DNA of 64,000 bases, taken from positions 27,275-91,274 of the forward strand of contig CAZQVN010000007.1 of the NCBI GenBank assembly GCA_964596775.1, given 5' to 3'. The translations under genes and the position numbers were made by a program. Of the stretch, positions 1 to 64,000 are shown one piece after another; positions within the stretch are counted from its first letter, which is position 1, and every line of letters begins with the position of its first letter. The DNA is from an uncultured bacterium. Lineage in GTDB: Bacteria > Eisenbacteria > RBG-16-71-46 > JABDJR01 > JAWXBZ01. The notes under the pieces are model-generated. The model did no database searches, was not told the origin of the DNA, and saw only the letters and a list, made by a program, of their open reading frames with translations.

Positions 1-908
1 CCGGACGGAGCACCGGACGTGGTCGTTTCCGTGACCTCGGCTCCCCCACGCTCCTCGATCGGGATGTCCTTCCCCGAGGCGAGCGAGAAATCGAACGTGG
101 ACAGGGGCGCGGCCACATAGAACGGCACCCCGGCGGACTGCGCGGCCAGGGCCACGGTTAGGGTGCCTATCTTGTTGGCGGCATCACCGTTACGGGCTAC
201 GCGGTCCGCCCCGACGATGACCAGATCGACCTTCCCCGAGTGCAGGAGGCTCGCCGAGGCCCCGTCGCAGAGGACCGTCACCGGAATCCCCTCCCGGGCC
301 ATTTCCCAGGCGGTCAGGCGGGCCCCCTGGAGCAGTGGGCGTGTTTCGTCGGCAAACACACCCACCGCCCTCCCGGCCCGCCGGGCGGCGTAGACCGGGG
401 CCAGGGCCGTCCCGAGTCCCCCCGTGGCCAGGCCGCCGGCGTTGCAGTGGGTCAGGACGCCGGCCCCCTCCTTCAGCAGGGCCAGGCCGAACTCACCGAT
501 CTTCCGGGACGTTTCCAGGTCGGAATCGAGGATCGCCTGAGCCTCGGCACGAAGCCCCTCCGCCCGGGTTCCCGGATCGCCGTCCCGTTCTTTCGCGGCC
601 ATGGCCGCCATCCGGTCCAGCGCCCAGAACAGGTTGACCGCCGTCGGTCGGGTCCGGCGCAGTCGCGCGTCGGCGGCGGCGAGCGCGGCGTCGAGATCCT
701 TCCCCTCGCGCACCGCCCGGTGCGCCGCCATGGCGATGCCGAACGCGGCGCCGATGCCGATGGCGGGCGCCCCGCGGATCGCCAGCGTCTCGATCGCGTC
801 GGCCAGGATCTCGAGTTCGTCCGTCTCCACGAATTCGAGGCGGGCCGGCAGCAGGCGCTGATCGATGTAACGGACCTTTCCGTCCTTCCAGCGCACGGTT
901 TCAATCAT
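1..908 (-). CDS. mtnA: S-methyl-5-thioribose-1-phosphate isomerase (partial, 3' end beyond window start)
   Basis: Not in the ORF track; translated by hand from ATG at 908: MIETVRWKDGKVRYIDQRLLP...IRGAPAIG...RPTAVNL...LTHCNAGGLAT...DETRPLLQGARLTAWE. ATGA overlap with the upstream gene stop. Confidence 0.95.
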   Translation of the reverse strand, partial: MIETVRWKDGKVRYIDQRLLPARLEFVETDELEILADAIETLAIRGAPAIGIGAAFGIAMAAHRAVREGKDLDAALAAADARLRRTRPTAVNLFWALDRMAAMAAKERDGDPGTRAEGLRAEAQAILDSDLETSRKIGEFGLALLKEGAGVLTHCNAGGLATGGLGTALAPVYAARRAGRAVGVFADETRPLLQGARLTAWEMAREGIPVTVLCDGASASLLHSGKVDLVIVGADRVARNGDAANKIGTLTVALAAQSAGVPFYVAAPLSTFDFSLASGKDIPIEERGGAEVTETTTSGAPS

Positions 909-1966
909 GATGAGACCTTTCTCAGTAGTTCGAGGACACGGGCCAGCGGGAGCCCGACGACGTTTTCATAGGACCCCTCGATGCCGTCGACGAGGCAGGC
1001 GCCGAGCCCCTGGATGCCGTAGGCGCCGGCCTTGTCCATCGGTTCGTTCGTCTTCACGTAGGCGTCGATCTCCGCGGGGGACAGCGCGCGGAATGTCACG
1101 CGCGTCGTTTCCACGGCGGAGTCGATCTTACCATCCGCTCGGACCAGGGCTATCCCGGTGTGCACTTCGTGCGTCCTGCCGGAGAGCGATTCCAGCATCC
1201 GCCGCGCGTCGGCGTGGTTCACCGGCTTGTTGAGGAGCGCGCCGTCGATGTCGACGACCGTGTCGGCGGCCAGCAGCACGCGGCCGGGATTCCTCCCCGC
1301 CGCCGCCCTTGCCTTGCGTACGGCGAGTTCCAGCGCCACCTCCTTCGCCTTTGCCCCCGGCTCCGGGGTTTCATCCACGTCGATCAATACGATTTCGAAC
1401 GGGATTCCGGCCTTGCCGAGGATCTCGGCGCGGCGCGGGGATTGCGAGGCCAGCAGAAGGGGCGGGCCGGAGTAGACCGCGGCGCCGAGGCACGACTGGG
1501 CTCCGGGTTCCGGCGCGGCTGACGCCGCGTCGGTACTGATCATCAGCGTCACCGGTCCCTCGTTCACGATCGTCACCTTCATCATCGCCTGGAAGACGCC
1601 GGTGCGGACGTTCGCGATCCCGGCCGCCCGGAGTTCGGTCACGAACAACTCGTACAGTTCGTTCGCGACCTCCGGCCGCGCCGCGTCGGTGAACGACGGC
1701 CGCCTCCCCCGCTCCGCGTTCCCGTACAGCGTGAACTGCGACACGACGAGCGCCTCCCCGCCGGCTTCGAGAACGCTTCGGTTCATCCTGCCGGCGTCGT
1801 CCTCGAAGATGCGGAGGCCGGCGCACTTCCGCGCGAGCCACCCTGCATCGTCCGCCGTGTCCCCGGTCCGGACCCCGAGAAGGATCATCAGGCCCGGGCC
1901 GATCGAGGCGGAATGTCCGGGTGCGGTGACGGATGCCGAGGAAACGCGCTGGATCAGGGCTCGCAA
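905..1966 (-). CDS. dtd: Fused D-aminoacyl-tRNA deacylase (Dtd) / Maf-family nucleotide pyrophosphatase
   Basis: N-half (M)RALIQRV...SQFTL...NEGPVT (Dtd). C-half LLASQSPRR...ADTVV...DKAGAYGIQG...NVVGLP (Maf/YhdE). Start placed at TTG 1966 behind GGAG. Confidence 0.92.
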   Translation of the reverse strand: MRALIQRVSSASVTAPGHSASIGPGLMILLGVRTGDTADDAGWLARKCAGLRIFEDDAGRMNRSVLEAGGEALVVSQFTLYGNAERGRRPSFTDAARPEVANELYELFVTELRAAGIANVRTGVFQAMMKVTIVNEGPVTLMISTDAASAAPEPGAQSCLGAAVYSGPPLLLASQSPRRAEILGKAGIPFEIVLIDVDETPEPGAKAKEVALELAVRKARAAAGRNPGRVLLAADTVVDIDGALLNKPVNHADARRMLESLSGRTHEVHTGIALVRADGKIDSAVETTRVTFRALSPAEIDAYVKTNEPMDKAGAYGIQGLGACLVDGIEGSYENVVGLPLARVLELLRKVSS

Positions 1967-1991
1967 GGGATCTCCGGAGGACAAAAGAAGG

Positions 1992-2021
1992 GTGACACTG
2001 CGCTCGTTGCGGCGCTAGAAT
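1992..2021 (+). promoter_or_regulatory. Putative sigma70 promoter of the copper radical oxidase gene
   Basis: GTGACA-18 nt-TAGAAT; SD GGAG before ATG 2065. Confidence 0.45.
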
Positions 2022-2064
2022 AGCACTTCGATCGGTTTCTTCCACGTCCTCCAGGAGAATCCGA

Positions 2065-4953
2065 ATGCCGCGATTCCCGCGAACAGGAGCACCTCCGCAC
2101 AGCAACACCCGCCGGCGCCCCGGGCCCGCGATGTTCGCCGGCCTCCTGGCGGTGGCGGCGGCCGCGCTGCTCTCCTCCGTCGCAACGGCCGGTCCCCCTC
2201 CACCCGACCCGATCTACCGGCAGACCGGCTACTGGGAACCCCCGTACGACTGGGCCGGCCGCGGAACGCACATGGCGCTGTTGCGCGGAACGGATTCGCA
2301 CAGCCAGATCATCTTCTGGCACTCCGGCGACGGCGTGCGGATCTGGAAATGGAACCCCGGCGACAGTCTCTCGGCCTCGAGTCCGATTCTTCTGCGACCG
2401 ACCCCGGGCACGGACGTTCACTGCGCGGGCGAATCGATGCTCACCGACGGCCGGCTCTACGCCACCGGCGGCAACGAGGTCCTCGGGATCGACGAGGTCA
2501 ACATCTACGACCCGGTCACCACGCAGTGGACCCAGCAGCCGCTCGACATGGAGTATCACCGCTGGTACCCCACGAACACGACGCTGGCCGACGGCCGGGT
2601 GCTGATCACCGCGGGGCTGATGTTCCAGGAATACGTGGGCTTCGGCGGGCGGGACGACACCCAGGTCCACGACGACCTGGCGGTGCTCGGCATGAGGAAC
2701 CCGAGCGCGAACCTGTGGATCCCCTCGCAGGCCGCGGCACCGCGGCCTTCCGCCCGGGAGGATCACACCGCGATCTTCGACAATGCCCTCGGCGCCACGA
2801 CCTCGAACAATTATCGGTTTCAGCACCGGACGGTGATCTTCGGCGGCCGGTCCTTCGGCGGCCCGCCGATGTCCGACGTGTGGGCGCTTCACCGCAGCGA
2901 GTTTTCCGAGTGGAGCTGGACGCAGCAGTTCCCCGCCGCCGACGCCCTGTGGGGAGCACCCGCGGCCCGGAGTGGTCACGCGGCCGCCTTCGACCGCCCG
3001 GACTCGAGCATGGTCGTGATCGGCGGAACCGATGCCGCCGGCCAGCCGCTCGGCGATGTCTGGAAGCTGTTCCTCTACCGGAGCGGGGGCGGCCTGTGGG
3101 CGCGCCTGTTTCCGGCCGGCGGCGACTCGACGCTGCCGCGCTCCGGACACACGGTCGTCTACGACGCCGCGGCGCGCCGGGTGATCCTCTTCGGGGGGCG
3201 GAGCGGTGCCGCGTACCACAACGACGTGTGGCAGCTGTCCCTTTCCGGAACTCCGGCGTGGACAAAACTGGTCACGACGGGAACGCCTCCGGCGCCGCGC
3301 GAGGGGCACGCCGCCCAGTTCGACACGGCGCGGAACCGGATGATCGTCTACGGAGGACGGAACGGATCGACGCCGTTCGGGGATGGCTTCACGCTCTCGC
3401 TCGGCGGCGGAACGCCCCAGTGGGCGGCGCTGACGCCGGCCCCCGACGCGCAGGCGGGAACCCCGGCGGCCCGGTTCGATGCCGCGGCCGCTTACGACGC
3501 CTACTCCGACCGCCTGCTGATTCACGGCGGCGACACCGACACGACGTCGGGCGCCGGTGCCGCCGGCGACTTCTGGGCCATCAACTTCTGGCCGGCCCCG
3601 GCCTGGCGGCGTCACCACGCGACCCTGCCCGCGGGAGGTCGCGCGGGGCACGCGGCGCTCCTCGATCCGCGGTTCCTCCACGCGCCGTACCCGGAGATCT
3701 ACGACCCCGACGCGGACACCTACACCCTGCTCGGCGACGCCCAAAAGGTGACGGTCTTCTATCCGAACATGTATCTCCTGCCGGGAGGCAAGGTCCTCAT
3801 GGCCGGAGCCCAGGTGTCCACGTTTCTCCTGAACCTGTCCACCGGCCAGTGGGAAACCCCGCCGTGGACGAACAGCGGATTCAGCGGCTTCACCGCGACG
3901 ATGTACCGCCCCGGCATGGTGCTCAAGTGCGGGGGCGCCGGCAACACGGGGGCCTCCACCACGAAGCGGATCGACCTTTCCGGCGACGTCCAGTCGGCCT
4001 CCTGGCAATCCGTGGCCGCCTCGCCGCCGCTGATCCCCCGCGTGCTCCAGAACCTGGTCGTCCTTCCGACCGGCGATGTGCTGGCCACCGGCGGCATGGG
4101 CGACCAGAACGTGGTGGCCACCGCCGTGCGGTACCCGCAGATCTGGAGCCCGGTCACGGATGCATGGACCGACTCCGCGCTCCTCGCCCCCGATCCCTGC
4201 GTGCGCGACTACCACTCGTCGTCGATTCTCCTGCCCGACGGACGGATCCTGTCGGCCGGAGGGGAGTTGAACGCCGGCCCCGGAGGTCGCGACAAGTTCC
4301 GCGCCTCGATCTTCTGGCCTCCGTACCTCTTCGACGCCGCGGGGGCACCGGCCGCCCGCCCGGAGGTGACCTCCTCCGACAGCGCCGCCGCCTACGGAGC
4401 CCCCTTCTCCGTCTGCACGCCGGCGGCGGCCTCGATCCAGAGCGTCTGCCTCATGCGACCCGCGGCCACGACGCACGGAGTGGACATGGAGGCGCGCTAC
4501 GTGCCGCTTGGCTTCAGCGTCAGCGGGAACTGCCTGTCCGTGACCGCCCCCCCGGACGGCAACACGGCGCCGCCCGGCCTGTACTTGCTCTATCTCGTGA
4601 CGCAGGACTCGGTGCCGTCGATCGGCCGCTGGATCCGCCTGGGCGCTCCGGTGTCCGGCGCGCCCCCCGCCGGGATCCGGACGCCGGAGCTGTCCGCCTA
4701 CCCGAATCCGTTCCGCGCCGGCACGCGGTTTCACTACGTCCTGGATCGCGGCGGACCGGTGTCGCTGGTCATCGTCGACGTGGCCGGAAGGGTCGTGCGC
4801 TCTCTCCTGGAATCGGAAACGGGCCGCGGCGCCCACGAGGCGGAGTGGAACGGGCTGGACGATCGAGGGGCGCCGGTGGCGGCGGGCGTCTATTTCGCGA
4901 GGCTGTCCACGGAGTCGGGAGTGAGCGTGAAGAAGGTGACGGTGAAACGGTAG
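2065..4953 (+). CDS. Secreted galactose-oxidase-like copper radical oxidase (AA5-like) with inserted Kelch propeller, DUF1929-like Ig domain and C-terminal FlgD-Ig/T9SS-like domain
   Basis: Signal peptide; DVHCAG, RWYPT, RDYHSSSILLPDGR and TTHG motifs; six Kelch GG repeats; C-terminal YPNPF...WNGLDDRG...GVYF. Confidence 0.85.
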   Translation: MPRFPRTGAPPHSNTRRRPGPAMFAGLLAVAAAALLSSVATAGPPPPDPIYRQTGYWEPPYDWAGRGTHMALLRGTDSHSQIIFWHSGDGVRIWKWNPGDSLSASSPILLRPTPGTDVHCAGESMLTDGRLYATGGNEVLGIDEVNIYDPVTTQWTQQPLDMEYHRWYPTNTTLADGRVLITAGLMFQEYVGFGGRDDTQVHDDLAVLGMRNPSANLWIPSQAAAPRPSAREDHTAIFDNALGATTSNNYRFQHRTVIFGGRSFGGPPMSDVWALHRSEFSEWSWTQQFPAADALWGAPAARSGHAAAFDRPDSSMVVIGGTDAAGQPLGDVWKLFLYRSGGGLWARLFPAGGDSTLPRSGHTVVYDAAARRVILFGGRSGAAYHNDVWQLSLSGTPAWTKLVTTGTPPAPREGHAAQFDTARNRMIVYGGRNGSTPFGDGFTLSLGGGTPQWAALTPAPDAQAGTPAARFDAAAAYDAYSDRLLIHGGDTDTTSGAGAAGDFWAINFWPAPAWRRHHATLPAGGRAGHAALLDPRFLHAPYPEIYDPDADTYTLLGDAQKVTVFYPNMYLLPGGKVLMAGAQVSTFLLNLSTGQWETPPWTNSGFSGFTATMYRPGMVLKCGGAGNTGASTTKRIDLSGDVQSASWQSVAASPPLIPRVLQNLVVLPTGDVLATGGMGDQNVVATAVRYPQIWSPVTDAWTDSALLAPDPCVRDYHSSSILLPDGRILSAGGELNAGPGGRDKFRASIFWPPYLFDAAGAPAARPEVTSSDSAAAYGAPFSVCTPAAASIQSVCLMRPAATTHGVDMEARYVPLGFSVSGNCLSVTAPPDGNTAPPGLYLLYLVTQDSVPSIGRWIRLGAPVSGAPPAGIRTPELSAYPNPFRAGTRFHYVLDRGGPVSLVIVDVAGRVVRSLLESETGRGAHEAEWNGLDDRGAPVAAGVYFARLSTESGVSVKKVTVKR

Positions 4954-4960
4954 GAGAGCC

Positions 4961-7153
4961 TCAGGCCGTCCCCTCCTCCTCCAGATCGTCGAACAGGAAC
5001 TGGTGCCGCTCCACGCTCGATACCCCCTTCACCTTCTTGATCGCCTTGATCACCCGTTGCAGGTGATTGAGGTTCTTGACCTCGATGATGAACGTGCCCT
5101 GGGCCTGGCCGTCCACGGATTTCATTCCGGCGTTCTTGATGTTCGTGGCCGTCGTCGAAACCGCCGACGCGATGTCCGCAAGCAGCATCTGGCGGTCGGA
5201 CCCGTAGATCACGAGCTTCACGACGAACGACTTGTCCTCGTCGACGTCCCACGAGAGGTCCATCCGCCGGTCCTTGTCGACCTTGTCCTCGAACGTGTTC
5301 GGACAGTCCACCCGGTGCACGGACAGGCCGCGGCCGCGGGTCACGATGCCGATCACCTGGTCGCCGGGAACGGGCTGGCAGCAGCGGGCAAAGTAGATCA
5401 TCAGGTTGCCCACGTCCTGGATGCGGATCCCCTTGCCGGTGCCGATCGTCAGGTCCTTGATCCGCTGGAGCGGGTTCAGCTCCTTCTTCTTCTCCGCGAT
5501 CTCCGGGAACAGGCGGACCAGCGCGTTGTGGGCGCCCACGTGACCTTCGCCGATGGCCCGGAGCAGCCGGAACGGATCGGGAAAGCCGAACGACTGCGCC
5601 GCGTCGATGAGATCCTTGTCCACCGGAACCTTCACGTGGAAGCGCCGCGCCTCGCGGCCGAGCAGGTCGCGGCCCAGCGCCACCGAGTCCTCCGTCCGCT
5701 GCTCGGTCAGCCAGCGACGGATCTTCTGGCGCGCCCGCGGCGACTTGACGATCGACGTCCACTCCTCGGTCGGATGCGCGGACGGCGAGGTCACGATCTG
5801 TATCGAATCCCCGTTCCGCAGCACGTACTTGAGCGACACGATCCGGTTGTTGACCCGGGCGCCGACGGTGCGATGGCCGATGTCGGTGTGAATGAGGTAG
5901 GCAAAGTCGAGCGGCGTGGATCCCTTCGGCAGCCGTTTCAACTCCCCCTTGGGGGTGAACACGAAGACCTCGTCCTGGTACAACGAGGTCTTGAGAAAGT
6001 CCATGAATTCGCCGCCCGACTCGTCGGAGAGCATTCCCGATTCGCCGAAGAGGTCGCCGAGCTTGGCGGCGAGTTCCGAATCGGGCCCCGACCCTTCCTT
6101 GTAGGAATAGTGGGCGGCGATTCCGAGTTCGGCGATCCGGTGCATCTCCACCGTGCGGATCTGCACCTCCACCATCTTGTGGTTGGGGCCGATGACCGTC
6201 GTGTGCAGCGACTGGTACATGTTCCCCTTCGGCGTGGCGATGTAGTCCTTGAACCGCTCGTGCACCGGCGTGAACAGGTCGTGCAGCACGCCGAGAACCC
6301 GGTAGCAGTCGGCCTTGTCCTGCGTGACCACCCGGACGCCGAGCAGGTCCTTGATGTCGGCGAAGTCGCGTTCCTGGGTGACCATCTTCCGGTAGATCGA
6401 GTAGAGATGCTTCGGCCTCCCGGTGACCTCGGCCCTGATTCCGGCCTTCTCCAGTTCGGTGGTCATCGGGGTCAGCACGTCGGAGATGAGCCGCTCGCGC
6501 TCCGACCGGGTCAGCGACACCTTCTCCGCGAGTTCCTTGTACCGCGGGTAGTTGAGATGCTTGAAGGACAGGTCCTCGAGCTCCCACTTGATCCGCCCGA
6601 TCCCGAGGCGATGCGCCAGCGGCGCGTAGATGTCCTGCGTTTCCCTGGCGATCCGCCGCGCCTTCTCCGGCTTCAGGAAGTCGAGCGTGCGCATGTTGTG
6701 CAGGCGGTCGGCCAGCTTGATGAGGATGACCCGGATGTCCTTGGCCGTGGAGAGGAGCATGCGGCGGAAGTTTTCCGCCTGTTCCGACTCGGTGGATTCG
6801 AACTCGAACCCGGTGATCTTCGTGACCCCGGCCACCAGCGCCGCCACCTCCTCGGAAAACTCCGTGGACAGCGTGTCCAGCGTGATGTCGGTGTCCTCGA
6901 CCACGTCGTGGAGCAGGGCCGCGATGAGCACCGTCTCGTCCACGCGCCCGTCGAGAAGCTCGACGAGAATGCGGGCCACCTCGACCGGGTGGTACATGTA
7001 CGGCTCGCCGGACTTCCTGAACTGGCCGGCGTGGGCGCTGTTCGAGAAATGAAACGCCCGCCGGATCGCGTCCCTGTCCAGATCGAGGTGCCGCGCGTCG
7101 ATTTCGCCGATCAGGGAATCGATGATGCCGCTCGACCTGTCCCCGGGAATCAT
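4961..7153 (-). CDS. rel: Bifunctional (p)ppGpp synthetase/hydrolase, long RSH
   Basis: RKSGEPY, LLHDVVED (HD), KLADRLHNMRTL, GRPKHLYSIYRKM, YQSLHT, TGS (PKGSTPLDFAY) and ACT domains. Start ATG 7153 overlaps the recJ TGA. Confidence 0.96.
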   Translation of the reverse strand: MIPGDRSSGIIDSLIGEIDARHLDLDRDAIRRAFHFSNSAHAGQFRKSGEPYMYHPVEVARILVELLDGRVDETVLIAALLHDVVEDTDITLDTLSTEFSEEVAALVAGVTKITGFEFESTESEQAENFRRMLLSTAKDIRVILIKLADRLHNMRTLDFLKPEKARRIARETQDIYAPLAHRLGIGRIKWELEDLSFKHLNYPRYKELAEKVSLTRSERERLISDVLTPMTTELEKAGIRAEVTGRPKHLYSIYRKMVTQERDFADIKDLLGVRVVTQDKADCYRVLGVLHDLFTPVHERFKDYIATPKGNMYQSLHTTVIGPNHKMVEVQIRTVEMHRIAELGIAAHYSYKEGSGPDSELAAKLGDLFGESGMLSDESGGEFMDFLKTSLYQDEVFVFTPKGELKRLPKGSTPLDFAYLIHTDIGHRTVGARVNNRIVSLKYVLRNGDSIQIVTSPSAHPTEEWTSIVKSPRARQKIRRWLTEQRTEDSVALGRDLLGREARRFHVKVPVDKDLIDAAQSFGFPDPFRLLRAIGEGHVGAHNALVRLFPEIAEKKKELNPLQRIKDLTIGTGKGIRIQDVGNLMIYFARCCQPVPGDQVIGIVTRGRGLSVHRVDCPNTFEDKVDKDRRMDLSWDVDEDKSFVVKLVIYGSDRQMLLADIASAVSTTATNIKNAGMKSVDGQAQGTFIIEVKNLNHLQRVIKAIKKVKGVSSVERHQFLFDDLEEEGTA

Positions 7154-8868
7154 GCTCCGGCCCTCACGTCGCGGAAGCGCAGCTGGATGGCGCCTTCGCC
7201 CGCGTACTCGTCGAGTGCCGGAGTGGCGGCGAGCGTGGCCCGGCCTCCGCCCCGGGCCAGTTCCTCCGCATGCTGGGCCAGGTTGAAGCCGATGGCCGTC
7301 ATCCGCTGCCGGCCGTTCGTCACCCGGAGCCGGAGATGACCGTCGCCGACAATCCGGGGCGGGCCCATCATCTTGAGGTCGCGCAGGAGGAACAGCGGCT
7401 CGGGACACCCGGCGCCGAACGGGCCGAGCCGGTCGAGAAAGTCGAGGAGCCCGGTGTCGAGGTCCTCCGGCTGAAGGTCCGCGTCGAGGGTCAGCGGCTG
7501 GTGGTCGGTGTCCGGCGCCGCGTCCCGGACCAGGCCGCAGAGCCGTTCGAACAACTCGTCGAGGCGGTCGCGGTGAACGGTCAGGCCCGCCGCCTGGCTG
7601 TGACCCCCGTGCGCGATCAGGATGTCGGACATCTCGGCGAACGACCGGCCCACATCGAAGCCGCCGAACGAGCGGGCCGAACCGCGGCCGACGTCTCCCT
7701 CCATGGAAATGAGCAGCGTGGGGCGGCGGAACGTTTCGGCCACGCGGGCGGCGGCGATGCCGATCACGCCGGCCGGCCAGTCGTTCGACCAGAGGACGAT
7801 CATGGGCGGGACCTCGCCGAACGCCTCGACCTGTTCCTTCGCGGCCAGCGTCACCCGCTGGTCCGCCTCGCGGCGCTCGGTGTTCATCGTCACGACATCC
7901 CTCGCCAGCGCCTCGGCCTGTTCGAGCGTGTCGGCGAGCAGCAGGTCCACGCCGAGCGAGGCCTTCCCCATGCGCCCGGTCGCGTTCAGCCGCGGAGCGA
8001 GCTGGAACGCCACCTGCGATGCGCTGATTATCCCGGGCGAAAGTTTCGCCGTGTTGCGGAGCGCCACGATGCCCGGCCACTCCGACCGCGACAGGGCGCG
8101 GAGCCCGTGCACCACGAACGTCCGGTTCTCGTCGGTCAGCGGAACGACGTCGGCGATCGTGCCGAGGGCCACCAGCGACAGCGCGTCCACGTAGACCAGC
8201 GGATCCAGGGAGCCCCGGCGCGTCATGGCCATCCCCTGGATGAACTTGGCCGCCACCCCGACGCCGCAGAGCCCGGTGAACGGGTACGTGGCGTCCTCGC
8301 GCATGGCGTCGACGACGGCCACCGCGTTGGGCAGCACCGGCGGGGGCTGGTGATGATCGAGCACGATCAGGTCGATGCCGTGACGGCGGGCCTCCTCGGC
8401 GGGCTCGTTGGCGGTGACGCCGCAGTCCACCGCGATGATCAGGCGGGCGCCGCGCCGGCGCGCCTCGGCAAGCCCGGCGGGCCCGAGTCCGTAGCCGTCC
8501 TTGACCCGCTCGGGCAGAAAATAGGACACGTCCGCCTTGAGTTCGCGAAGCATCTTGAGGAGAAACGACGTGCCGACGATGCCGTCCACGTCGTAATCGC
8601 CGTGCACGAGGATCGGTTCCTTCCGATCGATCGCCTGCCACGCGCGTTCGACGGCCCTGTCCATGTCGGGAAGGCCGAACGGATCGCGGAGCGCCTTGAG
8701 CCTCGGGTCGAGGAAGCGGGTGGCGGTTTCCGGGCTGGAAACGCCGCGGCGGAGCAGAAGTTCGGCGCCGATCCTCGGGACCCCGAGCGCATGAACGAGC
8801 GACGCGGCTTCCGCTTCTGGTACAGCGGGAGCCACGATCCAGTCGCGCTCCATCCCTTTCAGTCTCAC
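7150..8868 (-). CDS. recJ: Single-stranded DNA exonuclease RecJ
   Basis: GDYDVDG, VDCG, DHH, LGTIADVVPL, APRLNATGR, GSARS, GGHSQAAG; GGAGG before the GTG. Confidence 0.96.
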   Translation of the reverse strand: MRLKGMERDWIVAPAVPEAEAASLVHALGVPRIGAELLLRRGVSSPETATRFLDPRLKALRDPFGLPDMDRAVERAWQAIDRKEPILVHGDYDVDGIVGTSFLLKMLRELKADVSYFLPERVKDGYGLGPAGLAEARRRGARLIIAVDCGVTANEPAEEARRHGIDLIVLDHHQPPPVLPNAVAVVDAMREDATYPFTGLCGVGVAAKFIQGMAMTRRGSLDPLVYVDALSLVALGTIADVVPLTDENRTFVVHGLRALSRSEWPGIVALRNTAKLSPGIISASQVAFQLAPRLNATGRMGKASLGVDLLLADTLEQAEALARDVVTMNTERREADQRVTLAAKEQVEAFGEVPPMIVLWSNDWPAGVIGIAAARVAETFRRPTLLISMEGDVGRGSARSFGGFDVGRSFAEMSDILIAHGGHSQAAGLTVHRDRLDELFERLCGLVRDAAPDTDHQPLTLDADLQPEDLDTGLLDFLDRLGPFGAGCPEPLFLLRDLKMMGPPRIVGDGHLRLRVTNGRQRMTAIGFNLAQHAEELARGGGRATLAATPALDEYAGEGAIQLRFRDVRAGA

Positions 8869-8909
8869 CGGCGCCTCCGCAGGTTGGATGATTATATAAA
8901 TCCAATCCT

Positions 8910-8938
8910 AATCTAGGCTTCCGGTCACATCATGTCAA
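8910..8938 (-). promoter_or_regulatory. sigma70 promoter of recJ-rel
   Basis: Minus strand TTGACA (8938-8933)-17 nt-TAGATT (8915-8910). Confidence 0.75.
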
Positions 8939-8942
8939 GGAT

Positions 8943-10211
8943 TCAGGGGTCGGGGACCGCCACCCGGACCTCGAACGGGCCGCTGAAACCGTCCAGTCGC
9001 GCAAGGACCGCGCCGGTCGGACTGATGCGCACGAGTTGATCGGCCCGGAGATCCGTCACCCAGAGATCGCCGGATGCCGGGTCGCGCGCGAGACCTCCCG
9101 GGTTGCGGACGTCCGTCAGGGTCGTGATCGTCGTGCCCGCCGGATCCAGGCGGACGATGCGCCCCGCGGCGTTGTCGGTGACCCAGGCGCCCCCCTCGCC
9201 GTCGGAGATGACCTGGAACGGCGCCGCGAACGCATCGTTCCGGAACAGCACGGTGTCGGCGGCGCCGGACACCCGGAAGACCGCGCCGCCCCGGTCCGCC
9301 ATCCAGCAGTCGCCGGTGGCCGGATCCACCGCGACGCTGAACGGGCGGTCGAACCCTTCCAGGACCGTCATCGATCCGTCCGGCCGGCGGTGCAGCAGCC
9401 GCCCCTCGGAGTCGGCCACCCAGACATCGCCGCGACGGATGTCCAGGGCGATGTCCTCGGGAATTCCGATTCCCGAATCGGCGGACACGAGAACGGTGAG
9501 CGAAGGCGACCGGTGTTCGAGAACCGAAGGCCCGTAGATCCCGATCCAGACCGTGGAGTCCGCCGGATTCATGGCCACCGAGAGCGGCTGTCCCCCGGTG
9601 GACAGGGTGGCCTGCCGCGCTCCGTCGCGGTCGTACCGATCCACCTTTCTCTCGAAGAAATCCGCGGTCACGACCCCTCCGTTTCCGGGAAGGATGTCGA
9701 GGTCGCTCGGGATCCGGGTTCCTCCGGGGCGGGCGAGGACATGGCGGGCGTCCGGCGAAACGGGCGTGGGATTTCCGGACCGCTGATCGAGAACCCACAG
9801 CACCCGCCGACCCGGCGTGGCCGGCGACGGCGCCCCGCGGACCGGGGACGCATTCCCGGCGAAGAACGTCGAAAGCGTGTACGTGTAGGTGGAGTCGTTG
9901 ACGACCGCCGTGTCGAGCAGGGAGCGCGCGCCGCTCCCCGGCCCGGGATCGATCGTCAGCACGGCTCCGGCGGCATCCCGTCTTTCGATGGAAAAACCGA
10001 CGAGATCCGTGTACTCCGGCAGTTCCCACTCAAGGGTCACCCGGCCGTTCCCGGCGACGGCCGCGAAGATGTCCGGATTGCCTCCGGTGTCCGGGTTGTC
10101 CGGATCGAACAGGTTGTCGTGATCCCGGGGCGAGCATCCGGATGCGGAGAGCCAGAGGGCGGCGACGAGACCGATGACGGCGCCGCGCCACCGGGCATGC
10201 CTAGAAACCAT
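8943..10211 (-). CDS. Lipoprotein with FN3-like domain and NHL/Vgb-like beta-propeller
   Basis: Start re-placed at MVSRHARW; lipobox ASG-C; RDHDNLFDPDNP; repeats of P.(D/G/S)(L/I/V)A.D...G..WV.D. Confidence 0.75.
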   Translation of the reverse strand: MVSRHARWRGAVIGLVAALWLSASGCSPRDHDNLFDPDNPDTGGNPDIFAAVAGNGRVTLEWELPEYTDLVGFSIERRDAAGAVLTIDPGPGSGARSLLDTAVVNDSTYTYTLSTFFAGNASPVRGAPSPATPGRRVLWVLDQRSGNPTPVSPDARHVLARPGGTRIPSDLDILPGNGGVVTADFFERKVDRYDRDGARQATLSTGGQPLSVAMNPADSTVWIGIYGPSVLEHRSPSLTVLVSADSGIGIPEDIALDIRRGDVWVADSEGRLLHRRPDGSMTVLEGFDRPFSVAVDPATGDCWMADRGGAVFRVSGAADTVLFRNDAFAAPFQVISDGEGGAWVTDNAAGRIVRLDPAGTTITTLTDVRNPGGLARDPASGDLWVTDLRADQLVRISPTGAVLARLDGFSGPFEVRVAVPDP

Positions 10212-11121
10212 GCCGGACCCCCAGCCTGTAGCGGGCTTCGCCGGTGGCCGGTTCCAGGTCCACCGCGGCCGTCGGAACGAGCCCGCGCGGTTCCTCATGG
10301 ATGATCAGGAAGAACGTGGCCAGGAACGCCGCCTCGCCGACCGCCCACCCCACGAGGGACAGCCGGTCGAATCGAACCGCATCGTCGAACAGCCGCTTCT
10401 GGCGGTCGCGGTTTCCCGTCCGCAGGTACGCGTCGTAGCGATCGTCCGCCTGGTCCTTGAAACGCACGGCCGTGTAGACGCCCGCGGCAAGCAGAGTGAC
10501 CGATCCGCCGATCGCCAGCGCCCTGTTGCGGGCCCACCAGGAACCCTCGGAGGCACGGAGCCGCGCCGGAACCGGCGGCGCGAGCGGGTCGAGCTCCACC
10601 CGCTTCGAACCGGAAACGCGGGTATCGGCCAGGACGCTGTCGCCGGGCAGCGTCACCCGGCGGTAGCCGTCGAGGTCCACGAGCAGATCGGTGCCCCACA
10701 GCAACTCCGGCGGCAGGCGCACCGGAGTTTCCCCGATCGTGCGGCCGCCGGCGAGCACCCGGGCTCCCGACGGAGAAGTAAGCAGAACCGGACGGCCGAG
10801 TTCCACGGTCACGGTATCCCCGGCGGCCCCGGTGATCGAGACCGATTCGAAGGGGGGCAGAAGGCTCCGGTCGGCGGGGCGGAGCAGAAGGGTATGCCGG
10901 CCCGGTGCCACCGGGACTTCCTGGATGGAAAACTCCGTCCAGGGAACCGGGGCGCGTTCGGAGTCTCCGGTCAGGTCGATCAGGTCGGCCCCGTCCATGA
11001 CGACCGTGCCCGGACGGAGCACCACGAGCCGGAGCAGCAGGCTTTCCGACGCGGCGGCGGCGTGCGGATGAGCCGGAACGAAGGTCAGCAGCGCGAGGAG
11101 CAATACGGAGCGCGGTTTCAT
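10201..11121 (-). CDS. Exported PEGA-domain protein with C-terminal hydrophobic helices
   Basis: Signal peptide MKPRSVLLLALL; LTSPSGARVLAGGRTIGETP...DLDGY (PEGA-like); ATGA overlap with the upstream gene. Confidence 0.65.
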   Translation of the reverse strand: MKPRSVLLLALLTFVPAHPHAAAASESLLLRLVVLRPGTVVMDGADLIDLTGDSERAPVPWTEFSIQEVPVAPGRHTLLLRPADRSLLPPFESVSITGAAGDTVTVELGRPVLLTSPSGARVLAGGRTIGETPVRLPPELLWGTDLLVDLDGYRRVTLPGDSVLADTRVSGSKRVELDPLAPPVPARLRASEGSWWARNRALAIGGSVTLLAAGVYTAVRFKDQADDRYDAYLRTGNRDRQKRLFDDAVRFDRLSLVGWAVGEAAFLATFFLIIHEEPRGLVPTAAVDLEPATGEARYRLGVRHGF

Positions 11122-12245
11122 GGTCTCTCCCCCGCCTCCGGGTCGCCCGGCAGGGCGGCAAAGTCGTAGGCCACGATGCGGCCGCGGTCGCCGGCCACGA
11201 TCCACAGGCCGCCGGCCGGCACCGGAGGCACGGATACCGTTTCGGGATGACGGACCCGCGCCACAACCTCCCCCGTCTCCGCGCGGAGAACCCAGACGAG
11301 TCCCGACGCGGCCGCCACGGCCACGACGGCACCGTCGCCGGCCGCGGTTGCGCGGAACGGCCCGCCGAGGGCAACGCGCCACGCGGTCGACCCGTCCGCG
11401 GTATCGACGGCGGCCACGCTTCCATCGAGGCCGGCCATCACGATGCGGGACCCCGACCATTCCGGGCGGGAGGTCACCCGCATTCCCAGTTCCGCTTTCC
11501 AGAGGCGGTTTCCGGTGACGGCGTCGAGAAAGTCGAGCCGACCGTCCACCGAGGCGGCTGCCACCCGCTTCCCGAGGGCGGCAATGCCGCAGAGCGCACT
11601 CCCCACGTCGGCGGACCAGCGCTTTTCGCCGCTCCGCGCATCGACCGCGAAGACTTCACCGTTGCGCCCTGGGACGAGGAACAGCGCGTTCTCCCTGTCC
11701 AGCACCGGCGGGCCCCAGACATCGGCATTGAGATTCGTGACCCAGATGGGACGCCCCTCGTGGGGCGACAGGCCGAAGACGCGGCCGTCCCGGGTGGCCA
11801 GGAGTACGGCGCCCTCGAAGAAGAAGGCGCTTCCCGTCACCTCGCCGACTTCATGCCTCCAGCGGACCTTCTTCTTCCCGAGGTCGAACATGTACGCCGA
11901 GCCGTCCGGAACCGACGTTCCGGCAAACAGGGTGCCGTCATGCAGCGTCAGGCTCCCGGTTGCCGAGCCGTCGATCCGTTTCCTCCAGCGCCGGCGACCG
12001 GTGTCGGGGTCGTACTGGACGATCCGCCGGTCGGTGGTGGCCACGTACAGCGCGCCCGCCTCGAACAGGAGCGGCACCTCGATCCCCCGCCCGGCATCCT
12101 CGGACCAGGCCACGGCAGCGGCGGGAAGGGCGTCGAATCCATGCGGCGCGAGAGCCTCGCCCCGGCCCGAGCCCGCGCACCCGTTCAGGCCCCAGAGACA
12201 GGCGGCGGCCAGCAGGAGGAATCGGCGGTTAATAGTTGAATCCAA
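11118..12245 (-). CDS. BamB-like PQQ-repeat beta-propeller lipoprotein
   Basis: Lipobox LNG-C; repeated A.D..TG...W tryptophan-docking motifs. Confidence 0.85.
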   Translation of the reverse strand: MDSTINRRFLLLAAACLWGLNGCAGSGRGEALAPHGFDALPAAAVAWSEDAGRGIEVPLLFEAGALYVATTDRRIVQYDPDTGRRRWRKRIDGSATGSLTLHDGTLFAGTSVPDGSAYMFDLGKKKVRWRHEVGEVTGSAFFFEGAVLLATRDGRVFGLSPHEGRPIWVTNLNADVWGPPVLDRENALFLVPGRNGEVFAVDARSGEKRWSADVGSALCGIAALGKRVAAASVDGRLDFLDAVTGNRLWKAELGMRVTSRPEWSGSRIVMAGLDGSVAAVDTADGSTAWRVALGGPFRATAAGDGAVVAVAAASGLVWVLRAETGEVVARVRHPETVSVPPVPAGGLWIVAGDRGRIVAYDFAALPGDPEAGERP

Positions 12246-15093
12246 TGAAGAAGTCCGTATCCGTTCTCCGGGTCACCGTCCTGAAATCGGTGGTCCGGGT
12301 GAAGTCGAACCTGAGAACGAGAAACCCGCCCAGGCTCGTCCGCAGGCCGAGGCCGAACGCGCCGAACGGCGTGGGAACACCCTCCCCTTCCTCCCAGGCG
12401 TTGCCGGCATCCGCGAGCAGGGCGCCCTGCACGGGCGGCAGCCCGATGTTGCCGAACGGAAACCCGAGAAGGACGCCGTCGAGCAGCGGGAAACGGAGTT
12501 CATTGTTCCACAGCAGCGAACGGCTGCCAAACAGCGAGCGCCGGGGGAAACCGCGGAGCGAATGCGAGCCCCCGAGCACGAAACGCTGCCGGTTCGTACC
12601 CTCCGATATCCGCCCCTGGAGCCGGACGGCGTACCCGGAGCGGAAACCGATCCGGAAGTAGCGCCTCAGGTCGGCGATCACCGCCACGTTTTCCACGTTG
12701 GCCCGCTCGAGATCCGTGGTCACGCCGACTGCGAGGTTGTAGCGGCTTCCGTCGATCGGCCCCAGCGGGTTCCACAGGCTGTTGTCGTGGATCAGCGACA
12801 GGTAGTTCGTGGCCAGGACCGCGGTTCTCGCCTGCCGGAAGGAATCGTCGGAGCGATCCGAGTGGAACAGGAACAGCGAGGACTCGATCCTGTCGAACTT
12901 GGAAAACGGATAGCTGCCGATGAAGTTGACGCCGGCGCGCCGCTCGAAGTAGCGGAAGTCGCGCTCGTCGAGGAAGTCGCCGGCGAAGTGATACGCGCCG
13001 GCTCCGTAGTTGAACCGCCGGGTCAGGTTGAAGTAGGTGAAGCCGGCGTTGAACCGGGAGAGAAGGTCGCCGGTCGTTTCCGCGGTGTTCGACAGCTGGA
13101 AGAAGATGAGCTGGTCGCCGAGCTGGTCGGTCAGGAGCGCCTGCAGCCCCTCGCCGGACCCCAGTCCCGGGTCCACCGCCACGCCGCCCTGGGCAAAATC
13201 GAGGGAGAAACGCTTGCGGTACGGGATCGTTTCGGCCCGGACGTTCTCCATCCCGTCCTCGACACCCCACGGCAGCCGCATCTCCGTCGAATCGGGCGGC
13301 GAGCCTCCAGCCGGCGCGGCGAGGGAGGCCAGCGGCTCGGAATAGACCAGCGGTCCGTCCGCGGCCTCCACGGAGTCGATGCGGTAGATTCCGTAGCGAA
13401 GGCGATGGTACGCCGTGTAGAGGAACCCGTCGTCCGCCGGAAGCCAGACCGGGTCGAACGCCCCCCCCTGCAGCGACGTCACCCGGAATCCATGCCCGTC
13501 GAGATCGGTGACATGGATCTGCGGAGCGCCCGACCGATCGCTGACGAACGCGATCCGGTCGCCGGCGTGCGACCAGGCCGGGGCCCCGTCCTCGAAATTG
13601 CCCCGGGTGACGGCGCGGATCAGCCCGGTATCACGGTCGAAGAGGAAGATGTTGCGCGATCCGCTGCGGCCGTCCGGCGTCCGGTCCGAGGAAAAGGCGA
13701 TCCGTCTGCCGTCCGGGGAAAACGCGGGATCGAGGTCCTGGTACCAGTCGGCGGTCAGCTTTTCCAGCCGTTCGTCGTCGAGGTGGAACAGGTACAGGTC
13801 GGAGTGGCCGTTCTGCGAGAGGCCGGAAAACGCGACGAGCCGGCCGTCGGGGCTCTGCACCGGCGAGAGGATCCCGTTCAGCCCCTCGAACTGGTAGCGG
13901 GCGATCTGCCGGCGCTTCTTCAGGTCGTAGAGGAACAGCGCGTCGCGCTCGTGGAACTTGGAGGTGAAGACGAGGCGGCCGTCGTGCCCCACGTCGATGC
14001 GGCTCTGGAACGGATGGAGGGATTCGTACTCGGCGGTGCGCTCGCCTTCGACGATGACGTCCAGGTCCTTTTCCTCGCCGGCGATCGAGGCCATGTAGAT
14101 GTTCGTGTATCCGCTGCGCGGCGAGACGAAGAGAAACCGGTCCTCGCCGAGCCCGGCCGACGCCGGAACCAGCGTCGGCTTGAAGGACGGTCCGCGGACC
14201 GCGAGTGGCTTGCCGTCCTCGGTGGGGGTCCGGGCCATCTCGATGCCGGGATAGAAACGGAGCTTGAGCCGGCGGTGCCACTTTTCGGAGAGCTCCCGTT
14301 CCGAAATGCCGAGCGTGATGTTCAGAACGTCGCTGAACGAACGTCCCTTCCAGAGGTTCTGGTACAGCGCGGGAATGGCGTCCGGGCCGTATTCCTCCTC
14401 GATGAAACCGCAGAGATCCTGGCCGACCTTGTAGATCGTGAACGATCCGTAGAAGCGCCAGAGGTCGGGAATGGCCGGCAGCTGGTTCGAAAGCACGAGA
14501 TCCCGAAGGACCATCTCCCCGATGCCGTCCCACTTTCCCGACCAGAGATCGGCCATCCCCTCCGACATCCAGAGCGGCGCGTCCACCGGCTGTCCGCGAT
14601 AGTGCCGGCCGTACACGCTTTCAAGGATGGAGAGCTGGTACACGTGCACGAGTTCGTGATGGATCGTGGAGCGGAAATCCGACATCGAGCCGTTGAACGG
14701 AATGGCCACCCGCCCCTTGATGAACTCGGTGAATCCGGCCACGCCCTCCGGAAGAAAGAACGGGCTGATGTTCGTCTGCTCGAAGTCCTGGTGGCTGGCA
14801 TAGATGATCAGCGGAATGCGATGGTCCACATGCCAGGCAAAGCGCACCGCGAGGTCGGCGAACGACTCCTCGGCCATCGCCAGCGCGATGGTCGCCAGCG
14901 ATTCCTCTTCCGGATAGAAGAACAGATCGAAGTGGGGGCTCTTCAGCACGCGCCACTGAAAGTCCGTGTACTGAATCTTGTTCTTGCCGAAACTGATCGT
15001 CTGGCCCGAAGCGGGCTTCGGCGCCAGGCAGAGCAGTGCCAGGGCCAGCAGGAACGGCGGGGTGAGGAGGCCACGCCGGAGCGGAACAGTCAC
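12229..15093 (-). CDS. Omp85/BamA-family protein: peptidase-MA-like domain + PD40/TolB-like propeller + beta-barrel, no POTRA visible
   Basis: HELVH and LWMSEGMA; PD40 repeats (PAFSPDGRRIAFSSDR); barrel with LGGSHSLRGF and terminal FFIGFNY. Start GTG 15093 behind GAGGAGG, downstream of the promoter. Confidence 0.85.
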   Translation of the reverse strand: MTVPLRRGLLTPPFLLALALLCLAPKPASGQTISFGKNKIQYTDFQWRVLKSPHFDLFFYPEEESLATIALAMAEESFADLAVRFAWHVDHRIPLIIYASHQDFEQTNISPFFLPEGVAGFTEFIKGRVAIPFNGSMSDFRSTIHHELVHVYQLSILESVYGRHYRGQPVDAPLWMSEGMADLWSGKWDGIGEMVLRDLVLSNQLPAIPDLWRFYGSFTIYKVGQDLCGFIEEEYGPDAIPALYQNLWKGRSFSDVLNITLGISERELSEKWHRRLKLRFYPGIEMARTPTEDGKPLAVRGPSFKPTLVPASAGLGEDRFLFVSPRSGYTNIYMASIAGEEKDLDVIVEGERTAEYESLHPFQSRIDVGHDGRLVFTSKFHERDALFLYDLKKRRQIARYQFEGLNGILSPVQSPDGRLVAFSGLSQNGHSDLYLFHLDDERLEKLTADWYQDLDPAFSPDGRRIAFSSDRTPDGRSGSRNIFLFDRDTGLIRAVTRGNFEDGAPAWSHAGDRIAFVSDRSGAPQIHVTDLDGHGFRVTSLQGGAFDPVWLPADDGFLYTAYHRLRYGIYRIDSVEAADGPLVYSEPLASLAAPAGGSPPDSTEMRLPWGVEDGMENVRAETIPYRKRFSLDFAQGGVAVDPGLGSGEGLQALLTDQLGDQLIFFQLSNTAETTGDLLSRFNAGFTYFNLTRRFNYGAGAYHFAGDFLDERDFRYFERRAGVNFIGSYPFSKFDRIESSLFLFHSDRSDDSFRQARTAVLATNYLSLIHDNSLWNPLGPIDGSRYNLAVGVTTDLERANVENVAVIADLRRYFRIGFRSGYAVRLQGRISEGTNRQRFVLGGSHSLRGFPRRSLFGSRSLLWNNELRFPLLDGVLLGFPFGNIGLPPVQGALLADAGNAWEEGEGVPTPFGAFGLGLRTSLGGFLVLRFDFTRTTDFRTVTRRTDTDFFIGFNY

Positions 15094-15133
15094 GAAAAGA
15101 TCGCCTCCTCGACACGGGGAGAAAACTGCCCAA

Positions 15134-15163
15134 AGTCTAGTGACCAAAGGACTTCCCTGTCAA
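15134..15163 (-). promoter_or_regulatory. sigma70 promoter of the Omp85 operon
   Basis: Minus strand TTGACA (15163-15158)-18 nt-TAGACT (15139-15134). Confidence 0.7.
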
Positions 15164-15429
15164 TGCCCCGTTCCCCCGGCGGCCGGTGGGAAAAAATTCT
15201 TGCGATTTCGTCCGTATTTGATTCTACTTTTGATGTACCGGGTGTCTTTCGGAGCTGCTCCCCCGATTTCTCGTCCGCAGAATCGGGACCGGTTCCGCAC
15301 CCGACCCCCCAGAATTCAACCGCCCCGGGGGAGGATTCATGATGGCCTGAACAGTTGCCGCCCGCCGCGGTTCCCATCCGACCCTGATCCTCCACCAATC
15401 ATTCATTCCAGCGTCCCAAGAGGTATGTC

Positions 15430-15756
15430 ATGAGTTTTGTCGATCGCACCATTCAATGTCGTGACTGCGGTACTTCCTTCATTTTTACGGCCGGAGAGCA
15501 GGCCTTCTACCAGCAGAAGGGTTTTCAGAACGAACCGACGCGCTGCCCGAACTGTCGCCGCCAGAAGAAGGACAGCGCCGGACCGCGCGGAGGCGACTCC
15601 GGTCACCGGGGTGGAGGGGGCGGTGGGGGCAACCGCCAGCTTTTCAAGACCGTCTGCTCCGCCTGCGGAGCGGAAACCCAGGTTCCGTTCGCTCCCTCGG
15701 GAGACCGGCCGGTCTACTGTCGCAACTGCTACAACTCCCGACGCGGAGCAATGTGA
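15430..15756 (+). CDS. Zinc-ribbon protein with CxxC-x17-CxxC domain
   Basis: CRDCG..FIFTAGEQAFY..KGF.NEP.RCPNC, Gly-rich linker, CSACG...VPF.P...RPVYCRNC; SD AAGAGG. Confidence 0.9.
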   Translation: MSFVDRTIQCRDCGTSFIFTAGEQAFYQQKGFQNEPTRCPNCRRQKKDSAGPRGGDSGHRGGGGGGGNRQLFKTVCSACGAETQVPFAPSGDRPVYCRNCYNSRRGAM

Positions 15757-15783
15757 ACGGCGGGAACAACGCACAGCCTTGAA

Positions 15784-15821
15784 CTGAAAAAGACCCGGAA
15801 TCGCTTCCGGGTCTTTTTCAG
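15784..15821. terminator. Bidirectional rho-independent terminator
   Basis: Perfect 17-bp inverted repeat CTGAAAAAGACCCGGAA-TCGC-TTCCGGGTCTTTTTCAG between the convergent zinc-ribbon gene and rnpB. Confidence 0.9.
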
Positions 15822-15822
15822 T

Positions 15823-16195
15823 CTCGAGTCGTTCGTAAGCCGAATTCTGTCCGGGGATGAACCCGTGACGATCATTTCTCTGGGACGGCCGTTACCGGAC
15901 GCCTCAAGCAACCTACCCGAGAGTGATGACGGAGGGGGCCCCTCCTCCTCTCCTATTGGGTCTTGCTCCAGGTGGGGTTTACCGAGCCATCGAAGTCGCC
16001 TCCGATGCTGGTGAGCTCTTACCTCACCGTTTCACCCTTACCGCCCGCTCGCGAGGAGCGGGAGGCGGTCTGCTTTCTGTTGCACTTTCCCTGGGATCGC
16101 TCCCGCTGGGGGTTACCCAGCACCTTGCCCTGTGGAGTTCGGACTTTCCTCGACCGGCGCCGAAGCGCCCGCCGCGATCGTCTGAACGACTCGAG
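15823..16195 (-). ncRNA. rnpB: RNase P RNA (bacterial type A)
   Basis: GAGGAAAGTCC, AGTGCAACAGAAA, GGGTGAAACGGTG, GGTAAACCCCACCTGGAGCAAG and ACAGAATTCGGCTTAC signatures; 12-bp P1 helix CTCGAGTCGTTC/GAACGACTCGAG. Confidence 0.96.
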
Positions 16196-16201
16196 CAGGA
16201 A

Positions 16202-16210
16202 ACTGTAGCA
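16202..16210 (-). promoter_or_regulatory. Extended -10 promoter of rnpB
   Basis: TG-C-TACAGT 6 nt before the P1 5' end. Confidence 0.55.
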
Positions 16211-16216
16211 CAGAAA

Positions 16217-16645
16217 TCAGCTCCCGGCGCGCCCTTCGAGCTGCCCGTCGATGGCCTCGTTGGCCAGCCGGTCGGCGCGACCGTTCAGGGAGCGGGCCAC
16301 ATGCCGGAACCGGTACACGGGAATCTTCTTCAGCGCATCGAGAACCCGGGCGTAGAGCAGCTTCATCTTTTCGTCCTTGACCCGGTACTCGCGGTTGAGC
16401 TGCTTGACGACGAGTTCGGAGTCGAGGTGAAAGGAGACTTCGGCGGGGTTCATCGCGCCGACCCGTTCCACCGCGGACAGGAGCGCGGAATACTCGGCGA
16501 CGTTGTTCGTGCACTGGCCGAGGTATCCGTTCCACTCGTCGACGGTGTTTCCGGCCTCGTCGAGAACCACGATGCCCATGCCGGCGTGGCCCGGGTTCCC
16601 GCGCGCCGCCCCGTCCGTGTACACGGACAGAACGGGACGGCTCAC
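16217..16645 (-). CDS. rnhA: Ribonuclease HI family protein
   Basis: VYTDGAARGNPG, TNNVAEY, DSELVVKQ, N.RAD.LAN; GTGA overlap start. Confidence 0.92.
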   Translation of the reverse strand: MSRPVLSVYTDGAARGNPGHAGMGIVVLDEAGNTVDEWNGYLGQCTNNVAEYSALLSAVERVGAMNPAEVSFHLDSELVVKQLNREYRVKDEKMKLLYARVLDALKKIPVYRFRHVARSLNGRADRLANEAIDGQLEGRAGS

Positions 16646-17367
16646 GGCTCGCCGCCGTCTTCCGAAGCCAGCCAGACGAGGATGCGTCCGCACCCCTCGC
16701 ATACCCGCAGAGATTCGGCCTTCTTGACCTCGTTGACGAACTGGGGAGGGAGAGCGGTGAAACACCCCCCACAGGCGCCCCTCTGCACCGGAACGACGGC
16801 CTGTCCGCCCTTGGCCCTGGCGAGCTGGCGGAACTTCGACTGGACCTGCTGGGGAAGCAGCGTGGCGCGGGCGGCACTGTCGGCGCGCAACCGTTCCAGT
16901 TCGGCCTTCAACCCGGCCGTCTTCTGGTCGATTTCCCGCTGCCGTTCCGCGATCCGCGCCTTTGCCGCGTTCACATGCTCCCTGGCGGCCGCCACGCGGG
17001 TCGCGTGCTCCTCGTCCACCTCGAACGACTCGAGCACCCGCGTTTCCAGGTCCGATTTCTTTTCGCGGGTGAACGTGGCCTCGTTCTTCATGGCGTTGAG
17101 CTCGGCGTTGGACTTGGCCTGAGCCTGCTTGGTGGCGTTCTGTCGGAGGGCCTGTTCGAGGGTCTCGATCTCGCCTTCGAGATCCTTCCTCTTCCTGACG
17201 ACGAGGAGACGGGCGTCCTCGCACGCCTTGAGTTCGTTTTCCCGGACCTTCAGTTCCGCTTCCGCCTGCTCCAGGGCCCGGGGGAGGCGTTCCAGCTCCC
17301 CCTCGACGGCCTGGATCTCCGTTTCACACTTCTGGAGATCCCAGAGAACGTTCAGATCCAGCGCCAA
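16642..17367 (-). CDS. Coiled-coil C4-type zinc-ribbon protein (DUF164, CT398/HP0958-like)
   Basis: Long coiled coil, then CGGC...CEGCGRIL. Confidence 0.9.
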   Translation of the reverse strand: MALDLNVLWDLQKCETEIQAVEGELERLPRALEQAEAELKVRENELKACEDARLLVVRKRKDLEGEIETLEQALRQNATKQAQAKSNAELNAMKNEATFTREKKSDLETRVLESFEVDEEHATRVAAAREHVNAAKARIAERQREIDQKTAGLKAELERLRADSAARATLLPQQVQSKFRQLARAKGGQAVVPVQRGACGGCFTALPPQFVNEVKKAESLRVCEGCGRILVWLASEDGGEP

Positions 17368-17382
17368 GATGACTCTCCGGAG

Positions 17383-17458
17383 TGGTGGGCGATACAGGAC
17401 TTGAACCTGTGACCCCTCGCATGTGAAGCGAGTGCTCTACCAGCTGAGCTAATCGCCC
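17383..17458 (-). tRNA. tRNA-Val(CAC)
   Basis: 76-nt cloverleaf GGGCGATTAGCTCAG...CTCGC-TTCACAT-GCGAG...TTCAAG...CCCACCA. Confidence 0.96.
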
Positions 17459-17472
17459 GAAAATGTCGAAAC

Positions 17473-17548
17473 TGGTGGGCCCTCCAGGATTTGAACCTGG
17501 GACCAACCGGTTATGAGCCGGCCGCTCTAACCGCTGAGCTAAGGGCCC
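17473..17548 (-). tRNA. tRNA-Ile2(CAT, lysidine type); elongator Met not excluded
   Basis: CAT anticodon; G1-C72 (not initiator); C4-G69 and C5-G68 TilS determinants; lies right after rpoD. Confidence 0.85.
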
Positions 17549-17566
17549 CGGTTCAAAAGAGCGGGC

Positions 17567-17595
17567 ACGTTAGCACGGCGGTTTTTGACCGTCAA
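17567..17595 (-). promoter_or_regulatory. sigma70 promoter of the tRNA-Ile2/Val cluster
   Basis: TTGACG-17 nt-TAACGT. Confidence 0.7.
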
Positions 17596-17621
17596 GAAGA
17601 CCGACCTCCGGCTCGTGCCGC

Positions 17622-19424
<1,803 letters not shown>

Positions 19425-21149
19425 TTAACTCTTCGCTCCTGTCAAGAGAGTGCCCTTCTTGATTTCGTTGATTTCCTGCCTGAGGCGCCGCGATTCCTCC
19501 TCGTCTCCCGACACCTCGGCTGCCTTGAGCGCCGACCGGAGTTCGGAAACACGACGATTCGCTGCACGCGCTTTCAACCTCTGAACACAGTCCGCGGCGG
19601 CCCGGAGGTCGCCGTCGATCGTTTCCACGAGCAGGCGCGACACGAGACGCGCCGCCGCCGTACCCGACTCATCCTCCAGAAACCGGTCGGCGCTCGTGCG
19701 CGCCGCTGGGTCGGACAGAACACGCCGGTAGATCTCGCGGCACAGCGGGTCCTGGAACAGGTCCTCGCTGACATCCGGAATGTCCGCCGTCGAAGGAGCG
19801 GCGAGCAGGGTGGCCAGCAGCGCCCGTTCCACCGGATCCGTCTCCGGAAGCGGCCGACCGGGGTCGGTGCCGATCGTGACGCCGCCCCCCTTCTTCGACT
19901 CCACGGCCTGCACCAGCGTTGCCTCGTCGAAACGCAGCGCTTCCGCCGCGTTCTGAACGAGCAGGCGCCGGCGGATCGGATCCGGAACCTCGCGGGCCAC
20001 CTCGATGATCCGGTTCAGCGCTTCCTCGCGCCCGTGCGCCCCGGCGATCCTCTGTGCCGCGAACGACACCGGATCGAGCGCCCCGTCCAGCACGGCGCGA
20101 AGCGCCCCGGCCCCTTCATCCCGGATCAGGCTGTCCGGATCCTGCCCTTCCGGCAGTATCGCCAGCCGGACATCGAGGCCGGCGGCGAGCGCCGGCGTCA
20201 GGGCGCGCCACGAGGCCGTCTCCCCGGCCGGATCCCCGTCAAAGACAAAGACGCACCTGCGGACGAAACGTTTCAGCAGCACGGCCTGCTGGGGGGTGAA
20301 AGCGGTTCCCGCCACCGCGACGACGTTCCGGAAGCCCGCCGAGAACACGCGCAGGTGATCCATGTAGCCTTCCACGACGATGGCTTCGTCGGCGTCGTTC
20401 AGGGCTTCCCGCGCTTCCTTGAGGCCGAACAGGATCTGTCCCTTCTGGTAGACGGGCGATTCCGGGGAATTCAGGTACTTCGGTTCCTCGTCGGCGATCA
20501 CCCGGCCGCCGAAACCGACGACCCGCCCCATGGTGTTCGTGATCGGCACAACGACCCGGTTGCGGAAGCGGTCATAAGCCCCGCCGTCCTCACGGGCCAC
20601 GAGCAGCCCCGCCCGGACCAGGATCGGGCGGGTGAACGTCTTTTCCGCCACATCCATGAGATTCGACCACCCCGCCGGCGCAAAGCCCATGCGGAACGTC
20701 CTCATGACATCGGCGTCCAGGCCCCTTCGCTCGAGGTATTCCCGGGCCGGTTTTCCGGCGTAGGGATGATTCAGCCGCTCATGGAAGAAGTCGGCCGCGA
20801 ATTCCAGCGCCTCGTAGATCCGGGTGGTTTCCCCCTCGCGGGCCGAACCGTCGTTCGTCCGCGGGATCTCGATCCCCTGCCGGTCCGCGAGATGGCGCAC
20901 CGATTCCGGAAACGACATCCCGGCGAACTCGATCAGGAACGTGATCACGTTGCCGCCGGCGCCGCAGCCGAAGCAGTGATACTTCTGGCGCTCCGGATTC
21001 ACGACGAACGACGGGGTCTTTTCCGTGTGGAACGGACACAGCCCCTTGAACGTGCGCCCGGCCTTCGTGAGGCTCACGTGCTCGGAAATGACCGCCACGA
21101 TGTCCGTCGTGTCGCGGACGCGCTCGATGATCTCGGGGGGCATTCTCAT
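19425..21149 (-). CDS. dnaG: DNA primase
   Basis: CPFHTEKTPSF...HCFGC zinc finger, DRFRNR, GFGGR, KYLNSPE, VEGYMD, FDGD TOPRIM; ATGA overlap with mutS2. Confidence 0.97.
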   Translation of the reverse strand: MRMPPEIIERVRDTTDIVAVISEHVSLTKAGRTFKGLCPFHTEKTPSFVVNPERQKYHCFGCGAGGNVITFLIEFAGMSFPESVRHLADRQGIEIPRTNDGSAREGETTRIYEALEFAADFFHERLNHPYAGKPAREYLERRGLDADVMRTFRMGFAPAGWSNLMDVAEKTFTRPILVRAGLLVAREDGGAYDRFRNRVVVPITNTMGRVVGFGGRVIADEEPKYLNSPESPVYQKGQILFGLKEAREALNDADEAIVVEGYMDHLRVFSAGFRNVVAVAGTAFTPQQAVLLKRFVRRCVFVFDGDPAGETASWRALTPALAAGLDVRLAILPEGQDPDSLIRDEGAGALRAVLDGALDPVSFAAQRIAGAHGREEALNRIIEVAREVPDPIRRRLLVQNAAEALRFDEATLVQAVESKKGGGVTIGTDPGRPLPETDPVERALLATLLAAPSTADIPDVSEDLFQDPLCREIYRRVLSDPAARTSADRFLEDESGTAAARLVSRLLVETIDGDLRAAADCVQRLKARAANRRVSELRSALKAAEVSGDEEESRRLRQEINEIKKGTLLTGAKS

Positions 21150-23515
21150 TTCAGCCGCGCCACCGTCACTCCGGTGCCGCCCTCCCAGCTTTCGCCCAGC
21201 TTGTGGGACTCCACGTCCGGCCGCCCGGCCAGCCACTTGCGAACGGCCTGGCGCAGAACGCCCGTTCCCTTGCCGTGAATGATGCGGACCTCGTTCAGGG
21301 CTCCCAGCGCGGCACCGTCGAGGTAGGCATCGAGCCGGTCCAGCGCCTCGTCGGCGGTCAGTCCGCGGAGGTCCACCTCGCCGCGGAGTTCATCGGAAAC
21401 CTCGTAACGAACCCCGGCGGATGGCGCCGGGTCCTCGTCCTTCGGAAGCGACGCCGCATCCTGCCGGCGCAGCGCGGTAACCGGAATTTCCACGCGGACT
21501 CCCCCGCGCTCGACCCGGACCTTTCCGGACGAACCGGGCGCGGTAAGGACCGTGACCCACGAGGCCAGCGGCTCCGCCCACAGGCGGTCCCCCTCCTTCA
21601 CTTCGGCGGACTCCACGCCGATGCCCCGCGGCTTCGACGCGGGCAGGACGGCCAGCGCCTCCTCCCGCGCCTCGCGGATGCGGGCGCGCGCCGTTTCCAC
21701 GCTCTTCCGGGCGCCGCTCCGCGCTTCCTTCCGCGCCGCCTCGGCGGCCCGCTCGGCGTCGGACAGGACTCCGCTGGCGCGGTCGAGGATCCGCTGCCCC
21801 TCCCGCGCGGCCCGGGTCTTCAGCGCCTGGTAGTCGTCCCGGAGGCGCCGGAGCTTTTCCTCGTAGTCGATCCGGGCCTGCCGGGCTTCCGTTTCGCGTT
21901 CCGCCGCCTCGAGGCGCTCGGTGTTGAGCTTGGCCCTGGCTTCCTCGAGATCGCGCAGGAGCGACTGGACATTCTGTTCCTCGGACCCGATCAGGTCCAC
22001 GGCGCGGGCCAGCAGCGACTCGGGCATCCCCATCCGCCGGGCGGTTTCCACGGCGCGGCTCTGCCCCGGAATGCCCGCGTCCAGCGTGTACTCGGGGCGC
22101 TGCGTGACCGGGTCGAAGCGCATGCTCCCGTTGACCACGCCCGGATGCCGGCTGCCGAAACGCTTCAGGGCGCCGAGGTGCGTCGTGGCGATGACCAGGC
22201 CGCCGCCGTCGGCCAGCCGCTCGAGAACGGCCCGGGCCAGCGCCGCCCCCTCGGCCGGATCGGTTCCGGCGCCGATCTCGTCGAGCAGCGCCAGCGACTC
22301 CGTCCCCGAGTGGGTCGTGGCTTCGACCCAGCGGCGCAGGTGCGAGGCGAACGTGGACAGGTCGTTTTCGATCGACTGCTCGTCCCCGATGTCGGCGGTG
22401 ACGTGATCGAGAATCGGCACCTCGGTTCCCGGCGCGGCGGGGAGATGGAATCCCGCGGCGGCCATCACGCAGGCCAGCCCGACCCCCTTGAGCGCCACGG
22501 TCTTCCCGCCCATGTTCGGGCCGGTGACGAGAAGAATCCGCTTCTCCGGAGTGAGCTCGAGATCCAGCGGCACCACGTCCCGCGACGTCATCAGGAGCGG
22601 ATGACGGAACGACTTGAGCCGCAGCCGGGCTCCGTCCCTGTGAATGGCGGGGCGGACGGCGTTCTGCCGGTCCGCCAGCCGGGCCAGCGCCCGGTGACCA
22701 TCGATCCGCACGAGCACGGCTTCGTTCGTCCTGAGGCCGACGCGGATCCCGCGGGCCATGTCGGAGAGCCGGGCAAGGATGCGGCGGATTTCCGCCCGCT
22801 CCTCCTCGACGAGTTCGTGGAGCCGGTTGTTGTCCTCGACAAGCCCCACCGGCTCGATGAAGAACGTTCCCCCCGACGCCGAACGGTCGTGGACAATCCC
22901 CTTGAACCCGGATTTTTCCGCGGCCTTCACCCCGAGGACGTAGCGGTCCCCGCGCAGGGTCACGGTCCTCTCCTCGCCGGACGAACCGCCGGCCATGGAT
23001 TCGAGGCCCGACACGATGCGGTTGCGCTGTTCGCGCAGCGAGGCGCGGATTTTCTTCAGGGCGGGGCTGGCGGTGTCGAGGACTTCGCCGTGCGCGTCGA
23101 ACGTGCGCTCCACCGCCGCCTCGAATTCGGGAGCCGCGACCAGCTCGCGGGCGAGACCCGCGGCCAGCGGGCATTCGCCCTCCGTTCCGTCCAGCCGCTC
23201 GCGGACGCGCCGGGCCAGCGAAACGAGACGCGCCAGGTCGATGAGTTCGCCGGCCTCGAGCAGGACACCCGCCGCCTCGAGCTTGCCGATGGCGACCCTG
23301 GCTTCCGGAACGTCGGTGACGGGAAACCCGTCCGGCGAGGCCATCAGGGTTCTGAGTTCCGCGGTCAGATCGAGACGACGCCCCACCGTCTCCGGATCAC
23401 GGGCGGGAGCGAGCGCCAGCACCCATGCCGCTCCCGACGGCGAAGCCGCCAGCCGGCCGGCAAGGGCCAGGACTCGAGGAAATTCAAGAACCTCGAGGGT
23501 ATGGGCATCGATCAT
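21146..23515 (-). CDS. mutS2: Endonuclease MutS2
   Basis: GPNMGGKT, DIGDEQSI, LLDEIGAGTDP, Smr domain IIHGKGTGVLR. Confidence 0.97.
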   Translation of the reverse strand: MIDAHTLEVLEFPRVLALAGRLAASPSGAAWVLALAPARDPETVGRRLDLTAELRTLMASPDGFPVTDVPEARVAIGKLEAAGVLLEAGELIDLARLVSLARRVRERLDGTEGECPLAAGLARELVAAPEFEAAVERTFDAHGEVLDTASPALKKIRASLREQRNRIVSGLESMAGGSSGEERTVTLRGDRYVLGVKAAEKSGFKGIVHDRSASGGTFFIEPVGLVEDNNRLHELVEEERAEIRRILARLSDMARGIRVGLRTNEAVLVRIDGHRALARLADRQNAVRPAIHRDGARLRLKSFRHPLLMTSRDVVPLDLELTPEKRILLVTGPNMGGKTVALKGVGLACVMAAAGFHLPAAPGTEVPILDHVTADIGDEQSIENDLSTFASHLRRWVEATTHSGTESLALLDEIGAGTDPAEGAALARAVLERLADGGGLVIATTHLGALKRFGSRHPGVVNGSMRFDPVTQRPEYTLDAGIPGQSRAVETARRMGMPESLLARAVDLIGSEEQNVQSLLRDLEEARAKLNTERLEAAERETEARQARIDYEEKLRRLRDDYQALKTRAAREGQRILDRASGVLSDAERAAEAARKEARSGARKSVETARARIREAREEALAVLPASKPRGIGVESAEVKEGDRLWAEPLASWVTVLTAPGSSGKVRVERGGVRVEIPVTALRRQDAASLPKDEDPAPSAGVRYEVSDELRGEVDLRGLTADEALDRLDAYLDGAALGALNEVRIIHGKGTGVLRQAVRKWLAGRPDVESHKLGESWEGGTGVTVARLK

Positions 23516-23643
23516 CGATTCAGAACCTTCCAGGGCCGGATCAATCGGGGACGTGCGATGAGTGAGGAACGGAAGGCCATCGACGCCCCCGCGCCGATGG
23601 CCCTCCGATGATCAATCGACCTCCGGGACTCCGGAGGGCTTGT

Positions 23644-23829
23644 TTATCCTTTGCGCTGCTGGCTCTTTCTCTTCGCAGCGTTCAGCTTGCGCTTCTTGCG
23701 CTCACTTGGCTTTTCAAAATGCTGATGACGGCGCAGATCGCTGAGAATGCCCGCTTTCTCGCACTTCTTCTTGAATCTGCGCAACGCGCTCTCGAACGAT
23801 TCGCCATCTTTCACACGAATGCCCGGCAT
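23644..23829 (-). CDS. rpsU: 30S ribosomal protein S21
   Basis: [21 protein letters not shown]...[12 protein letters not shown]. Confidence 0.97.
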
Positions 23830-23930
23830 GAACTTCCCCACCCCCTCAAACGCAGCTATGGGACCATACATAAAGGTAAGACCCTAGAATCTAACGGCCA
23901 GGACCCGCTCCGGTCAAGTCTTCATTCCCG

Positions 23931-24668
23931 TCACCGGGGCGCATAGGCGGCGAGGAGGCGATCCCGGGCCAGCACGAGGAGAGTCAGGGCGGCGGTTTCC
24001 GTCCTTAACCGATTGTTTCCCAACGAGATAAACGATGCTCCGCGATTCCGGAAGGCCTGCATCTCGCTTTCCGACCACCCGCCCTCGGGGCCGACGAGGA
24101 GAAGACACCGGTCGACCGGCGCCCCGCCGGAGTGCGGAGGTCCCCCTGAGGGGTCGGCCACCCAGAGACAGGAGGCCGGTTCCGACTCGAGCCAGTCGTC
24201 CAGCGTCCGCACCGGCTCGATGGCGGGGAGCCAGGCCCGGCGCGACTGTTTCAGGGCGGCAATCACGATCCGGCGCCAGCGATCCGGCTTTTCCTTTCCG
24301 GAAGGACGCACTTCCGAATGCCGGCTGAGAACCGGAGCCACGACGTCGGCCCCGAGCTCCGTGGCCTTTTCCACGAGAAAGTCGAAACGCGGGCCCCGGA
24401 CCACGCCGGCGAGAAGACACAGTTCCGGGCCCGCGGGACGCGCCACGATCCGACACTCACCGACTTCCGCCGCGCACTCCCTTGCCGAGACCCGGACGGC
24501 AACCGCATGGGCGACGACACCGCGGCCGTTGACGAGTTCGAACGCGTCGCCCGGTCGCAGGCGCAGGCTGCGGGCCGCGTGCTCCGCTTCCTCGCGGTGC
24601 AGCGTGACCGAGGCGCCGGAAGCCAGGTCGTCGTCGAGAAAGAGCCGGTGGAGGGGCGCGTCAGCCAC
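23931..24668 (-). CDS. rsmE: 16S rRNA m3U1498 methyltransferase
   Basis: EKATELG, IGPEGG-like VGPEGG, LGNNRLRTETA. Confidence 0.95.
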   Translation of the reverse strand: MADAPLHRLFLDDDLASGASVTLHREEAEHAARSLRLRPGDAFELVNGRGVVAHAVAVRVSARECAAEVGECRIVARPAGPELCLLAGVVRGPRFDFLVEKATELGADVVAPVLSRHSEVRPSGKEKPDRWRRIVIAALKQSRRAWLPAIEPVRTLDDWLESEPASCLWVADPSGGPPHSGGAPVDRCLLLVGPEGGWSESEMQAFRNRGASFISLGNNRLRTETAALTLLVLARDRLLAAYAPR

Positions 24669-25803
24669 GGAACGCTTCGCGAAGCCGGTCGAAGAATCCC
24701 CGGTCGTGAGGCTCCCGGGTCCGCTCGTTCTCCAGTTTCTCCAGCTGCGCGTACAGTTCCTTTTCCTTCCCCGACAGTCGCGTCGGGACGTAGACGATGA
24801 CCCGGAGCAGAAGGTCGCCGGTGCCGCGGCCGTTCAGCGACGGCAATCCCTTGCCGCGCAGGCGGAGCACCTTGCCGGTCTGGACCCCCGCGGGCACCTC
24901 GATGGAGGCGCGACCGTCGAGCGTTTCGATCTCTTCGCTGCCGCCGAGCGCGGCGCGGGCCGGACCGATCGGGAGGTCGGCCACGAGATCGTTTCCGTGG
25001 CGATGAAAGTGCTCGTGCTCCCGGACCTGGACGACGACGATCAGGTCGCCGGCCGGCCCCCCTTTCCGGCCGGCTTCGCCGCGCCCCGGCAGCGTCATGT
25101 AGTTGTCGTGCATGACCCCGGCGGGGATGTCCACCTCGACCGTTTCCTCCCCGCGGACCCGCCCCTCTCCCCCGCACTTCGGGCAGGGCTTGTCCACGGT
25201 CTGCCCCTCGCCGCCGCACCGCGCGCAGGGCACGACGTTGATGAACTGGCCGATGAACGTGCGGTGAACCTGGCGGAGCTGGCCCGATCCCTTGCAGTCC
25301 GCGCAGGTGGCGGTGCGCGCCCCCGGCGCGTGACCGGCTCCCGTGCAGGTTCCGCAGGTCGTGGTCTTCTTGATCTTGAGCTTCCGCGTGGCGCCCTCGG
25401 CCACGTCGGCCAGCGTCAGCTCCACCCGCACCTGGAGGTCCGAGCCCCGGTTCGGCTGGACCCGGCCACGGCGGCCGCCGCCGAAGATGTCTTCGAAGCC
25501 GCCGAAGTCCCGCATGAACGCATGGAGGGCATCCTGCAGGTCGAAGTCCATGCCGGCGGCCTGTCCGGCGGCGCCCCGGACACCGGCATGTCCGAAGCGG
25601 TCGTAGGCGGCGCGTTTCTGGTCGTCCTTCAGGACCTCGTACGCTTCGGTGGCCTCCTTGAAGCGGGCTTCCGCGGACGGATCATCCGGGTTCCGGTCCG
25701 GATGGTATTTCATGGCCAGCTTGCGATAGGCCTTCTTGATCTCCTCGCCGCCGGCGGTCCTGTCCAGCTCGAGGATTTCGTAGTAGTCGCGCGCGGTGCT
25801 CAC
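24661..25803 (-). CDS. dnaJ: Chaperone DnaJ
   Basis: J domain with HPD; four CxxCxGxG repeats. Confidence 0.97.
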   Translation of the reverse strand: MSTARDYYEILELDRTAGGEEIKKAYRKLAMKYHPDRNPDDPSAEARFKEATEAYEVLKDDQKRAAYDRFGHAGVRGAAGQAAGMDFDLQDALHAFMRDFGGFEDIFGGGRRGRVQPNRGSDLQVRVELTLADVAEGATRKLKIKKTTTCGTCTGAGHAPGARTATCADCKGSGQLRQVHRTFIGQFINVVPCARCGGEGQTVDKPCPKCGGEGRVRGEETVEVDIPAGVMHDNYMTLPGRGEAGRKGGPAGDLIVVVQVREHEHFHRHGNDLVADLPIGPARAALGGSEEIETLDGRASIEVPAGVQTGKVLRLRGKGLPSLNGRGTGDLLLRVIVYVPTRLSGKEKELYAQLEKLENERTREPHDRGFFDRLREAFRG

Positions 25804-26321
25804 GCGTCCCCGTCCGGTTCCTGGGCCACGACGACCTGGGCCGGGCGGAGTACCCGGTCCCCGAGACGATATCCGCGCGTGACCACTTCCATGACGTGGC
25901 CCGCGGGAACGCTGTCGGTGACGACGCTGGTCAGGGCCTCATGGAACCGCGGGTCGAAGGGTTGTCCGACCGGCTCGACGGGCTCGACGCCGGACGACTT
26001 GAGCGCGTCCTTGAACTGGCGCATCGTCAGTTTCATCCCCTCGAGCCAGGCCTCGGGCACTCCGTCGGAATGGGCGAGAGCGCGTTCCAGGTTGTCCAGC
26101 ACGGGCAGCAGCGGCCGGGCCAGATCGGCCGCGCCCGTTTCGAACGCGGCATCACGCTCCCGTGCGGAACGACGGCGATAATTGTCGAACTCGGCCAGCA
26201 GCCTCAGGTAGCGATCGTTGTCGCGCGCCCCGTCCGCCTCTTCGGAAACTTCGGGATTCTCCACATTGTCCGCTCCGGCTTCCGGGCGCGGTTCATCCAT
26301 CGTGTCGTCGTCGATTTTCAT
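25800..26321 (-). CDS. grpE: Nucleotide exchange factor GrpE
   Basis: [30 protein letters not shown]. Confidence 0.96.
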
Positions 26322-26343
26322 GTTCCATCCGGTATGGTCGGTG

Positions 26344-27363
26344 TCAGGCGTCGAACCGCGAACCCAGGTGACGCATCACGTTCTTGAGCACGCCCGTGAC
26401 CCGGGCGTAGGGCATCCGGGTCGGGCCGATGATGCCGAGGGCGCCGGTCAGCCCCCCCCGCGAGTAACCGAGCGTGACCACGGATACGGACTCCAGCGGA
26501 CCGCTCGGGTTTTCCCTTCCGATCGAGATCTGCACTCCGAGTCCCGTGCTCCGCTTCTTGAGAAGCTCGCACAGGCTCGACCGTTCTTCAATCAGGTCCA
26601 GCAGGTGACCCAGGGTTTCCTGGGACTGGAATTCCGGCTGATTCACGATGTGGGTCGTTCCGCCGACGTACAGGACGGAGGGACCCGCGAACCGGAACAG
26701 CGACGGTCCGCGATCCACGAGCCGGGTCACGATTTCGTCGCCCCCGAAGCTCCACTCGCGGGACCGGGCGGCCAGGGTGCGCTGGATTTCCTCGAGGGTC
26801 AGGCCGACCAGGCACTCGTTGAGACGCAACGCCGTCCGCGCCAGCGCGTCCGGTTCGATATTGGCGGACACATCGAGCAGGACCGTCTGGACGAATCCGT
26901 CGCGGACCTTCAGCACGACCAGGACGCGGTGGCTCGACATGCGGACGAACTCCAGGCCGGTCAGCACCGCCGAGTCCAGGGACGGCGCCAGGACGAGCCC
27001 CAGCTGATGGCTGGCTCCGCCGAGAAGGCGGGCCGCCTCGGACAGGACGCTCATCATGTCGGCGGGCGCCTCGTTCAGGCGGGCATCGATCCAGGCCAGG
27101 TCCTCGTCGAAGGCCTCGTCCGGATCCATGAGTTCGTCCACGTAGGTGCGATAGCCCTTGTCGGTGGGGATCCGCCCCGCCGAGGCGTGCGGCTGAGTGA
27201 GCAGCCCCTTCTGCTCGAGGTCCATCATGGTGTTGCGGATGGTGGCCGCCGAGAGCCCGATGTCGAGGCGCTCGGCCACGGTTCGCGACGCCACCGGAGC
27301 GGCGGTTTCCACGTGGGAGTTGACCACCTCCCTGAGCACGATGTGATCGCGGTTATCCGTCAT
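26344..27363 (-). CDS. hrcA: Heat-inducible transcription repressor HrcA
   Basis: [35 protein letters not shown]. Confidence 0.96.
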
Positions 27364-27370
27364 GGGTCCA

Positions 27371-27379
27371 AGTCTATCA
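27371..27379 (-). promoter_or_regulatory. Extended -10 element 7 nt before the hrcA ATG (probable leaderless start)
   Basis: TG-A-TAGACT-tggaccc-ATG; no SD. Confidence 0.5.
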
Positions 27380-28348
27380 CAGGGCGTCGCGCAGGGCGGC
27401 GATCACGCCGGAGCGGACGGTCGAGAAAGGCTGCTCGGCGGTGATGCCGGCGGCCATGGCGTGACCTCCCCCGCCGAACTGCCGCGCGACCCGGTTCACG
27501 TCGACGGTGCCCCGCGACCGGAGGCTCACCTTGACCCGGCCGGGCAGCTCGGTGAACACCGCGGAAACCCGGCACCCTTCCACGCCGCGGGCGAGTTCCG
27601 AGAACCCGTCCACGTCCTCGATCGTCGCCTCGAGCTCGCTCATCATCGCCGCGGTCACGGTGAGGACGGATATGGCGCCGTCGATCACTTCCAGCCCGGT
27701 GAGCGCGGCTCCGAGAAGGCGCATCCGCGTGGCCGAACTCGTACCGTAGATCCTGTCGTGGAGATCCGCGACGTCGATCGGATGCTCCATCAGCCCGGCG
27801 ATCACCCGGTGCGTTTCCGCGGTCGTGTTTCCGTGGCGGAACGAACCGGTGTCGGTCATGATCGCCACGTACAGGGCCCGCGCCGCAACCTCGTCGGGAA
27901 GACGGCCCGCGGCCTCCATCATCCGGAAGAGCATCTCGCCGGTGGCCGCGGATCCGGGATCGATCAGGGAGATCGCCGCCGGGGGCTCTCCTTCCTTCGG
28001 GTGATGGTCGATGCAGATCGTCACGCCCGGCGATGCCGTGAACGGCGCGGCCACCGAACCGATCCGGTCGGTGCGGCCGACGTCCAGCATCACCGCGACA
28101 TCCGCCTCCCGGAAGAGCGCGTCATGACCGGGTCCCAGCACCTCGAACTCGGTGCTGTCGGACAGGAACGCATAGCGGGCGGGCACCGGGTCGGCATTGA
28201 CGATGCGGGCCCGGACGCCGCCGGCATTCAGCCAGCGGCAGAGACCGGCCTCGGAGCCCAGGGCATCGCCGTCCGGATTGACATGACTCGTGATGACGCA
28301 GCTGCGGGCCGCGGAAAGGGCCGCAAGTACCGGTTTCCAGTCGTTCAT
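27377..28348 (-). CDS. nrnA: DHH/DHHA1 bifunctional oligoribonuclease/PAP phosphatase
   Basis: [31 protein letters not shown]. Confidence 0.93.
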
Positions 28349-28372
28349 AAGCCGGTCAAAATACCACGTTCG

Positions 28373-28402
28373 TTGCGCCGTCTCCAGCCGATGGCGTAGG
28401 AT
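28373..28402 (+). promoter_or_regulatory. Putative sigma70 promoter of the 28409 gene
   Basis: TTGCGC-18 nt-TAGGAT, 6 nt before the ATG (AGGA could instead be an SD). Confidence 0.4.
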
Positions 28403-28408
28403 GGACGC

Positions 28409-29032
28409 ATGCTGCGTCGATTCCCCGCCGCCTCAGCGGCCCTGTTCGCGGCCGCTCTTCTGGCTGTTCTCCCGGCCGACGTCCATGCCGGGACCTGGTT
28501 CGACCTCGGCCTGGCCCGGCACGACACGCTGCGGGCCGAACAGGACCCGCGCACGCTCGAAGTGTTTCCTCCGAGCGCCTTCGGCGTGTTTCCCCGGGGC
28601 AGCTGGGTCTGGCAGGAAATCAACCTGGCTCCCTGCAGCGAACTGCGCTGGCCCGGCCAGGTGTGCGGAACGTTCGTCCGGGGCTTCCGGATCGAGTTCA
28701 ACGACGGAGGCTGCGGTTGCGGGGGTTACGTGGAGCGGTCCTCCACGCTCCGGCTGGCCTGGGATCCCGCGGCGCTGGCCGAAAGAGGAATACCGGCTTC
28801 GCGGCTGCGCCTCGTCTTCAACTACAACCCGCCCGTGAGCATCTACAACATCCCGGGCAGCCGTGCCTGGGGGCCGGTCGAGGGCGCGGTTCCCGATGTC
28901 GTGAATCACTGGTTCGAGATTCCGGTTGCCGGCGACATCCTGGGAATCCGGGAATACGCGATCGTGACCGACGACTTCGTTCCGACCCTCGCGGTCACGT
29001 GGAGCCGCATCAAGTCCCTGTATGACCGCTGA
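28409..29032 (+). CDS. Secreted hypothetical protein with TWSRIKSLY C-terminal tail
   Basis: Signal peptide ending VHA; ends VPTLAVTWSRIKSLYDR. Confidence 0.75.
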   Translation: MLRRFPAASAALFAAALLAVLPADVHAGTWFDLGLARHDTLRAEQDPRTLEVFPPSAFGVFPRGSWVWQEINLAPCSELRWPGQVCGTFVRGFRIEFNDGGCGCGGYVERSSTLRLAWDPAALAERGIPASRLRLVFNYNPPVSIYNIPGSRAWGPVEGAVPDVVNHWFEIPVAGDILGIREYAIVTDDFVPTLAVTWSRIKSLYDR

Positions 29033-30014
29033 CCCGGCCACCGGCCGGGTCGGAGCGATTCTTCGTCTGCGGGCTGCCGGCCGCCGTTTCGCGCTTCCGG
29101 CCTGTCTCGCCGTCGGACTTTTCCTCGCCCCCGCCGCGCGCGGCCAGGGGTGCTGCACTCCGGGATCGAGCCCGCTCGGCGGCCTGTCGGGGTCGCTTCC
29201 CGCCCCCGGCGACGTTCAACTCGGCGCGTGGATGGAGTCGTTTCATCTCGACCAGGCGTATCGCGGCCCGGAAAAGGTCACGGAGGTCAACAGGCGCGAG
29301 GGTCACGTGGCGCGGATCGCCGTGTTCGCCCGCATCGGCCTGCCGGCCGGCACGGCACTCCTCGTGGAGTGGCCCTACGAAATCCGCGGCCGCGACCAGG
29401 TCATCCGGACCGAGTCGCAGAACCTCGAGTTCGATTTCGACAACCGGGCGCCCGGCGACCTCTCCACGATGCTGCTCGTAACGGTCTGGCCGCGGAACGG
29501 CGTGTCCCCCTGGGGGCTGGAGGCCGGCGCCGGAATCAAGTGGGCCAACGGCTCCGTGGACCGCACCGATGACGGGCGCTTTCTTCCGGTGGAACTCCAG
29601 AGCGGCACCGGCTCCGTGGATCCGCTCCTGTCGCTCTCGGCGCGACGCGCCTGGGCAGAGTGGTCGATCCAGGCCGCGGCGATCACCCGGATCGCCACGA
29701 CGGGGCGCAACGAGTACCGGTTCGGCTCGGAGTGGAACGTGGTCACCGGCGTTCACTGGGCCGCCCACCGGAACGTGGCGCTGGGCGCCGATGCGCGGCT
29801 TCGTCACGCTGCCCCCGATGAAATCGGCGGACGCGTACCGCAGAACACGGGAGGCACGCGACTCTTGGCCGGGCCGCGGCTGACGGGCACGATCCGGCCC
29901 GTCCGGCTCCAGGCCTACGGCGCCCTGCTCCTGCCCGTCCGACAGGACCTGAAGGGGACGCAACTCGGTGTGAGCCGGCAGTTCCTCGTCGGGCTGACCT
30001 GGCCGGCGGGTTGA
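29022..30014 (+). CDS. Putative outer-membrane beta-barrel 'transporter' (MetA-pathway/SphA-like)
   Basis: Signal peptide then QGCC; amphipathic strands; LP.ELQSGTGS.D motif; ends FLVGLTWPAG. Confidence 0.6.
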   Translation: MTADPATGRVGAILRLRAAGRRFALPACLAVGLFLAPAARGQGCCTPGSSPLGGLSGSLPAPGDVQLGAWMESFHLDQAYRGPEKVTEVNRREGHVARIAVFARIGLPAGTALLVEWPYEIRGRDQVIRTESQNLEFDFDNRAPGDLSTMLLVTVWPRNGVSPWGLEAGAGIKWANGSVDRTDDGRFLPVELQSGTGSVDPLLSLSARRAWAEWSIQAAAITRIATTGRNEYRFGSEWNVVTGVHWAAHRNVALGADARLRHAAPDEIGGRVPQNTGGTRLLAGPRLTGTIRPVRLQAYGALLLPVRQDLKGTQLGVSRQFLVGLTWPAG

Positions 30015-30098
30015 TCCGGGGGACCGCGAAGCCACGCATGACTGTCGGCCCGGCTCACCCGGAACGGACGGGGCGGGCAACGGCTCGCGGGTAGACCC

Positions 30099-30959
30099 TC
30101 AGCCGAGTATGGCCACCAGGACTCCGGCCAGGATCAGGCCGACACCGGCCAGCCCGGATGCGTCCAGGCGCTCCCCCAGCCACACGGAAGCGATCATCCA
30201 GGCAAAGACCGGTTCCGCCGCGTAGATCAGCGCCGCGCGCGTGGCCGTGGTCCGGGCCTGGAACCGGGTGACGCCGATCAGCGTCACGACCGTGACCGGA
30301 ACGGTGACCGCCAGGCCGATCGTCAGGCCGGGATGCCAGTGAAACTCCCGCGCCGCCGCCGGAACCGCCAGCGCCGCGGCGCAGCCGGCCATGAACAACG
30401 CCTGGAACGCGATGTACGGCTCGCTGTCGCCGTTCACGGTGAACGCTTCCAGGTAGACGATGTAGAACGCGTAGGCGGCGGCAGTGCAGAGGGTCAGCGC
30501 GTCGCCGACCTCGAAATGGCCGAGATCGGGACGGGTCATCAGGAAAAGCCCGGACAGGCTCAGCAGCACCCCGGCCATGACGCGGAGGCCGGGAGTGCGG
30601 CGGCGGATGACCACGTAGATCATCGGTACGATCACGACGGACAGGCCGGTGAGAAACGCCGAGCGGGTGGCCGAGGTCGTCTCCAGGCCGAACGCCTGGA
30701 ACGCGTAGGACGCGAAGAGAAGGCCGCCGAGGACGGCCCCCCGCCCGCGGATCGCCGCGAGGCCGCGCACGGAGCGGCGACCGAGCAGCAGGAACAGGAG
30801 CGGAATCGTCAATCCGAACCGGAGCGCCATGAACACCATGGCGTCCGTTTCGGCCACCGCGGCCTTGATGGCCGGAAACGTGGCCCCCCAGCCGGCGGTG
30901 ACGAGAAGCAGAACAAGATCCGCGGTCCGGTGCCCCGAAGGGGGACCGCCACCCGTCAC
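30099..30959 (-). CDS. DMT/EamA family permease
   Basis: About ten TM helices; WGATF...K, TSATRSAFLTGL, AALIYAAEPVFA; GTGA overlap with nuoI. Confidence 0.92.
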   Translation of the reverse strand: MTGGGPPSGHRTADLVLLLVTAGWGATFPAIKAAVAETDAMVFMALRFGLTIPLLFLLLGRRSVRGLAAIRGRGAVLGGLLFASYAFQAFGLETTSATRSAFLTGLSVVIVPMIYVVIRRRTPGLRVMAGVLLSLSGLFLMTRPDLGHFEVGDALTLCTAAAYAFYIVYLEAFTVNGDSEPYIAFQALFMAGCAAALAVPAAAREFHWHPGLTIGLAVTVPVTVVTLIGVTRFQARTTATRAALIYAAEPVFAWMIASVWLGERLDASGLAGVGLILAGVLVAILG

Positions 30960-31414
30960 GACGCGCTGTAATCCTTGAGAAGAATGGACTTCGTGTAGAT
31001 GAGCGAGTCGAGCTTCGGGCCGTTCAGCTCGTACCGGGAGGACATCCGGATCGCATCCACCGGGCAGGCCTCCTCGCAGAAGCCGCAGTTGATGCAGCGC
31101 CCCATGTGGATCGAAAAACTGACCGGGTAGCGCTCCTTGGCGCGGTCCGTTTCATCGGCCTGCAGCTGGATGGCCAGCGGCGGGCAGACGACGGCGCACA
31201 GTCCGCAGGCCACGCAGCGCTCCGAACCGTCCGGGTTCGGCACAAGCTTCGGGTAGCCGCGGAACCGCGGCGGCATGGACCACTTTTCCTCCGGATACTT
31301 CATCGTCGACGGCTTCGTGAAGAATTCCTTCAGCGTGACGCCGTATCCCTTGACGATTTCCGGGAGGATGAAGCGCCCGCCGGGATCGGGCGCCTTCCGT
31401 GTCGGCTCGGCCAT
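30956..31414 (-). CDS. nuoI: NADH-quinone oxidoreductase subunit I
   Basis: YPEEK...RFRG; CVACGLCAVVCP and CINCGFCEEACPVDAI; start ATG 31414. Confidence 0.93.
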   Translation of the reverse strand: MAEPTRKAPDPGGRFILPEIVKGYGVTLKEFFTKPSTMKYPEEKWSMPPRFRGYPKLVPNPDGSERCVACGLCAVVCPPLAIQLQADETDRAKERYPVSFSIHMGRCINCGFCEEACPVDAIRMSSRYELNGPKLDSLIYTKSILLKDYSAS

Positions 31415-31416
31415 GA

Positions 31417-33423
31417 TCAGCCCTCCCCTTTTCCGGTGGACGACAGGGCCCACGCGGGATTCCACGCGCGGCCGTTCGGCCGCAGCAGGCCGTAGTTCAT
31501 CCCCTCGTAGCCGGCTCCCGCCCGCGACAGGTCGCGGAAGACGTCCACGGGAGATCCGGAGCGGACCTCGCCGCCCGCCAGCCGCTCGACGCGGGCCAGG
31601 AACTGCGCCGGGTGCCACACCCCTTCCGGCCCGGGCACTGCGCGGCGCAGCAGCAGCACACGGTGATCCGGCGCGGTGACGGTTCCGTCCACCTCGGCCA
31701 TCGACGGGGCCGGCAGGACCAGCCGCGCTTTCTCGTGATGCGGCGCGGGCAGGATGTCGAACGCCGTGATCCGGCCGGCCTTGCCGAGCGCGGCGGCCAC
31801 GTCCGGACTGAACGTCCAGGGACGGCCGGAATTGAACACGAGCACGCCGGCGATCGATCCGTCGGCGATCCCCTTGAGGATCCCCGCCCGGTCCCGCCCG
31901 GGAGCGGCGGCGGCGGCGTAGCCCGGCCCGAACGCCGGCGCGAAGCCGGCATCCCAGGCGCCGTTCGTGTTGCCGGCATCGTCGAGCACGAGAATCGTGA
32001 ACGAGGGATGGGCGGCCAGAAACTCCCGGGCCGCCTCGAGGCAGTTTTCGTTGCGGATGCCGGCGTTCAGAACGAGGACGCCGCGCTCCGCCTTCGCCAC
32101 CTCCGGCGCACCGGCCAGGCCGGCGAGGAACGCCGCTTCACCGTCCGCCGCGACGGCCGTCTTCCGGAACGCCTCGGCATCGAGTCCACCGGGCGCCGTG
32201 GTGCCGAGGAGCAGTCGCGCGCCGAGCGTGCGGACGGCCTTGCGGACCCGCAGCGACAGCACGGGGTGCGAGGCCTCCAGGTTGCCGCCGACCTGGACGA
32301 TCAGGTCGGCCCGGTCGAGCCCGGCCACGGCCGGCAGCATCCTCCCGGACTTGAGCAGGGCCACGCGTGCCGGCGACAGTTCCGGGCCGCCGATCCCCGT
32401 ATCCAGCAGGAGATCGGACGTCCTGAGAACGCCGCGGGCAAAGCGCTGCAGTGCGAAGTATTCCTCGTTCGTGGAATGCGGAGCTGCGATCACCGCCCAG
32501 GATCCCTTGTCGTCCCTGATCGCGGATGCGAAATCGTGGGCCGCTTCCTCCCACGAGGCGGAACCGTCCGCCGCCGTCGAGCCCTTGAGGCGCGGCATGG
32601 AAAGCCGGGCCGCGTCGTTGACGAAATTGATGTCGAACCGCCCGCGGTCGCACAGCCAGTAGTCGTTGACGTCCGTGTTCGGCCGCGCGGTCATCCTCTG
32701 CATCACGCCGCGCTTCGACCAGAGCGTGTTGCTGCAGCCAAGCGAACAGGCCGTGCAGGTGGATTCCACGGCCGTCATTTCCCAGGGCCGGCTCTTGAAA
32801 CGGAACTCCCGCGTCGTCAGCGAACCGACCGGGCACACATCGGCGAGGTTGCCTGAAAACGGATCGGTGAGCTCCTGCCCGTGCGGCACGTCGATTTCCG
32901 TCTTGACGCCGCGGTTGACGAGCATCAGCTGGTCGGAGCCGGAGATGTCCTGGGTGAACCGGGTGCAGCGCCAGCAGAGAATGCAGCGCTCCGCGTCGAA
33001 GACGATGTGCTCGCCGAGCACCTTCCGCTTCGGCCGGTTGACCTTCGGATCGCGGAGCCGGCTGCCGCCGTTGCGCATGTTGTAGGTGACGTCCTGGAGC
33101 GGGCACTCGCCCCCCTTGTCGCAGATCGGGCAGTCAAGGGGATGGTTGAGCAGCCAGAACTCCACGGTCCCCGACCTGGCCTTCCTTGCCGCGGGGGTTT
33201 CGGTGTACACCTCCATCCCTTCGCGGACGGGCGTGGAGCAGGCGGTCTGGAGCTTCGGCATCCCCTTGACTTCCACCTGGCAGATGCGGCACACGGCCAC
33301 GACCTTCATGCCCGGGTGATAGCACATGTAGGGGAGGTCGATGCCGTGCTTGAGCGCCGCCTCCAGAACCGTGGCGCTGGCCGGAACCTCGAGTTCCTGG
33401 TCGTTGATCTTGATCTTCACCAT
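31417..33423 (-). CDS. nuoG: NADH-quinone oxidoreductase subunit G
   Basis: CYH...CRIC...C (N1b), HPLDCPICDKGGEC (N5), CILCWRC...CPVG (N4), CTACSLGC...LCDRGR (N7). Confidence 0.92.
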   Translation of the reverse strand: MVKIKINDQELEVPASATVLEAALKHGIDLPYMCYHPGMKVVAVCRICQVEVKGMPKLQTACSTPVREGMEVYTETPAARKARSGTVEFWLLNHPLDCPICDKGGECPLQDVTYNMRNGGSRLRDPKVNRPKRKVLGEHIVFDAERCILCWRCTRFTQDISGSDQLMLVNRGVKTEIDVPHGQELTDPFSGNLADVCPVGSLTTREFRFKSRPWEMTAVESTCTACSLGCSNTLWSKRGVMQRMTARPNTDVNDYWLCDRGRFDINFVNDAARLSMPRLKGSTAADGSASWEEAAHDFASAIRDDKGSWAVIAAPHSTNEEYFALQRFARGVLRTSDLLLDTGIGGPELSPARVALLKSGRMLPAVAGLDRADLIVQVGGNLEASHPVLSLRVRKAVRTLGARLLLGTTAPGGLDAEAFRKTAVAADGEAAFLAGLAGAPEVAKAERGVLVLNAGIRNENCLEAAREFLAAHPSFTILVLDDAGNTNGAWDAGFAPAFGPGYAAAAAPGRDRAGILKGIADGSIAGVLVFNSGRPWTFSPDVAAALGKAGRITAFDILPAPHHEKARLVLPAPSMAEVDGTVTAPDHRVLLLRRAVPGPEGVWHPAQFLARVERLAGGEVRSGSPVDVFRDLSRAGAGYEGMNYGLLRPNGRAWNPAWALSSTGKGEG

Positions 33424-33436
33424 GTAGGCATGAACC

Positions 33437-34633
33437 TCAGCGGTCGATTTCGCCGAGAACGATGTCCAGGCTGCCGATCACCGCGATCACGTCGGCGATG
33501 AGGCGCCCTTCCACCATCCGCGGCAGGGATTGCAGGTTGATAAAGGACGGCGAGCGGATCTGCAGCCGGTACGGAAGATGCGTGCCGTCGCCGATGATGA
33601 AGAAACCGAGCTCTCCCTTCGGATTCTCGATCGCCGAGTAGATCTCCCCTTTCGGGGCCTTGACCCCCTCGCAGGCGAACTTGAAATGGTAGATCAGCTC
33701 CTCCATCGAGGAGTACACGCGGTCCTTCGGCGGATAGGAAATCCGGGGATCGTCCACATTGACCGGTCCGGACGGAATCTTCTGCACGATCTGCTTCAGG
33801 ATGGTCAGGCTCTCGCGCATTTCCTGGATGCGGACCCAGTAGCGGTCGTACACATCCCCCGCCGTGGACGTGACCACGTTGAAGTCGAGCTCGGGATAGA
33901 CGAGATACGGCCGGTCGCGGCGGACATCCCACTGGACGCCGGACGCGCGGAGCGCCGGGCCGGTCAGTCCCATGTCGATGGCTTCGGAGGCGGAAATCAC
34001 GCCGATGTCGCGGGTGCGCTTGATCCAGATCCGGTTCTTGGAGAGCAGGCGCTCGTAGTCGTCGATCTTCGGCCCCATCGCGTCGACGAAGCGGTCGACC
34101 ATCGGCAGGAATCCTTCCGGAAGGTCGGCCATGACGCCGCCGATCCGGGTGAACGACGTGGTCATCCGCGCGCCGGTCAGCCTCTCGTAGAGGTTGTAGA
34201 TCTCCTCGCGCTCGCGGAACGTGTAGAAGAACATCGACATGGCGCCGACGTCGAGGGCCCAGGTGCCCACTCCGAGAAGATGCGCGGACACGCGGGCCAG
34301 CTCCGCGCAGAGAACGCGGATCCACTGCGCGCGCGGCGGCGGGGTGATTCCGAGAAGCTTCTCGACGGCCTGGATGTAGGCCACGTTGTTCGACAGCGGC
34401 GCCAGGTAGTCGAGGCGGTCGGTGTACGGAATGAACTGGTGGAATGTCTTGGCCTCGGCGATCTTCTCGTAGCCGCGGTGGAGATAGCCCATGACCGGCG
34501 TGGCCTTGACCACGATCTCGCCGTCGAGTTCGAGGATGATCCGGAGCACGCCATGGGTGGACGGGTGCTGCGGCCCCATGTTGACCGTCATGGTCTGCTG
34601 GCGGGCGCCCTGCGCGGGGGTGGCGATGCTCAC
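33437..34633 (-). CDS. nuoD: NADH-quinone oxidoreductase subunit D
   Basis: NMGPQHPSTHGVLR, GYLHRG.EK, DRLDY, ENPKGE, DIVLGEIDR; no NiFe CxxC motifs. Confidence 0.95.
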   Translation of the reverse strand: MSIATPAQGARQQTMTVNMGPQHPSTHGVLRIILELDGEIVVKATPVMGYLHRGYEKIAEAKTFHQFIPYTDRLDYLAPLSNNVAYIQAVEKLLGITPPPRAQWIRVLCAELARVSAHLLGVGTWALDVGAMSMFFYTFREREEIYNLYERLTGARMTTSFTRIGGVMADLPEGFLPMVDRFVDAMGPKIDDYERLLSKNRIWIKRTRDIGVISASEAIDMGLTGPALRASGVQWDVRRDRPYLVYPELDFNVVTSTAGDVYDRYWVRIQEMRESLTILKQIVQKIPSGPVNVDDPRISYPPKDRVYSSMEELIYHFKFACEGVKAPKGEIYSAIENPKGELGFFIIGDGTHLPYRLQIRSPSFINLQSLPRMVEGRLIADVIAVIGSLDIVLGEIDR

Positions 34634-34634
34634 G

Positions 34635-35303
34635 TCACTGACCGGGGGTTTCCGACTGGGTGATGGAGCGCGGGCCGGTCAGCGTCGGCCGCTCCTTGGG
34701 TCGGGGGCCGGGAGCCTGGGCGTGCAGGCGCGCGAGCTTGTCGTAGAACAGCTGGTCCAGCGACCACTCCGCTTCCGTCACCTGGCGCTCGTCGTGATGA
34801 ACGTTCCCCTCCTTGATCAGCTTCTGCACATGCTGGAGCGCGGAGAGCAGATTTTCCGGGCGGGGCGGGCAACCGGGAACGTACACGTCGACCGGAACGA
34901 TTTCCTGGAGCCCCTGCACGACGGCGTAGGTGTGGTACATGCCGCCGGTGCACAGGCAGGTGCCCATGGCGATCACCCACTTCGGCTCCGGCATCTGGTC
35001 GTAGATGCGCCGGACGACCGGCGCCATCTTTTTCGTCAGCGTGCCGGCGGTGATCATCAGGTCCGCCTGGCGCGGCGAAAACCGGAGCACCTCGGAGCCG
35101 AACCGGCCCATGTCGTAGCGGGCGGCCGCAGTGGCCATCATCTCGATGGCGCAGCAGGAGATGCCCATCGGCATCGGCCAGAGCGAATTGCGCCGGGCCC
35201 AGTTCAGGGCGAAGTCCAGCTTCGTCACCAGGACGCGGCTGAGAACTTCCTTTTCGAGATCTTCCGGATTCTGTTCCGGCGTATTGTCCAGCGTGTATTT
35301 CAT
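34635..35303 (-). CDS. nuoB: NADH-quinone oxidoreductase subunit B
   Basis: [41 protein letters not shown]. Confidence 0.95.
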
Positions 35304-35310
35304 GCGGCCG

Positions 35311-35339
35311 AGTATAGAAATTTGTGAAAAAAAGTACAA
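35311..35339 (-). promoter_or_regulatory. sigma70 promoter 7 nt before the nuoB ATG (probable leaderless start)
   Basis: TTGTAC-17 nt-TATACT-cggccgc-ATG. Confidence 0.65.
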
Positions 35340-35367
35340 GCAAGGAAGAGTTCGGCTTGCGGCGGCT

Positions 35368-35925
35368 TCAGCCGGCCCGGATCCAGGCCCTGAACCCGAC
35401 CAGCGCCAGCAGCCCGAGGATCGTCCGAAGGGTCGGCCACTCCTGCGTCAGCGCGGTTGCCGTGACCACCGGGCCCCTGACCCCGGCGTTCCGCCCATCG
35501 CGGAAGGACCGCCAGGCCGCCCCCCACTCCTCTTCGAGAAAGAGATCCTCGCGACGGGTGAACAACCCGTACTGAATCAGGAACAGGGCCCCGAACAGGA
35601 GCGGAAACCAGGGAAGAAACGCGCGTGACGCCACGAGAAACCCGGCACAGAGGAGCAGGTTGCCGGCATACAGGGGATGGCGCAGCAGCGCGTAGGGGCC
35701 GGACGTGACCAGAACCGGAGCGCGCAGCGACCGTCCGCGCGAGTGCGCGCCGATGTGGGACACCGCCCACACGCGGAGAGCCTCGCCGGCGAGGATCAGC
35801 CCTGCTCCGAGCAGGAAGGACAGCGTGGACGGTCGCGCTCCCCAGACGAGCAGGACGGCAAACGGAACCGCGGTGACCCCGCGGTTCCGGAACAGCCACC
35901 CGCCGAGCCGGGCAACGAACGTCAG
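35368..35925 (-). CDS. Isoprenylcysteine carboxyl methyltransferase / PEMT family membrane protein (start uncertain, possibly CTG)
   Basis: [31 protein letters not shown]; no ATG/GTG/TTG near the expected N-terminus. Confidence 0.8.
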
Positions 35926-38276
35926 GGGGCGACCGTCGTGCCGGTTCTGAGGATCTTGAGGGTTCGGACGTGCCCTCCGCCCGACAGGCGGACGAAGTAG
36001 AGGCCGGGCGGTGCGGCGCTTCCGTTGGCGAAGGTGCCGTCCCAGGCGGCGTGCCCGCCCGCGTCCGAGCGGAGTTCCCGCACGAAGCGGCCCGCCGCAT
36101 CGAGGATCCGAGCCGTGAACGCCGCCGCTTCCGTTCCGGGAACATGCGTGAAGATGATCGAGCCTCCGAACGGGTTCGGGCTCGCGAACCAGTCCGCCGG
36201 CAGCGGCACGGGCGGTGCCGCGCTCCGCACGGTGAAGTTCGCCGGCCCCGCGGTGGACACGATGCCGAGATCGTCGATGAGATCCACCGTCCATGTGTAG
36301 TTCCCCGGAGCCAGGTTCAACAACAGGTTCGGGCCGGGGGACTCGTGCACGAGCGGCCCCGACGCTTCAGGATCGCCGGAGTCCAGCCGGACGATGAATC
36401 GCCCCGCGGGTCCGGGCCGCGGATCTTCCCACGAAAGCCGGACCGCGGCGAGTCCGCCGGCCGGATCCGTATCGTCCACGACGGCATCCGCCTGGGCGAA
36501 GGACACCGGCGGCAGGACCCGGATCCTCCTGCGGACGGGAACCCGCTCCGCCGTGCGCACGGCCCCGCTCCGCCAGACGATGGTCACCCGGTCGACCGTT
36601 TCGCTCTCTCCCAGCCCGAACCACGCCTCGAGCGGGGCCATGGAACAGAATCCGGCGCCGGCGAGGATCTCGCGAAATGTCGTGTGCCCCCCCGCCTCGA
36701 CGGACACGCAGGCACCGACCGCATCCTTGTTGCCGTTCTCCCCCCGGGGCACGAAGACAACCCAGGCGTTGTTGTTCCCCGAGTTTTCGAACAGCAGCGT
36801 CGGCGAGAGGCCGGACAGTTCCATCGCCCCGGAGGGCACGATGATGTCCAGGTCGCCGTCGTTGTCGGCGTCGGCCGCGGTCATTCCGTGCCCGGCCCCC
36901 TTGTTCACGAGACCCATCGCCCGGCTGACTTCCGCGAACGTTCCGTTTCCGAGATTGCGGTACACCTTGTCCGATTCGACCCGCTGCTCCTCCGGTCCGC
37001 CGCGGGCCACGTAGAGATCGATCCAGCCGTCGTTGTCGAAATCCATGAACGCGGACCCCATCGGCCCCCCCATCGAGGCCACGCCGGCCGCGGCGCCGAT
37101 CTCGGTGAACACCCCGCCCCCCTCGTTGCGGAAGAGCCGGTCGGGATATCCCGGGAAGTAGGCGTGCGTTCCGTAGTTGAACGTCCCGACGAACAGGTCG
37201 AGGTCGTTGTCGCGGTCGAAATCCCCCGCGGAGGCCGGAAAGCCGCCTTCGAAGTCCGCGAGACCCGATTCTTCCGACACGTTCACGAACGTGCCGTCGC
37301 CGTTGTTCAGGAACAGGCGGTTGCCGTATTCGACGAACTCGTCCGGATCCTCCTCCGCGGCCGGTTCCACGTGACAGCGGCAGTCCACGCAGCGGCATTC
37401 ACCGTCCGGGCACGAGCAGGCACCGTGGTGACCGGCCGGGTCGCCGGTTTCGGGGGTCGATCCATCCTCGCCGGACCCCGGACCGGCATTGAACGGAACG
37501 GGACCGGTGATCGCCCCGCCGTGCATGGCGTGCGGCGATGTCGCGGCGATCGTGGAGTGCCGGTTCGTGAAGAAGAGGTCCGGATCCCCGTCCTGGTCCG
37601 CGTCGAAGAACAGCGCCTGCTGCGAGAACGCCCAGGTCCGCACGCCGGCCCTGTCGGTGACGTCCTCGAAGTTCAGCGCTCCGCGGTTCAGAAAGAGCCG
37701 GTTGTCCCCCTTCGTGTATCCGTCGATGACCCGGCAGATGAACACGTCGAGGAATCCGTCGTTGTCGACGTCGCACCACGACGAGGAAAAATTCATGCCG
37801 GTGAGGGCGAGTCCGGCGGCGCCGGGGACCTCGGTGAAGTAGCCCCTGCCGTCGTTCAGGAGGAGCCGGTTCGCCTGGGGGATCGCCGGAACGCGCGACT
37901 GGTAGCCGCCGCAGGTGAGAAACAGGTCGGAGTCGCCGTCGTTGTCCACGTCGACGAACGCCACGCCGAACGGAGAGTCGAGCTCGGGAATCCCGCGTTC
38001 CGCGGTGACCTCCTCGAACTTCAGGCCGCCGCGGTTGACGTACAGGTGGAATCCCCCCTCCTGCAGCGCCACCCCGAGATCGGAACGGCCGTCGCCGTCG
38101 ATGTCCGCCCAGGCGCTGCCCCTTCCCCGCCCGATGAGCCGGACGCCGGCTTCGCCGCTGATTTCGACGAACGGAGCGGCAAGGGAAGGCCCCGGTGACG
38201 CCGTCGACGTCGCGTCACCGGGGTGGATCAGGAACGCTCCGCACACGAGTGCGCGAAGCAGTCCACGATGCTTCAC
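35922..38276 (-). CDS. CRTAC1-like FG-GAP/ASPIC-UnbV secreted protein with Cys-rich insert and FlgD-Ig C-terminus
   Basis: D.D.DG..D repeats, ASPIC/UnbV FGLG motif, SPNPF...WDG...GLYF; start placed at GTG 38276. Confidence 0.85.
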   Translation of the reverse strand: MKHRGLLRALVCGAFLIHPGDATSTASPGPSLAAPFVEISGEAGVRLIGRGRGSAWADIDGDGRSDLGVALQEGGFHLYVNRGGLKFEEVTAERGIPELDSPFGVAFVDVDNDGDSDLFLTCGGYQSRVPAIPQANRLLLNDGRGYFTEVPGAAGLALTGMNFSSSWCDVDNDGFLDVFICRVIDGYTKGDNRLFLNRGALNFEDVTDRAGVRTWAFSQQALFFDADQDGDPDLFFTNRHSTIAATSPHAMHGGAITGPVPFNAGPGSGEDGSTPETGDPAGHHGACSCPDGECRCVDCRCHVEPAAEEDPDEFVEYGNRLFLNNGDGTFVNVSEESGLADFEGGFPASAGDFDRDNDLDLFVGTFNYGTHAYFPGYPDRLFRNEGGGVFTEIGAAAGVASMGGPMGSAFMDFDNDGWIDLYVARGGPEEQRVESDKVYRNLGNGTFAEVSRAMGLVNKGAGHGMTAADADNDGDLDIIVPSGAMELSGLSPTLLFENSGNNNAWVVFVPRGENGNKDAVGACVSVEAGGHTTFREILAGAGFCSMAPLEAWFGLGESETVDRVTIVWRSGAVRTAERVPVRRRIRVLPPVSFAQADAVVDDTDPAGGLAAVRLSWEDPRPGPAGRFIVRLDSGDPEASGPLVHESPGPNLLLNLAPGNYTWTVDLIDDLGIVSTAGPANFTVRSAAPPVPLPADWFASPNPFGGSIIFTHVPGTEAAAFTARILDAAGRFVRELRSDAGGHAAWDGTFANGSAAPPGLYFVRLSGGGHVRTLKILRTGTTVAP

Positions 38277-38360
38277 TGGAAACCTCCAGGTTTCCGGCTC
38301 GGGGAAGCCCGAAGCCTCGTCCACATTACGGCCGCGGCACCAGGCCGGACCGGTCCGTTC

Positions 38361-40619
38361 TCACTTGACCAGAGTCATCGTCCTTCCGGAAAGCGCGTCG
38401 CCTTCCAGCCGGTACATGTAGACTCCGGCCGGGACACTGCGGCCTGCCTCGTCGCGTCCGTCCCACACGACTTCATGCTGTCCCGGTCCGGCAAGAATCT
38501 CGAGGCGGCGGACCAGCCGCCCGGTCGGCGCCACGACGTGGATCACGGCCCGGCCCGAGGAGGCCAGCGTGACCGGGATCGTCGTCAGCGGATGAAACGG
38601 ATTCGGATGATTCGGGCCGAGCCGCGCCGCGGCCGGCAGAGGCGCGGTAAAGAGAATCGGGCCGAACCACTGGCTGGCGCCGGAACGGGACACGGCTTCC
38701 AGGCGGTACTCGTAGCTGCGGCCCGGTTCGACCGTGGTGTCCGTCCATTCCCCCCGCGATTCCGACCCGGTGATGAGGGCGCCAGAAACCGGGAGAAACG
38801 CGCCTTCCGAGTCCGCGCGGCGGTGAACGCGGAATCCGGCGTGATCCACCGCATCGGTGAACTCCCAGCGGATCAGCGCCCCATCGCCCGCCGCCGCGGC
38901 GGTGAAGGCAACGAGACGAACCGGCACGGCGCCCTGAACCAGGGTGATCCGCTGGTTGACCGCGACGTTTTCCAGGACCTCGACCGGATGGCCCGGCGTC
39001 GGCCAGCGCACGGTCACGCGGTCGATCACGTTCACGTTGCCGAGACCGAAATGCAGGCAGTGCTCGTTGGCCGACATGTACGACCCGGCTCCGAGTTCAC
39101 GCATCATCGTGCGACCGCCCGCCTCAACGGTGACCCGCACGCCCAGGCAGCTGCGATTGCTCGAGGTGCCGACGAAGTCGAACACCACCCACTTGTTGTC
39201 CAGCTCGGGAGCCGACAGCGGATGGGGCAGCAGAGCGCCGGTGGTGCGGAGCCCGGAGGTCACCGACCAGTCGTAGAACGTCTTGTTCTTCTGATTGATG
39301 AGCAGGAGACGGCTGCCGGCGTTGTAGTTGCAGTTCACGTGCGGCCAGTCCGTGTTGTTCAGGACGACCATGTCGATCCAGCCGTCGCGGTTGATGTCGC
39401 CGTACGCCGAGCCGCGGGCATCGCCGAAGTCCTGGATTCCCGACTCCACCGCGCGGTTCACGAACCCGGCCGGGCCGAGGTTTTCCCAGAGGGCATTCCC
39501 CTCGCACTCGGTCTGCCCCCAGCTGTTCAGGATCCAGCCGTTCACGTTCAGGGCGTCGAGATCCCCGTCGTTGTCGTAGTCGCGCCAGGCCACGCCCCAG
39601 CCGTTCAGGTTTTCGACGATCCCCTTTTCCGCCGCCACGTTCCGGAACGTGCCGTCCCCCTGGTTCTCGAGGAGGGAATCCTCCCAGAAGTTGGCGAGGT
39701 AGATGTCCAGGTCGCCGTCGTTGTCGTAGTCGCCGAAGTCCACACCCATGGCGTAGCCGCCGTCCCGCGTTCCCGACTCCGCGGTGACGTTCGTGAACGT
39801 CTTGTCGCCGTTGTTGCGAAACAGGACGTTGTCGCCGTCGCGGATCGACTGGTCCGGGTTCAGCCCGCCGTAGTCGTTGGCCAGGTAGAGATCGATGTCG
39901 CCGTCATTGTCGTAGTCGCCGGTGGCGATGCCCAGCGTCCATTCGCTCTGGCCGCCGAGCCAGCCCAGCCCCTTCTCGTCCGTCTTGTCCACGAAAATCG
40001 GGTTGTTGTTCTCGTCGAGGCCGGTGTTCTCGTAGAAGTGATTCTTGGCGTTGACGAGGTCCACGTCTCCGGCCGGCTTCGGAACCATCGTCAGGTAGTT
40101 GGCCACGTAGAGGTCGAGGTCGCCGTCGAGGTCGTAATCGAAGAACGCCGCGCTGGCGGTCAGGGTCCCTCGCACATACGACTTGAGGCCGGCCGTCCGG
40201 GTGATCTCGGTGAAGCTGCCCTGCCCGGTGTTCTTGAACAGGCGGTAGGGGGTGTCCATGGAGGTCGGCGGGAACGGGCCGAACGTCACCAGAAAGTCCT
40301 CGTAACCGTCGTTGTTGACGTCGCCGCAGGCGAACCCCATTCCGTTCGCGTTGAACTGCGCTCCGGCCATGGCCGTGGCGGTCATGTTGGTGAAGCGGAG
40401 CAGGCCGTCGTTGCGAAAGACCTCGACCTTCCCATCCTGGGTGGTCAGGAAGAGGATATCGAGGTCGCCGTCGCGGTCGTAATCCATGAGGGCGGTGCCC
40501 GATCCCATCATGTTCGGGCCGGGTCCGGCGGTGACGGCCGGCGGCAGCAGAGTCGTCGCGGCAATTAGAGCGGCAACGCACAGGAGCACAGGCATTCTCA
40601 AAGCCGATCTCATCAGCAC
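38361..40619 (-). CDS. CRTAC1-like FG-GAP/ASPIC-UnbV secreted protein with FlgD-Ig C-terminus
   Basis: GDYDNDGDLD repeats, GSYMSANEHCLHFGLG, HPNPF...WDGRDEAGRSVPAGVY. Confidence 0.88.
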   Translation of the reverse strand: MLMRSALRMPVLLCVAALIAATTLLPPAVTAGPGPNMMGSGTALMDYDRDGDLDILFLTTQDGKVEVFRNDGLLRFTNMTATAMAGAQFNANGMGFACGDVNNDGYEDFLVTFGPFPPTSMDTPYRLFKNTGQGSFTEITRTAGLKSYVRGTLTASAAFFDYDLDGDLDLYVANYLTMVPKPAGDVDLVNAKNHFYENTGLDENNNPIFVDKTDEKGLGWLGGQSEWTLGIATGDYDNDGDIDLYLANDYGGLNPDQSIRDGDNVLFRNNGDKTFTNVTAESGTRDGGYAMGVDFGDYDNDGDLDIYLANFWEDSLLENQGDGTFRNVAAEKGIVENLNGWGVAWRDYDNDGDLDALNVNGWILNSWGQTECEGNALWENLGPAGFVNRAVESGIQDFGDARGSAYGDINRDGWIDMVVLNNTDWPHVNCNYNAGSRLLLINQKNKTFYDWSVTSGLRTTGALLPHPLSAPELDNKWVVFDFVGTSSNRSCLGVRVTVEAGGRTMMRELGAGSYMSANEHCLHFGLGNVNVIDRVTVRWPTPGHPVEVLENVAVNQRITLVQGAVPVRLVAFTAAAAGDGALIRWEFTDAVDHAGFRVHRRADSEGAFLPVSGALITGSESRGEWTDTTVEPGRSYEYRLEAVSRSGASQWFGPILFTAPLPAAARLGPNHPNPFHPLTTIPVTLASSGRAVIHVVAPTGRLVRRLEILAGPGQHEVVWDGRDEAGRSVPAGVYMYRLEGDALSGRTMTLVK

Positions 40620-40702
40620 CCCCGGGAGAGATGGGACTCAAGGATCAAAACAGGCAGCGAATGTATACAAAGTATACAGACAATCGATACATCTTTGACA
40701 AC

Positions 40703-41848
40703 TCAGGGGGCGAATTCGGAAAAAATTCCGTCAGAGAGGAACCGTGCCGGGGGCGTCAGCCGCAGGTGGTGACCCTCCGTCTCGAGCCATCCCTGGCTCG
40801 TAAGGCGTTGCACCAATCCGGGATAGTGCGTTTCGAGCGGGCCGAATTCCGCCTCGAAATCCGCCAGGTTCAGCCCCTCCGTCAGGCGGAGTCCCATGAA
40901 GACCCGCTCGAACACCAGGTCCCGCGGATCGACCTTGCGGAAGGGATCCCAGTCCTCACCGGCGAGGAATCGGTTCCGGTAGGTCTCGAGGTGGGCCGGG
41001 TTGGCCCCGCGCCGGTGATCGAGGTAGGAGTGCGCGGACGGACCGAACCCGAGGTACGGCGCGCCGGTCCAGTAGCGAAGATTGTGCGCGGACCGGCATC
41101 CCGGTTTCGCGAAGTTCGACAGTTCGTACATGTCGTAGCCCGCCCGGGACAGGCGTTCGGTGAGCCAGTCGAACATGTCCCGCTCCAGGTCGTCGTCGGG
41201 GCGCGGCCGCCGGCCGGAATCGACGTCACGGGTGAGCGGCGTTCCGGGCTCGAGGATCAGGCAGTAACAGGACAGGTGTTCCGGGCCGAGGTCGAGCGCC
41301 CGCTCCACGCTTGCCTGCCAGCGCTCCAGCGACTGGCCGGGAAGACCGTAGATCAGGTCGAGGCTGATGTTCGTGAAGCCAGCGCCGCGGGCGGCGCTCA
41401 CCGCGGCTCCGATGGCGGCCGCATCGTGGGGGCGGGACAACGCCGCGAGCTCGTCGTCGTGGAACGACTGCGCGCCGATCGACAGCCGGTTGAAGCCCAG
41501 GTCCCCGAGGAGCGCCGCCGAATCCGCGGTCAGGCTTTCCGGATTCGCCTCGGAGGTGACTTCCGTATCCGGAGCGAAGGTGAGCGCGGTCCTCAGCATT
41601 CCGACGAGGCGGCGGAGTTCATCGGCCGTGAAGGCGGTCGGGGTGCCGCCTCCAAGATACAGCGTGTCGAACACGGCGCCGTCGATCCGACCGCGGCGCC
41701 GGTGATGCTCGATCTCCGCCGCGAGCCCGTCGAAGTAGACGGCATCCTCCCCCGTCCGGCGGACATTGGAGAAGAAGTTGCAGTAGTCGCACTTGATCGC
41801 GCAGAACGGCGTGTGGACGTAGCAGGCGATTCCGGGCGGGTCGGACAA
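40703..41848 (-). CDS. hemW: Radical SAM heme chaperone HemW (HemN-like)
   Basis: YVHTPFCAIKCDYCNF, GGGTPT, EANP, YELSNF, HNLRYW; start placed at TTG 41848. Confidence 0.93.
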   Translation of the reverse strand: MSDPPGIACYVHTPFCAIKCDYCNFFSNVRRTGEDAVYFDGLAAEIEHHRRRGRIDGAVFDTLYLGGGTPTAFTADELRRLVGMLRTALTFAPDTEVTSEANPESLTADSAALLGDLGFNRLSIGAQSFHDDELAALSRPHDAAAIGAAVSAARGAGFTNISLDLIYGLPGQSLERWQASVERALDLGPEHLSCYCLILEPGTPLTRDVDSGRRPRPDDDLERDMFDWLTERLSRAGYDMYELSNFAKPGCRSAHNLRYWTGAPYLGFGPSAHSYLDHRRGANPAHLETYRNRFLAGEDWDPFRKVDPRDLVFERVFMGLRLTEGLNLADFEAEFGPLETHYPGLVQRLTSQGWLETEGHHLRLTPPARFLSDGIFSEFAP

Positions 41849-41850
41849 GG

Positions 41851-42579
41851 TCAGCGGATCAGGTCGCCGATCCGGTTCAGGCGCGGCTCGGGAAAGAAGC
41901 CGAGCAGCTTGTGGCTCAGATCCCACGACCAGTAGATGAGGATCGCCTTCCCCTTGATGAGGTCCTGGTCGAGGAACCCCCAGAACCGGCTGTCCTCGGA
42001 ATTGTCGCGGTTGTCCCCCATCATGAACAGGTGACCGGACGGAATGGTGACCGGGCCGTAGTTGTCCTTGTTGCCGGCTCCCTGGGGATAGATCCGGTGC
42101 TCGGACCAGGAGCGGGGCCGGATGGCGTCGTCGGTGAAGCGGACGTACGATTCGTCGATCGCCCGACCGTTGATGTACACGACCTTGTCCCGGATCTCGA
42201 GCGTTTCACCGGGCAGGCCGACCACGCGCTTGATGAAGTCCTTGCGGGCGTCCAGCGGGTACTTGAAAACGATGACGTCGCCCCGCCGCGGTTCGCGGAT
42301 CGCCGGAAGCGCCATGTCGGTCAGGGGCACGTGGGCGCCGTAGAGAAACTTGTTCACGAACAGGAAATCGCCGACCAGCAGGGTGTTTTCCATGGAACCG
42401 GACGGGATGCGGAACGCCTGGACGACGAACGTCCGGATGAAGACCGTGAGGATGATCGCAAAGAGAAACGCCTCGGTGTACTCGCGGGCCACCGACTTCC
42501 GGCCCCGCTTCAGCTCGCTCCGCGTCGTCACCCGGGCAGCCGCATCCTGAAGAGAACGTGATTCCACTCTGTCTCCCAT
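41851..42579 (-). CDS. lepB: Signal peptidase I
   Basis: IPSGSMENTL, DFIKRVVGLPG, GDNRDNSEDSR. Confidence 0.97.
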   Translation of the reverse strand: MGDRVESRSLQDAAARVTTRSELKRGRKSVAREYTEAFLFAIILTVFIRTFVVQAFRIPSGSMENTLLVGDFLFVNKFLYGAHVPLTDMALPAIREPRRGDVIVFKYPLDARKDFIKRVVGLPGETLEIRDKVVYINGRAIDESYVRFTDDAIRPRSWSEHRIYPQGAGNKDNYGPVTIPSGHLFMMGDNRDNSEDSRFWGFLDQDLIKGKAILIYWSWDLSHKLLGFFPEPRLNRIGDLIR

Positions 42580-42580
42580 C

Positions 42581-44380
<1,800 letters not shown>

Positions 44381-45022
44381 CTAGAATCTGCATCCCATCG
44401 ACACGGCGACGAGGCCTCCGTCGAAAACCGGCCCGGCCCGCCACTGGTCGTCATAGTTGAAGAAGTGAGCGTCCACGTAGGCGTCCAGCATGGAGAACAC
44501 CATGGTGGCACCCATCATCCACATTCCGAAATTCCGCCGGTTGACCGCGTTGTTGAGCCGGTCAACGAGCGCCGGATCGGGCTCCCCGCCCTCCCGGTCG
44601 ATCCGGTCCTGCAGGCCGCCCCGGTCCGACTCCGCCACGAGCGCGCTGACGGCAAAGCCGGCATAGACGCCGCCGAAGAACACCGCCTTCAACGGCTTGC
44701 GATTGGCGAGCTGGCCCCAGCCGGGGAGTACCCCCGAACGGACCGTGACCCATCCGATCGATGGCCCGCCATCCCGACGGTTTCCCGTCTTCCGGGCCGC
44801 GGACGTCCGTGTTTCCCCGGGCGCCGGCGCAACCGCCGGCGCCGGAACGTCGAACGGATCCGCAACCTCCGGGGGAGCCGCCGATTCAAGGGAATCCGCC
44901 CCCGCCGGCGGGTTCTCCGCCACCCGGGAATCCGCCGTCTCCCCGGGATCCGCCGGTTCGAGCGCTCCGATTCCGGCGCCCCGGACCGGCGCCGCGACCA
45001 CAACCAGTCCCAGAAACAGCAC
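44381..45022 (-). CDS. DUF5683-like membrane protein
   Basis: Pro/Ala-rich linker, then RSGVLPGWGQL...KA and DAYVDAH motifs. Start uncertain; GTG 45022 chosen, 17 nt after tRNA-Sec. Confidence 0.65.
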   Translation of the reverse strand: MLFLGLVVVAAPVRGAGIGALEPADPGETADSRVAENPPAGADSLESAAPPEVADPFDVPAPAVAPAPGETRTSAARKTGNRRDGGPSIGWVTVRSGVLPGWGQLANRKPLKAVFFGGVYAGFAVSALVAESDRGGLQDRIDREGGEPDPALVDRLNNAVNRRNFGMWMMGATMVFSMLDAYVDAHFFNYDDQWRAGPVFDGGLVAVSMGCRF

Positions 45023-45038
45023 CGGCCAGAAGCAACTC

Positions 45039-45136
45039 TGGCGGGAACGCGTGGGAATCGAACCCACCCCGGACGGGTCTAGCGCCCGGCTGAAGGATTT
45101 GAAGTCCTCGGAGCCCACCAGGACTCGTTCGCTCCC
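45039..45136 (-). tRNA. selC: tRNA-Sec(TCA)
   Basis: 98 nt; 6-bp D stem with TGGT loop; anticodon loop CTTCAAA; 7-bp long variable arm; T arm GTGGG-TTCGATT-CCCAC; G73; encoded CCA. Confidence 0.92.
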
Positions 45137-45248
45137 GGGTTCAATGCAAGCCGGAGATCCTAGCCTCAACGTCTTCCCGTGTCCAGACTTGGGAACCCCG
45201 CTCCCCCGGTCATTGCACAGCGGGCATGACGTTTCCGGAATCGCGCCA

Positions 45249-45638
45249 TCAGCAGGCGACGAGTTCGATCTCAACCAGCGCCCCCAGCGGGAGTTCCCGG
45301 ACCGCCACGGTGGACCGGGCCGGCGGCGGGTCGGGGAAGAACGTGGCGTACACCTCGTTCATCGCCTTGAAGTCGCCCATCGTCGTGAGAAAAACCGTCG
45401 TCTTGACGACGTCCCCGGCGGTCCGGTCCGCGGCGGCCAGAACGGCCATCAGGTTCGTCAGCGCCTGCCGCGTCTGCGCCGCGACATCGCCCTCGACGAG
45501 CTTTCCCGTGGCGGGGTCGAGAGCCACCTGTCCGGCCGTGTAGAGCATGGAGCGGCCGGCGTCGGCCACGATCCCCTGGGAGTACGGTCCGACGGCCCCG
45601 GGCGCCTTGTCCGTGGCGATTCTCCTTCTGTTCGACAT
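45249..45638 (-). CDS. ridA: RidA family reactive intermediate deaminase
   Basis: APGAVGPYSQ, AGQVALDP, PPARSTVAV..LP.GALVEIE. Confidence 0.95.
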   Translation of the reverse strand: MSNRRRIATDKAPGAVGPYSQGIVADAGRSMLYTAGQVALDPATGKLVEGDVAAQTRQALTNLMAVLAAADRTAGDVVKTTVFLTTMGDFKAMNEVYATFFPDPPPARSTVAVRELPLGALVEIELVAC

Positions 45639-45650
45639 GGTCGGGTGCTC

Positions 45651-47477
45651 CTATTCGACGGTAACGCTCTTGGCCAGGTTCCGGGGCTGATCCACGTGAC
45701 AGCCGCGCAGCACAGCGATGTGATAGGCCAGCAGCTGGAGGGGGATGACCGACAGCAGCGGGGTCAGCATCTGGATCGTCTCCGGCACGTAGATGACGTG
45801 ATGGGCCTTCTTCGCCACCTCCTCGTCCCCCTCGCTGGCGATGGCGATGATCTTGCCCTTTCGGGCGCGGACCTCCTCCATGTTGCTCATGATCTTTTCG
45901 TAGGCGGAATCGCGGGTGCAGATGAACACGACCGGCATGTTCTCGTCGATGAGGGCGATCGGCCCGTGCTTCATTTCCGCCGCCGGATAACCTTCGGCGT
46001 GAATGTAGCTGATTTCCTTCAGCTTCAGGGCGCCCTCGAGAGCCACCGGAAAGTTGTAGCCGCGCCCGAGGTAGAGAAAGTTGTTGTGATGGTGGAGCTG
46101 GGCGGCGATCGCCTTGATGGCGTCGTTCGTCCGGAGAATCGTCTGGATCTTGTCGGGGATCGCCTGCAGTTCGGCGACGATCTGCCGTCCCTGGTCCAGG
46201 GAGAGCCCGCGGAGCCGCCCGAGGATCAGCGTCAGGACGGCGAGCGCGGTGACCTGCGACGTGAACGCCTTCGTGGACGCCACCCCGATTTCCGGGCCGG
46301 CGTGAATGTACGTGCCGCCGTCCGACTCCCGGGCGATCGTGGACCCGACGACGTTGACCAGGCCGAGGGCTGGCGCCCCCTTCCGCTGCGCCTCGCGCAT
46401 GGCCGAGAGCGTGTCGATCGTTTCCCCGGACTGGCTGATCACGAAGACGACCGTGCCCGGCTTGACGATCGGATTGCGGTAGCGGAACTCCGAGGCGTAC
46501 TCGACCTCGACCGGGATCTGCGCGTACTCCTCGATCATGTACTCGCCGATCATCGCGGCGTGCCACGAGGTGCCGCATCCGATGATGATGATCCGGTCGA
46601 TCAGGCGGAGGGCGTTCTTTTCCATGTTGAGGCCGCCGAGGTGGCCGGTGCCGTCGTCCACGATCAGGCGACCGCGGAACGCGTTGCGGACCGACTCGGG
46701 CTGCTCGAAGATCTCCTTGAGCATGAAGTGGTCGTAGCCGCCCCGCTCGATCTGCTCGAGCTCCCATTCCACCTCGGACACTTCCTTGTCCACCGGCTTG
46801 TTGTCGATGGTCAGCGTGCGGTATTCCGTGGGGGTGATCACCGCGATCTCCCCGTCGTCGAGGTAGATGACCTGGCGGGTGTGACGGAGCACCGCGGACA
46901 CGTCGGAGGCCACGAAGTGCTCCCCCTGGCCGAGACCGACCACGAGCGGGCTGCCGTTGCGGGCGCCGACGATCTTGCCGGGCTCGGAAGCGGAGATGAC
47001 CGCGATTCCGTAGGTTCCCTGGACGAGGTTCAGCGCCGTGGCCACCGCGTCCTCGAGGTTCCCCTCGTAGTATTCCTCGATGAGATGGACGAGCACCTCG
47101 GTGTCGGTTTCCGTGGTGAACGTGTGCCCCTTGAGGAGCAGGCTGGCCCGGAGAGCCGCGTAGTTCTCGATGATGCCGTTGTGGGCCAGCGCGATTTTGC
47201 CGTCGCAGGACACGTGCGGGTGGGCATTCGTGTCGTTCGGCTCGCCATGGGTGGCCCACCGGGTGTGCGCGATTCCGGAGAACCCCGCCGGCTTGCTGCG
47301 CAGGACCCGCTCCTCGAGGCTCTTGATCTTTCCGGCGGCCTTGCGGATCTCGAGGCCCTGGCCGTTGAGCACGGCGATGCCGGCCGAGTCGTAGCCCCGG
47401 TACTCGAGCCTCTTCAGCCCCTCGATCAGCAGTTCCACGCAGTCTCTTGTTCCGGCATAGCCGACAATTCCGCACAT
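45651..47477 (-). CDS. glmS: Glutamine-fructose-6-phosphate transaminase
   Basis: MCGIVG, LEYRGYDSAG, HTRWATHG, SQSGET, VDQPRNLAKSVTVE. Confidence 0.98.
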   Translation of the reverse strand: MCGIVGYAGTRDCVELLIEGLKRLEYRGYDSAGIAVLNGQGLEIRKAAGKIKSLEERVLRSKPAGFSGIAHTRWATHGEPNDTNAHPHVSCDGKIALAHNGIIENYAALRASLLLKGHTFTTETDTEVLVHLIEEYYEGNLEDAVATALNLVQGTYGIAVISASEPGKIVGARNGSPLVVGLGQGEHFVASDVSAVLRHTRQVIYLDDGEIAVITPTEYRTLTIDNKPVDKEVSEVEWELEQIERGGYDHFMLKEIFEQPESVRNAFRGRLIVDDGTGHLGGLNMEKNALRLIDRIIIIGCGTSWHAAMIGEYMIEEYAQIPVEVEYASEFRYRNPIVKPGTVVFVISQSGETIDTLSAMREAQRKGAPALGLVNVVGSTIARESDGGTYIHAGPEIGVASTKAFTSQVTALAVLTLILGRLRGLSLDQGRQIVAELQAIPDKIQTILRTNDAIKAIAAQLHHHNNFLYLGRGYNFPVALEGALKLKEISYIHAEGYPAAEMKHGPIALIDENMPVVFICTRDSAYEKIMSNMEEVRARKGKIIAIASEGDEEVAKKAHHVIYVPETIQMLTPLLSVIPLQLLAYHIAVLRGCHVDQPRNLAKSVTVE

Positions 47478-47482
47478 GCTTT

Positions 47483-48838
47483 TCAGTTCCTCCGGGAAAG
47501 GGCCGCGCGGGCCGATTCCACGAGATGCAGGGCTTCCTTCCGATCGGGGGCCTCGGCAATGATCCTGACGACGGGCTCGGTTCCGGAACGCCGGACGTGC
47601 ACCCAGACGCCCGCGGCGGCGAGCCGGATGCCGTCGCGCCGGTCAAGAGTAGCACCCGGAAGCAGATTCGCCAGAGCTTTCTCCATGGCCGCCGCGTCCA
47701 GGTCCTCGGGCACGTCGACCTTCTCCTTGATCATGGCCAGACGGGGTAGCGCGTCGGCGAGTTCCGAAAGTTTCCGGCCGGTCGAGGCCATCAGCGAGAG
47801 AATCAGCGCCACGCCGACCGGGGCGTCCCGCCCCAGGTGCAGTTCTGGGAGGATCACGCCGCCGTTCCCCTCCCCGCCGACGACCGCCCCGGACCGCACG
47901 ATCTGCTCGACGACGTTGGCCTCGCCGACCGGCGTCCTCTCGAGGGTCACCCCGTGGGCGGCGGTGACCGTCTCCAGCATGGCCGACGTCGAGAGGTTCG
48001 TCACCACCGGCCCGTTCCGGCACTCCAGGACGGCCTGTGCCGCAAGGGCCAGCGTGTACTCCTCGCCCAGGGCCCTCCCCTGTTCATCCACCAGCGACAG
48101 CCGGTCGACGTCGGGATCGAACGCGAAACCGACGTCGTATGTTCCGGACGCGACCCGGCGCTCCAGATCCTTGAGGTTTTCGGCCAGCGGCTCGGGGGGC
48201 CGGGGGAAAAGCCCGGTGGGCTCCTCGAACAGGACGTCGACGCGGCACCCCAGAGCTTCGAGCAGGCGCCGGCCGACGGCGCCGCCGGCCCCGTGGACCG
48301 CATCCAGGGCCACCCGGAACGACTTTTCACGGATGGCCGGGACATCGACGACCGAAAGTCCGAGGATGAGGTCGAGGTGGGGGCCGATCGGGTCCGGGAC
48401 GGGAACGACGCGCCCCTGCCCGTCCCAGGCGGGGAAACCGGGAGCCTCCCCGCCGGCCAGCGACAGGTAGCGTTTCCCCTCGTCGCCGGTCAGGAATCGG
48501 CCGGACGAGCCGATGAGTTTCAGCGCGTTCCATTCGACGGGGTTGTGGCTGGCGGTGATCGCGATTCCGCCGGCGGCATGGCGGTGTTCCACCTGGAGCT
48601 GGACGGTCGGCGTGGGAACGATGCCGAGTTCGTGGACCTCGCGCCCCATTCCGACGAGCGCGGCGGTGACCGCATGGTGCAGGGCCGGTCCGGTGGGGCG
48701 GGAATCGCGCCCGAGAACGATCGGGCCCGGAGGCAGCCAGGCCGCGAAAAAGGCCGCATATCGGGAGGCCACGAGCGGAGTCAGCCCGGCTCCGACAATC
48801 CCGCGGATTCCGGAAACACTGATCATGAGCTGTGACAC
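47483..48838 (-). CDS. glmM: Phosphoglucosamine mutase / phosphohexomutase
   Basis: TASHNP, DPDVDR, GEGNGG, RRSGTEP; directly upstream of glmS. Confidence 0.88.
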   Translation of the reverse strand: MSQLMISVSGIRGIVGAGLTPLVASRYAAFFAAWLPPGPIVLGRDSRPTGPALHHAVTAALVGMGREVHELGIVPTPTVQLQVEHRHAAGGIAITASHNPVEWNALKLIGSSGRFLTGDEGKRYLSLAGGEAPGFPAWDGQGRVVPVPDPIGPHLDLILGLSVVDVPAIREKSFRVALDAVHGAGGAVGRRLLEALGCRVDVLFEEPTGLFPRPPEPLAENLKDLERRVASGTYDVGFAFDPDVDRLSLVDEQGRALGEEYTLALAAQAVLECRNGPVVTNLSTSAMLETVTAAHGVTLERTPVGEANVVEQIVRSGAVVGGEGNGGVILPELHLGRDAPVGVALILSLMASTGRKLSELADALPRLAMIKEKVDVPEDLDAAAMEKALANLLPGATLDRRDGIRLAAAGVWVHVRRSGTEPVVRIIAEAPDRKEALHLVESARAALSRRN

Positions 48839-48863
48839 GTGAGACTCCCGAAGTGGCCGGGTT

Positions 48864-48939
48864 TGGAGCTGGTGAGCGGAATCGAACCGCTGACCTACGC
48901 ATTACGAGTGCGTTGCTCTACCAGCTGAGCTACACCAGC
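48864..48939 (-). tRNA. tRNA-Thr(CGT)
   Basis: 76-nt cloverleaf, ACGCA-CTCGTAA-TGCGT, CCA end. Confidence 0.96.
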
Positions 48940-48973
48940 GCCATCAAAACGCGTTGCCAACTTCGTGAAAAAG

Positions 48974-49049
48974 TGGTGCGACCCCGCGGAATCGAACCGC
49001 GGACACCCAGATTTTCAGTCTGGTGCTCTACCGACTGAGCTAGGGTCGC
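48974..49049 (-). tRNA. tRNA-Phe(GAA)
   Basis: 76-nt cloverleaf, CCAGA-CTGAAAA-TCTGG, CCA end. Confidence 0.96.
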
Positions 49050-49077
49050 GACCAACCTGAAAGCAAAAGCGTGCGGA

Positions 49078-49106
49078 ACACTATCACGCTCCCGGAAAGG
49101 CGTCAA
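49078..49106 (-). promoter_or_regulatory. sigma70 promoter of the tRNA-Phe/Thr cluster
   Basis: TTGACG-17 nt-TAGTGT. Confidence 0.7.
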
Positions 49107-49171
49107 CGAGACACTGGAGGCACGTCGCTTCGGCTTTGCTCCTTGCCCGGCCCCGCTCCGTCAATCCGCTT

Positions 49172-50485
49172 TCAGGCGGCATCCCTGCGGCGGCGCCTGT
49201 CGGCGCGCGGCGTGCGGCGGTCGGACGATTTCCGCCGTTCCTCGTTTTCCTTGATCGGAAAATTGAGCAGGAACAGGGCCGGCCATTCGCCGTCGGACCG
49301 GACGCCGATTTCGGCGCCGTGCTCGCGGACGATCCGGCACGCGGCAACGAGACCCAGGGGGCCGGAATCGGGCGAACCGGAGTGGAACGGCACGAACAGC
49401 CGGTCGAGGGCGCCACCCGCCGTGCGCGCCCCGTCGGCGGCCACGACAATCTGCACGAGGTCGCCGGTCCGCTTGGACTCCACCTTGAGGCGCCCTCCCC
49501 GGGGAACGGTCTCGATCAGGTGATCGAGGATGTTCTCGAATGCCGAGCGGATGCGGGCGCGGTCCAGCAGCAGTTTCGGGAGTCCCACCGCCAGCCGCTT
49601 GAGAACCCGGGCCTTCCTGGAGACGATGGCCTCGCGGCGTTCGTCGAGGACGGCCTGGAGTATCTCGTTGATTCCGGCCATGCCCAGCGGCGAGTCCGGC
49701 GGCGACGACGCCTTCCGCTGGTCCGCGAGGAGTCGTTCCAGTCGTTCGATCTCGCCGATCGTCACGTCCAGGTACTCGCGGTTGATGTCGTTCTCCGGAA
49801 GACCCCTGAGGACCCTCCTGGCGAACCCGGCGATGGCGGACGTGGACTTCTGGATCTCCACGATCACCTCGACCGTCGTTTCGCCGGTTCGGGCCAGGCG
49901 ATCGAGACGCAGTCTTTCCGCTTCGAGATCCTTGACGCGTTTTCTCTGATCACGGATCTCCCCGTCCGCCGTGGTCATCCGGAGCAGGAGACCCGCCACC
50001 GAAGCAACGGCCTCGAGGACCGGAAAGGCGCGGTCGGGATCCGGATCGGACTCGTCCGCGCTCCAGAATCCGACCAGGGCGCCCAGCGGTTCGCCGAACA
50101 CGAGAACGGGGACGGCGACCAGCGCGGAGGCCTCGATGTCCCTGGCCTCGATTCTTTCGTCGGTGCCGGGATCGAGGACAAGAACCGGTTCGCGCGTCGC
50201 CACGACCCAGGCGGCCAGCGTCCGTGCCGCCTTCAGGACGACCGCCCTCTCGCGGAGTCCCGCCAGGCCCGCCGCCGCATCGACCACCGGCTCGGCTCCC
50301 TTCTGGCGGTTCGCGAGGAGCACGCCTCCGGCGAGCCCGGAGCGGCGCACCAGCATCTCGGTCAGGGCATCCGGCTGCCGGGAGGGTCCGGGGCCGGCCA
50401 GGAGACCGGCCAGCGTGGCGCCCAGGTCCGCGAGGGCGCCATCTCCCTCCGGCTGGTCCTTCCTTCCCTTCGACCTGGTTGACAT
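49172..50485 (-). CDS. GAF domain + degenerate histidine-kinase-like protein (probable pseudokinase)
   Basis: GAF (ALVAVPVLVFGEPLGAL); HisKA-like helix pair; HATPase-like region with eroded boxes; SD GGAGG before ATG 50485. Confidence 0.75.
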   Translation of the reverse strand: MSTRSKGRKDQPEGDGALADLGATLAGLLAGPGPSRQPDALTEMLVRRSGLAGGVLLANRQKGAEPVVDAAAGLAGLRERAVVLKAARTLAAWVVATREPVLVLDPGTDERIEARDIEASALVAVPVLVFGEPLGALVGFWSADESDPDPDRAFPVLEAVASVAGLLLRMTTADGEIRDQRKRVKDLEAERLRLDRLARTGETTVEVIVEIQKSTSAIAGFARRVLRGLPENDINREYLDVTIGEIERLERLLADQRKASSPPDSPLGMAGINEILQAVLDERREAIVSRKARVLKRLAVGLPKLLLDRARIRSAFENILDHLIETVPRGGRLKVESKRTGDLVQIVVAADGARTAGGALDRLFVPFHSGSPDSGPLGLVAACRIVREHGAEIGVRSDGEWPALFLLNFPIKENEERRKSSDRRTPRADRRRRRDAA

Positions 50486-50608
50486 GAGCCCTCCCATCAG
50501 GCGAAATGATCCGCTTCGACGCATGTTTCCAATTCAATCAACGGCAGAATTGCCCTGGACTTGAGTGGGATTCACCCCCGGGAAGCCGGGACGGACAGGA
50601 GACCGGAC

Positions 50609-50932
50609 ATGGACGAAGCGAACACGCCGAAGCCGCGGGAGACGGCGCGCCCGCAGGGGCAGAATATCCAGATCGAACTGCCGGAAAAGGAGTCGGAGGG
50701 GATCTACGCGAACATGGCGCTGATCACGCACTCCCCGTCCGAAGTCGTGATCGATTTCGCCCGGGTTCTCCCGAACGTGCCGAAGAGCAAGGTCTACGCG
50801 CGGATCGTGATGACGCCGTACAACGCGAAGGCGCTGCTCGTCGCTCTCGAGGACAACCTCAAGAAGTTCGAGTCACAGTTCGGCGCCATCAAGTTTCAGG
50901 GGAGCGCCGACAATCGCAGCATCGGGTTCTGA
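50609..50932 (+). CDS. DUF3467 family protein
   Basis: GIYANMALITHSPSEVVIDF...ARIVMTP..AK.L...L..N...FE..FG.I; SD AGGAG. Confidence 0.9.
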   Translation: MDEANTPKPRETARPQGQNIQIELPEKESEGIYANMALITHSPSEVVIDFARVLPNVPKSKVYARIVMTPYNAKALLVALEDNLKKFESQFGAIKFQGSADNRSIGF

Positions 50933-51826
50933 AGCCGGCCTGGACCGCCAGCGGCGGTGAACCCAGAACCACTGTTCGGGGTGGGCGCGGATGACATCCT
51001 CGAGACGCGAGTGATAGTGCGCCGCCCAGGCCCGGGCCTCCTCCACCGCATCCCGGTCCGGGTCGGACCAGATCGGGGCATCGATCCTCACCGTGTGCTT
51101 CATGCCGTGGCGCTCGGCCAGGGCCAGGATCAGCGGCGCGCCGGAGCGCCGGGCGATCCGGAACGGTCCGAGCGCCGTGGATGCCGGACGGCCGAAGAAG
51201 TCGATGAAGTATCCGTCGGGCCCGGCGTCCTGGTCCGCCACGGTGGCCACCACCCGGCCGCGCTTCAGGGCCTTGAACACGTCCCGCATGTCGCGTCCCG
51301 CCACCAGCACCTCCACGCCGTTCATGGCGCGATAGCGGTTGAAGAGTTCCTCCGCCAGCTTGTTGCGGTGCGGACCGACGAGGAACGTCATCGGAAAACC
51401 CCGGGCCGCGAGCCCCGCCCCGAGATACTCCCAGTTTCCCAGGTGTCCCGTGAGCAGGAAGACGCCCCGGCCCGGCTCCAGCGCCCGGCGCAGGTGATCC
51501 TCCCCCACGATCTTGACCCGGCGGGACAGCTGCTTCGCGTTCAGAACGGGATAGCGGCAGAACTCCGCGAGCGTGCGACCGAGGTGGCGATACAACCCGC
51601 GTAGTATCCGGGTCCTTCCGGCCTCGTCGAGATCGGGAAATGCGGCCGCCAGGTTGTCCTCGGCCGTTCCCCGGCGGAGCGGGAGCAGCCTCCCTGCAAC
51701 ACGGCCGAGCAGGTCGCCGGAGTGAACGGCCAGGCCGTGGGGAACCACGGAAAAGAGTCCGGACAGGGCGGAAAGCCCCGCATACTGCCAGACATGTGAG
51801 GTCTTCGGTCTTTCCGGCGGGGTCAT
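50873..51826 (-). CDS. Lipid A (lauroyl/myristoyl) acyltransferase family, LpxL/HtrB-like
   Basis: TGHLGNWE, ADQD, FFGRPA, PEQWFWVHRRW. Confidence 0.9.
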   Translation of the reverse strand: MTPPERPKTSHVWQYAGLSALSGLFSVVPHGLAVHSGDLLGRVAGRLLPLRRGTAEDNLAAAFPDLDEAGRTRILRGLYRHLGRTLAEFCRYPVLNAKQLSRRVKIVGEDHLRRALEPGRGVFLLTGHLGNWEYLGAGLAARGFPMTFLVGPHRNKLAEELFNRYRAMNGVEVLVAGRDMRDVFKALKRGRVVATVADQDAGPDGYFIDFFGRPASTALGPFRIARRSGAPLILALAERHGMKHTVRIDAPIWSDPDRDAVEEARAWAAHYHSRLEDVIRAHPEQWFWVHRRWRSRPASEPDAAIVGAPLKLDGAEL

Positions 51827-51872
51827 GGTCCGCGTCAACTCATTCTCCACATCACCGGTACAAAGATGAAAA

Positions 51873-51902
51873 TTGACTTCACCATGTTGAGTCCCGTATC
51901 AT
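51873..51902 (+). promoter_or_regulatory. sigma70 promoter of the 51984-54176 pair
   Basis: TTGACT-18 nt-TATCAT; SD GGAGG before ATG 51984. Confidence 0.65.
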
Positions 51903-51983
51903 CATTCCTGAGTTTTACCCGGTTCATCGACAAGAGTAAACACCCCGACGGTTGTTGCGCTGCATCCATGGAGGTCTCATCTT

Positions 51984-53579
51984 ATGCAACCGAAGACGAA
52001 CTACGTCCGCCCCTTTCTTTTCCTCCTCGCCGGGGCCCTGCTCTTCACGGCCGTGCCCGCCCGCGCGCAGGATGCCATCGTCACCGGAACCCTGAATTAC
52101 GTCAGCGGCCTTCCCGGCAACGAGGTCTATCGCTACGACTACACGCTGGAAAACGTGTCCGTCACTCCGGCTGTCCAGACCCTGCTCGTCTTCTTCGACT
52201 CGAATCCCGCAACCCAGATCTTTGACGGCAGCGACGACGCCGATTTCATCTCGGCCACCGGCCCCTCCGTCGACTGGGAAGTGACGCCGATCGTTCCGAC
52301 CGACCCGGATGCCTGGTACGTGGAGTTCGCCAACTTCACCTCGCTCGGCGCCGAGCCCGGCGATGTCATCAGCGGCTTCAGCGTGGAATTCCGCTGGAAG
52401 AACCCGAACACGCTTCCCCCCTGCGAACAGTTCTTCGAGGCGATCAACGGCCGCGCCCATGAGGGCGTGTCCTCGACGCTGATCGGTTCCGTTTCCCCGC
52501 GAAACGGCGTGCTCTCCGGCTTCGTGACCGGCTGCACCAACGCACCGCTGGCCGGCGTCACCGTGGACATCTTCCGCGACGGCACCCTCATCGGCAGCGC
52601 CCTGACGAACGCCTCGGGCGCCTACTCGTTCAGCCCGCTGACCCAGGGGGGCTACACCATCAACGTCGTGACGCCGATCGGCTACACGATCGTGGAAGAA
52701 CTTCCGAACAACTGCGACGACGGCATTCACGTCAACTTCGTCCTCCAGTGCCAGACCGTCGAGAACGCGCCGCGGACGATCGGTTACTGGAAGCACCAGA
52801 TGAGCGTCCACATCACCGGCCGGGGGAAGGCCCAGGAAACGAAGACGAATGTCCTCTCGTACCTGGACACGATCTACAATCATTTCCACCTCAACGGAAT
52901 CCACCCGGTTTCCGTGTATACGGTGGACCCGAGCGCGGCCGCGAGCGTGAAGCTGGCCACCGCGGACGACATCCTGACCGTCAACGGCAGCAAGCTCATG
53001 AACCTCCGGGCGCGCCAGCAGCTCATGGCCCTTCTGCTCAACGTCGCCTCCCTGAAGCTCGGCCAGAACCAGGTCATCAGCGCGGACGGACGGACGGTCA
53101 ACCAGGCCATCACCTACGCGTGGGACCTGATCGCCGACGGCAACCCGGCCAACGACGAAACCGCCAAGACGATCGCCGACGAGATCAACAACGGGCGGAC
53201 GCTCGGAGCCGGCATCATCCCGGCCTCGACACCGGTCATCCTCTACAGCGTGCCGGTCATCGACGGCCCGTCCGTGGAAGCCCCGGTCGTGTCCGCGTTC
53301 CGCCTCGGCCAGAACTATCCGAACCCGATGAACCCGATGACGGTCATCCCCTTCCAGGTGGCCGCGGGCTCCGGATCGGCACCGGTGCGGATCTCGATCT
53401 TCGATCTCAGCGGCCGGCTCGTCCGGTCGGTGCTCGACACATCGCTCGACTCCGGCGATCACACCGTGACCTGGGACGGCACGGACGATTCCGGACAGAC
53501 GGTTCACTCCGGCATCTATTTCTACACGCTGACATCGGGCGGCCGCTCCGAAACGCGGAAACTTCACGTACTCAAGTAG
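51984..53579 (+). CDS. Secreted protein with N-terminal beta domain, carboxypeptidase-regulatory/CnaB-like domain and FlgD-Ig/T9SS-like C-terminus
   Basis: Signal peptide; T..SGAYSF..L..GGY; RTIGYWKH; QNYPNPMNP...WDGTDDSG...SGIYFY. Confidence 0.8.
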   Translation: MQPKTNYVRPFLFLLAGALLFTAVPARAQDAIVTGTLNYVSGLPGNEVYRYDYTLENVSVTPAVQTLLVFFDSNPATQIFDGSDDADFISATGPSVDWEVTPIVPTDPDAWYVEFANFTSLGAEPGDVISGFSVEFRWKNPNTLPPCEQFFEAINGRAHEGVSSTLIGSVSPRNGVLSGFVTGCTNAPLAGVTVDIFRDGTLIGSALTNASGAYSFSPLTQGGYTINVVTPIGYTIVEELPNNCDDGIHVNFVLQCQTVENAPRTIGYWKHQMSVHITGRGKAQETKTNVLSYLDTIYNHFHLNGIHPVSVYTVDPSAAASVKLATADDILTVNGSKLMNLRARQQLMALLLNVASLKLGQNQVISADGRTVNQAITYAWDLIADGNPANDETAKTIADEINNGRTLGAGIIPASTPVILYSVPVIDGPSVEAPVVSAFRLGQNYPNPMNPMTVIPFQVAAGSGSAPVRISIFDLSGRLVRSVLDTSLDSGDHTVTWDGTDDSGQTVHSGIYFYTLTSGGRSETRKLHVLK

Positions 53580-53591
53580 AGGGGGCTGTTC

Positions 53592-54176
53592 ATGAAATTC
53601 CGTTTTAGAGTGTCGCTGGCCGCGGCTGCCGTCGGACTCCTTGTTTCGGCGGCCGCGTACGCGCTGCCGAACACGAATGTCCTGTACAAGCTGTACCACT
53701 TCGAGGGAGGAACCTGGGTGCGCTACCGCCAGACGGACGCGTTTCCGGCCGGCGGCGCCACACCGGGCACGAACCTCTGGAAGTATGAATACACGGTGAA
53801 GAACCTGGGTTACGCCGGAACAGGCATCAACACCTGGTATGCGTTCTTCGACTCGGACAACGTTCTCTGCTCCACGCACAGTTCGGCGACGGGGCCGGGT
53901 ACCTGGGCCACGACGAAACAGGGACCGGTCGCCCCGAACAACAACTGGAAGGAGCGGTTCCGCACCGTCAATTCCGGCGAGTACATCACCCAGGGGAACC
54001 AGCTTTCCGGTTTCTCCGTGACGTTCACGCTGACCTGCCCCGTCCTTCCCGGCAACCAGAGCTACGATGCCGTGACGAGCGGGGGCTCCGAAGCCAGCGT
54101 CACCAGCGAAGATCCCGAGAACCCGGTCCCCGTGGAAAACGCCACGTGGAGCGGCATCAAGTCCCTCTACCGCTAG
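53592..54176 (+). CDS. Secreted hypothetical protein with TWSGIKSLY C-terminal tail
   Basis: Signal peptide ending AYA; ends PVPVENATWSGIKSLYR; SD GAGGGG. Confidence 0.8.
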   Translation: MKFRFRVSLAAAAVGLLVSAAAYALPNTNVLYKLYHFEGGTWVRYRQTDAFPAGGATPGTNLWKYEYTVKNLGYAGTGINTWYAFFDSDNVLCSTHSSATGPGTWATTKQGPVAPNNNWKERFRTVNSGEYITQGNQLSGFSVTFTLTCPVLPGNQSYDAVTSGGSEASVTSEDPENPVPVENATWSGIKSLYR

Positions 54177-54197
54177 CCTCACTTCGTCCGCCGCTCC

Positions 54198-55235
54198 TCA
54201 GTTTCCCGAGGAGCGGCGGACCATTCCTCCCGGGCACCGCACGACCAGCCCCGCCAGTTCGAGTTCCAGCAGCAGCCCGAGCATCCGTTCCACCCGTTCC
54301 CCGTGCGCGGCCGCCAGCGACTCGATGGACCGGGCCCGCCCGGCCAGCGACCCCAGCACGGCGCGGGCCGGATCGGACACTCCTTCCGCCAGGGCCGCGA
54401 TCCTCATCTGCACCGGTCCCCCCTTCGCGATTTCGAGCCCCTGGTCCTCGGCCGTCCGGAGCAGGCTCGAAACCGACGTGACCGGAATGGCCCCCTCGAA
54501 GATCAGGCGGTTCGTTCCCGCCGAGGGGGGCGAGTAGATGTCGCCGGGCACCGCCGCCACGTCGCGCCCCTGGTTCAACGCGTAGTGGGCCGTGACGAGG
54601 GCGCCGCTCTTCGCCCGCGCTTCGACGACCACGGTGAACCGGGAGAGCCCCGAGAGGAGCCGGTTCCGCCGGATGAAGTGGTGTTTCATCGGCTTCGCGA
54701 ACGGCGGAAACTCGGTGACGATGCCCCCGCGGACGGCGAGTTCGTCGAACAGGCTCCGGTGCTCGCGTGGGTAGCACACGTCCAGGCCGCAGGCGATCAC
54801 CGCCACGCTGGGAATCCGCGCCGGGCCGGATGCGGCGAGAGCCGCCCGGTGGGCGAGGCCATCGACGCCGCGGGCCAGCCCGGACACGACAATCGCGCCG
54901 GCCCCGGCCAGGGCCCGCCCCGCTTCCTCGGCAAACCGCGCCCCGCTGGGCGTCGGCGACCGCGTGCCGACCACGGCCACGCCGAAGTCGTCCTCCGATG
55001 GAAGGCGGCCGAGGTAGAACAGGTGGGACGGTTCGTCGGGAATTCCGGTCAGCGACCCCGGAAAGCCGGGCGCGCCGTACAGCACGGCGTCGGCGCCGGA
55101 ACGCATGAGCACATCGAGGCGCCGTTCCATCCAGTCGCTCTCGATGTCGCCGCCGGCCGAGAATCTGAGGGTCGGGTCTTCAAACGCGCGACGGAGAGCC
55201 TGTTCAAGGCGATCCCGCCGGTCCTCCTCCTTCAT
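54198..55235 (-). CDS. dprA: DNA-processing protein DprA
   Basis: AVVGTR, IVVSGLARGVDG.AH, F.RRNRLLSGLS, SGALVTA..A..QGR, PGDI...S.GTNRLI..GA. Start uncertain. Confidence 0.92.
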   Translation of the reverse strand: MKEEDRRDRLEQALRRAFEDPTLRFSAGGDIESDWMERRLDVLMRSGADAVLYGAPGFPGSLTGIPDEPSHLFYLGRLPSEDDFGVAVVGTRSPTPSGARFAEEAGRALAGAGAIVVSGLARGVDGLAHRAALAASGPARIPSVAVIACGLDVCYPREHRSLFDELAVRGGIVTEFPPFAKPMKHHFIRRNRLLSGLSRFTVVVEARAKSGALVTAHYALNQGRDVAAVPGDIYSPPSAGTNRLIFEGAIPVTSVSSLLRTAEDQGLEIAKGGPVQMRIAALAEGVSDPARAVLGSLAGRARSIESLAAAHGERVERMLGLLLELELAGLVVRCPGGMVRRSSGN

Positions 55236-55794
55236 GATCCGCACTCGCTCGGGGGGAGCCTGCATCGGGGGATGGGGACTTGCGCATGTCCTCCAGCCGC
55301 GTTTCCAGCGCATCGGCCAGGTCGGGATGGATGCGGCGGAGGGTCGAGAGTCGTTCGGCGGCCCGGTCATAGGACAATTCGGCCAGCGCCCGGACCAGCG
55401 CCTCGGAGCCGCCGTTTTCCGAGAGCCGGAGCGCCGCCTTCGCGGCCGCCTCCCGCACCGTCCGGTTCGGCTCGTCCAGCAGGGCGAGGATTCCCGGGGC
55501 CGACGGCTTGTCGCCCAGGCGGCCGAGGGCTATGCCGGCGGCCGCGCGCGTGTACCAGAGCCCGGACCGGAACACGTTGCGCAGCGGTCCGCGGGCGATT
55601 TCCCCCGACTCGACCAGGGCGCCGATGGCGAGGTCGCGCAGGTACCACGACTCGTCGCAGAGGATTTCCAGCAGCAGCGAGACCGACTTCGGGGTCTTCT
55701 GGTCCCTGAGTTCCTCGATGAACAGCTTCTTTCCCTCGAGATTCTTCCGGCGCAGCGCCTCCAGCGTGCGCCCGGCTTCCAGCCTGTCGCTCAT
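55204..55794 (-). CDS. HEAT-repeat protein
   Basis: ESWYLRDLAIGAL, WYTRAAAGIALGRLG, NRTVREAAAKAAL. Confidence 0.75.
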   Translation of the reverse strand: MSDRLEAGRTLEALRRKNLEGKKLFIEELRDQKTPKSVSLLLEILCDESWYLRDLAIGALVESGEIARGPLRNVFRSGLWYTRAAAGIALGRLGDKPSAPGILALLDEPNRTVREAAAKAALRLSENGGSEALVRALAELSYDRAAERLSTLRRIHPDLADALETRLEDMRKSPSPDAGSPRASADHEGGGPAGSP

Positions 55795-56816
55795 GATTCC
55801 CAGTCCTGTTCCACGGCCATGTCGTCATCACCGGTCAGACGGACACGTTTTTCCAGTTCGATGAGCAGCCGGTCCATGCCCTGGCCCGACTGCGCGGAGA
55901 TATGAAGCACGTCGGATCGATCCGGCCCCAGGGTCGGCGGCTCGGCATCCGGGGGGAGGAGATCCATCTTCGAAAACGCCGTGATGCGCGGCTTGTCGAG
56001 GATCTGGCGCGAGTACTCGGACAGTTCCCTGAGGAGTGCCGCCTCCTGGACTTCGGGATCCTCGGCCGTGGCGTCGATCATGATGAGGAGAACCCGCGTC
56101 CGCTCGATGTGCCGGAGAAACTGGTGACCGAGCCCCTTCCCCTGGCTCGCGCCCTCGATGAGTCCCGGTATGTCGGCGACGACGAGCGATCTCCCCTCCT
56201 CGGTCCGCCCGAGCCGGGCGATGCCGAGATGCGGTTCCAGCGTGGTGAACGGATAGTCGGCCACCTTCGGGCGCGCGCGGGACACGACCGAGAGCAGCGT
56301 GGACTTGCCCGCGTTGGGAAAACCGACGAGCCCCACGTCGGCGAGGAGCTTGAGCTCGAGCTTGAGCTCGCGCGTTTCGCCGGGACGCCCGTACTCGAAT
56401 TCCCGCGGGGCCTGGTGGGTGGGCGTGGCGTAATGCTGGTTCCCCTTTCCGCCCCGGCCGCCCGCAGCCAGCACGATTTCCTGGTCCGGCCGGGTGAGGT
56501 CGCCGACGACCTCGCCGGTGGCGATGTCGGTGATCACCGTGCCGCGCGGAACCTGGATGACGAGGTTCTTTCCGGCCTTGCCGGAGCAGTTCTGCCCCAT
56601 ACCGTGCTCCCCGCGGTCGGCCTTGAACCGGGGCTGGTGCCGGAAGTCGAGCAGCGTCCGCAGGTGGGGATTGACCCGGGCGACGATCGACCCGCCGACG
56701 CCGCCGTCCCCCCCGTTCGGACCGCCCTTGGGCACGTACTTTTCCCGGCGGAACGATACGCATCCGTCGCCGCCGTCGCCGGCAATCACGGTGATGCGCG
56801 CCTCATCTATGAACAC
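55791..56816 (-). CDS. obgE: GTPase ObgE/CgtA
   Basis: GGPNGGDGG, GFPNAGKST, DYPFTT, DIPGLIEGA; short form lacking the C-terminal domain. Confidence 0.97.
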   Translation of the reverse strand: MFIDEARITVIAGDGGDGCVSFRREKYVPKGGPNGGDGGVGGSIVARVNPHLRTLLDFRHQPRFKADRGEHGMGQNCSGKAGKNLVIQVPRGTVITDIATGEVVGDLTRPDQEIVLAAGGRGGKGNQHYATPTHQAPREFEYGRPGETRELKLELKLLADVGLVGFPNAGKSTLLSVVSRARPKVADYPFTTLEPHLGIARLGRTEEGRSLVVADIPGLIEGASQGKGLGHQFLRHIERTRVLLIMIDATAEDPEVQEAALLRELSEYSRQILDKPRITAFSKMDLLPPDAEPPTLGPDRSDVLHISAQSGQGMDRLLIELEKRVRLTGDDDMAVEQDWES

Positions 56817-56892
56817 GGTTCAGGATCCTCGCAATCCGGTATCGAACGGGAATGGCCACGCTGGAGGAGCGTGCGGCGGGAAAGTGAAGGCG

Positions 56893-56921
56893 ATGTTAGG
56901 CCAGGCGGAACGGGCTGTCAA
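56893..56921 (-). promoter_or_regulatory. sigma70 promoter of obgE
   Basis: TTGACA-17 nt-TAACAT. Confidence 0.7.
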
Positions 56922-57263
56922 TCAAGGCTTCTTCGAGCTCTTCGGCTTCTTCGTTTCCGCCGGCTTCGCCGGTTTCGCGGGCTTGTCCGCCGTGTTCGAC
57001 GCCTCCGGTTTCGCCGCGCCGCCGGCATCGGACGGCGCCTCCGCGGCGGGCTTGTCCTTGCCGGCCTTGTCCCTGTACTCCTTCGACCGGTAGTCGGTGA
57101 TGTAGAAACCCTGCCCCTTGAAGATGATCCCCGCGCCGGTGCCGATCAACCGCCGGACCTTGCCGCGGCATTCCGGACACGTCTTGACCGGCGGGTCGGA
57201 CATCGACTGGAAGCGCTCGAAGCGATGACTGCACTTGCTGCATTCGTATTCGTACGTCGGCAT
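56922..57263 (-). CDS. FmdB-family zinc-ribbon protein
   Basis: MPTYEYECSKC...CPEC.G...RLI..GAGIIFKG.GFY.TDY; Ala/Lys/Pro tail. Confidence 0.92.
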   Translation of the reverse strand: MPTYEYECSKCSHRFERFQSMSDPPVKTCPECRGKVRRLIGTGAGIIFKGQGFYITDYRSKEYRDKAGKDKPAAEAPSDAGGAAKPEASNTADKPAKPAKPAETKKPKSSKKP

Positions 57264-57275
57264 GAACTCTCCCGG

Positions 57276-58469
57276 TTACTTCAATCGGTTCACGATGTCG
57301 CGGATGATGGAAACACCCTTTTCTATTTCGTCGTCGGAAGCGGCAAACGAGAGACGGAAGGACTTGGGAGCCCCGAAGCCGGTGCCGGGGACGACACCGA
57401 CGCCGCCGTCAATGAACGCGGCCACCAGGTCCTCGATGTTTCCGATCTTTCGTCCGTCGAGCGCCAGGCCGAAGCAGCGGCTCGCGCGGATGAAAAAGTA
57501 GAACGCGCCGGACGGGGGCGTCCACTCCAGCCGCTCCACCCCCTCCAGGAGATTCATCACCAGGCGGCGGCGGCGGGCGTACGCGTCGGTCATGGCCTTG
57601 AGTTCCGGTCCGTTGCCCCGGATGGCCGCGAGGGCGGCGGCCTGCGACACGCTGCAGGGGTTGCCGGTGGCCTGCGCCTGGTAGCGCCCCATCGCCTTGA
57701 TGACCGGCGCCGGGCCGGCCGCGAAACCGATCCGCCAGCCGGTCATGGCATAGGACTTGGATACGCCGTTGACGGTGATCGTCCGCTCCTCCATGTCCGG
57801 CAGCGAAGCGAACGGAACGTGCACGGTGTCGTCGAACAGGATCCGGTCGTAGATCTCGTCGGAGATGACGGCCACGTCGTGCTCCACGAGGAGGCGCGCC
57901 AGCGCCTCTGCCTCGGCGCGGGTGTACACCGCGCCGGTGGGGTTGCTCGGAGCGTTGAGGATCGCCACCCGCGTCTTCGGAGTGATCGCGCCGGCCAGCG
58001 CCTCGGGCGTCAGCTTGAACCCGCTCTCGAGCGGCATGTCGGGATGCACCGGCACGCCTCCGGCCATGCGGACGAGGTCCGGGTAGGACACCCAGTAGGG
58101 AGCCGGAACAAGGACTTCGTCCCCGGGCTGCACCAGCGCCTGGAGCGCATTGTAGATGGCGTGCTTGGAACCGGAGCAGGCGATGACCTGGTCCGGAGCA
58201 TAGCCGGGGCCGCTTCTCTCGCTGAGCCAGCGGGCCGCCGCCTCGCGGAGATCGGGCGTTCCCATCGGCGAGGTGTAGCGGGTGGCCCCGGCCTCGATGG
58301 CCGCGGCGGCCGCCCTGCAAATCCATTCCGGCGTGTTGAAGTCGGGTTGTCCGACCGTCAGGTTGATGATGCTGCGACCGGCGGCGGTCAGTTCGCGGAC
58401 GCGCTCGTCGAGGGCCAGGGTCAGCGAGGGGGATATGGAAGCGAGCTTCGGCGAGATCTTCAGGGGCAT
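57276..58469 (-). CDS. aspC: PLP-dependent aspartate aminotransferase, class I/II
   Basis: GQPDF, NAPSNPTG, SDEIY, SKSYAMTGWRIG. Confidence 0.9.
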   Translation of the reverse strand: MPLKISPKLASISPSLTLALDERVRELTAAGRSIINLTVGQPDFNTPEWICRAAAAAIEAGATRYTSPMGTPDLREAAARWLSERSGPGYAPDQVIACSGSKHAIYNALQALVQPGDEVLVPAPYWVSYPDLVRMAGGVPVHPDMPLESGFKLTPEALAGAITPKTRVAILNAPSNPTGAVYTRAEAEALARLLVEHDVAVISDEIYDRILFDDTVHVPFASLPDMEERTITVNGVSKSYAMTGWRIGFAAGPAPVIKAMGRYQAQATGNPCSVSQAAALAAIRGNGPELKAMTDAYARRRRLVMNLLEGVERLEWTPPSGAFYFFIRASRCFGLALDGRKIGNIEDLVAAFIDGGVGVVPGTGFGAPKSFRLSFAASDDEIEKGVSIIRDIVNRLK

Positions 58470-58482
58470 CGGTTTCCTCCGG

Positions 58483-58980
58483 TCACTCCGACCGGCTCGA
58501 CGGAGATTGGAAGCGCAGTTTCAGGCGGTCGGCCACGTCCTGGGGCACGAGGCCGCTGATGTCGCCGCCGAGGCGGGCGACCTCGCGGACGATCGTGGCG
58601 TTCAGAAAGCTGTAGCGGGCGCTCGGCATCATGAACACGGTTTCGATCCTGCGGTTCAGCTGACGGTTCATGAGGGCCAGCTGGAACTCGTACTCGAAGT
58701 CCGAAACGAAACGCAGCCCGCGGACGACGGCGTCCACGTTCAGCGATTCCGCGAGTTCGACGAGCAGGCCGTCGAACTCGACCACGGTGACCCCGTCCAT
58801 GCCGGCCACGCTGCGTTCCACGAGTTCGCGGCGCTCCTCCAGGGAGAACAGCGTTTCCTTGTGGTGTCCGCGGGCCACGGCCACGACCAGACCGTCGAAG
58901 ATCTTCCGGGCCCGGCGGACGAGGTCGAGGTGCCCTTCCGTGATCGGATCAAACGTCCCCGGGAACAGCGCCGTTTTCAT
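58483..58980 (-). CDS. coaD: Phosphopantetheine adenylyltransferase
   Basis: PGTFDPITEGH, RGLR..SDFEYE. Confidence 0.97.
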   Translation of the reverse strand: MKTALFPGTFDPITEGHLDLVRRARKIFDGLVVAVARGHHKETLFSLEERRELVERSVAGMDGVTVVEFDGLLVELAESLNVDAVVRGLRFVSDFEYEFQLALMNRQLNRRIETVFMMPSARYSFLNATIVREVARLGGDISGLVPQDVADRLKLRFQSPSSRSE

Positions 58981-59542
58981 GTCCTCTCCTGCGGTAGAAG
59001 GTCAACACCGTGTCACCGTAACGCCGGGTATCCACATCTTCCAGCCCCTCCCGGACCCCGGGAAGGACTTCGCGGCGGCTGTGCTCGATGACGCACAGCC
59101 CGGCGCGCTTCAGCAGCGGATCGCGGTCGAGCTGTTGCACCAGCCGCGCGGCCAGGCCGGCTTCGTACGGCGGGTCGGCGAGAACCAGGTCGAAGAGGCC
59201 CACCTTGTGCAGACTCCGCAGGCAGCGGAACACGTCGTCACCGAGAACCGCGGCGTTGGCCGCTTCGAGAAGCGCCAGGTTGCCGTCGAGGATCTTCAGG
59301 ATCGCCGGCGCCTTCTCCACGAAAACGACTTCGGACGCACCCCTCGACAACGCCTCTATGCCCAGCGCCCCGGTGCCGGCAAACAGATCCAGAACCCGGG
59401 CCCCGGGCAGAATAGGCGATAGCCGATCGAAAAGCGACGTGCGGACCCGGTCCGCCGTGGGGCGAAGTCCGGGCATGACGCTCTTTCCGGTCCGGATGCG
59501 CCGCCCCCTCCAGAGGCCGGATATGACGCGGATCTCGCCCAA
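58949..59542 (-). CDS. rsmD: 16S rRNA m2G966 methyltransferase
   Basis: RPTADRVR, LDLFAGTGALGIEALSRGA, DPPY, YGDT. Confidence 0.96.
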   Translation of the reverse strand: MGEIRVISGLWRGRRIRTGKSVMPGLRPTADRVRTSLFDRLSPILPGARVLDLFAGTGALGIEALSRGASEVVFVEKAPAILKILDGNLALLEAANAAVLGDDVFRCLRSLHKVGLFDLVLADPPYEAGLAARLVQQLDRDPLLKRAGLCVIEHSRREVLPGVREGLEDVDTRRYGDTVLTFYRRRGHENGAVPGDV

Positions 59543-59587
59543 GAATCTCCTCGAAACTCCAGTTACAAGCCGTTGTTCAGCTTAATT

Positions 59588-60166
59588 TTAGCAGCCCAGC
59601 CGCTCGGCGATCAACTCCGCCAGTTCCCCGGGGGTCTTTCCACCGGTCCGGATCCCCTGCCCCACCTCCGCGTAGAGCGGACGGCGTATCCGGGCCAGAT
59701 CCACGAGACGGTTCTTCGGCTCCCGGACTCCCGGCCGTGCGCCCTCGATCGGCAGCGAAAGGACCGGCCGTCCGCGACCGGTTCCGATCCTCCGCCACGC
59801 CTCGGCCGCGCCGACCATCAGCCAGAACACGCGGAACTGCTTCCGGAGCAGGCGACGGCTGCTGGCCCGGACCACGACGCCGCCTCCGGTGGACACGACG
59901 ATATTCTTCTCCGCGGCGAGTTTCTGGAGCAGCGCCCCCTCGCGGCGGCGGAAACCGAGTTCCCCTTCGAGTTCGAACAGTTCGGGGATGCTCTTTCCGG
60001 CTTCCAGCGCGATGCGCGCATCCATGTCGACGAACGTGTACCCGAGACGGCGGGCGAGCAGGGCGCCCACGGTCGTCTTGCCCGAGCCCATAAGGCCCAC
60101 CAGTGCGATCCGCGTGGAAGGCGTTTCCTCGACTCCGTCCCGGTCCGTTACCGTGGGGCGTTTCAG
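59588..60166 (-). CDS. aroK: Shikimate kinase (start uncertain, possibly CTG at 60166)
   Basis: IALVGLMGSGKTT, D.D, GE..FRRRE, STGGG, R.PLY. Confidence 0.92.
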   Translation of the reverse strand: MKRPTVTDRDGVEETPSTRIALVGLMGSGKTTVGALLARRLGYTFVDMDARIALEAGKSIPELFELEGELGFRRREGALLQKLAAEKNIVVSTGGGVVVRASSRRLLRKQFRVFWLMVGAAEAWRRIGTGRGRPVLSLPIEGARPGVREPKNRLVDLARIRRPLYAEVGQGIRTGGKTPGELAELIAERLGC

Positions 60167-60175
60167 GGGTTCCCC

Positions 60176-61336
60176 CTAGCGTTTCCGAAGGGCCTTGAGA
60201 AAGGCCTTCACGTTCGCCGCGGTTTCCTCCATCGAGTCGCCGCCGAACTTTTCCGACCACGCCTCGGCGAGCGCGAGCGCGGTGACCGCCTCGCCCACCA
60301 CGCCGGCGGCCGGGAGCGCGCAGACATCGGAGCGCTCCACGGCCGAACGCTCCCGTTTCCGCGTGCGGATGTCGACGGACGGAATCCCCTTCATCGTGGT
60401 GGAGATCGGTTTCATGGCGGCGCGGAGCACGAGCGGTTCGCCGTTGGTGACGCCCCCCTCGAGACCGCCGGCATGGTTCGTGGGGCGGCCGTAGCGGATC
60501 TTCCTTCCGCGGGCCGGTTCGATCGGGTCGTGCACCTCGGTGCCGAAAAGCCGCGTCTGCGCGAACCCCATGCCGATCTCCATTCCCTTGATGGCCGGGA
60601 TCGACACGAGGGCCCGGGCCAGGCGCGCGTCGAGCCGGCGATCCCACTGGATGTAGGAGCCGAGCCCGGGCACGAGCCCTTCCACCGTGACCTCGAAAAC
60701 GCCGCCGAGCGTGTCGCCGCGGGCCTTCGCCGCCTCGATCCGGGCGATCATCCGTTCCGCCGCACCCTTGTCCGCGCAGCGCACCGGCGACGCCTCGACC
60801 AGCGGCCGCCGCTTCGCGATGGATCCGGTGGTCTCCTTCGCCTCGACGCCGCCGAGCTGGATCACGGAGCTCAGGATGTCCACGCCGAACTCCGCGAGGT
60901 ACTGCCGCGCCACCGCGCCGAGCGCCACGCGCATGGCCGTTTCGCGGGCGCTCGCTCGTTCCAGGGCGTTCCGGAGATCGCTGAATCCGTACTTGAGACC
61001 GCCGGACAGGTCGGCGTGACCCGGCCGCGGGCGATGGACTTCCCTCCCCTTCACGGGGCCGGTCGGGTCCATCACCCCTTTCCAGTTCTTCCAGTCGCGG
61101 TTCTCGATGAGGATCGTGAGGGGGCTCCCGAGCGTGACCCCGCCGCGGAGGCCGGTGACGACGCTGGCCGTGTCCGTTTCGATCTTCATCCGCGCGCCGC
61201 GGCCGTAGCCCCCCTGGCGGCGCTTCAGGTCGGCGTTGACGGCATCGATGTCCAGGCGGAGACCGGCGGGAATCCCCTCGATCATGCCGACGAGCATCGG
61301 GCCGTGGCTTTCCCCGGCGGTCAGGTAGCGGATCAT
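60176..61336 (-). CDS. aroC: Chorismate synthase
   Basis: TAGESHG, RPGHAD, ERASARETA, NHAGGLEGG, MKPIST, RSDVC. Confidence 0.97.
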   Translation of the reverse strand: MIRYLTAGESHGPMLVGMIEGIPAGLRLDIDAVNADLKRRQGGYGRGARMKIETDTASVVTGLRGGVTLGSPLTILIENRDWKNWKGVMDPTGPVKGREVHRPRPGHADLSGGLKYGFSDLRNALERASARETAMRVALGAVARQYLAEFGVDILSSVIQLGGVEAKETTGSIAKRRPLVEASPVRCADKGAAERMIARIEAAKARGDTLGGVFEVTVEGLVPGLGSYIQWDRRLDARLARALVSIPAIKGMEIGMGFAQTRLFGTEVHDPIEPARGRKIRYGRPTNHAGGLEGGVTNGEPLVLRAAMKPISTTMKGIPSVDIRTRKRERSAVERSDVCALPAAGVVGEAVTALALAEAWSEKFGGDSMEETAANVKAFLKALRKR

Positions 61337-61342
61337 CGCGGC

Positions 61343-61351
61343 ACTATATCA
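61343..61351 (-). promoter_or_regulatory. Extended -10 element 6 nt before the aroC ATG (probable leaderless start)
   Basis: TG-A-TATAGT-gccgcg-ATG; no SD. Confidence 0.6.
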
Positions 61352-61395
61352 CGGCGCGGCGCGATGCCCGCGCTGGCCCACGGGGAACGCATCGC

Positions 61396-62346
61396 CTACC
61401 TGGGGTACGGCAGGCCGAGGCCGGCGGGAGGTCGCGGCTTCCGCCCCAGGCCGACCAGCGCGGCGAGCGTGAGCACGTACGGAAACATCTGCACGAACTG
61501 GACCGGGAGACGGCCGAGGCCCGGCACGTCCACCCCCTGCAGCGCGATCGACAGCGCGTCGCCGAAGCCGAACAGGCACGCGGCGGCCAGGACCGGCAGC
61601 GGCTTCCAGCCGGCGAGGATCAGCGCGGCGAGCGCGATGAAGCCGCGCCCCGCCGACATGTTCCGCGCGAAACCCGACGCGTGACCGACGGAAAGGAACA
61701 CGCCGCCCGCACCGGCCAGCGCGGAACCGAGGACCACGGCGGTCACACGCAGACGGAGTACGGCGATGCCCGCGGCCTCCGCCGCTTCCGGAGCCTCGCC
61801 CGCGGAACGGAGCCTGAGGCCGAAGCGGGTGCGGGTGAAGACGAAGTGCGCCGCCGGCGCGGCAAGGACGGCCATGTACACGAGCGGAATCTGGTCGAAG
61901 ACCAGCGAACCCACGAGCGGCACGGCCGAGAGTCCGGGAATCGTCCACTCGTGGAACCGCGCGCTCATCGGAAGAGCCGGCGTGGATCCGGTGACGCCGA
62001 ACAGCACCTTGGCGATCACGGCCGTGGCGCCGAGCGCCAGGAGATTGACCGCAGTGCCGGACACGATCTGGTCGGCGCGCCCGTACACGCAGGCCACCGC
62101 GTGGATCAGTCCGAAGGCGGCACCCGCCGTCATGCCGGCCGCGAGGCCGAGCCACGGGCTTCCGGTGTAGTGCGCGCCGACGGCCCCGGCGAACGCGCCG
62201 ATCAGGAGGATCCCCTCCAGCGCGATGTTCACGACCCCGGCGCGCTCGGAGAAGAATCCGCCGAGGGCGGCGAAGATCAACGGCGTGGACAGGCGGATGG
62301 CCGAGGCGAGGAGGCCGGTGACAAAAAGCGTGGCTTCGGGGGTCAT
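61396..62346 (-). CDS. ABC transporter permease (CUT2 nucleoside type)
   Basis: SERAGVVNIALEG, GEAPEAAEAAGI, GRGFIALAA, PYVLT. Confidence 0.92.
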   Translation of the reverse strand: MTPEATLFVTGLLASAIRLSTPLIFAALGGFFSERAGVVNIALEGILLIGAFAGAVGAHYTGSPWLGLAAGMTAGAAFGLIHAVACVYGRADQIVSGTAVNLLALGATAVIAKVLFGVTGSTPALPMSARFHEWTIPGLSAVPLVGSLVFDQIPLVYMAVLAAPAAHFVFTRTRFGLRLRSAGEAPEAAEAAGIAVLRLRVTAVVLGSALAGAGGVFLSVGHASGFARNMSAGRGFIALAALILAGWKPLPVLAAACLFGFGDALSIALQGVDVPGLGRLPVQFVQMFPYVLTLAALVGLGRKPRPPAGLGLPYPR

Positions 62347-63458
62347 GGGGTGGGGTTTCCGGGACCGGGGCCGGGGCCGGGTTCGATGGTCGATGCCCCC
62401 CTCCCCGCACCCTGCGCGGGCATCGCTCCGCGATGCCCTTGCCACAGGCGCCTCACTCCCGGTTCGATGGCCACCGCGAGGATGATCACCGCCTGCATCA
62501 CCAGGGCGAGATCCCGCGACACGCGGTCGGTGTCCAGGTCGAGGTCGCTCGCTCCCTTGTGCAGCGCACCGAAGAAGAACGCGGCCGCCGCCACGCCCCA
62601 CGGGTTGCCCCGGCCGAGCAGCGCCACCGCGATGCCGGTGTAGCCGAAGCCGGGCGAAAAGCCGTCCTTCAGCCGGAACGCCTGCCCCATCACCTCGTTG
62701 ACGCCGACCAGTCCGGCCAGGGCACCGCCGAGCGCCATCGTGATCATCCAGATGCGCGCCTCGCCGATCCCCTGCGTGCGCGCGGCGTGGCGGTTCCCCC
62801 CGACGGCGCGGATCTCGAAGCCGAGCGGCGTGGATCGAAGCAGGAACGCGATCCCGGCGGCGAGCAGGACCGCCAGGAACAGCGTGACGTTGGCCGGGGT
62901 GCCGGCCAGGAACCGCCAGGCAAGCCGGTACCCCTCGCCGATCGCCGCCGTTTCCGGAACCTGGCTCGACGGATTCCGCAGCGGATTCAGGATCAGCCAG
63001 TTCACGAGCGACAGCGCGATGATGTTCATGAGGATCGTGACGATGACTTCGTGAGCGCCGCGCCGCGCCTTGAACCAGCCGGGGAGGAACCCCCAGACGG
63101 CACCGGCCGCCGCGGCCGCGGCCACCGCCAGCGGAACGCCGACGACGGCCGGAAGCGACGGGAGCAGGACACCGACCGCGGCGGCGCTGACCGCTCCCAT
63201 GTAGAGCTGCCCCTCGGCGCCGATGTTGAACAGGCCGGCCCGAAACGGCACGGCCACGGCCAGGCCGGTGAGCAGAAGCGGTGTCGTGTAGTAGAGCGTG
63301 TAGCCGAGGCCGAACTGCGAACCGAACGCCGAGCGCCAGAGAATGGCGAGTACGTTGAGCGGGGATTCCCCGGCGATCGCGGCCAGCGCGGCGGCCGCGA
63401 TCAGGCCGGCCAGCGCCGCGGCGACCGGGAACAGCAGAGCCGCAGCCGCTCTCCTCAT
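62343..63458 (-). CDS. ABC transporter permease (CUT2 nucleoside type)
   Basis: GLFNIGAEGQ, AHEVIVTILMN, GFGYTGIAVALLG. Confidence 0.92.
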   Translation of the reverse strand: MRRAAAALLFPVAAALAGLIAAAALAAIAGESPLNVLAILWRSAFGSQFGLGYTLYYTTPLLLTGLAVAVPFRAGLFNIGAEGQLYMGAVSAAAVGVLLPSLPAVVGVPLAVAAAAAAGAVWGFLPGWFKARRGAHEVIVTILMNIIALSLVNWLILNPLRNPSSQVPETAAIGEGYRLAWRFLAGTPANVTLFLAVLLAAGIAFLLRSTPLGFEIRAVGGNRHAARTQGIGEARIWMITMALGGALAGLVGVNEVMGQAFRLKDGFSPGFGYTGIAVALLGRGNPWGVAAAAFFFGALHKGASDLDLDTDRVSRDLALVMQAVIILAVAIEPGVRRLWQGHRGAMPAQGAGRGASTIEPGPGPGPGNPTP

Positions 63459-64000
63459 CGGGCCGCGCCTCCGGTCATCAGCAGGCCTAGTTCGGCGTCC
63501 GTGGCCGCCCGCGGATCCAGCTCCCCCGCGATGCGGCCACCGAACAGCACGAGCAGCCGCGTGCCGACGGCCCGGGCCTCGTCGAGATCCTGGGTGATCC
63601 AGAGGATCGCGGCGCCGGAACGCGCCCGCTCGATCAGCGCACTTCGGACGGCCCGGGCGGCGTGGAAGTCCAGCCCCCGGGTCGGGTGCGCGGCCACGAT
63701 CAGTCCGGGGGAATCGGCCATGGCCCGGGCGGCCACGACCTTCTGCTGGTTGCCTCCGGACAACGATCCCGCCGGATGCTGCGCATCCGGCGGGCGCACG
63801 TCATGCGCCGCGATCAGCCGCTCCGCGTGCGCCGCGATCGCCGCGGCGTCGAGGGCCGCGCCCTTCCGAAACCGCGGCTCCTTCTGGCGGCCGAGGATCA
63901 GGTTTTCGGCGACGCTCATCGTGAGCACCAGCCCGTCGCGATGGCGGTCCTCGGGAATCAGCCCGGTCCTCTGCGGATCGGACGGCAGCGGACGGCCGGG
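63455..64000 (-). CDS. ABC transporter ATP-binding protein (partial, 5' end beyond window)
   Basis: PEDRHRDGL, LSGGNQQK, PTRGLD. Confidence 0.92.
   Translation of the reverse strand, partial: PGRPLPSDPQRTGLIPEDRHRDGLVLTMSVAENLILGRQKEPRFRKGAALDAAAIAAHAERLIAAHDVRPPDAQHPAGSLSGGNQQKVVAARAMADSPGLIVAAHPTRGLDFHAARAVRSALIERARSGAAILWITQDLDEARAVGTRLLVLFGGRIAGELDPRAATDAELGLLMTGGAAR

Follow-up and report, generated by a model that had tools for sequence, protein, structure and literature searches.

Copper radical oxidases are sought-after biocatalysts, and which substrates they accept depends on the second shell of the active site and on accessory modules. In Fusarium galactose oxidase (AA5_2, PDB 1GOF) and in CgrAAO (6RYV), a seven-bladed Kelch propeller with a Cys-Tyr cofactor and Tyr/His/His ligands is combined with an E-set domain that donates a His, and one loop carries a stacking aromatic residue (W290 in galactose oxidase, Y334 in CgrAAO). 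The galactose oxidase archetype also has an N-terminal CBM32, and the fungal glyoxal/aldehyde oxidases of the AA5_1 type (e.g. FgrAldOx, PDB 9N3U), built from a Glyoxal_oxid_N and an E-set domain, carry terminal accessory modules (WSC). CBM32, WSC and PAN modules tether the fungal copper radical oxidases. Accessory domains in a propeller loop near the functional face are found in other proteins, such as the I-domain of integrin alpha and the lectin domains of bacterial sialidases, but in these cases the guest is not a propeller. The bacterial enzyme GlxA (Streptomyces lividans, PDB 4UNM) has an internal domain as well: a B-C loop of its propeller, in blade 2 and on the side of the copper, is interrupted by the non-propeller Domain 2 (118 aa; residues 143-260, PMC11022532), which shields the copper site (PMC11611005). 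Characterised members of the AA5_1/GlxA type oxidise small aldehydes, and a second-shell Trp directly before the cross-linked Tyr is a described feature (PMC11611005, PMC13094651).

The gene described here lies in a 64,000-nucleotide stretch of DNA from an uncultured member of the Eisenbacteria, hereafter the window (Table 1). Judged by its sequence, the encoded protein is an intact copper radical oxidase homolog of the glyoxal-oxidase/GlxA type, and in its AlphaFold model the B-C loop of blade 3 in the seven-bladed catalytic propeller holds an entire second propeller, of the Kelch type and with six blades. Literature searches turned up no account of a copper radical oxidase with an internal Kelch propeller, nor of one propeller inside another, and the literature found on Eisenbacteria consists of ecological surveys.

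Table 1. Features of the oxidase gene and its product (window coordinates)
Feature	Position	Strand	Basis or remark
Promoter-like site, GTGACA-18 nt-TAGAAT	1992-2021	+	10/12 consensus positions; consensus match only
Shine-Dalgarno-like AGGAG, 7 nt 5' of ATG	2053-2057	+	Read directly from sequence
Whole gene; predicted secreted copper radical oxidase, Kelch propeller nested inside	2065-4953	+	962 aa; stop codon included
Signal-peptide-like N-terminus, residues 1-42: RRR n-region, hydrophobic MFAGLLAVAAAALLSS, then VATA/G	2065-2190	+	Sequence reading
N-terminal catalytic-propeller piece, residues 55-184: blades 1 and 2, strands A and B of blade 3	2227-2616	+	Glyoxal_oxid_N, 6ryw alignment, DSSP
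C120	2422-2424	+	In N-terminal catalytic piece
W167-Y168	2563-2568	+	In N-terminal catalytic piece
Inserted six-bladed Kelch propeller, residues 185-540 (356 aa)	2617-3684	+	PF24681, model, Foldseek, alignment gap
C-terminal catalytic-propeller piece, residues 541-760: strands C and D of blade 3, blades 4-7	3685-4344	+	Alignment, DSSP
Y716-H717	4210-4215	+	In C-terminal catalytic piece
Galactose-oxidase-like E-set domain, residues 761-860	4345-4644	+	PF09118, 6ryw alignment
H804, fourth copper ligand	4474-4476	+	In E-set domain
Flexible linker, residues 861-872	4645-4680	+	pLDDT <50 for residues 863-871
C-terminal sorting domain, residues 873-962, T9SS type A / FlgD-Ig-like beta-sandwich	4681-4950	+	TIGR04183, FlgD_ig

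Catalytic residues and enzyme type

All five copper-radical-oxidase residues (C120, Y168, Y716, H717 and H804) are present. The motifs that a first-pass annotation of the window had picked out as an active site (DVHC120AG, RW167Y168PT, RDY716H717S and TTH804G) indeed line up with the active-site residues of copper radical oxidases of known structure. More specifically, Y168, Y716, H717 and H804 align to the copper ligands of 6ryw, and C120, which is kept in 27 aligned family members, to the Cys of its HDMFCPG motif. The catalytic residues are invariant or nearly so among 59 aligned homologs, and likewise in alignments of 13 and 27 sequences. The match to solved oxidases is split between query residues 116-220 and ~543-858, and after joining of the two pieces the DSSP assignment of the model gives seven four-stranded blades; pLDDT is 89-96 in the blocks around the five residues. 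At the domain level, Pfam Glyoxal_oxid_N (PF07250) is matched with 44.2 bits (cut-off 37.5) and the E-set domain PF09118 with 78.4 bits (cut-off 25).

Many non-catalytic Kelch-CTD surface proteins occur in the phylum, and in one family member, P0264, a His replaces the axial Tyr; both would fit a pseudo-enzyme, no longer active as an oxidase, whose two stacked propellers have a structural or adhesive role at the cell surface. There is only a slim chance of this, however, given that C120, Y168, H717 and H804 are kept in 27/27 aligned members and Y716 in 26/27, despite an overall identity of ~35-50%, and that the catalytic parts are better conserved than the insert, which diverges faster (mean pairwise identity 0.40-0.46 vs 0.32).

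The first-pass annotation had taken galactose oxidase as its reference. The W167-Y168 pair and the Glyoxal_oxid_N match favour instead the AA5_1/GlxA type. The protein shares its first-shell ligands and Cys with GlxA, in which W288-Y289 corresponds to W167-Y168, the Trp directly preceding the cross-linked Tyr in both; among the 27 family members, position 167 is W in 22 and Y in the other five. The fungal AA5_1 enzymes are similar in domain composition and in having the second-shell Trp next to the cross-linked Tyr, and not on a W290-type loop, but they differ in their low identity, their eukaryotic secretion and the lack of an internal propeller. As for galactose oxidase and CgrAAO, the propeller, cofactor, ligands and His-donating E-set domain are shared with the window protein, whereas the loop that bears W290 is the exact start site of the insert. 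M186, the second residue of the first strand of the insert, aligns to the Y/F/W334 position of 6ryv, 6ryw and 6ryx, the W290 equivalent, where family members have R, K, M or Q, so that the stacking aromatic of AA5_2 (W290, F138 or Y334) is missing. The replacement of the W290-type loop by the insert makes the analogy with galactose oxidase weaker. The window protein also differs from the archetype at its N-terminus, where Pfam gives no match to CBM32 and the catalytic propeller begins at about residue 55.

The protein is also distinct from GlxA in several respects. Domain 2, which GlxA has between the Cys and the cross-linked Tyr, is missing, with 19 residues (query 136-155) in place of ~140 in GlxA homologs (137-277 in P0285), and the NCBIfam model of the GlxA equivalog (NF052501) scores 153.1 bits against a cut-off of 800, its best stretch covering residues 618-858 only. 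A membrane anchor of the GlxA kind is lacking at the N-terminus, and the T9SS-type tail of the window protein is lacking in GlxA. Similarly, there is no cslA-like glycan synthase gene beside the oxidase gene in the window, and unrelated genes are found at three homolog loci.

The enzyme chemistry itself is probably ordinary. Y168, Y716, H717 and H804 would bind copper, a thioether would form between C120 and Y168, with W167 stacking on it like W288 in GlxA, and an aldehyde or a primary alcohol would be oxidised with O2 and H2O2 released. This putative substrate class (aldehyde/primary alcohol) is extrapolated from one Trp-Tyr motif.

Fold and placement of the inserted propeller

The limits of the insert follow from alignments against relatives that lack it and from the strands of the model. 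An insert of about 340 aa at 2630-3670 had been read from the sequence earlier; it is found there, although with the wider limits and greater length of Table 1, and the resumption of oxidase sequence at PYPEIYDP agrees with the alignment and with the model strands. Residues ~250-500 match Kelch proteins (LZTR1, KLHDC2) and not oxidases, and Pfam PF24681 (KLHDC2/KLHL20/DRC7 type) is matched with 154.8 bits (cut-off 50). In agreement with the six Kelch repeats counted in the first reading, DSSP gives six four-stranded blades for this part of the AlphaFold model, and the insert superposes on the six-bladed KLHDC2 with a TM-score of 0.74 normalised to the target and an rmsd of ~5 Å (Foldseek).

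By strand order, the insertion site is the B-C loop of catalytic blade 3, 17 residues past the radical-bearing Tyr168 and two residues after A183-G184, the host equivalent of the GG motif. The entry strand (185-193) pairs with the exit strand (530-539) in a ribbon stalk that closes blade 1', and the linkers between insert and host are only two and four residues long. Strand topology would have the insert emerge on the copper face, in support of the earlier proposal of a complete Kelch propeller nested inside the catalytic one near its active-site face.

Structural modelling and comparison, as proposed with the first-pass annotation, gave a confident model (pLDDT 91.7, pTM 0.83; mostly 90-98 in the insert), whose best Foldseek structure matches are GlxA (4unm, E 3e-27) and galactose oxidase. 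The model of a relative that is 39% identical (P0154; pLDDT 89.9, pTM 0.84) repeats the closed six-bladed topology of the insert, with equally long entry and exit strands. The insert makes up 37% of the chain, and therefore the high pTM implies, by the definition of this score, that it is placed confidently relative to the host. By pTM and topology, the copper ligands would converge, the insert would lie above the copper site and there would be a cleft. The assumption that accessory modules are normally terminal does not hold for GlxA, whose internal Domain 2 lies in the neighbouring blade; in both proteins (in the window protein by strand topology) a B-C loop on the copper face is interrupted, by a 118-aa non-propeller domain in blade 2 in one case and by a 356-aa six-bladed Kelch propeller in blade 3 in the other.

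Locus, family and origin of the insert

A nested gene could in principle be produced by misassembly or by a chimeric gene call, and there is a short related contig (L001) on which the two halves of a homolog lie on opposite strands, with a frameshift. In the window, however, the open reading frame runs uninterrupted and GC3 is uniform, and the layout recurs in NCBI, JGI, ENA and Logan assemblies as well as at 23 loci of species-representative genomes. Since the same architecture is present on many independent contigs, it is next to certain that the layout is not an artefact of this kind. An exact look-up in the contig index did not find an identical copy of the window protein.

The gene is preceded by a Shine-Dalgarno-like sequence and a promoter-like site (1 found vs 0.2 expected in shuffles). 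Its neighbours in the window include genes for Dtd-Maf, RelA/SpoT and RecJ, and its GC3 (0.89) is similar to that of the adjoining genes. Recent horizontal acquisition or a location on a mobile island was rejected, as GC3 is like that of the neighbours and the region is core chromosome. In four loci (the window and three homolog loci), neither a conserved operon partner nor a neighbour hinting at a substrate or partner was found.

A search for the same architecture, suggested at the outset, found that the protein is not singular and belongs to a sizeable Eisenbacteria family, and that the same loop has only 12-24 aa at 49 loci from other phyla. The nested layout is present in ~30 of the best 150 representative clusters, and 27/27 aligned members carry the insert in one and the same place, with a length of 354-417 aa. 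Loop length is bimodal (357-463 aa vs 12-24 aa); all long loops come from MAGs that either are titled Eisenbacteria or are unnamed, and every insert-bearing locus with a named phylum is assigned to Candidatus Eisenbacteria. A tree of residues 545-860, the catalytic sequence that follows the insert, unites the insert-bearing proteins as a monophyletic group with moderate support (bootstrap 54/100). A profile search with the C-terminal catalytic part, for which a word index limits the candidates, returned insert-less oxidases and a truncated protein (P0001), but no full-length insert-bearing member. The nested architecture defines a family that forms one clade and is known so far only from Eisenbacteria. 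Two copies per genome are common, and some paralogs add extra terminal modules (beta-helix, fn3). The insert-less bacterial oxidases, annotated as ‘DUF1929 / galactose oxidase-like’ (Acidobacteria, Chloroflexi, Actinomycetes, Planctomycetes and others), are 30-41% identical to the window protein across both catalytic pieces and share the motifs RWYPT, RxYHS and THxFD with it, but none of those aligned has a sorting tail.

With respect to its source, the insert is 35-40% identical to stand-alone Kelch-CTD proteins over ~350 aa (E ~1e-48), as opposed to E-values above 0.04 with the host blades. By these sequence comparisons it derives from stand-alone Kelch proteins of the lineage and not from a duplication of host blades, which was rejected because the similarity is not significant. 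The stand-alone Eisenbacteria proteins (e.g. P0026 and P0030; ~750-850 aa) end in a FlgD-Ig/T9SS tail, as the window protein does, but have no oxidase domain, whereas in the window protein such a propeller is embedded in an enzyme.

Propeller closure puts the termini of a Kelch domain side by side. An insertion of adjacent termini need not disturb the host, and the loop does tolerate variation, with a 31-aa mini-insert in P0015 and 23-24 aa in Actinomycete relatives. The insert might accordingly be imagined as a tolerated passenger, fixed by chance in one lineage and without a role, yet we regard this as improbable: (i) a complete six-bladed insert of 354-463 aa is present in every member of a deeply diverged clade, with multiple paralogs per genome, (ii) its scaffold residues are clearly constrained and (iii) residue 187 is aromatic in 23/27 members and never in insert-less relatives.

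Export and possible roles of the insert

Secretion, which had been anticipated from the sequence, is supported by predicted export signals at both ends of the protein. The signal-peptide-like N-terminus has low pLDDT in the model, with a helix at residues 25-35, and homologs have comparable hydrophobic N-termini. The C-terminal domain, a beta-sandwich at residues 876-960 in the model, was first described as FlgD-Ig; it does score above the Pfam cut-off for FlgD_ig (30.0 bits, cut-off 27), but the T9SS type A sorting domain of NCBIfam (TIGR04183; 40.8 bits, cut-off 23, residues 879-961) describes this tail better. The same domain closes three other open reading frames of the window, and no T9SS component is found among the annotated window genes. 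The N-terminal signal would direct passage through the inner membrane, and the T9SS-type domain would take the protein on to the cell surface or into the medium.

For the insert, a function in substrate access or recognition is probable. It would be held rigidly above the copper face as a canopy, with the A-B and C-D loops, by strand topology, facing the catalytic propeller. These loops are hypervariable and rich in indels (0.13-0.18 identity, indels of up to 59 aa), from which we infer that they probably form a cleft for the substrate and govern access or specificity, a role that would be comparable to that of Domain 2 in GlxA. The indel-tolerant, host-facing loops could also simply be a solvent-exposed, unconstrained face, and contrasts in loop conservation between the distal and the host-facing side of the insert are confounded, because the scaffold GG and Arg/His motifs sit in the B-C and D-A loops.

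The face formed by the B-C and D-A loops is the canonical binding face of Kelch domains. It is on this distal face that the closest matches of the insert, KLHDC2 and LZTR1, bind their ligands, and its loops are fixed in length across the family; furthermore, the stand-alone Kelch relatives share its export tail, meaning that this phylum uses the fold extracellularly. These observations would suit a binding module that tethers the oxidase to a polymer or to the cell surface without shaping the active site. We consider such a role rather unlikely. The insert has no conserved non-scaffold residues that would mark a binding site, the conserved distal-face positions being generic GG, Arg, His and Pro of the scaffold; for tethering alone, a terminal position would serve just as well, like that of the beta-helix and fn3 of the paralogs; and the rigid linkers of two and four residues, located where W290 would be, suggest that the insert is coupled to the active site.

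Taken as a whole, the explanation that we favour, and hold with moderate confidence, is a GlxA-type oxidase with a nested propeller that shapes access or specificity over the copper face. A more elaborate version is speculative and, in its full detail, doubtful: the insert would be a new means of giving a copper radical oxidase its specificity, acting as a rigid lid whose variable host-facing loops, and possibly a central channel, make a gated cleft or tunnel above the Tyr-Cys-Cu site; different paralogs would admit different extracellular polymer ends or metabolites, and Eisenbacteria would have expanded the design into an oxidative toolkit that type IX secretion delivers to the cell surface. 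That paralogs differ in their host-facing loops and terminal modules is suggestive of a diversified set of extracellular oxidases.

After GlxA, this would be a second, independent case of a domain inserted on the copper face of such an enzyme, and it is a clean structural example of one beta-propeller within a blade loop of another. A whole propeller in place of the W290-type loop, predicted to sit above the copper face, offers a new scaffold in which access control can be studied or engineered. For the ecology of this uncultured phylum of soil and sediment, it points to a lineage-specific, multi-copy family of predicted secreted oxidases.

The copper radical oxidase and its nested propeller

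The copper radical oxidase (CRO) of the window is encoded by an unbroken reading frame (see the table), and its GC3 (0.89) is the same as that of the genes around it. Comparison with solved structures matches the oxidase in two pieces, residues 116-220 and about 543-858, to CgrAAO (6RYV/W/X), galactose oxidase (1GOF) and GlxA (4UNM), and the middle of the protein to the Kelch domains of LZTR1 and KLHDC2; the GlxA model of NCBIfam scores 153 bits, far below its cut-off of 800. Alignment to the solved oxidases identifies C120 as the Cys, Y168 as the cross-linked Tyr, Y716-H717 as the axial Tyr-His pair and H804 as the E-set His. Because these residues align to catalytic ones, the active-site motifs quoted in the first-pass annotation are all present and rightly assigned; the FlgD-Ig domain that it placed at the C-terminus is also there, with a sorting domain added by NCBIfam. 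The ligand set is intact and export signals are present; a rival reading, in which the CRO is a pseudo-enzyme, is unlikely.

Features of the CRO gene and protein and of other genes in the window (nt, nucleotide positions; res., residues of the CRO)
Feature	Location	Strand	Details
CRO ORF	nt 2065-4953	+	962 aa
Promoter-like site	nt 1992-2021		upstream of CRO ORF
AGGAG	7 nt 5' of CRO ATG		
Glyoxal_oxid_N	res. 116-190		Pfam
Kelch, several models	res. about 250-500		Pfam; PF24681 154.8 bits, cut-off 50
GO-like E-set	res. 765-858		Pfam
FlgD_ig	res. 899-950		Pfam
T9SS type A sorting domain TIGR04183	CRO C-terminus		NCBIfam; 40.8 bits, cut-off 23
Dtd-Maf fusion	nt 905-1984	-	359 aa; D-Tyr-tRNA deacylase domain (aa 8-149), Maf nucleotide pyrophosphatase domain (aa 176-356)
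recJ	nt 7150-8868		
NHL-repeat protein	nt 8943-10298	-	451 aa; predicted beta-propeller
PD40-repeat protein	nt 12232-15147	-	972 aa; predicted beta-propeller; N-terminal Peptidase_MA-like region weak, sub-threshold
FG-GAP / ASPIC-UnbV repeat proteins, tandem	nt 35925-38360, 38364-40637	-	about 800 and 750 aa; FlgD-Ig/T9SS-type tail as in CRO
CarboxypepD_reg / SdrD-B-like protein	nt 51912-53576	+	CRO-type sorting domain at C-terminus; tail passes Pfam Por_Secre_tail (28.8 bits, cut-off 27) and FlgD_ig

Alignment with insert-less relatives, which have 9-13 residues at the same position (31 in the relative P0015), bounds the insert between DGRVLITAG, ending at residue 184, and PYPEIYDP, starting at 541. 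An AlphaFold2 model of the protein (input alignment of 59 sequences) has a mean pLDDT of 91.7 and a pTM of 0.83, with low confidence only at the N-terminus (1-40) and in a linker (863-871). When the DSSP strands of the model are mapped onto the sequence, blade 3 of the host propeller consists of strands A (170-173) and B (179-182), the insert, and strands C (544-547) and D (552-555). The insert itself forms six four-stranded blades, the first of which is closed by pairing of the exit strand (530-539) with the entry strand (185-193). Each of these strands is roughly twice as long as usual, and their host-side halves, LMFQ and PRFLH, make up a two-stranded stalk that is joined to the host by AG (183-184) inward and APYP (540-543) outward. 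A model of P0154, a 39%-identical insert-bearing relative, has the same topology (pLDDT 89.9, pTM 0.84, entry strand 173-184, exit strand 514-527). The two models therefore agree with the earlier proposal of a complete six-repeat Kelch propeller nested in the catalytic one, with six blades and a closed ring; since the insert accounts for 37% of the chain and the pTM is nevertheless 0.83-0.84, they also imply that it is placed confidently relative to the host. By Foldseek, the whole model is nearest to GlxA (E 3e-27) and then to galactose oxidases, and the insert aligns with the six-bladed KLHDC2 over about 347 columns (TM 0.74 normalised to the target, rmsd about 5 A). The models thus show a complete Kelch propeller, predicted to be rigidly attached, in the B-C loop of blade 3.

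Predicted position on the copper face and probable type of oxidase

One face of a Kelch propeller is made up of the D-A and B-C loops. This is the face on which galactose oxidase has its copper site, and the stacking W290 sits on the B-C loop that follows Y272 (PMC11611005, PMC13094651). The sole difference between 6RYV, 6RYW and 6RYX is the W290 equivalent, Y/F/W334, and it is with this residue that M186, the second residue of the insert entry strand, is aligned; by topology, therefore, the insert should emerge on the copper face, precisely at the second-shell aromatic site of AA5_2. The entry strand is a B strand, because a GG doublet ends it, and the A-B/C-D loop face of the insert would therefore point towards the host, with the canonical ligand-binding face (B-C and D-A loops) away from it.

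The A-B and C-D loops are hypervariable within the family (0.13-0.18 identity), with indels that reach 59 aa; length is conserved in the B-C and D-A loops, and their higher identity comes partly from the scaffold motifs located there. The variable host-facing loops probably set access or specificity, with the insert acting as a canopy; a less likely reading makes the insert a binding tether that works through its distal face, and an unlikely one makes it a neutral passenger. The insert has changed more quickly than the catalytic parts (mean pairwise identity of 0.32 versus 0.40-0.46), and its strongly conserved positions are solely those of the generic Kelch scaffold (GG, Trp, Arg, His, Asp, Pro). 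An aromatic residue (Tyr, Phe or Trp) occupies position 187, in the stalk, in 23 of 27 members and in none of the insert-less relatives.

The second-shell residue of AA5_2 enzymes is W290, F138 or Y334, and a second-shell Trp stands just before the Tyr in AA5_1 aldehyde oxidases (W509-Y510) and in GlxA (W288-Y289) (PMC13094651). In the window protein W167 directly precedes Y168, and this, together with the Glyoxal_oxid_N match, tentatively favours a glyoxal-oxidase/GlxA type over galactose oxidase, the substrate class being putative. GlxA acts on glycolaldehyde essentially alone (PMC11611005).

It had also been stated that accessory modules are normally terminal; an internal module on the copper face has a precedent in GlxA. 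The GlxA propeller is in two pieces, 55-142 and 261-541, with Domain 2 (143-260) between them (PMC11022532), and Domain 2 sits atop the propeller, screening the copper site (PMC11611005). In our alignment, the stretch between query positions 136 and 155 is about 140 residues long in Streptomyces GlxA homologs; this stretch is the blade 2 B-C loop, and the insert described here lies in the blade that follows. Relative to GlxA, the novelty lies in where the insertion occurs, in how large it is and in the guest being an entire propeller.

Distribution and origin of the family

In an exhaustive search over 1.84 billion representatives, about 30 of the best 150 clusters matched query residues ~30-865 in one or two stretches (lengths 922-1433 aa). 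The insert (354-417 aa) is at the same site in all 27 family members aligned, and all 27 keep C120, Y168, H717 and H804; Y716 is His in one. This member, P0264 (1433 aa), has RRHHS for RDYHS with the other four catalytic residues intact, and judging from its sequence the copper site may be altered.

Species-representative genomes yielded 588 relatives when scanned; among the 80 best of these, the gap between the two oxidase pieces is strictly bimodal. It is 357-463 aa in 23 GTDB loci, where every title that names a phylum reads Candidatus Eisenbacteria/Eiseniibacteriota (the rest being 'uncultured bacterium' or 'bacterium'), versus 12-24 aa in 49 loci from Chloroflexi, Acidobacteria, Actinomycetes, Planctomycetes, Proteobacteria, Methylomirabilota and others. 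Since the long gap is limited to Eisenbacteria-titled or phylum-less records, the insertion is, as had been supposed, not routine among bacterial AA5 homologs at large; inside Eisenbacteria, the nested architecture is standard throughout an entire family. At least nine assemblies among these best 80 carry two copies, and longer paralogs have a right-handed beta-helix or fn3 between E-set and tail and retain the internal propeller. That the layout is an artefact is excluded, because it recurs across assemblies.

When the catalytic part that follows the insert (residues 545-860) is placed on a neighbour-joining tree, the 28 insert-bearing sequences group as a single clade with moderate support (bootstrap 54/100), whose nearest outgroups include P0015; on this tree the family is monophyletic, and it is multi-copy and Eisenbacterial. 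The insert matches stand-alone Eisenbacteria Kelch propellers, which bear the same sorting tail as the CRO, at 35-40% identity over about 350 aa (E about 1e-48), and significant similarity to the host blades was not found; by sequence, it evidently derives from these local Kelch proteins. A literature search found no description of a Kelch propeller nested in a CRO. Family sequences are already in public databases, unremarked; MDZ4805493.1 (NCBI), for instance, is annotated merely as 'galactose oxidase-like domain-containing protein'.

Two side observations concern individual relatives. The B-C loop of blade 3 seems particularly prone to changes in length, with a 31-aa mini-insert in P0015 (571 aa, insert-less) and 23-24 aa rather than 12-13 aa in the Actinomycete-type loci L032, L053, L054, L056, L063, L072, L074, L076 and L082. 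The closest homolog (L001), which shares 63% identity over the catalytic part and comes from a 4.3-kb JGI contig, has its N- and C-terminal halves on opposite strands (716-1693, minus, and 1873-3704, plus) with a frameshift near 1968-2079; it represents either a pseudogene produced by inversion or an artefact of assembly.

Genomic setting and proposed role

The window is core chromosome (rpoD, dnaG, mutS2, nuoG, lepA, glmS, glmM), in which the CRO gene is solitary, divergent from the Dtd-Maf fusion gene and with relA/spoT and recJ adjoining. No conserved partner gene was found, since the neighbours at three homolog loci are unrelated. A 1314-aa frame at 4961-8905 (minus), which spans relA/spoT together with sequence upstream of it, was rejected as a gene: RelA/SpoT domains fill only its last ~779 aa, recJ overlaps the rest in a different reading frame, and the long ORF is an ORF-listing artefact of high GC. 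Three other window ORFs end in a sorting domain like that of the CRO.

The CRO would be exported and then displayed or released by a type IX-like route, would mature to the Cu/Tyr-Cys state, and would oxidise an aldehyde or alcohol with production of H2O2. Probably ordinary in its chemistry, the CRO is unusual in its architecture, and a direct test of what the insert does is feasible.

Follow-up and report, generated by a model that had tools for sequence, protein, structure and literature searches.

A conserved four-gene locus in an uncultured Eisenbacteria genome encodes an Omp85 barrel protein carrying a putative zinc peptidase and a TolB-like propeller in the place of POTRA domains

To our knowledge, every machine known to build bacterial and organellar outer membranes has an Omp85 protein at its core, and the characterised members we know of all use POTRA domains. 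On BamA, the Omp85 protein of the BAM complex, POTRA3 is the place where BamB binds, and in E. coli a separate, soluble periplasmic zinc protease of the M48/TPR type, BepA, works at BAM. The closest described relatives of the protein analysed here are the ‘WD40-like Omp85’ subfamily of the Omp85/TpsB superfamily (Heinz & Lithgow 2014, Front Microbiol 5:370, PMC4104836), listed there with structural matches to TolB and to an aminopeptidase (Table S3) and with its function given as none known. That paper gives the architecture of the subfamily only, covering neither the active site nor partner genes, and lists members in the cultured species Rhodothermus marinus and Caldithrix abyssi.

The window, a 64,000-nucleotide stretch of an uncultured Eisenbacteria genome, carries a member of this kind as the first of four genes, all on the minus strand and here called A to D. 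The features of the locus are as follows.

7150..8868: recJ (TIGR00644, 479 bits against a cut-off of 397)
8910..8938, minus strand: second sigma-70-like site, between the gene D stop codon and recJ (TTGACA-17-TAGATT)
8943..10211, minus strand: gene D, 422 aa, lipoprotein (SASGC) with an NHL propeller (NHL 37 bits)
10201..11121, minus strand: gene C, 306 aa, signal peptide, PEGA-like domain and two-helix hairpin
11118..12245, minus strand: gene B, 375 aa, TTG start, BamB-like PQQ-propeller lipoprotein (lipobox LNGC)
12229..15093, minus strand: gene A, 954 aa, GTG start with GGAGG ahead of it
15134..15163, minus strand: sigma-70-like promoter site 5' of gene A (TTGACA-18-TAGACT, 10/12 consensus matches)

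Neighbouring genes overlap by 17 nt (A/B), 4 nt (B/C, ATGA) and 11 nt (C/D), just as an earlier note on this DNA had stated, and these overlaps suggest that the four genes form one translationally coupled operon. The dedicated promoter which that note placed ahead of gene A is present as a sequence at 15163..15134 (minus strand), and a promoter-like site for recJ does follow the last gene, beginning 5 nt past the gene D stop codon, where it may mark the downstream limit of the four-gene unit. Both sites are consensus matches only; a scan of 7.7 kb returned four promoter-type sites, where shuffled sequences gave an expectation of 0.5. A longer alternative of gene A, with a TTG start at 15147, would fall within the upstream site. 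The region upstream of gene A gave no alignment with that of the closest relative (65% identity in A), so the promoter remains a consensus match. Since no terminator-like site was found 3' of gene D and the three sequencing runs holding the sequence, from a bioreactor metagenome, are all DNA, the note's description of the operon as ‘self-contained’ is plausible at most. An Rfam scan of the region found no leader element before gene A; its sole match was RNase P RNA, farther upstream.

The gene A product consists of a signal peptide, cleavable by inspection, followed by an M1-like zinc peptidase, a six-bladed TolB-like propeller and a BamA-like barrel, and its AF2 model has a pLDDT of 90 and a pTM of 0.89. 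Within gene A, the coordinates of the two peptidase motifs having been checked, these parts lie as follows.

14224..14991, minus strand: gluzincin peptidase domain, residues ~35-290 (Peptidase_MA_2, invariant motifs, fold matches)
14644-14658, minus strand: HELVH, residues 146-150
14560-14562, minus strand: Glu178
13369..14211, minus strand: six-bladed PD40/TolB-like propeller, residues ~295-575 (PD40, TIGR02800, PDB profile, Foldseek)
12232..13236, minus strand: Omp85-type barrel, residues ~620-954 (ShlB, Omp85, Foldseek, strand pattern)

By sequence profile the peptidase is faint: Peptidase_MA_2 reaches 26 bits, under its cut-off of 32.4, and there is no Pfam match to Peptidase_M1. Searched on its own against PDB sequences, the N-terminal domain gave nothing meaningful, and a separate model of the domain (residues 31-300) and a fold search were therefore used. 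The top fold matches are M1 aminopeptidases, with M9 collagenases and M61 also matched (TM ~0.5, E from 4e-4). An HExxH motif with a downstream Glu zinc ligand in a thermolysin-like fold places the domain among the gluzincins, and two further motif positions, GFTE (120-123) and Tyr221, complete the catalytic set. Among 76 homologues from five or more phyla, no substitution occurs at G120, H146, E147, H150, E178 or Y221, while T122 and E123 are conserved to 90% or more; all eight residues are invariant in a 16-sequence set that includes a ~32%-identical paralogue. Indeed, the catalytic set is the strictest conservation found outside the barrel in the 76 sequences, and the zinc peptidase of gene A is, judging from these residues, apparently active.

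With the M1 aminopeptidases (PepN, ERAP, tricorn-interacting factor F3) gene A shares the catalytic fold, the HExxH motif, the glutamate of WxxEGxA and the downstream Tyr. Its GxTE lies 26 residues ahead of HExxH, where M1 enzymes carry GxMEN, and the conserved G120-x-T-E123 may correspond to that exopeptidase motif. However, nothing beyond the catalytic domain is common to the two, and the spacing from HExxH to Glu is 28 residues in gene A rather than 18. A PD40-type propeller beside a peptidase is also found in the propeller-gated peptidases tricorn, DPP-IV and acylaminoacyl peptidase; gene A differs from these and from the M1 enzymes in being anchored by a membrane barrel.

The propeller scores 67 bits with PD40 and has TolB of the Tol-Pal system as its best match in both sequence (PDB profile E 2e-27) and structure (Foldseek E 1e-10), but it reaches only 122 bits with TIGR02800, under the cut-off of 343, and lacks the TolB N-terminal domain. 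Separate TolB-like genes are present in the genome, for example at C2:152782-154203. A coil of low pLDDT in the model (residues 573-620) links the propeller to the barrel, which has ~16 long strands in residues 630-952, scores 24.9 bits with ShlB (over the cut-off) and 21.5 bits with Omp85 (just under), and has Foldseek matches to BamA and TamA barrels, including 9ccg, 7nre and 8us3. It carries the L6 motif LRGF, the motif ADAG and a C-terminal IGFNY (Gly-x-x-aromatic seam). No POTRA family was found in gene A at E<=0.01. The label Omp85, given to this protein in the earlier note, thus holds for the barrel; it left out the HExxH domain, and the POTRA domains are missing. On sequence and model, gene A is a member of the WD40-like Omp85 subfamily, all three features of which it has: a C-terminal Omp85 barrel with no POTRA, a TolB-like PD40 propeller and an aminopeptidase-like N-terminal region. 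This architecture has been known since 2014. Precomputed Pfam annotations of gene A homologues carry the accessions PF26549 and PF26550.

We found no description, in PMC4104836 or in other papers, of the partners B, C and D or of the B-C fusions described below. As the earlier note had read from the sequence, all four products carry export signals (by inspection, signal peptides in A and C and lipoboxes in B and D) and three have propellers, PD40/TolB-like in A, PQQ_2/BamB-like in B and NHL in D. Gene B matches PQQ_2 at 126 bits and BamB by PDB profile (E 1e-47); with 189 bits against the TIGR03300 cut-off of 285 it stays under the BamB equivalog score and appears BamB-like in fold family only. 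The same note’s PEGA label for gene C falls under threshold here (PF08308, 17.8 bits against 20.8); in relatives the domain stands out clearly (48.5 bits), with family members at 29-53 bits. The best-conserved part of C, where a cleavable signal peptide is seen by inspection, is a C-terminal hairpin (helix, ADxxYxxY...DRAxRYDR loop, helix) and not the PEGA domain. This hairpin module has 1416 representatives and gave only noise in a search for a Pfam family; its hydrophobicity leads us to guess at a seat in the inner membrane. Natural B-C fusions (PQQ_2, PEGA and hairpin) exist, one of them directly downstream of A, which physically ties C to B in those lineages. In 10 of 27 orthologues C ends in a beta-signal-like tail, …V-x-L-R-F, and the conservation profile of D shows an invariant N-terminal segment, CxxRxxxNLxDP; both may be built-in peptides that dock onto the seam of the barrel or onto a propeller. 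A stretch of D that we read as FN3-like has no Pfam match.

Gene A is present in all 41 genomes of the class, and the neighbourhood conservation on which the earlier note had staked its reading holds across families and phyla. Among 25 evaluable loci of related Eisenbacteria, 14 have A-B-C-D, 10 have A-C-D and one has A alone, which puts one or other of the two longer arrangements in 24 of 25. A and B are adjacent in Zixibacteria (9/9), Ignavibacteria (7/8) and Latescibacterota (3/3, each with all four genes), and their adjacency is kept over at least four named phyla despite ~20% identity in B, which points to B as an ancient, dedicated partner of A. D adjoins or overlaps C in 39 of 40 C-bearing loci, L062 being the exception, and even where an inversion has occurred, no more than a few kb separate the C-D pair from A. 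C and D are a fixed pair, associated with A in Eisenbacteria and Latescibacterota. They are not a universal partner, a possibility we rejected, since the genomes tested from Zixibacteria, Ignavibacteria, Gemmatimonadales and Longimicrobiales contain no C module; among eight genomes of other phyla it was found only in that of a Latescibacterota member, beside A, where a second, weaker match (2.3e-9) lies away from A. In Gemmatimonadota, A lacks B, C and D nearby in 26 of 31 cases, an indication that it can work alone or with unlinked partners.

The solitary A of most Gemmatimonadota, together with the fact that B is the only BamB-like lipoprotein of the genome, would fit mere co-location, with B an ordinary BamB serving canonical BamA and C and D unrelated exported proteins. 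We regard this as improbable. The persistence of the A-B pair at such low B identity, the B-C fusions, the constant proximity of C-D to A and the coupling of the genes by their overlaps all speak against it, as does the genome-wide distribution of B: a full-length B-type gene is found only beside gene A, and Eisenbacteria families without B at the A locus lack it throughout the genome, so that the two losses coincide exactly. The candidate of an ordinary BamB was judged unlikely for the same reason. Besides B, this genome encodes a single PQQ protein, which is transmembrane-anchored and no lipoprotein. B could also serve canonical BamA.

With BAM the locus has in common an Omp85 barrel bearing L6 RGF/Y and DxG motifs and an eight-bladed PQQ-type propeller lipoprotein. 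It differs in that A has none of the five POTRA domains of BamA and carries a peptidase, and B lies below the BamB cut-off; having no TIGR03303 match either, A is not a BamA. A canonical BamA is encoded elsewhere in the genome (C3:143478-146153, TIGR03303 462 bits against a cut-off of 297), along with other POTRA-bearing Omp85 proteins. Nor is the locus a TAM, which pairs a three-POTRA TamA with an adjacent TamB/DUF490 protein: A has no POTRA, and none of B, C and D matches TamB/DUF490. The non-canonical BAM/TAM-like complex proposed in the earlier note therefore survives as a conserved unit in which an Omp85 barrel has a BamB-like partner, apart from canonical BAM; the POTRA arm, by which BamA and TamA handle their substrates, a TamB-like partner and a B above the BamB cut-off (189 against 285) are what it lacks. 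In such an insertase, the lateral seam of A would serve to fold a particular set of outer-membrane proteins, with the propellers of A, B and D standing in for POTRA as platforms for the substrates, and the peptidase would be secondary, for example in clearing stalled clients. BamA and TamA barrels being the best matches of the barrel, its retention, like the genome’s own BamA, of L6 RGF, DAG and the Gly four residues from the C-terminal aromatic, the BamB-like partner and the analogy to a BamA-BamB fusion raised for the subfamily (PMC4104836) all agree with this. We nevertheless think it unlikely, as the POTRA arm and a TamB-like gene are absent, the genome already has its canonical BamA and further POTRA-bearing proteins, and the conservation of the catalytic set is hard to square with incidental proteolysis. 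The invariant zinc-peptidase site points to proteolysis rather than, or besides, insertion or secretion. The BamA-type barrel motifs, all kept in A, are equally compatible with insertase activity.

Proteolysis could also take place on the cell surface. Surface lipoproteins are common in the FCB group (Fibrobacteres-Chlorobi-Bacteroidetes and relatives), M1 and M9-like peptidases are often extracellular and the organism comes from a bioreactor community, so one may picture a type-V-like system, as in PlpD, whose barrel moves its own peptidase and propeller to the surface for peptide scavenging, with B and D as surface lipoproteins. PlpD-like surface export has been raised for another non-POTRA Omp85 subfamily (PMC4104836). 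Type Vd PlpD-like proteins, however, combine a passenger and one POTRA with a 16-strand barrel, and the POTRA that such exporters retain is missing from A; the would-be passenger of A comprises ~590 residues, including a closed propeller, all of which would need to pass the barrel. Moreover, the model of A shows a single compact, confident arrangement, BamB-like proteins are periplasmic in all known cases, and a B fused to the hairpin-anchored C, as in some lineages, is hard to place on the surface. We accordingly rate self-export as quite unlikely.

Our preferred reading, on which we would put our confidence at about half, is that the module is a dedicated proteolytic or quality-control machine anchored in the outer membrane and not a second BAM. 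A would be held in the outer membrane by its BamA-like barrel, with the peptidase and the TolB-like propeller taking the place of POTRA, presumably in the periplasm. The propellers would provide platforms that capture and gate unfolded polypeptides of the envelope, which the tethered peptidase would trim or degrade on the inner side of the outer membrane. So built, the module would merge BamA-like, BamB-like and BepA-like roles rather than act as a general outer-membrane-protein insertase. The sequence analysis shows the gene structure, the domains, the conserved active site, the synteny and the fusions; the periplasmic topology, the physical complex, the proteolytic role and the substrates are what we infer from the features above. 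Like BepA, the module would set a zinc metalloprotease to work at an Omp85 machine, with quality control of outer-membrane proteins as the proposed role; the M1-like gluzincin of gene A is, in contrast, covalently fused to the barrel, and the two proteases are not homologous. A bolder version, which we put forward tentatively and think has little likelihood as a whole, would count the module as a third functional class of Omp85 machine, one that spans the envelope and is found widely in the FCB group: the seam would capture stalled or beta-signal-bearing chains, the three propellers (TolB-like, BamB-like and NHL) would hold them, the barrel-tethered M1-like peptidase would degrade them and C would provide the link to the inner membrane.

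In gene A, then, a zinc peptidase, apparently active as far as its motifs tell, and a TolB-like propeller stand where characterised Omp85 proteins have the POTRA arm, and a fixed set of exported partners goes with them. Should the module be a machine for proteolytic quality control or processing, it would be a new use of the Omp85 barrel and a fused counterpart of the BamA-BamB-BepA trio, an idea made directly testable by the subfamily members in cultured species (PMC4104836). Since gene A occurs in all 41 of the related genomes and in five or more named phyla, it probably matters for the biology of the envelope across a large section of the bacterial tree, most of it uncultured.

In the protein encoded by gene A, an Omp85 barrel is covalently joined to a TolB-like propeller and to a zinc-peptidase site that is conserved; it is accompanied by a dedicated BamB-like lipoprotein (B), to which the organism's own lineage adds a hairpin-anchored PEGA protein (C) and an NHL lipoprotein (D). 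The four genes and their surroundings in the window, where GC content is about 68%, are as follows.

8910..8938, minus strand (8938 to 8910), promoter-like TTGACA-17-TAGATT between the D stop codon and recJ (consensus scan, pattern match only)
8943..10211, minus strand, gene D
10201..11121, minus strand, gene C
11118..12245, minus strand, gene B; TTG start, with no other start codon ahead of its lipobox
12229..15093, minus strand, gene A; GTG start, GGAGG lying 8 nt before it (all four genes were read from an ORF listing and by inspecting start codons)
15134..15163, minus strand (15163 to 15134), promoter-like TTGACA-18-TAGACT (consensus scan, pattern match only)
15403..15774, minus strand, 123-aa protein of zinc-ribbon type, Gly-rich in the middle and containing two CxxC pairs, without an NCBIfam match
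15821..16193, minus strand, RNase P RNA (rnpB), bacterial class A, 318 bits, full length

The A/B, B/C and C/D junctions overlap by 17, 4 (ATGA) and 11 nt, reproducing the figures of the earlier note. Over 7.7 kb the scan gave four promoter-like sites of this kind, where shuffled sequence would give 0.5; the region upstream of A gave no alignment with that of the closest relative, and no terminator-like site was found after D. The identity of recJ is genuine (TIGR00644, 479 bits). At the other end, the zinc-ribbon gene separates rnpB from the promoter-like site of the operon, whose −35 element is about 240 nt further downstream. A hairpin with a T-run lies just downstream of the RNase P RNA, at about 15785-15815, and a plus-strand ORF in the area of this RNA, 15923..17122, is probably spurious.

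The 954-residue product of A matches PD40 (67 bits), ShlB and Omp85 (about 22-25 bits) and also TolB models; its match to Peptidase_MA_2 (26 bits) is below the cut-off, and family-profile searches found no POTRA family in it. AlphaFold2, given 76 homologues, models the whole protein with confidence (pLDDT 90, pTM 0.89): an N-terminal domain of helices and beta structure is followed by a propeller with about six blades in residues 295-572, and a disordered linker at 573-620 leads into a barrel with about 16 long strands. Foldseek searches group the propeller with TolB; for the barrel they give BamA and TamA, among them F. nucleatum BamA (9ccg). A separate model of residues 31-300 (pLDDT 83) matches M1 aminopeptidases and M9 collagenases in their catalytic domains, as well as one M61 enzyme. 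An alignment of 76 sequences, drawn from Eisenbacteria, Zixibacteria, Ignavibacteria, Latescibacterota, Gemmatimonadota and Glassbacteria, shows G120, H146, E147, H150, E178 (within WxxEGxA) and Y221 to be invariant, and conservation is 90% or more at T122 and E123; none of the eight varies in a 16-sequence set that includes paralogues of ~32% identity. These residues are the predicted catalytic set of an M1-like gluzincin, and such strict conservation argues for an active peptidase. Three Omp85 features are retained by the barrel: the L6 LRGF motif, an ADAG motif and, four residues ahead of the C-terminal aromatic, a Gly (IGFNY), the last a feature shared with the genome's own BamA (…LFGRFF). 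Homologues of A carry the precomputed Pfam accessions PF26549 and PF26550.

B is a 375-residue lipoprotein (LNGC) with a PQQ_2 propeller; it scores 189 bits against TIGR03300 (BamB), for which the cut-off is 285, and a profile of its orthologues matches solved BamB structures at about 1e-47. C (306 residues) has a signal peptide, a PEGA-like domain whose match is sub-threshold in C itself and clear in its relatives, and a conserved C-terminal module in which an ADxxYxxY…DRAxRYDR loop joins two hydrophobic helices. We found no Pfam family for this hairpin module, which has 1416 representatives in a library of 1.84 billion proteins, those listed being mostly proteins of 140-180 residues. In an alignment of C orthologues, 10 of 27 end in a short strand-like tail (window 10204-10260, minus strand) with a terminal aromatic, such as …GVRHGF, …ALRF or …EVRF, a tail that resembles an outer-membrane beta-signal; in the sister family of the organism's own order the tail ends in Pro instead. 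D is a 422-residue lipoprotein (SASGC) with an NHL propeller and an FN3-like stretch read by inspection, without a Pfam match. Its best conserved part directly follows the lipidated Cys (CxxRxxxNLxDP, residues 26-37, window 10100-10136, minus strand), with C26, R29, N33, L34 and D36 each shared by 95% or more of the 40 sequences compared, and its propeller is poorly conserved, a pattern that suggests that the post-Cys segment may be a docking peptide.

A is present in 41/41 genomes of the class, usually with a second paralogue, and HMMs of B, C and D were run against fetched neighbourhoods of A.

Gene content of evaluable loci around A
Eisenbacteria relatives, 25 loci: ABCD 14, A-CD 10, A alone 1
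Eisenbacteria (species-genome collection), 11 loci: ABCD 5, A-CD 5, ABC 1
Latescibacterota, 3 loci: ABCD 3
Zixibacteria, 9 loci: AB 9
Ignavibacteria, 8 loci: AB 7
Further MAGs, 6 loci: AB 5
Gemmatimonadota, 31 loci: A alone 26, AB 4 (with B convergent and immediately following A), ABC 1 (the contig end truncates D)

Within the organism's own order the position of recJ after D is conserved too, and in more distant Eisenbacteria families the C-D pair is on the other strand, still within a few kb of A. Every full-length B match among the relatives searched directly adjoins A, and a 16-sequence B profile found no full-length B genome-wide in four Eisenbacteria families that have none at the locus. 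In eight genomes of other phyla, the C module occurs only in the Latescibacterota genome, beside A and as a weaker second match (2.3e-9) elsewhere. PQQ_2 propeller, PEGA domain and hairpin are naturally fused in three representatives of the C hairpin family: P0202, P0206 and P0147, the last encoded directly downstream of A in the relative G015 (locus L043:5208-7355, plus strand) and uniting in one polypeptide an N-terminal lipobox, a propeller of the BamB-like kind, two PEGA domains and the hairpin module of C. B stays next to A in different phyla although its sequence identity is about 20%; taken with the fusions of B to C and a C-D adjacency that is nearly constant, this is most simply read as a functional and probably physical partnership of the four predicted proteins. 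Mere co-location of the genes is very unlikely; the module is very probably real and conserved, and B, C and D are likely to be its dedicated partners.

The earlier note proposed a non-canonical BAM/TAM-like complex and took a lack of conserved synteny, together with a lack of confident predicted interfaces, as its refutation. Its observation is borne out, and its interpretation in part: A-B adjacency spans phyla, and a conserved unit with an Omp85 barrel and a BamB-like lipoprotein stands. The likeness to BAM and TAM has limits: unlike BamA, A lacks POTRA domains, B falls below the BamB equivalog score, and the comparison with TAM found no TamB-like gene. Since the genome has a canonical BamA elsewhere (contig C3:143478-146153; TIGR03303, 462 bits, cut-off 297) and eight or nine further Omp85-type matches, A is not the general insertase. 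A specialised insertase, a role to which the retained barrel motifs could be fitted, is unlikely. A is a new member of a catalogued, uncharacterised kind, the 'WD40-like' Omp85 cluster defined by Heinz & Lithgow 2014 (PMC4104836), which lacks POTRA domains, has a PD40 propeller closest to TolB and includes examples from Rhodothermus, Caldithrix, Cloacimonas and others. That study recorded aminopeptidase structural hits (Table S3, where Rhodothermus marinus and Caldithrix abyssi are among the species) and likened these proteins to a BamA-BamB fusion, giving no function (PMC4104836). Within the literature searched, the name of the cluster turned up in one further paper. We found no paper on partner genes of WD40-like Omp85 proteins or on Eisenbacteria envelope machinery, and as far as can be told the conserved partner set, including the C hairpin module, the B-C fusions and an NHL lipoprotein as fourth subunit, is new to the literature.

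A second peptidase-propeller-Omp85 protein of about 1040 residues and ~32% identity is encoded on contig C15 of the same genome (29323-32544, minus strand; L055:7324-10545). It has the same catalytic residues as A, and B, C and D are absent from its vicinity. Directly downstream is a long ORF that encodes, in its C-terminal part, a family-9 heptosyltransferase (LPS core). In one Eisenbacteria family (f9, loci L037, L038, L040 and L042; also L056, L057, L059 and L066), both paralogues are on one strand a few kb apart, in the order A, C, D, a gap of 0.7-1.7 kb and the paralogue, and B is absent from the whole genome. The sole other PQQ protein of the organism (C3:26460-28652, minus strand; about 730 residues) is transmembrane-anchored and not a lipoprotein: its long N-terminal region is cytoplasmic, and a linker rich in Pro and a single transmembrane helix come before the propeller; relatives of it occur in most genomes of the class.

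The N-terminal 590 residues of A would lie in the periplasm, since this is the default for sequence ahead of strand 1 of an Omp85 barrel. A self-exported surface protease is unlikely. PD40 propellers capture or gate substrates in tricorn, DPP-IV and acylaminoacyl peptidases, and by analogy the propellers here may capture or gate unfolded polypeptides, which the peptidase would then trim or degrade. On the strength of this putative capture and trimming, a machine for processing or quality control, anchored in the outer membrane, seems to us more likely than a second insertase; proteolytic quality control as its function is a plausible but tentative assignment. If the functional reading that we infer is right, this ancient and widespread family could be a case in which the Omp85 barrel has been put to a new use.

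Follow-up and report, generated by a model that had tools for sequence, protein, structure and literature searches.

Omp85 proteins form the core of outer-membrane biogenesis and, to our knowledge, almost all experimental work on them has dealt with members that bear POTRA domains (BamA, TamA, TpsB). The window analysed here, a stretch of 64,000 nucleotides from an uncultured bacterium of the Eisenbacteria, contains a gene that a first-pass annotation had read as an Omp85 barrel without POTRA, preceded by a signal peptide, a metallopeptidase domain with HELVH and LWMSEGMA motifs, and a PD40 propeller. This raises the question of whether the protein carries a working peptidase and what such an enzyme would do on an outer-membrane barrel. 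Using Pfam, AlphaFold2 and Foldseek we found this domain reading to be correct. The gene and its parts are as follows.

12229..15093, minus strand: CDS of the 954-residue peptidase-propeller-Omp85 protein (open ORF; range includes the stop codon)
15134..15163, minus strand: sigma-70-like promoter TTGACA-N18-TAGACT ahead of the operon (10/12 consensus matches)
15104..15110, minus strand: Shine-Dalgarno sequence GAGGAGG
15004..15093, minus strand: signal peptide, residues 1-30 (RR, hydrophobic core, PASG/Q; translation, by eye)
14953..14991, minus strand: near-invariant mature N-terminal motif FGKNKIQYxxFxW, residues 35-47
14239..14961, minus strand: gluzincin-fold (clan MA) peptidase domain, about residues 45-285 (Pfam, domain model, Foldseek)
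14644..14658, minus strand: HELVH, zinc-binding/catalytic motif, residues 146-150 (H146, E147, H150; invariant)
14551..14574, minus strand: LWMSEGMA, residues 174-181, with Glu178 the predicted third zinc ligand (translation, alignment)
13378..14211, minus strand: TolB-like PD40 beta-propeller of about six blades, residues 295-572 (Pfam, profile, AlphaFold2, Foldseek)
13147..13377, minus strand: variable, mostly disordered linker, residues 573-649 (indel-rich, no POTRA)
12232..13146, minus strand: 16-strand Omp85-type beta-barrel, residues 650-954 (AlphaFold2 strands, Foldseek, Pfam)
12547..12561, minus strand: loop-6 motif SLRGF, residues 845-849 (Arg847 invariant; alignment, translation)
12403..12417, minus strand: LADAG, the xDxG motif, residues 893-897 (Asp895 invariant; alignment, translation)

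A propeller and an Omp85 barrel in one protein

The reading frame opens with a GTG at 15093, with the Shine-Dalgarno sequence 10 nt ahead of it. A TTG at 15147 was rejected as an alternative start because it falls within the spacer of the sigma-70-like promoter, which makes the GTG, the start taken at first pass, preferable. Four sigma-70-like sites were observed in the region vs 0.5 expected from shuffles. The 954-residue product has five parts, namely signal peptide, gluzincin-fold domain, PD40 propeller, linker and Omp85 barrel. In the homolog alignment a conserved A-Q opens the mature N-terminus. In both homolog alignments, F, G, N, K and W of the FGKNKIQYxxFxW motif either never vary or are kept in at least 90% of sequences, and the first nine residues of this motif lie in a stretch (residues 24-43) with pLDDT below 50.

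The full-length AlphaFold2 model (pLDDT 83.9, pTM 0.82) places about 24 strands in residues 295-572, which fits six blades; about five to six PD40/TolB repeats had been counted earlier. PD40 was matched in Pfam with E = 8.8e-19, and the best solved relative of the propeller is TolB, in sequence as in fold; the propellers of S9 peptidases and of the tricorn protease are also matched. The protein is not TolB proper, as TIGR02800 scored 121.8 bits vs an equivalog cut-off of 343 and only the propeller part aligned. Within the linker that follows, pLDDT falls below 50 at residues 592-599, 603-607 and 635-647. No Pfam POTRA match was obtained at E <= 1 anywhere in the 954-residue protein; together with the indel-rich, mostly low-confidence linker, this upholds the view that no POTRA is recognisable.

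The C-terminal part forms 16 strands across residues 650-952 of the AlphaFold2 model. Foldseek matched it to the barrels of BamA, TamA, FhaC, Toc75 and Sam50 (E 4e-9 to 2e-7). Of the family models, Pfam ShlB (PF03865) passed its cut-off (24.9 vs 22.7), Pfam Omp85 (PF01103) scored 21.5, under its cut-off of 24, and NF047779 scored 32, below its cut-off of 200. The SLRGF and the C-terminal Tyr of the terminus ...FFIGFNY correspond to the L6 RGF motif and aromatic end recognised at first pass. As known from BamA, the xDxG motif is the partner of loop 6 in Omp85 barrels. The 16-strand barrel and the pair of loop-6 RGF and xDxG place the protein in the Omp85 superfamily. It was rejected as the cell's BamA, since it has neither POTRA nor a TIGR03303 match and a canonical BamA is encoded on another contig (C3:143559-145970; TIGR03303 462 bits, above cut-off).

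The peptidase domain and the WD40-like subfamily

We evaluated the N-terminal region with a model of that domain alone (pLDDT 86, pTM 0.84). The best 50 Foldseek matches were all M9 collagenase peptidase domains or M1 aminopeptidases (query-normalised TM 0.40-0.59, 255-290 columns, probability 1.0), and the 19 at E <= 0.001 had query-normalised TM values of 0.45-0.59. The domain model and these matches show a thermolysin-like two-lobed fold. Pfam Peptidase_MA_2 (PF13485) aligned over positions 5-199 of 201 with 26.0 bits, under its gathering cut-off of 32.4, and a precomputed match to the same family is present on some homologs.

The HExxH is followed by Glu178, 28 residues past His150, the combination that defines gluzincin clan MA(E). 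In the domain profile, HExxH and WxxEGxAE align to ColG and the Vibrio collagenases with identical 28-residue spacing, and LWMSEGMA aligns gap-free to WFDEGTAEF (ColG) and WWSEGIAEY (a Vibrio collagenase). The Glu in the EG of the ColG motif is the zinc ligand of that enzyme. Across 37 full-length homologs (44-75% identity), H146, E147, H150, E178, G179 and R847 do not vary, and neither does the HExxH/E/G set across 37 N-terminal domains taken from other phyla (39-52% identity); for HExxH and Glu178 the invariance extends to about 35-40% identity. Likewise invariant across phyla is Tyr221, the counterpart in the alignment of a Tyr conserved in Vibrio collagenases. The HExxH is thus located in a gluzincin fold and strictly conserved, and the Omp85 protein apparently contains an active zinc protease. 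The first-pass annotation had named two ways in which its reading might fail, an HExxH outside a peptidase fold or not conserved, and a protein that was the genome's only BamA. Neither holds, because the HExxH is conserved in a gluzincin fold and the BamA is separate.

Assignment to either of the two best-matching families was rejected. M1 aminopeptidases carry a GxMEN exopeptidase motif and HExxH-x18-E spacing. Here there is no GxMEN, an invariant PEGVxGxT standing in its place about 30 residues ahead of HExxH, and the Glu lies 28 residues after the second His, not x18. Membership in M9 fails on the lack of a PF01752 match in the window protein and of an activator domain; only the catalytic half-domain resembles M9.

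Proteins of this design have been catalogued before. Heinz & Lithgow (2014; PMC4104836) list a 'WD40-like' (WD40-Omp85) subfamily of the Omp85/TpsB superfamily, so that the first-pass annotation was right to say that some Omp85 subfamilies other than BamA carry WD40 or enzymatic N-termini. Their WD40-like members, which include H1XQ58, D0MEQ5 and A9FGN9, are POTRA-less, with Phyre2 matches of the barrel to BamA (4K3B) and TamA (4C00), a TolB-like PD40 propeller matching 2W8B and 2IVZ, and Pfam combinations of PF01103 with PF07676 repeats and PF00930. In Table S3 of that paper the N-terminus is aminopeptidase-like (1Z5H, 4KXD, 4FGM, 3QNF, ColH 4AR1). Our Foldseek search recovered 4AR1 and 3QNF (ERAP1) from the same table, as well as F3 (1Z1W, 3Q7J; theirs 1Z5H) and aminopeptidase A (4KX7; theirs 4KXD). 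With its Omp85 barrel, PD40/TolB-like propeller, missing POTRA and N-terminal aminopeptidase-like domain, the window protein has the same three-part POTRA-less design and Pfam combinations as this subfamily, and is a WD40-like Omp85 member, placed by architecture. As the architecture, including the aminopeptidase-like domain, was already in PMC4104836, the protein is less novel than the first-pass annotation implied. That paper is a catalogue without experiments whose main text covers the propeller alone, as a BamA-BamB-like fusion; in its main text and supplementary tables we came across no mention of invariant catalytic residues, a BamB-like neighbour or near-universality in FCB-group phyla. 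A literature search found no experimental study of any member.

Operon, distribution and the tail motif

The gene opens a four-gene operon with promoter-like sites at both borders. Besides the promoter given above, this comprises the following.

11118..12245, minus strand: BamB-like PQQ-propeller lipoprotein gene, 375 aa, LNGC lipobox (17-nt overlap with the Omp85 gene)
10201..11121, minus strand: signal-peptide protein with a weak PEGA match (E = 0.003, below cut-off) and two C-terminal hydrophobic segments
8943..10211, minus strand: NHL-repeat lipoprotein, ASGC lipobox, last gene of the operon (profile match, translation)
8938-8910: promoter-like site after the NHL gene (promoter scan)

The 375-aa lipoprotein matched PQQ_2 with E = 2.6e-36 and TIGR03300 with 189 bits vs a cut-off of 285. 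Among 68 related loci from many phyla, at least 39 have a BamB-like gene as the directly downstream same-strand neighbour; such a gene is absent from most Gemmatimonadota loci and some Eisenbacteria loci. The window's copy is the genome's best full-length BamB-like gene and may therefore serve the canonical BamA instead. The start of the PEGA-match gene overlaps the stop of the gene before it (ATGA). This gene is present in 8 related loci, and the NHL-repeat lipoprotein gene in 13.

Every one of the 81 genomes sampled from the window's phylum has the peptidase domain, usually in two copies. The domain is also present in all 101 genomes sampled from a second phylum and in 83 of 121 (about two-thirds) from a third. 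Relatives in Calditrichota, Bacteroidota and Ignavibacteria share 35-43% identity. The own genome encodes a paralog of 1066 residues with the same design, which scored 20.3 bits with Peptidase_M9 (PF01752) vs a cut-off of 26. Such core-gene behaviour, near-universal in several phyla, fits a housekeeping envelope role.

It had also been suggested that the barrel handles proteins with a TW-IK-LY tail. This link gained no support, as the tail motif, searched as a strict DNA pattern for TWxxIKxLY that would miss diverged tails, was absent from 30 of the 35 other genomes that hold the family. The own genome gave 9 matches, the five others with the motif (four Eisenbacteria, one sharing the window's gene order) gave 1-3 each, and a reversed-pattern control gave 0. 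The peptidase-propeller-Omp85 family, near-universal across several phyla, is far wider than the tail.

Proposed function and comparison with known systems

These data allow us to propose a zinc peptidase that is anchored in the outer membrane by its barrel, gated by its propeller and engaged in the quality control or maturation of envelope proteins, a reading that we consider the most likely and to which we assign a probability of about 0.5. It is favoured by the invariant motifs, the fold shared with M9 and M1 enzymes, the match of the propeller to those of S9 peptidases and the tricorn protease, the separate BamA, the core-gene distribution and the pairing of the gene with a BamB-like one. 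After removal of the signal peptide, the C-terminal 16-strand barrel would insert in the outer membrane and hold the two N-terminal soluble domains, most likely in the periplasm, where Omp85 proteins that have been studied, BamA among them, have theirs. The first of these would be the gluzincin zinc peptidase, with His146, His150 and Glu178 predicted to bind zinc and Glu147 the putative general base. The TolB-like propeller probably restricts or delivers substrates, like the propellers of S9 peptidases and the tricorn protease, and the BamB-like lipoprotein of the same operon is a likely partner. Working alongside the canonical BAM complex, the enzyme would cleave envelope proteins at the outer membrane for their quality control or maturation.

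We considered whether the protein could instead be a self-exported, type Vd-like surface protease, its barrel passing both of its own N-terminal domains to the cell surface for the breakdown of external proteins or the processing of surface ones. The linker between propeller and barrel, long, disordered and length-variable, resembles a passenger-barrel tether, and secreted collagenases are among the closest peptidase folds; surface delivery by analogy with PlpD is raised in PMC4104836, but for the 'Metallo' subfamily. However, the POTRA of PlpD is missing, a folded six-bladed propeller would be a demanding passenger, and in the own genome neither copy has a PorV-like gene nearby. The presence of one or two copies in every sampled genome of the phylum is also housekeeping-like rather than suggestive of nutrient acquisition, and we regard surface export as unlikely.

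Lower in our estimation, and improbable, is a broader version of the first-pass idea, in which the barrel would insert or translocate certain clients in the manner of BamA or TamA and the tethered peptidase would cut them during passage, for example to remove a sorting tag such as the TWxxIKxLY tail. The loop-6 RGF and xDxG of working Omp85 proteins are retained, the conserved partner is BamB-like, and the own genome has its nine tail-motif matches. Against this, most of the other genomes with the family lack the tail motif, there is no POTRA for receiving clients and no tailed gene within the operon; the presence of the family in many phyla means that it is not dedicated to the tail. A non-catalytic scaffold, in which the peptidase-like domain and propeller bind partners as a BamA-BamB-like fusion and the HExxH is a structural metal site, is very improbable, for although Heinz & Lithgow (PMC4104836) read the propeller as a BamB-like platform and the family-model scores of the peptidase domain are below cut-off, the invariance of Glu147, all three predicted zinc ligands and Tyr221 across phyla leads us to expect a working enzyme.

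The gated zinc peptidase may, more tentatively, be extended to an ancient FCB-group machine of such a protein, in its short form, and the BamB-like lipoprotein whose gene comes next downstream, in which a non-inserting barrel would recognise unfolded or stalled envelope proteins and feed them to the gated peptidase. We hold this to be a minority possibility. Such a machine would be distinct from BAM and TAM, its clients would be destroyed or matured, and PEGA and NHL proteins would join it by lineage, as in the window's operon.

The kind of system has been known since 2014, and the window adds one more member and comparative detail. The WD40-like subfamily appears to join an active protease to an Omp85 barrel. 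If the quality-control or maturation machine is real, Omp85 systems would gain a third functional class, and one that belongs to the basic biology of the envelope in Bacteroidota-related bacteria.

With BamA and TamA the window protein shares the 16-strand barrel, loop-6 RGF, xDxG and aromatic C-terminus, with Foldseek TM values of 0.5-0.6 over the barrel. Unlike them it has no POTRA, and its sequence match to BamA is marginal (NF058613 9.4 bits; PDB BamA E = 0.03-0.3 by profile). The M9 collagenases (ColG, ColH, ColT, Vibrio) are the best fold matches of the peptidase, with the same 28-residue motif spacing and an aligned Tyr; unlike these, the window protein lacks activator, collagen-binding and PKD domains, and identity is 10-15%. 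E. coli BepA (M48 + TPR), a periplasmic zinc protease for outer-membrane protein quality control that operates at the BAM complex, itself an Omp85 machine, is a functional analogy only. It belongs to another peptidase family and fold, and is a soluble protein of its own that has neither a fused barrel nor a propeller. PlpD (patatin-like Omp85, type Vd secretion; PMC4104836) likewise carries an N-terminal enzyme domain on an Omp85-type barrel, and as that barrel exports its own enzyme domain a surface location is conceivable here; unlike the window protein, PlpD has a POTRA, and its passenger is a lipase whose export has been demonstrated.

Gene and domain architecture

The protease-propeller-Omp85 protein is encoded on the reverse strand, in a reading frame that ends at 12229 and offers two possible starts, TTG at 15147 or GTG at 15093. 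Two sites lie upstream of the GTG.

15104-15110, reverse strand: Shine-Dalgarno sequence GAGGAGG
15163-15134, reverse strand: sigma-70-like site TTGACA-N18-TAGACT

As the TTG falls within the spacer of this promoter, GTG is the better start, and we retain the coordinates 12229-15093 proposed in the first-pass annotation. The product has 954 residues and opens with a signal peptide comprising two arginines, a hydrophobic core and a cleavage point between PASG and Q; in an alignment, the conserved mature N-terminus of the homologs begins at this same point.

We modelled the whole protein with AlphaFold2 on a 37-sequence alignment (pLDDT 83.9, pTM 0.82). The model is organised as follows.

Residues 45-285: helical and beta domain
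Residues 295-572: propeller of about 24 strands, which fits six blades
Residues 573-649: low-confidence, indel-rich linker
Residues 650-952: barrel of sixteen long strands
Residues 845-849: SLRGF, within the barrel
Residues 893-897: LADAG, within the barrel

The C-terminus reads ...FFIGFNY. Pfam detected PD40 (E = 8.8e-19), ShlB slightly above its cut-off (24.9 against 22.7 bits), Omp85 slightly below its own (21.5 against 24 bits) and an end-to-end alignment to Peptidase_MA_2 at 26.0 bits, below the cut-off of 32.4; no POTRA was found in the protein at E <= 1. PF26549 and PF26550 occur among the precomputed domains of its homologs. NCBIfam gave weak Omp85 matches and a TolB match of 121.8 bits, against a cut-off of 343, covering the propeller part only. 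Foldseek likewise ranked TolB first for the whole model (E = 5e-10), followed by the barrels of BamA, TamA, FhaC, Toc75 and Sam50, and also returned the propellers of S9 peptidases and the tricorn protease. Identity with TolB is rejected because only the propeller aligns. Together these results bear out the combination first read from the sequence, namely a metallopeptidase domain, a PD40 propeller and a POTRA-less Omp85 barrel.

The predicted peptidase site

Residues H146, E147, H150, E178, G179, Y221 and K222 are invariant among 37 full-length homologs (44-75% identity), and the HExxH, Glu and Gly are likewise invariant across a set of 37 N-terminal domains of other phyla (39-52% identity). 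Modelled alone, the N-terminal domain reached a pLDDT of 86 and a pTM of 0.84, and the best 50 Foldseek matches of this model were all gluzincins, aligned over 255-290 columns with probability 1.0. These included the peptidase domains of M9 collagenases (ColT 4AR9, ColH 7ZOC and 4AR1, and the Vibrio and Grimontia enzymes 7WSS and 7ESI; TM 0.54-0.59) and the M1 aminopeptidases PepN, F3, IRAP, ERAP1/2 and LTA4H.

A sequence profile of the domain also reached Vibrio collagenase (E = 0.002) and ColG (E = 0.05-0.1). This alignment to the collagenases is free of gaps, pairing HELVH with HEYTH and WFTEGLAEY with WFDEGTAEF, so that the Glu lies 28 residues past the second His in both. Membership of M1 is ruled out, since GxMEN is absent and the spacing differs. 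The domain does not reach the M9 model and is best called an M9-like or Peptidase_MA_2-type gluzincin. From the invariant site and the fold, we infer that it binds zinc and is catalytic.

An invariant PEGVxGxT(E/D) stretch lies about 30 residues before the HExxH (residues 115-123; window 14725-14751, reverse strand), at the position of GxMEN in M1 aminopeptidases. It may form a substrate-binding edge strand; in the full-length model, the loop ahead of it falls under a pLDDT of 50 over residues 106-109 and 111-116.

Genomic context and distribution

The 4.5 Mb assembly of the window's genome, which is 99% complete, contains ten Omp85-model matches. A canonical BamA lies on contig C3, in a frame of 892 residues that scores 462 bits with TIGR03303, above the cut-off. 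The presence of this BamA, with nine further Omp85-model matches, rules out a reading of the protein as the BamA of this genome whose POTRAs have diverged. The two members of the target family lie on other contigs, C7 (the window's) and C15, which also excludes a bamA-tamB adjacency for either copy. No PorV-like gene was found near either of them; the eight matches in this genome are on C27, C2, C5, C6, C55, C3 and C16, and no linkage of the copies to type IX secretion is seen here. The second copy is a long form with the same domain order.

G000:C15:29374-32448 (window's genome) = L095:2324-5521 (the same locus), reverse strand: paralog of 1066 aa

It is 31% identical to the first copy, retains HELVH and WFMEGMAEY, has a longer linker and adjoins a PMT_2/TPR membrane glycosyltransferase-like gene (L095:244-2337).

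Downstream of the target lie the following.

11118-12245, reverse strand: lipoprotein gene with PQQ_2/BamB repeats (TIGR03300 189 bits, below the cut-off of 285)
8938-8910, reverse strand: second strong promoter-like site, TTGACA-N17-TAGATT, directly past the operon's last stop

The BamB-like gene comes next after the target, overlapping it by 17 nt. Two genes follow it, the first for a protein that has a signal peptide and matches PEGA weakly, the second for an NHL-repeat lipoprotein. By tblastn, a BamB-like gene lies directly 3' of the Omp85 gene on the same strand in at least 39 of the 68 related loci with room downstream, labelled Eisenbacteria, Zixibacteria, Ignavibacteria, Bacteroidota, Calditrichota, Latescibacteria and KSB1; it is missing from the majority of Gemmatimonadota loci. 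We rely on this lower bound: jackhmmer on called downstream ORFs added two more loci and found the neighbour in 37 of 65, an undercount because the first-start rule left out ORFs beginning upstream. NHL relatives occur in 13 related loci and PEGA-like relatives in 8. The window's genome has only two BamB-like genes, this one and a match at G000:C3:26469-27410 within a frame of 731 aa; neither they nor any other match in this genome reaches the TIGR03300 cut-off. Since a 2026 review places the origin of BamB within Proteobacteria (PMC13067283), a conserved pairing outside that phylum is worth noting.

Other features flank the operon. A 1314-aa ORF (4961-8905, reverse strand) lies downstream of the promoter-like site at 8938-8910. 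A divergent 108-aa protein (15430-15756, forward strand) carries a pair of treble-clef zinc-finger domains (zf_Tbcl, E = 2e-22; zf_Tbcl_2, E = 9e-19) with a Gly-rich stretch between them. At 16217-17367 (reverse strand) an RNase H-like ORF overlaps a Zn_ribbon_9/CT398-like ORF on the same strand in a different frame, and the start of the RNase H gene probably lies well within the listed long ORF. The order rpoD, Zn-ribbon, target is kept in four related loci (L019, L020, L021 and L086).

The family behaves as a core gene. A 90%-clustered protein collection holds over 2,200 homologs, of which the closest with a name belong to Candidatus Eisenbacteria, and the N-terminal domain profile retrieved 1,246 representatives of 50%-identity clusters at E <= 1e-30, most of the best 150 being 900-1,130 residues long. 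A scan of species genomes gave at least 547 stretches encoding relatives; labels among the matches listed are Eisenbacteria, Gemmatimonadota, Zixibacteria, Latescibacteria, Calditrichota, Ignavibacteria, Bacteroidota, KSB1, Marinimicrobia and Glassbacteria. With the peptidase-domain profile, the window's phylum is positive in 81 of 81 genomes and 46 of 46 genera, usually with two copies; most genomes carry one short form like the target and one long form (1,070-1,130 residues) that resembles the paralog. The domain is also present in 101 of 101 genomes in the phylum of locus L060 and in 83 of 121 in that of L083 (labelled Bacteroidota). L060 ('uncultured Cytophagia', G024), L057 (labelled KSB1, G023) and L036 (unlabelled, G013) fall in one phylum sample, which may thus be KSB1 rather than Bacteroidota; at least one of these record labels is probably wrong.

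The first-pass annotation had proposed that the protein handles proteins with a C-terminal TWxxIKxLY tail. We scanned a DNA pattern for this motif over 36 genomes, the window's own and 35 others known to hold the family. It gave 9 hits in the former (reversed control, 0) and 1-3 hits in five of the latter, of which four bear the label Eisenbacteria and the fifth, unlabelled, shares the window's gene order; the remaining 30 had none. With a distribution far broader than that of the tail, the family cannot be dedicated to it; a lineage-specific use is conceivable, but nothing supports it. Overall, the earlier interpretation is supported in part: the HExxH lies in a conserved peptidase fold and the genome's BamA is a separate gene, but the tail link finds no support.

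Proposed role and relation to known systems

Our preferred model, to which we assign a probability of about 0.5, is an outer-membrane-anchored zinc peptidase. The barrel would anchor the protein with its peptidase facing the periplasm, the propeller would control access to the zinc site, and the enzyme would act together with the BamB-like lipoprotein in the quality control or maturation of envelope proteins. Rival readings are self-export of the enzyme to the cell surface, which we consider unlikely, and a cutting insertase or translocase, which we consider slightly less likely still. A non-catalytic scaffold, set beside a zinc-ligand pattern invariant across phyla, is very improbable.

The architecture of this putative periplasmic peptidase has been catalogued before. 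In their subfamily descriptions, Heinz & Lithgow 2014 divide the Omp85/TpsB superfamily into ten, including a 'WD40-like' subfamily in which a TolB-like propeller replaces POTRA (PMC4104836). Table S2 of that work records PF01103 with PF07676 repeats, and Table S3 gives the 'best aminopeptidase hit' in a column of its own (1Z5H, 4KXD, 4FGM, 3QNF and collagenase 4AR1; Phyre2 confidence about 99%). In the summary of a 2024 paper, its members contain 'divergent WD40 and peptidase domains' (PMC11358297). Our assignment to this subfamily rests on identical architecture and overlapping fold hits and taxa rather than on direct comparison with the listed accessions. A literature search for functional studies of the subfamily returned nothing beyond the 2014 catalogue and papers that cite it, and the protein is a further member of an already known, uncharacterised kind.

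The mature N-terminus carries a near-invariant FGKNKxQYxxFxW across phyla (residues 35-47; window 14953-14991, reverse strand). Residues 24-43, including the first residues of this peptide, have a pLDDT below 50 in both models. As a conserved, unstructured N-terminal segment on a TolB-like protein, the peptide recalls the disordered N-terminal binding epitope of TolB, and either a partner or the barrel could be its docking site.

Follow-up and report, generated by a model that had tools for sequence, protein, structure and literature searches.

Two genes within the stretch of Eisenbacteria DNA analysed here (64,000 nucleotides, 67% GC, termed the window) encode small proteins that share a short C-terminal peptide, called the TWG tail below; these proteins are referred to as carriers 1 and 2, and the domain preceding the tail as the passenger (Table 1). 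Both carriers start with a classical Sec signal peptide (MLRRFPAASAALFAAALLAVLPADVHA followed by G in carrier 1, and MKFRFRVSLAAAAVGLLVSAAAYA followed by L in carrier 2). At the other end, carrier 1 (28409..29032) reads ...FVPTLAVTWSRIKSLYDR (VPTLAVTWSRIKSLYDR) and carrier 2 (53592..54176) reads ...NPVPVENATWSGIKSLYR (VPVENATWSGIKSLYR), in each case up to the stop codon. A first-pass annotation of the window had described them as two signal-peptide proteins that are alike only at their ends, and this description is confirmed: the BLASTP alignment of carrier 1 with carrier 2 is confined to the last ~30 residues, and the 24-nucleotide segments starting at 28997 and 54144 are, as had been reported, identical at 22 of 24 positions, because they specify the same amino acids under a GC-rich codon bias. 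The pattern W[SGA].[IVLM][KR].[LIVMF][YFW] occurs twice in the six reading frames of the window, each time 1-2 residues ahead of a stop, and a degenerate DNA pattern for the tail likewise matches twice, versus 0.00 matches expected from 100 dinucleotide-preserving shuffles. Neither carrier matches a Pfam or NCBIfam model, and no T9SS C-terminal domain (CTD) is detected in either one, even at E <= 1.

Table 1. Tail-bearing genes, T9SS-type CTD proteins and other features of the window.
Feature	Coordinates	Strand	Description
Kelch/galactose-oxidase-like protein	2065..4953	+	FlgD_ig (T9SS-type) C-terminal domain
Propeller gene	11118..12245	-	BamB-like PQQ_2 propeller; overlaps the 3' end of 12229..15147
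Protease-barrel protein	12229..15147	-	972 aa; Peptidase_MA_2, PD40 repeats and ShlB/FhaC-like C-terminal barrel
Tail carrier 1	28409..29032	+	207 aa; signal peptide ~residues 1-27; beta-sandwich passenger, linker, TWG tail
Linker and tail module, carrier 1	28976..29029	+	FVPTLAV-TWSRIKSLYDR; T of TW at 28997; fits the extended consensus
Downstream partner of carrier 1	29022..30014	+	330 aa; signal peptide; QGCCTPGS motif; no Pfam or NCBIfam match
FG-GAP/ASPIC-UnbV protein	35922..38324	-	FlgD_ig-type C-terminal domain
FG-GAP/ASPIC-UnbV protein	38361..40619	-	FlgD_ig-type C-terminal domain
Neighbour of carrier 2	51984..53579	+	531 aa; Por_Secre_tail, FlgD_ig and CarboxypepD_reg matches; T9SS type-A CTD, no tail
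Tail carrier 2	53592..54176	+	194 aa; signal peptide ~residues 1-24; beta-sandwich passenger, linker, TWG tail
Linker and tail module, carrier 2	54120..54173	+	NPVPVENA-TWSGIKSLYR; T of TW at 54144; fits the extended consensus

The gene following carrier 1 begins inside the carrier's tail: its ATG sits within the Y-D codons, giving an 11-nt overlap. Genes of this type are conserved downstream partners of the carrier 1 family (family 1), and the recurrence of the same pair in another locus (L122), there with a 4-nt overlap, suggests a translationally coupled two-gene unit. The family 1 passenger also contains, at residues ~96-107, an invariant FNDGGCGCGGY segment that places two Cys in a Gly-rich loop and that could be a metal or redox site. 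A possible classification of family 1 as a CGCGG rSAM-RiPP rested on a weak match only (E = 0.74) and was rejected as a chance similarity to the GGCGCGG motif.

Carrier 2 lies directly downstream of a CTD protein (51984..53579) whose N-terminal domain is homologous to the carrier 2 passenger (BLASTP, 30% identity, E = 3e-8), and this gene pair is conserved in a second Eisenbacteria contig (L121). Judged by this homology, carrier 2 is a paralogue of the adjacent protein, one bearing the tail and the other a CTD. Four window proteins carry the long CTD, which is used by this organism side by side with the short tail. Elsewhere in the window, the minus-strand protein of 972 residues has an unusual architecture, in that a protease is fused to an outer-membrane barrel.

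Conservation in homologues of the two carriers

The families of carriers 1 and 2 comprise 17 and 21 homologues, respectively, the named ones being from Candidatus Eisenbacteria MAGs. Over both families, 35/38 homologues have [ST]-W-[GS]-x-[IVLM]-K no more than 14 residues from the C-terminus; taken separately, 17 homologues of carrier 1 and 19/19 full-length homologues of carrier 2 have the tail. In other words, the tail persists within two unrelated families among homologues with as little as 39-44% identity. W and K are invariant in both family alignments, and family 1 is looser downstream of K (SLLGE, ALYDGR), which marks T-W-x-x-[IL]-K as the hardest core; orthologues moreover tolerate 1-7 additional residues beyond the motif.

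Distribution across genomes and metagenomes

Two scans extended the search beyond these families: one of one genome per GTDB species, using a DNA pattern that combines the tail with a stop codon, and the other of metagenome contigs, using T-W-G-x-I-K-x-L-Y-R without demanding a stop codon. Each found at least 120 loci. In Eisenbacteria and neighbouring uncultured phyla, hundreds of exported proteins that are otherwise unrelated to one another terminate in the tail. By the labels of their records, the genome-scan matches listed (120) include 39 from Eisenbacteria, 6 from Krumholzibacteriota, 4 from Gemmatimonadota, 3 from Latescibacterota and 1 from Zixibacteria, together with 7 in bins labelled Fibrobacteraceae, 8 from Bacteroidota of the Ignavibacteria/Kapaibacteria/Chlorobi type, ~45 without a taxon label and 7 with odd labels. 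All 120 of these listed matches are from MAGs and none from an isolate, several MAGs among them holding at least 3-4 tail loci each; indeed, all carriers found come from MAGs or metagenomes. A padded tail-profile search of a 5.8-billion-protein index, whose word index favours short proteins, returned 7 short fragments, 7/7 of which end in the tail.

The seven oddly labelled loci (L016, L022, L032, L054, L104, L107 and L007) are in bins assigned to Thermotogae, Planctomycetota, Polyangiaceae, Verrucomicrobiia, Phycisphaera, Limnocylindria and Alphaproteobacteria; they are mostly on short contigs and may be either mis-binned FCB DNA or instances of genuine lateral spread. One family of 130-150-aa signal-peptide proteins (L007, L041, L047, L056, L072, L073, L082, L083, L087, L092, L105 and L114) ends in RTWG[SM]IK[AES]MFR before the stop and is the only carrier type among the listed Bacteroidota-labelled bins (Ignavibacteria, Melioribacter, Kapaibacterium and Chlorobiaceae). 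Its gene neighbours include Maf, EamA, SpoIID, PAP2 and DUF6055 genes, and it may represent a dedicated, one-protein use of the tag.

Counting only tails that were not picked by the search patterns, the density is one tail per 18-41 kb (one per 32 kb in the window), which, extrapolated to a whole genome, points to a number of carriers of the order of 100. Both figures may be inflated, because the sampled DNA adjoins other tail genes.

C-terminal placement and its exceptions

Although (by design) the metagenome scan did not demand a stop codon, one follows the motif directly in 111/124 of the matches listed and within 7 codons in 122/124. Likewise, across six frames of 1.4 Mb of DNA, 297/303 occurrences of the six-residue core have a stop no more than 12 residues away. 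A rare internal copy (ERSWGQIKALF, at ~codon 2080 in frame 0 of the plus strand of locus L001) is followed by 81 further codons; this may be due to a frameshift, to read-through or to a lost stop.

Other departures from strictly terminal placement came from an exhaustive representative profile search that used all 40 alignment columns, and hence is biased to family 2, and that gave 15 matches. Four of these, all SnoaL/DUF4440-like proteins, have more than one copy of the tail: P0046 and P0054 bear lipoprotein signal peptides and end in 4-5 tail modules in tandem; P0056 has one copy directly behind the signal peptide and a second at its end; and P0057 has a copy separating two domain repeats in addition to a terminal copy. 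Such copies are rare and come mainly from one family. If their arrangement (there being no functional data) is taken at face value, the tail peptide would be able to act without a free C-terminus and to be multiplied. Tandem and internal copies are suggestive of binding modules that gain avidity, being atypical of cleaved export signals; hence the tandem, internal and N-proximal copies together suggest a docking peptide over a classical cleaved sorting signal.

Carrier proteins and their gene neighbourhoods

To characterise the proteins to which the tail is attached, a set of 124 carriers was assembled from the genome-scan loci and the window, with genes called by clustering of all open reading frames and a GC3 filter. 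BLAST places these into 62 clusters, 42 of which are singletons. Carriers are small, with a median length from signal peptide to stop of 239 aa (interquartile range 201-260), versus 671 aa for T9SS-type CTD proteins at the same loci (p = 1.4e-9). Signal peptides were called by a simple heuristic rather than by SignalP. A lenient rule on the n-region and h-region is satisfied by 107/113 complete carriers, and a stricter rule by 56/65 carriers versus 130/340 GC3-filtered controls (odds ratio 10, p = 3e-13); the heuristic is permissive, inasmuch as 38% of the controls are positive. Depending on the rule, ~86-97% of carriers have a Sec-like N-terminus. Lipoboxes are rare (4/114 carriers).

The majority of passengers lack a Pfam match. 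Those with a match are of cell-surface types--namely, lamin-tail domain (LTD), beta-helix/NosD, NHL, DNRLRE, and choice-of-anchor J and Y--with Cleaved_Adhesin, CBM20, thioester domain, metalloproteases and cupredoxins as further examples. Some passengers are related to the PEP-CTERM proteins ScyF and PepA and to a myxosortase-dependent metalloprotease family; that is, these domains occur elsewhere with PEP-CTERM, MYXO-CTERM or T9SS sorting domains. No model of Pfam (2025) or NCBIfam release 20 matches more than 7 of 123 carriers and no NCBIfam family matches more than 4. These carriers include no match to a -CTERM domain model of NCBIfam release 20, and a T9SS CTD model is absent from the Pfam and NCBIfam families listed for them. 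Because no model is common to the carriers at large, the tail is unrepresented in both collections.

Within the neighbourhoods of tail genes, the only enriched genes encode histidine kinases, ABC transporters, Ser/Thr kinases, Lon and T9SS-CTD proteins, none of which is a receptor candidate. A CTD protein occurs within 8 kb of the tail gene in 42/121 loci; T9SS components themselves are not seen adjoining tail genes.

These results bear directly on what the first-pass annotation had proposed. It would have been refuted by a motif that is limited to the two window proteins, that is not specific to C-termini or that is equally common on cytoplasmic proteins. As it turns out, the tail is found in most homologues and in at least 120 further loci in each of two scans, is nearly always terminal and is enriched on signal-peptide proteins. 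Its mention of similar tails in FCB-adjacent candidate phyla likewise agrees with the matches listed from Eisenbacteria, Krumholzibacteriota, Gemmatimonadota and Latescibacterota.

Module anatomy, selection and predicted structure

The module was delineated from 276 unique tails by reading the pattern at positions that the search patterns had left free. It spans ~18 residues: often a Cys, then a P-[TV]-P-[VT]-[ER]-x-[ST] segment and finally T-W-[GS]-x-[IVL]-K-[AS]-[LM]-[YF]-R ending in the carboxylate, which yields the extended consensus P-[TV]-P-[VT]-[ER]-x-[ST]-T-W-[GS]-x-[IVL]-K-[AS]-L-Y-R. Upstream of the core, the most frequent residues are P at -7 (30%), [TV] at -6 (77%), P at -5 (54%), [VTA] at -4 (82%), [ERKQ] at -3 and [ST] at -1. 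A Cys occurs at -10 to -8 in ~47% of the tails and anywhere from -20 to -5 in 58%; neither window carrier has it. In the orthologue alignments and the 276 tails, T/S, W, G/S and K are ~94-100% conserved, though the search patterns fixed or restricted these positions. A single terminal R is present in 258/276 tails (again demanded by the search patterns), and an RR end in 2/276. With only 4-7 residues beyond the invariant K and a mean hydrophobicity of about zero, the tail contains no transmembrane (TM) segment.

Among 243 tails from other genomes, all synonymous codons of T, G, L, Y and R and all three stop codons are used, and the GC content of the tail loci ranges from 34% to 74%. This free variation at wobble positions and in the stop codon implies that it is the peptide, not the DNA, that is under selection.

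AlphaFold2 models based on the family alignments predict, for both carriers, a confident beta-sandwich, then a linker of low confidence and, at the end, a short helix (pLDDT ~50-65) that is not packed against the domain. For carrier 1 the mean pLDDT is 85.6, dropping to 47-67 over the last ~20 residues, with a helix at 198-205; for carrier 2 the mean is 82.8, with values below 50 at residues 178-184 and a helix at 186-190. If the tail is helical, then W, I and Y/F (together with K) share one face, and G and [AS] make up a small-xxx-small pair. Helix and strand are not clearly distinguished by hydrophobic-moment calculations for this segment, which would be ~2.5 turns long. Hence, of the earlier suggestion that the tail is an amphipathic helix lacking a TM segment, the latter part holds and the helix remains a low-confidence prediction. 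Fold searches with the carriers retrieved only generic beta-sandwich similarity (cohesin/YcnI-like, TM <= 0.43; ZU5-like, TM 0.47, the latter making the carrier 1 passenger weakly ZU5-like).

Comparison with known C-terminal signals

A list of eight empirical criteria for C-terminal sorting signals has been given by Haft (bioRxiv 10.1101/2023.06.07.544157, section 5). The TWG tail meets six of these, namely 1, 2, 3, 6, 7 and 8: terminal position (111/124 tails directly before the stop; 297/303 cores within 12 residues of one); multiplicity (two copies in the 64-kb window and at least 3-4 loci in several MAGs); signature residues (T/S, W, G/S and K, at ~94-100%, though search-restricted); signal peptides on most carriers, as judged heuristically; unrelated passengers, that is, carrier pairs sharing only the signal (62 clusters, and the window pair, which aligns only at the tail); and exchange with other signals, in that homologues bear another signal or none (the adjacent T9SS-CTD paralogue, ScyF, PepA, the myxosortase-dependent family and choice-of-anchor J/Y). 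The two that it fails, a hydrophobic transmembrane segment after the motif (criterion 4) and a terminal cluster of 2-5 basic residues (criterion 5), are those that define the tripartite sortase/exosortase class.

Thus, like the signals of the LPXTG/sortase, PEP-CTERM/exosortase, MYXO-CTERM/myxosortase and GlyGly-CTERM/rhombosortase systems, the tail is at the extreme C-terminus, has many copies per genome and has a near-invariant signature; and, like those tripartite signals, it rides on signal-peptide proteins with unrelated passengers whose homologues bear a different signal. Unlike them, it lacks a TM segment, has one Arg where they have a cluster, is only ~10-18 residues long and occurs in rare tandem and internal copies. 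Without a TM segment and at this length, it cannot be the membrane-embedded substrate of an intramembrane sorting enzyme. A likeness to IPTL-CTERM (IPTLSEWG...) is not supported: there is no NCBIfam match, and IPTL-CTERM has a TM segment.

The tail resembles T9SS CTDs (type A, TIGR04183; PF18962; PF13860, FlgD_ig-like) in occurring on Sec-exported proteins of the FCB group, in the same genomes and on exchangeable passengers. It differs in that the CTD is a folded beta-sandwich of ~70-100 aa, whereas the tail is a 10-residue peptide without a CTD match and with much smaller cargo. Dockerin-cohesin modules, SLH domains and choline-binding repeats are similarly modular, attached through flexible linkers to unrelated secreted proteins and possible in tandem; but these are larger, independently folded or Ca-binding, and found mainly in Gram-positive envelopes, and Pfam and PDB sequence searches revealed no sequence or structural similarity of the tail to them. 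The beta-signal (YxF) of outer-membrane proteins, which is read in the periplasm, is also a C-terminal, aromatic-containing motif on exported proteins; in contrast to it, the tail is on soluble beta-sandwiches rather than barrels, ends in Arg rather than in an aromatic residue and lacks hydrophobic alternation. The PBP5/6 anchor and the MinD membrane-targeting sequence are comparable to the tail in that they are of similar length, are terminal and combine aromatic, aliphatic and basic residues. These anchors, however, are family-specific and conserved in physicochemical pattern only, whereas near-invariant residues of the tail recur in more than 60 families.

The earlier remark that no function has been described for such tails stands within the limits of the searches: the motif is undescribed in ~8.3 million full texts, Pfam, NCBIfam and the PDB (subscription-only literature and InterPro unintegrated signatures being outside the scope), and a PDB sequence search with the tail profile gave nothing relevant. 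The literature searched likewise yielded nothing relevant on Eisenbacteria secretion or on T9SS in the carrier phyla; a 2026 paper on the way T9SS substrates are anchored in dependence on LPS deals with complete CTDs and not with the TWG tail.

Discussion

The TWG tail is a conserved, self-contained module on mostly small, beta-rich, Sec-exported proteins of Eisenbacteria and related FCB-group candidate phyla. Its initial designation as a candidate C-terminal sorting or anchoring signal has gained support from its placement, its spread and its association with signal peptides; the function itself is an inference, without data on a receptor, on cleavage or processing, or on localisation. Probably the tail directs its carriers to a site in the cell envelope. 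More specifically, and tentatively, it is interpreted here as a non-covalent envelope docking or anchoring tag that is read by an as yet unidentified, conserved envelope protein. In this scheme the passenger would leave via Sec, with the module joined to it by a flexible Pro/Thr linker; the tail, probably folded into a short amphipathic helix, would be bound by the conserved envelope protein; and, once bound, it would hold the passenger non-covalently at a defined site in the envelope or on the surface, so that a minimal docking tag would stand in for a covalent sorting signal. The near-invariance of T, W, G/S and K across phyla argues for a protein reader rather than a generic lipid, and the tandem copies for non-covalent docking. 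This interpretation is limited by the absence of a partner gene in the neighbourhoods, by the low confidence of the helix, by the rarity of tandem and internal copies and by the permissiveness of the signal-peptide heuristic.

Its main rival, rather unlikely as matters stand, is that the tail is a true export signal for an outer-membrane translocon (either T9SS-like or unknown) that is read in the periplasm and perhaps clipped at the P-[TV]-P-[VT]-[ER] linker. In its favour are a distribution over FCB-group phyla that mirrors that of T9SS-type CTDs, the proximity of CTD proteins (42/121 loci, with four in the window), the exchange of the tail for a CTD among passenger homologues, the nearly exclusive C-terminal placement and the conserved linker motif upstream. 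Yet 10 residues is far below the ~70-100 aa of a folded CTD, the cargo sizes differ (medians of 239 versus 671 aa, p = 1.4e-9), T9SS components are not seen adjoining tail genes, and tandem, internal and N-proximal copies are unexpected for a translocation signal. Those same tandem copies would provide avidity to a receptor-independent amphipathic anchor that adheres directly to a leaflet of the membrane, to LPS or to an anionic polymer, as might be imagined by analogy with the C-terminal helices of PBP5/6 and the membrane-targeting sequence of MinD. The predicted helix, and the concentration of W, I, L and Y/F plus K and a terminal R in a short segment, are compatible with such an anchor, which nevertheless is improbable: lipid-binding helices keep a pattern and not specific residues, whereas T, W, G/S and K of the tail are ~94-100% conserved, and the segment has a mean hydrophobicity near zero and only ~2.5 turns.

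PDZ-type readers of C-terminal peptides are well established, and the location of the tail at the extreme C-terminus, mostly at a fixed distance from the carboxylate (111/124 end right at R), raises the question of whether it might be recognised by a PDZ protease or chaperone of the periplasm, serving as a degron, quality-control or maturation tag. This is more improbable still, inasmuch as a constitutive degron on ~100 unrelated proteins per genome is hard to explain, orthologues accept 1-7 residues past the motif, and internal and tandem copies lack a free carboxylate. That the tails have no shared function at all, but reflect chance, convergence through codon bias, a mobile DNA cassette or a fold element, might be supposed from the window alone, where there are only two copies sharing 22/24 nt. 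Against 0.00 chance matches expected, hundreds of carriers with free synonymous variation, and tails that are detached from the domain on unrelated folds, this is scarcely credible, chance and DNA-level explanations being excluded.

A broader form of the docking interpretation is that the tail addresses proteins to a hitherto undiscovered pathway of envelope sorting or surface docking that handles ~100 small exported proteins per genome in Eisenbacteria, Krumholzibacteriota and Gemmatimonadota-, Latescibacterota- and Fibrobacterota-like lineages; this is conceivable, though more doubtful than docking as such. If true, it would be the first case of C-terminal sorting in bacteria by a ~10-residue peptide with neither a TM segment nor a folded domain, and such a signal would widen the range of C-terminal sorting signals known from bacteria. 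Being portable and only 10-18 residues long, the tag would also lend itself to surface display. Phylogenetic profiling is how exosortase and myxosortase were discovered, and the tail offers a handle for locating its cognate receptor or enzyme in the same way. If the tail is an address tag, then it provides a simple sequence rule for predicting envelope and surface proteins in these phyla, and it labels a large part, unrecognised until now, of the proteins exported by abundant uncultured phyla of soils and sediments (at an extrapolated density of one carrier per roughly 20-40 kb, which is possibly inflated).
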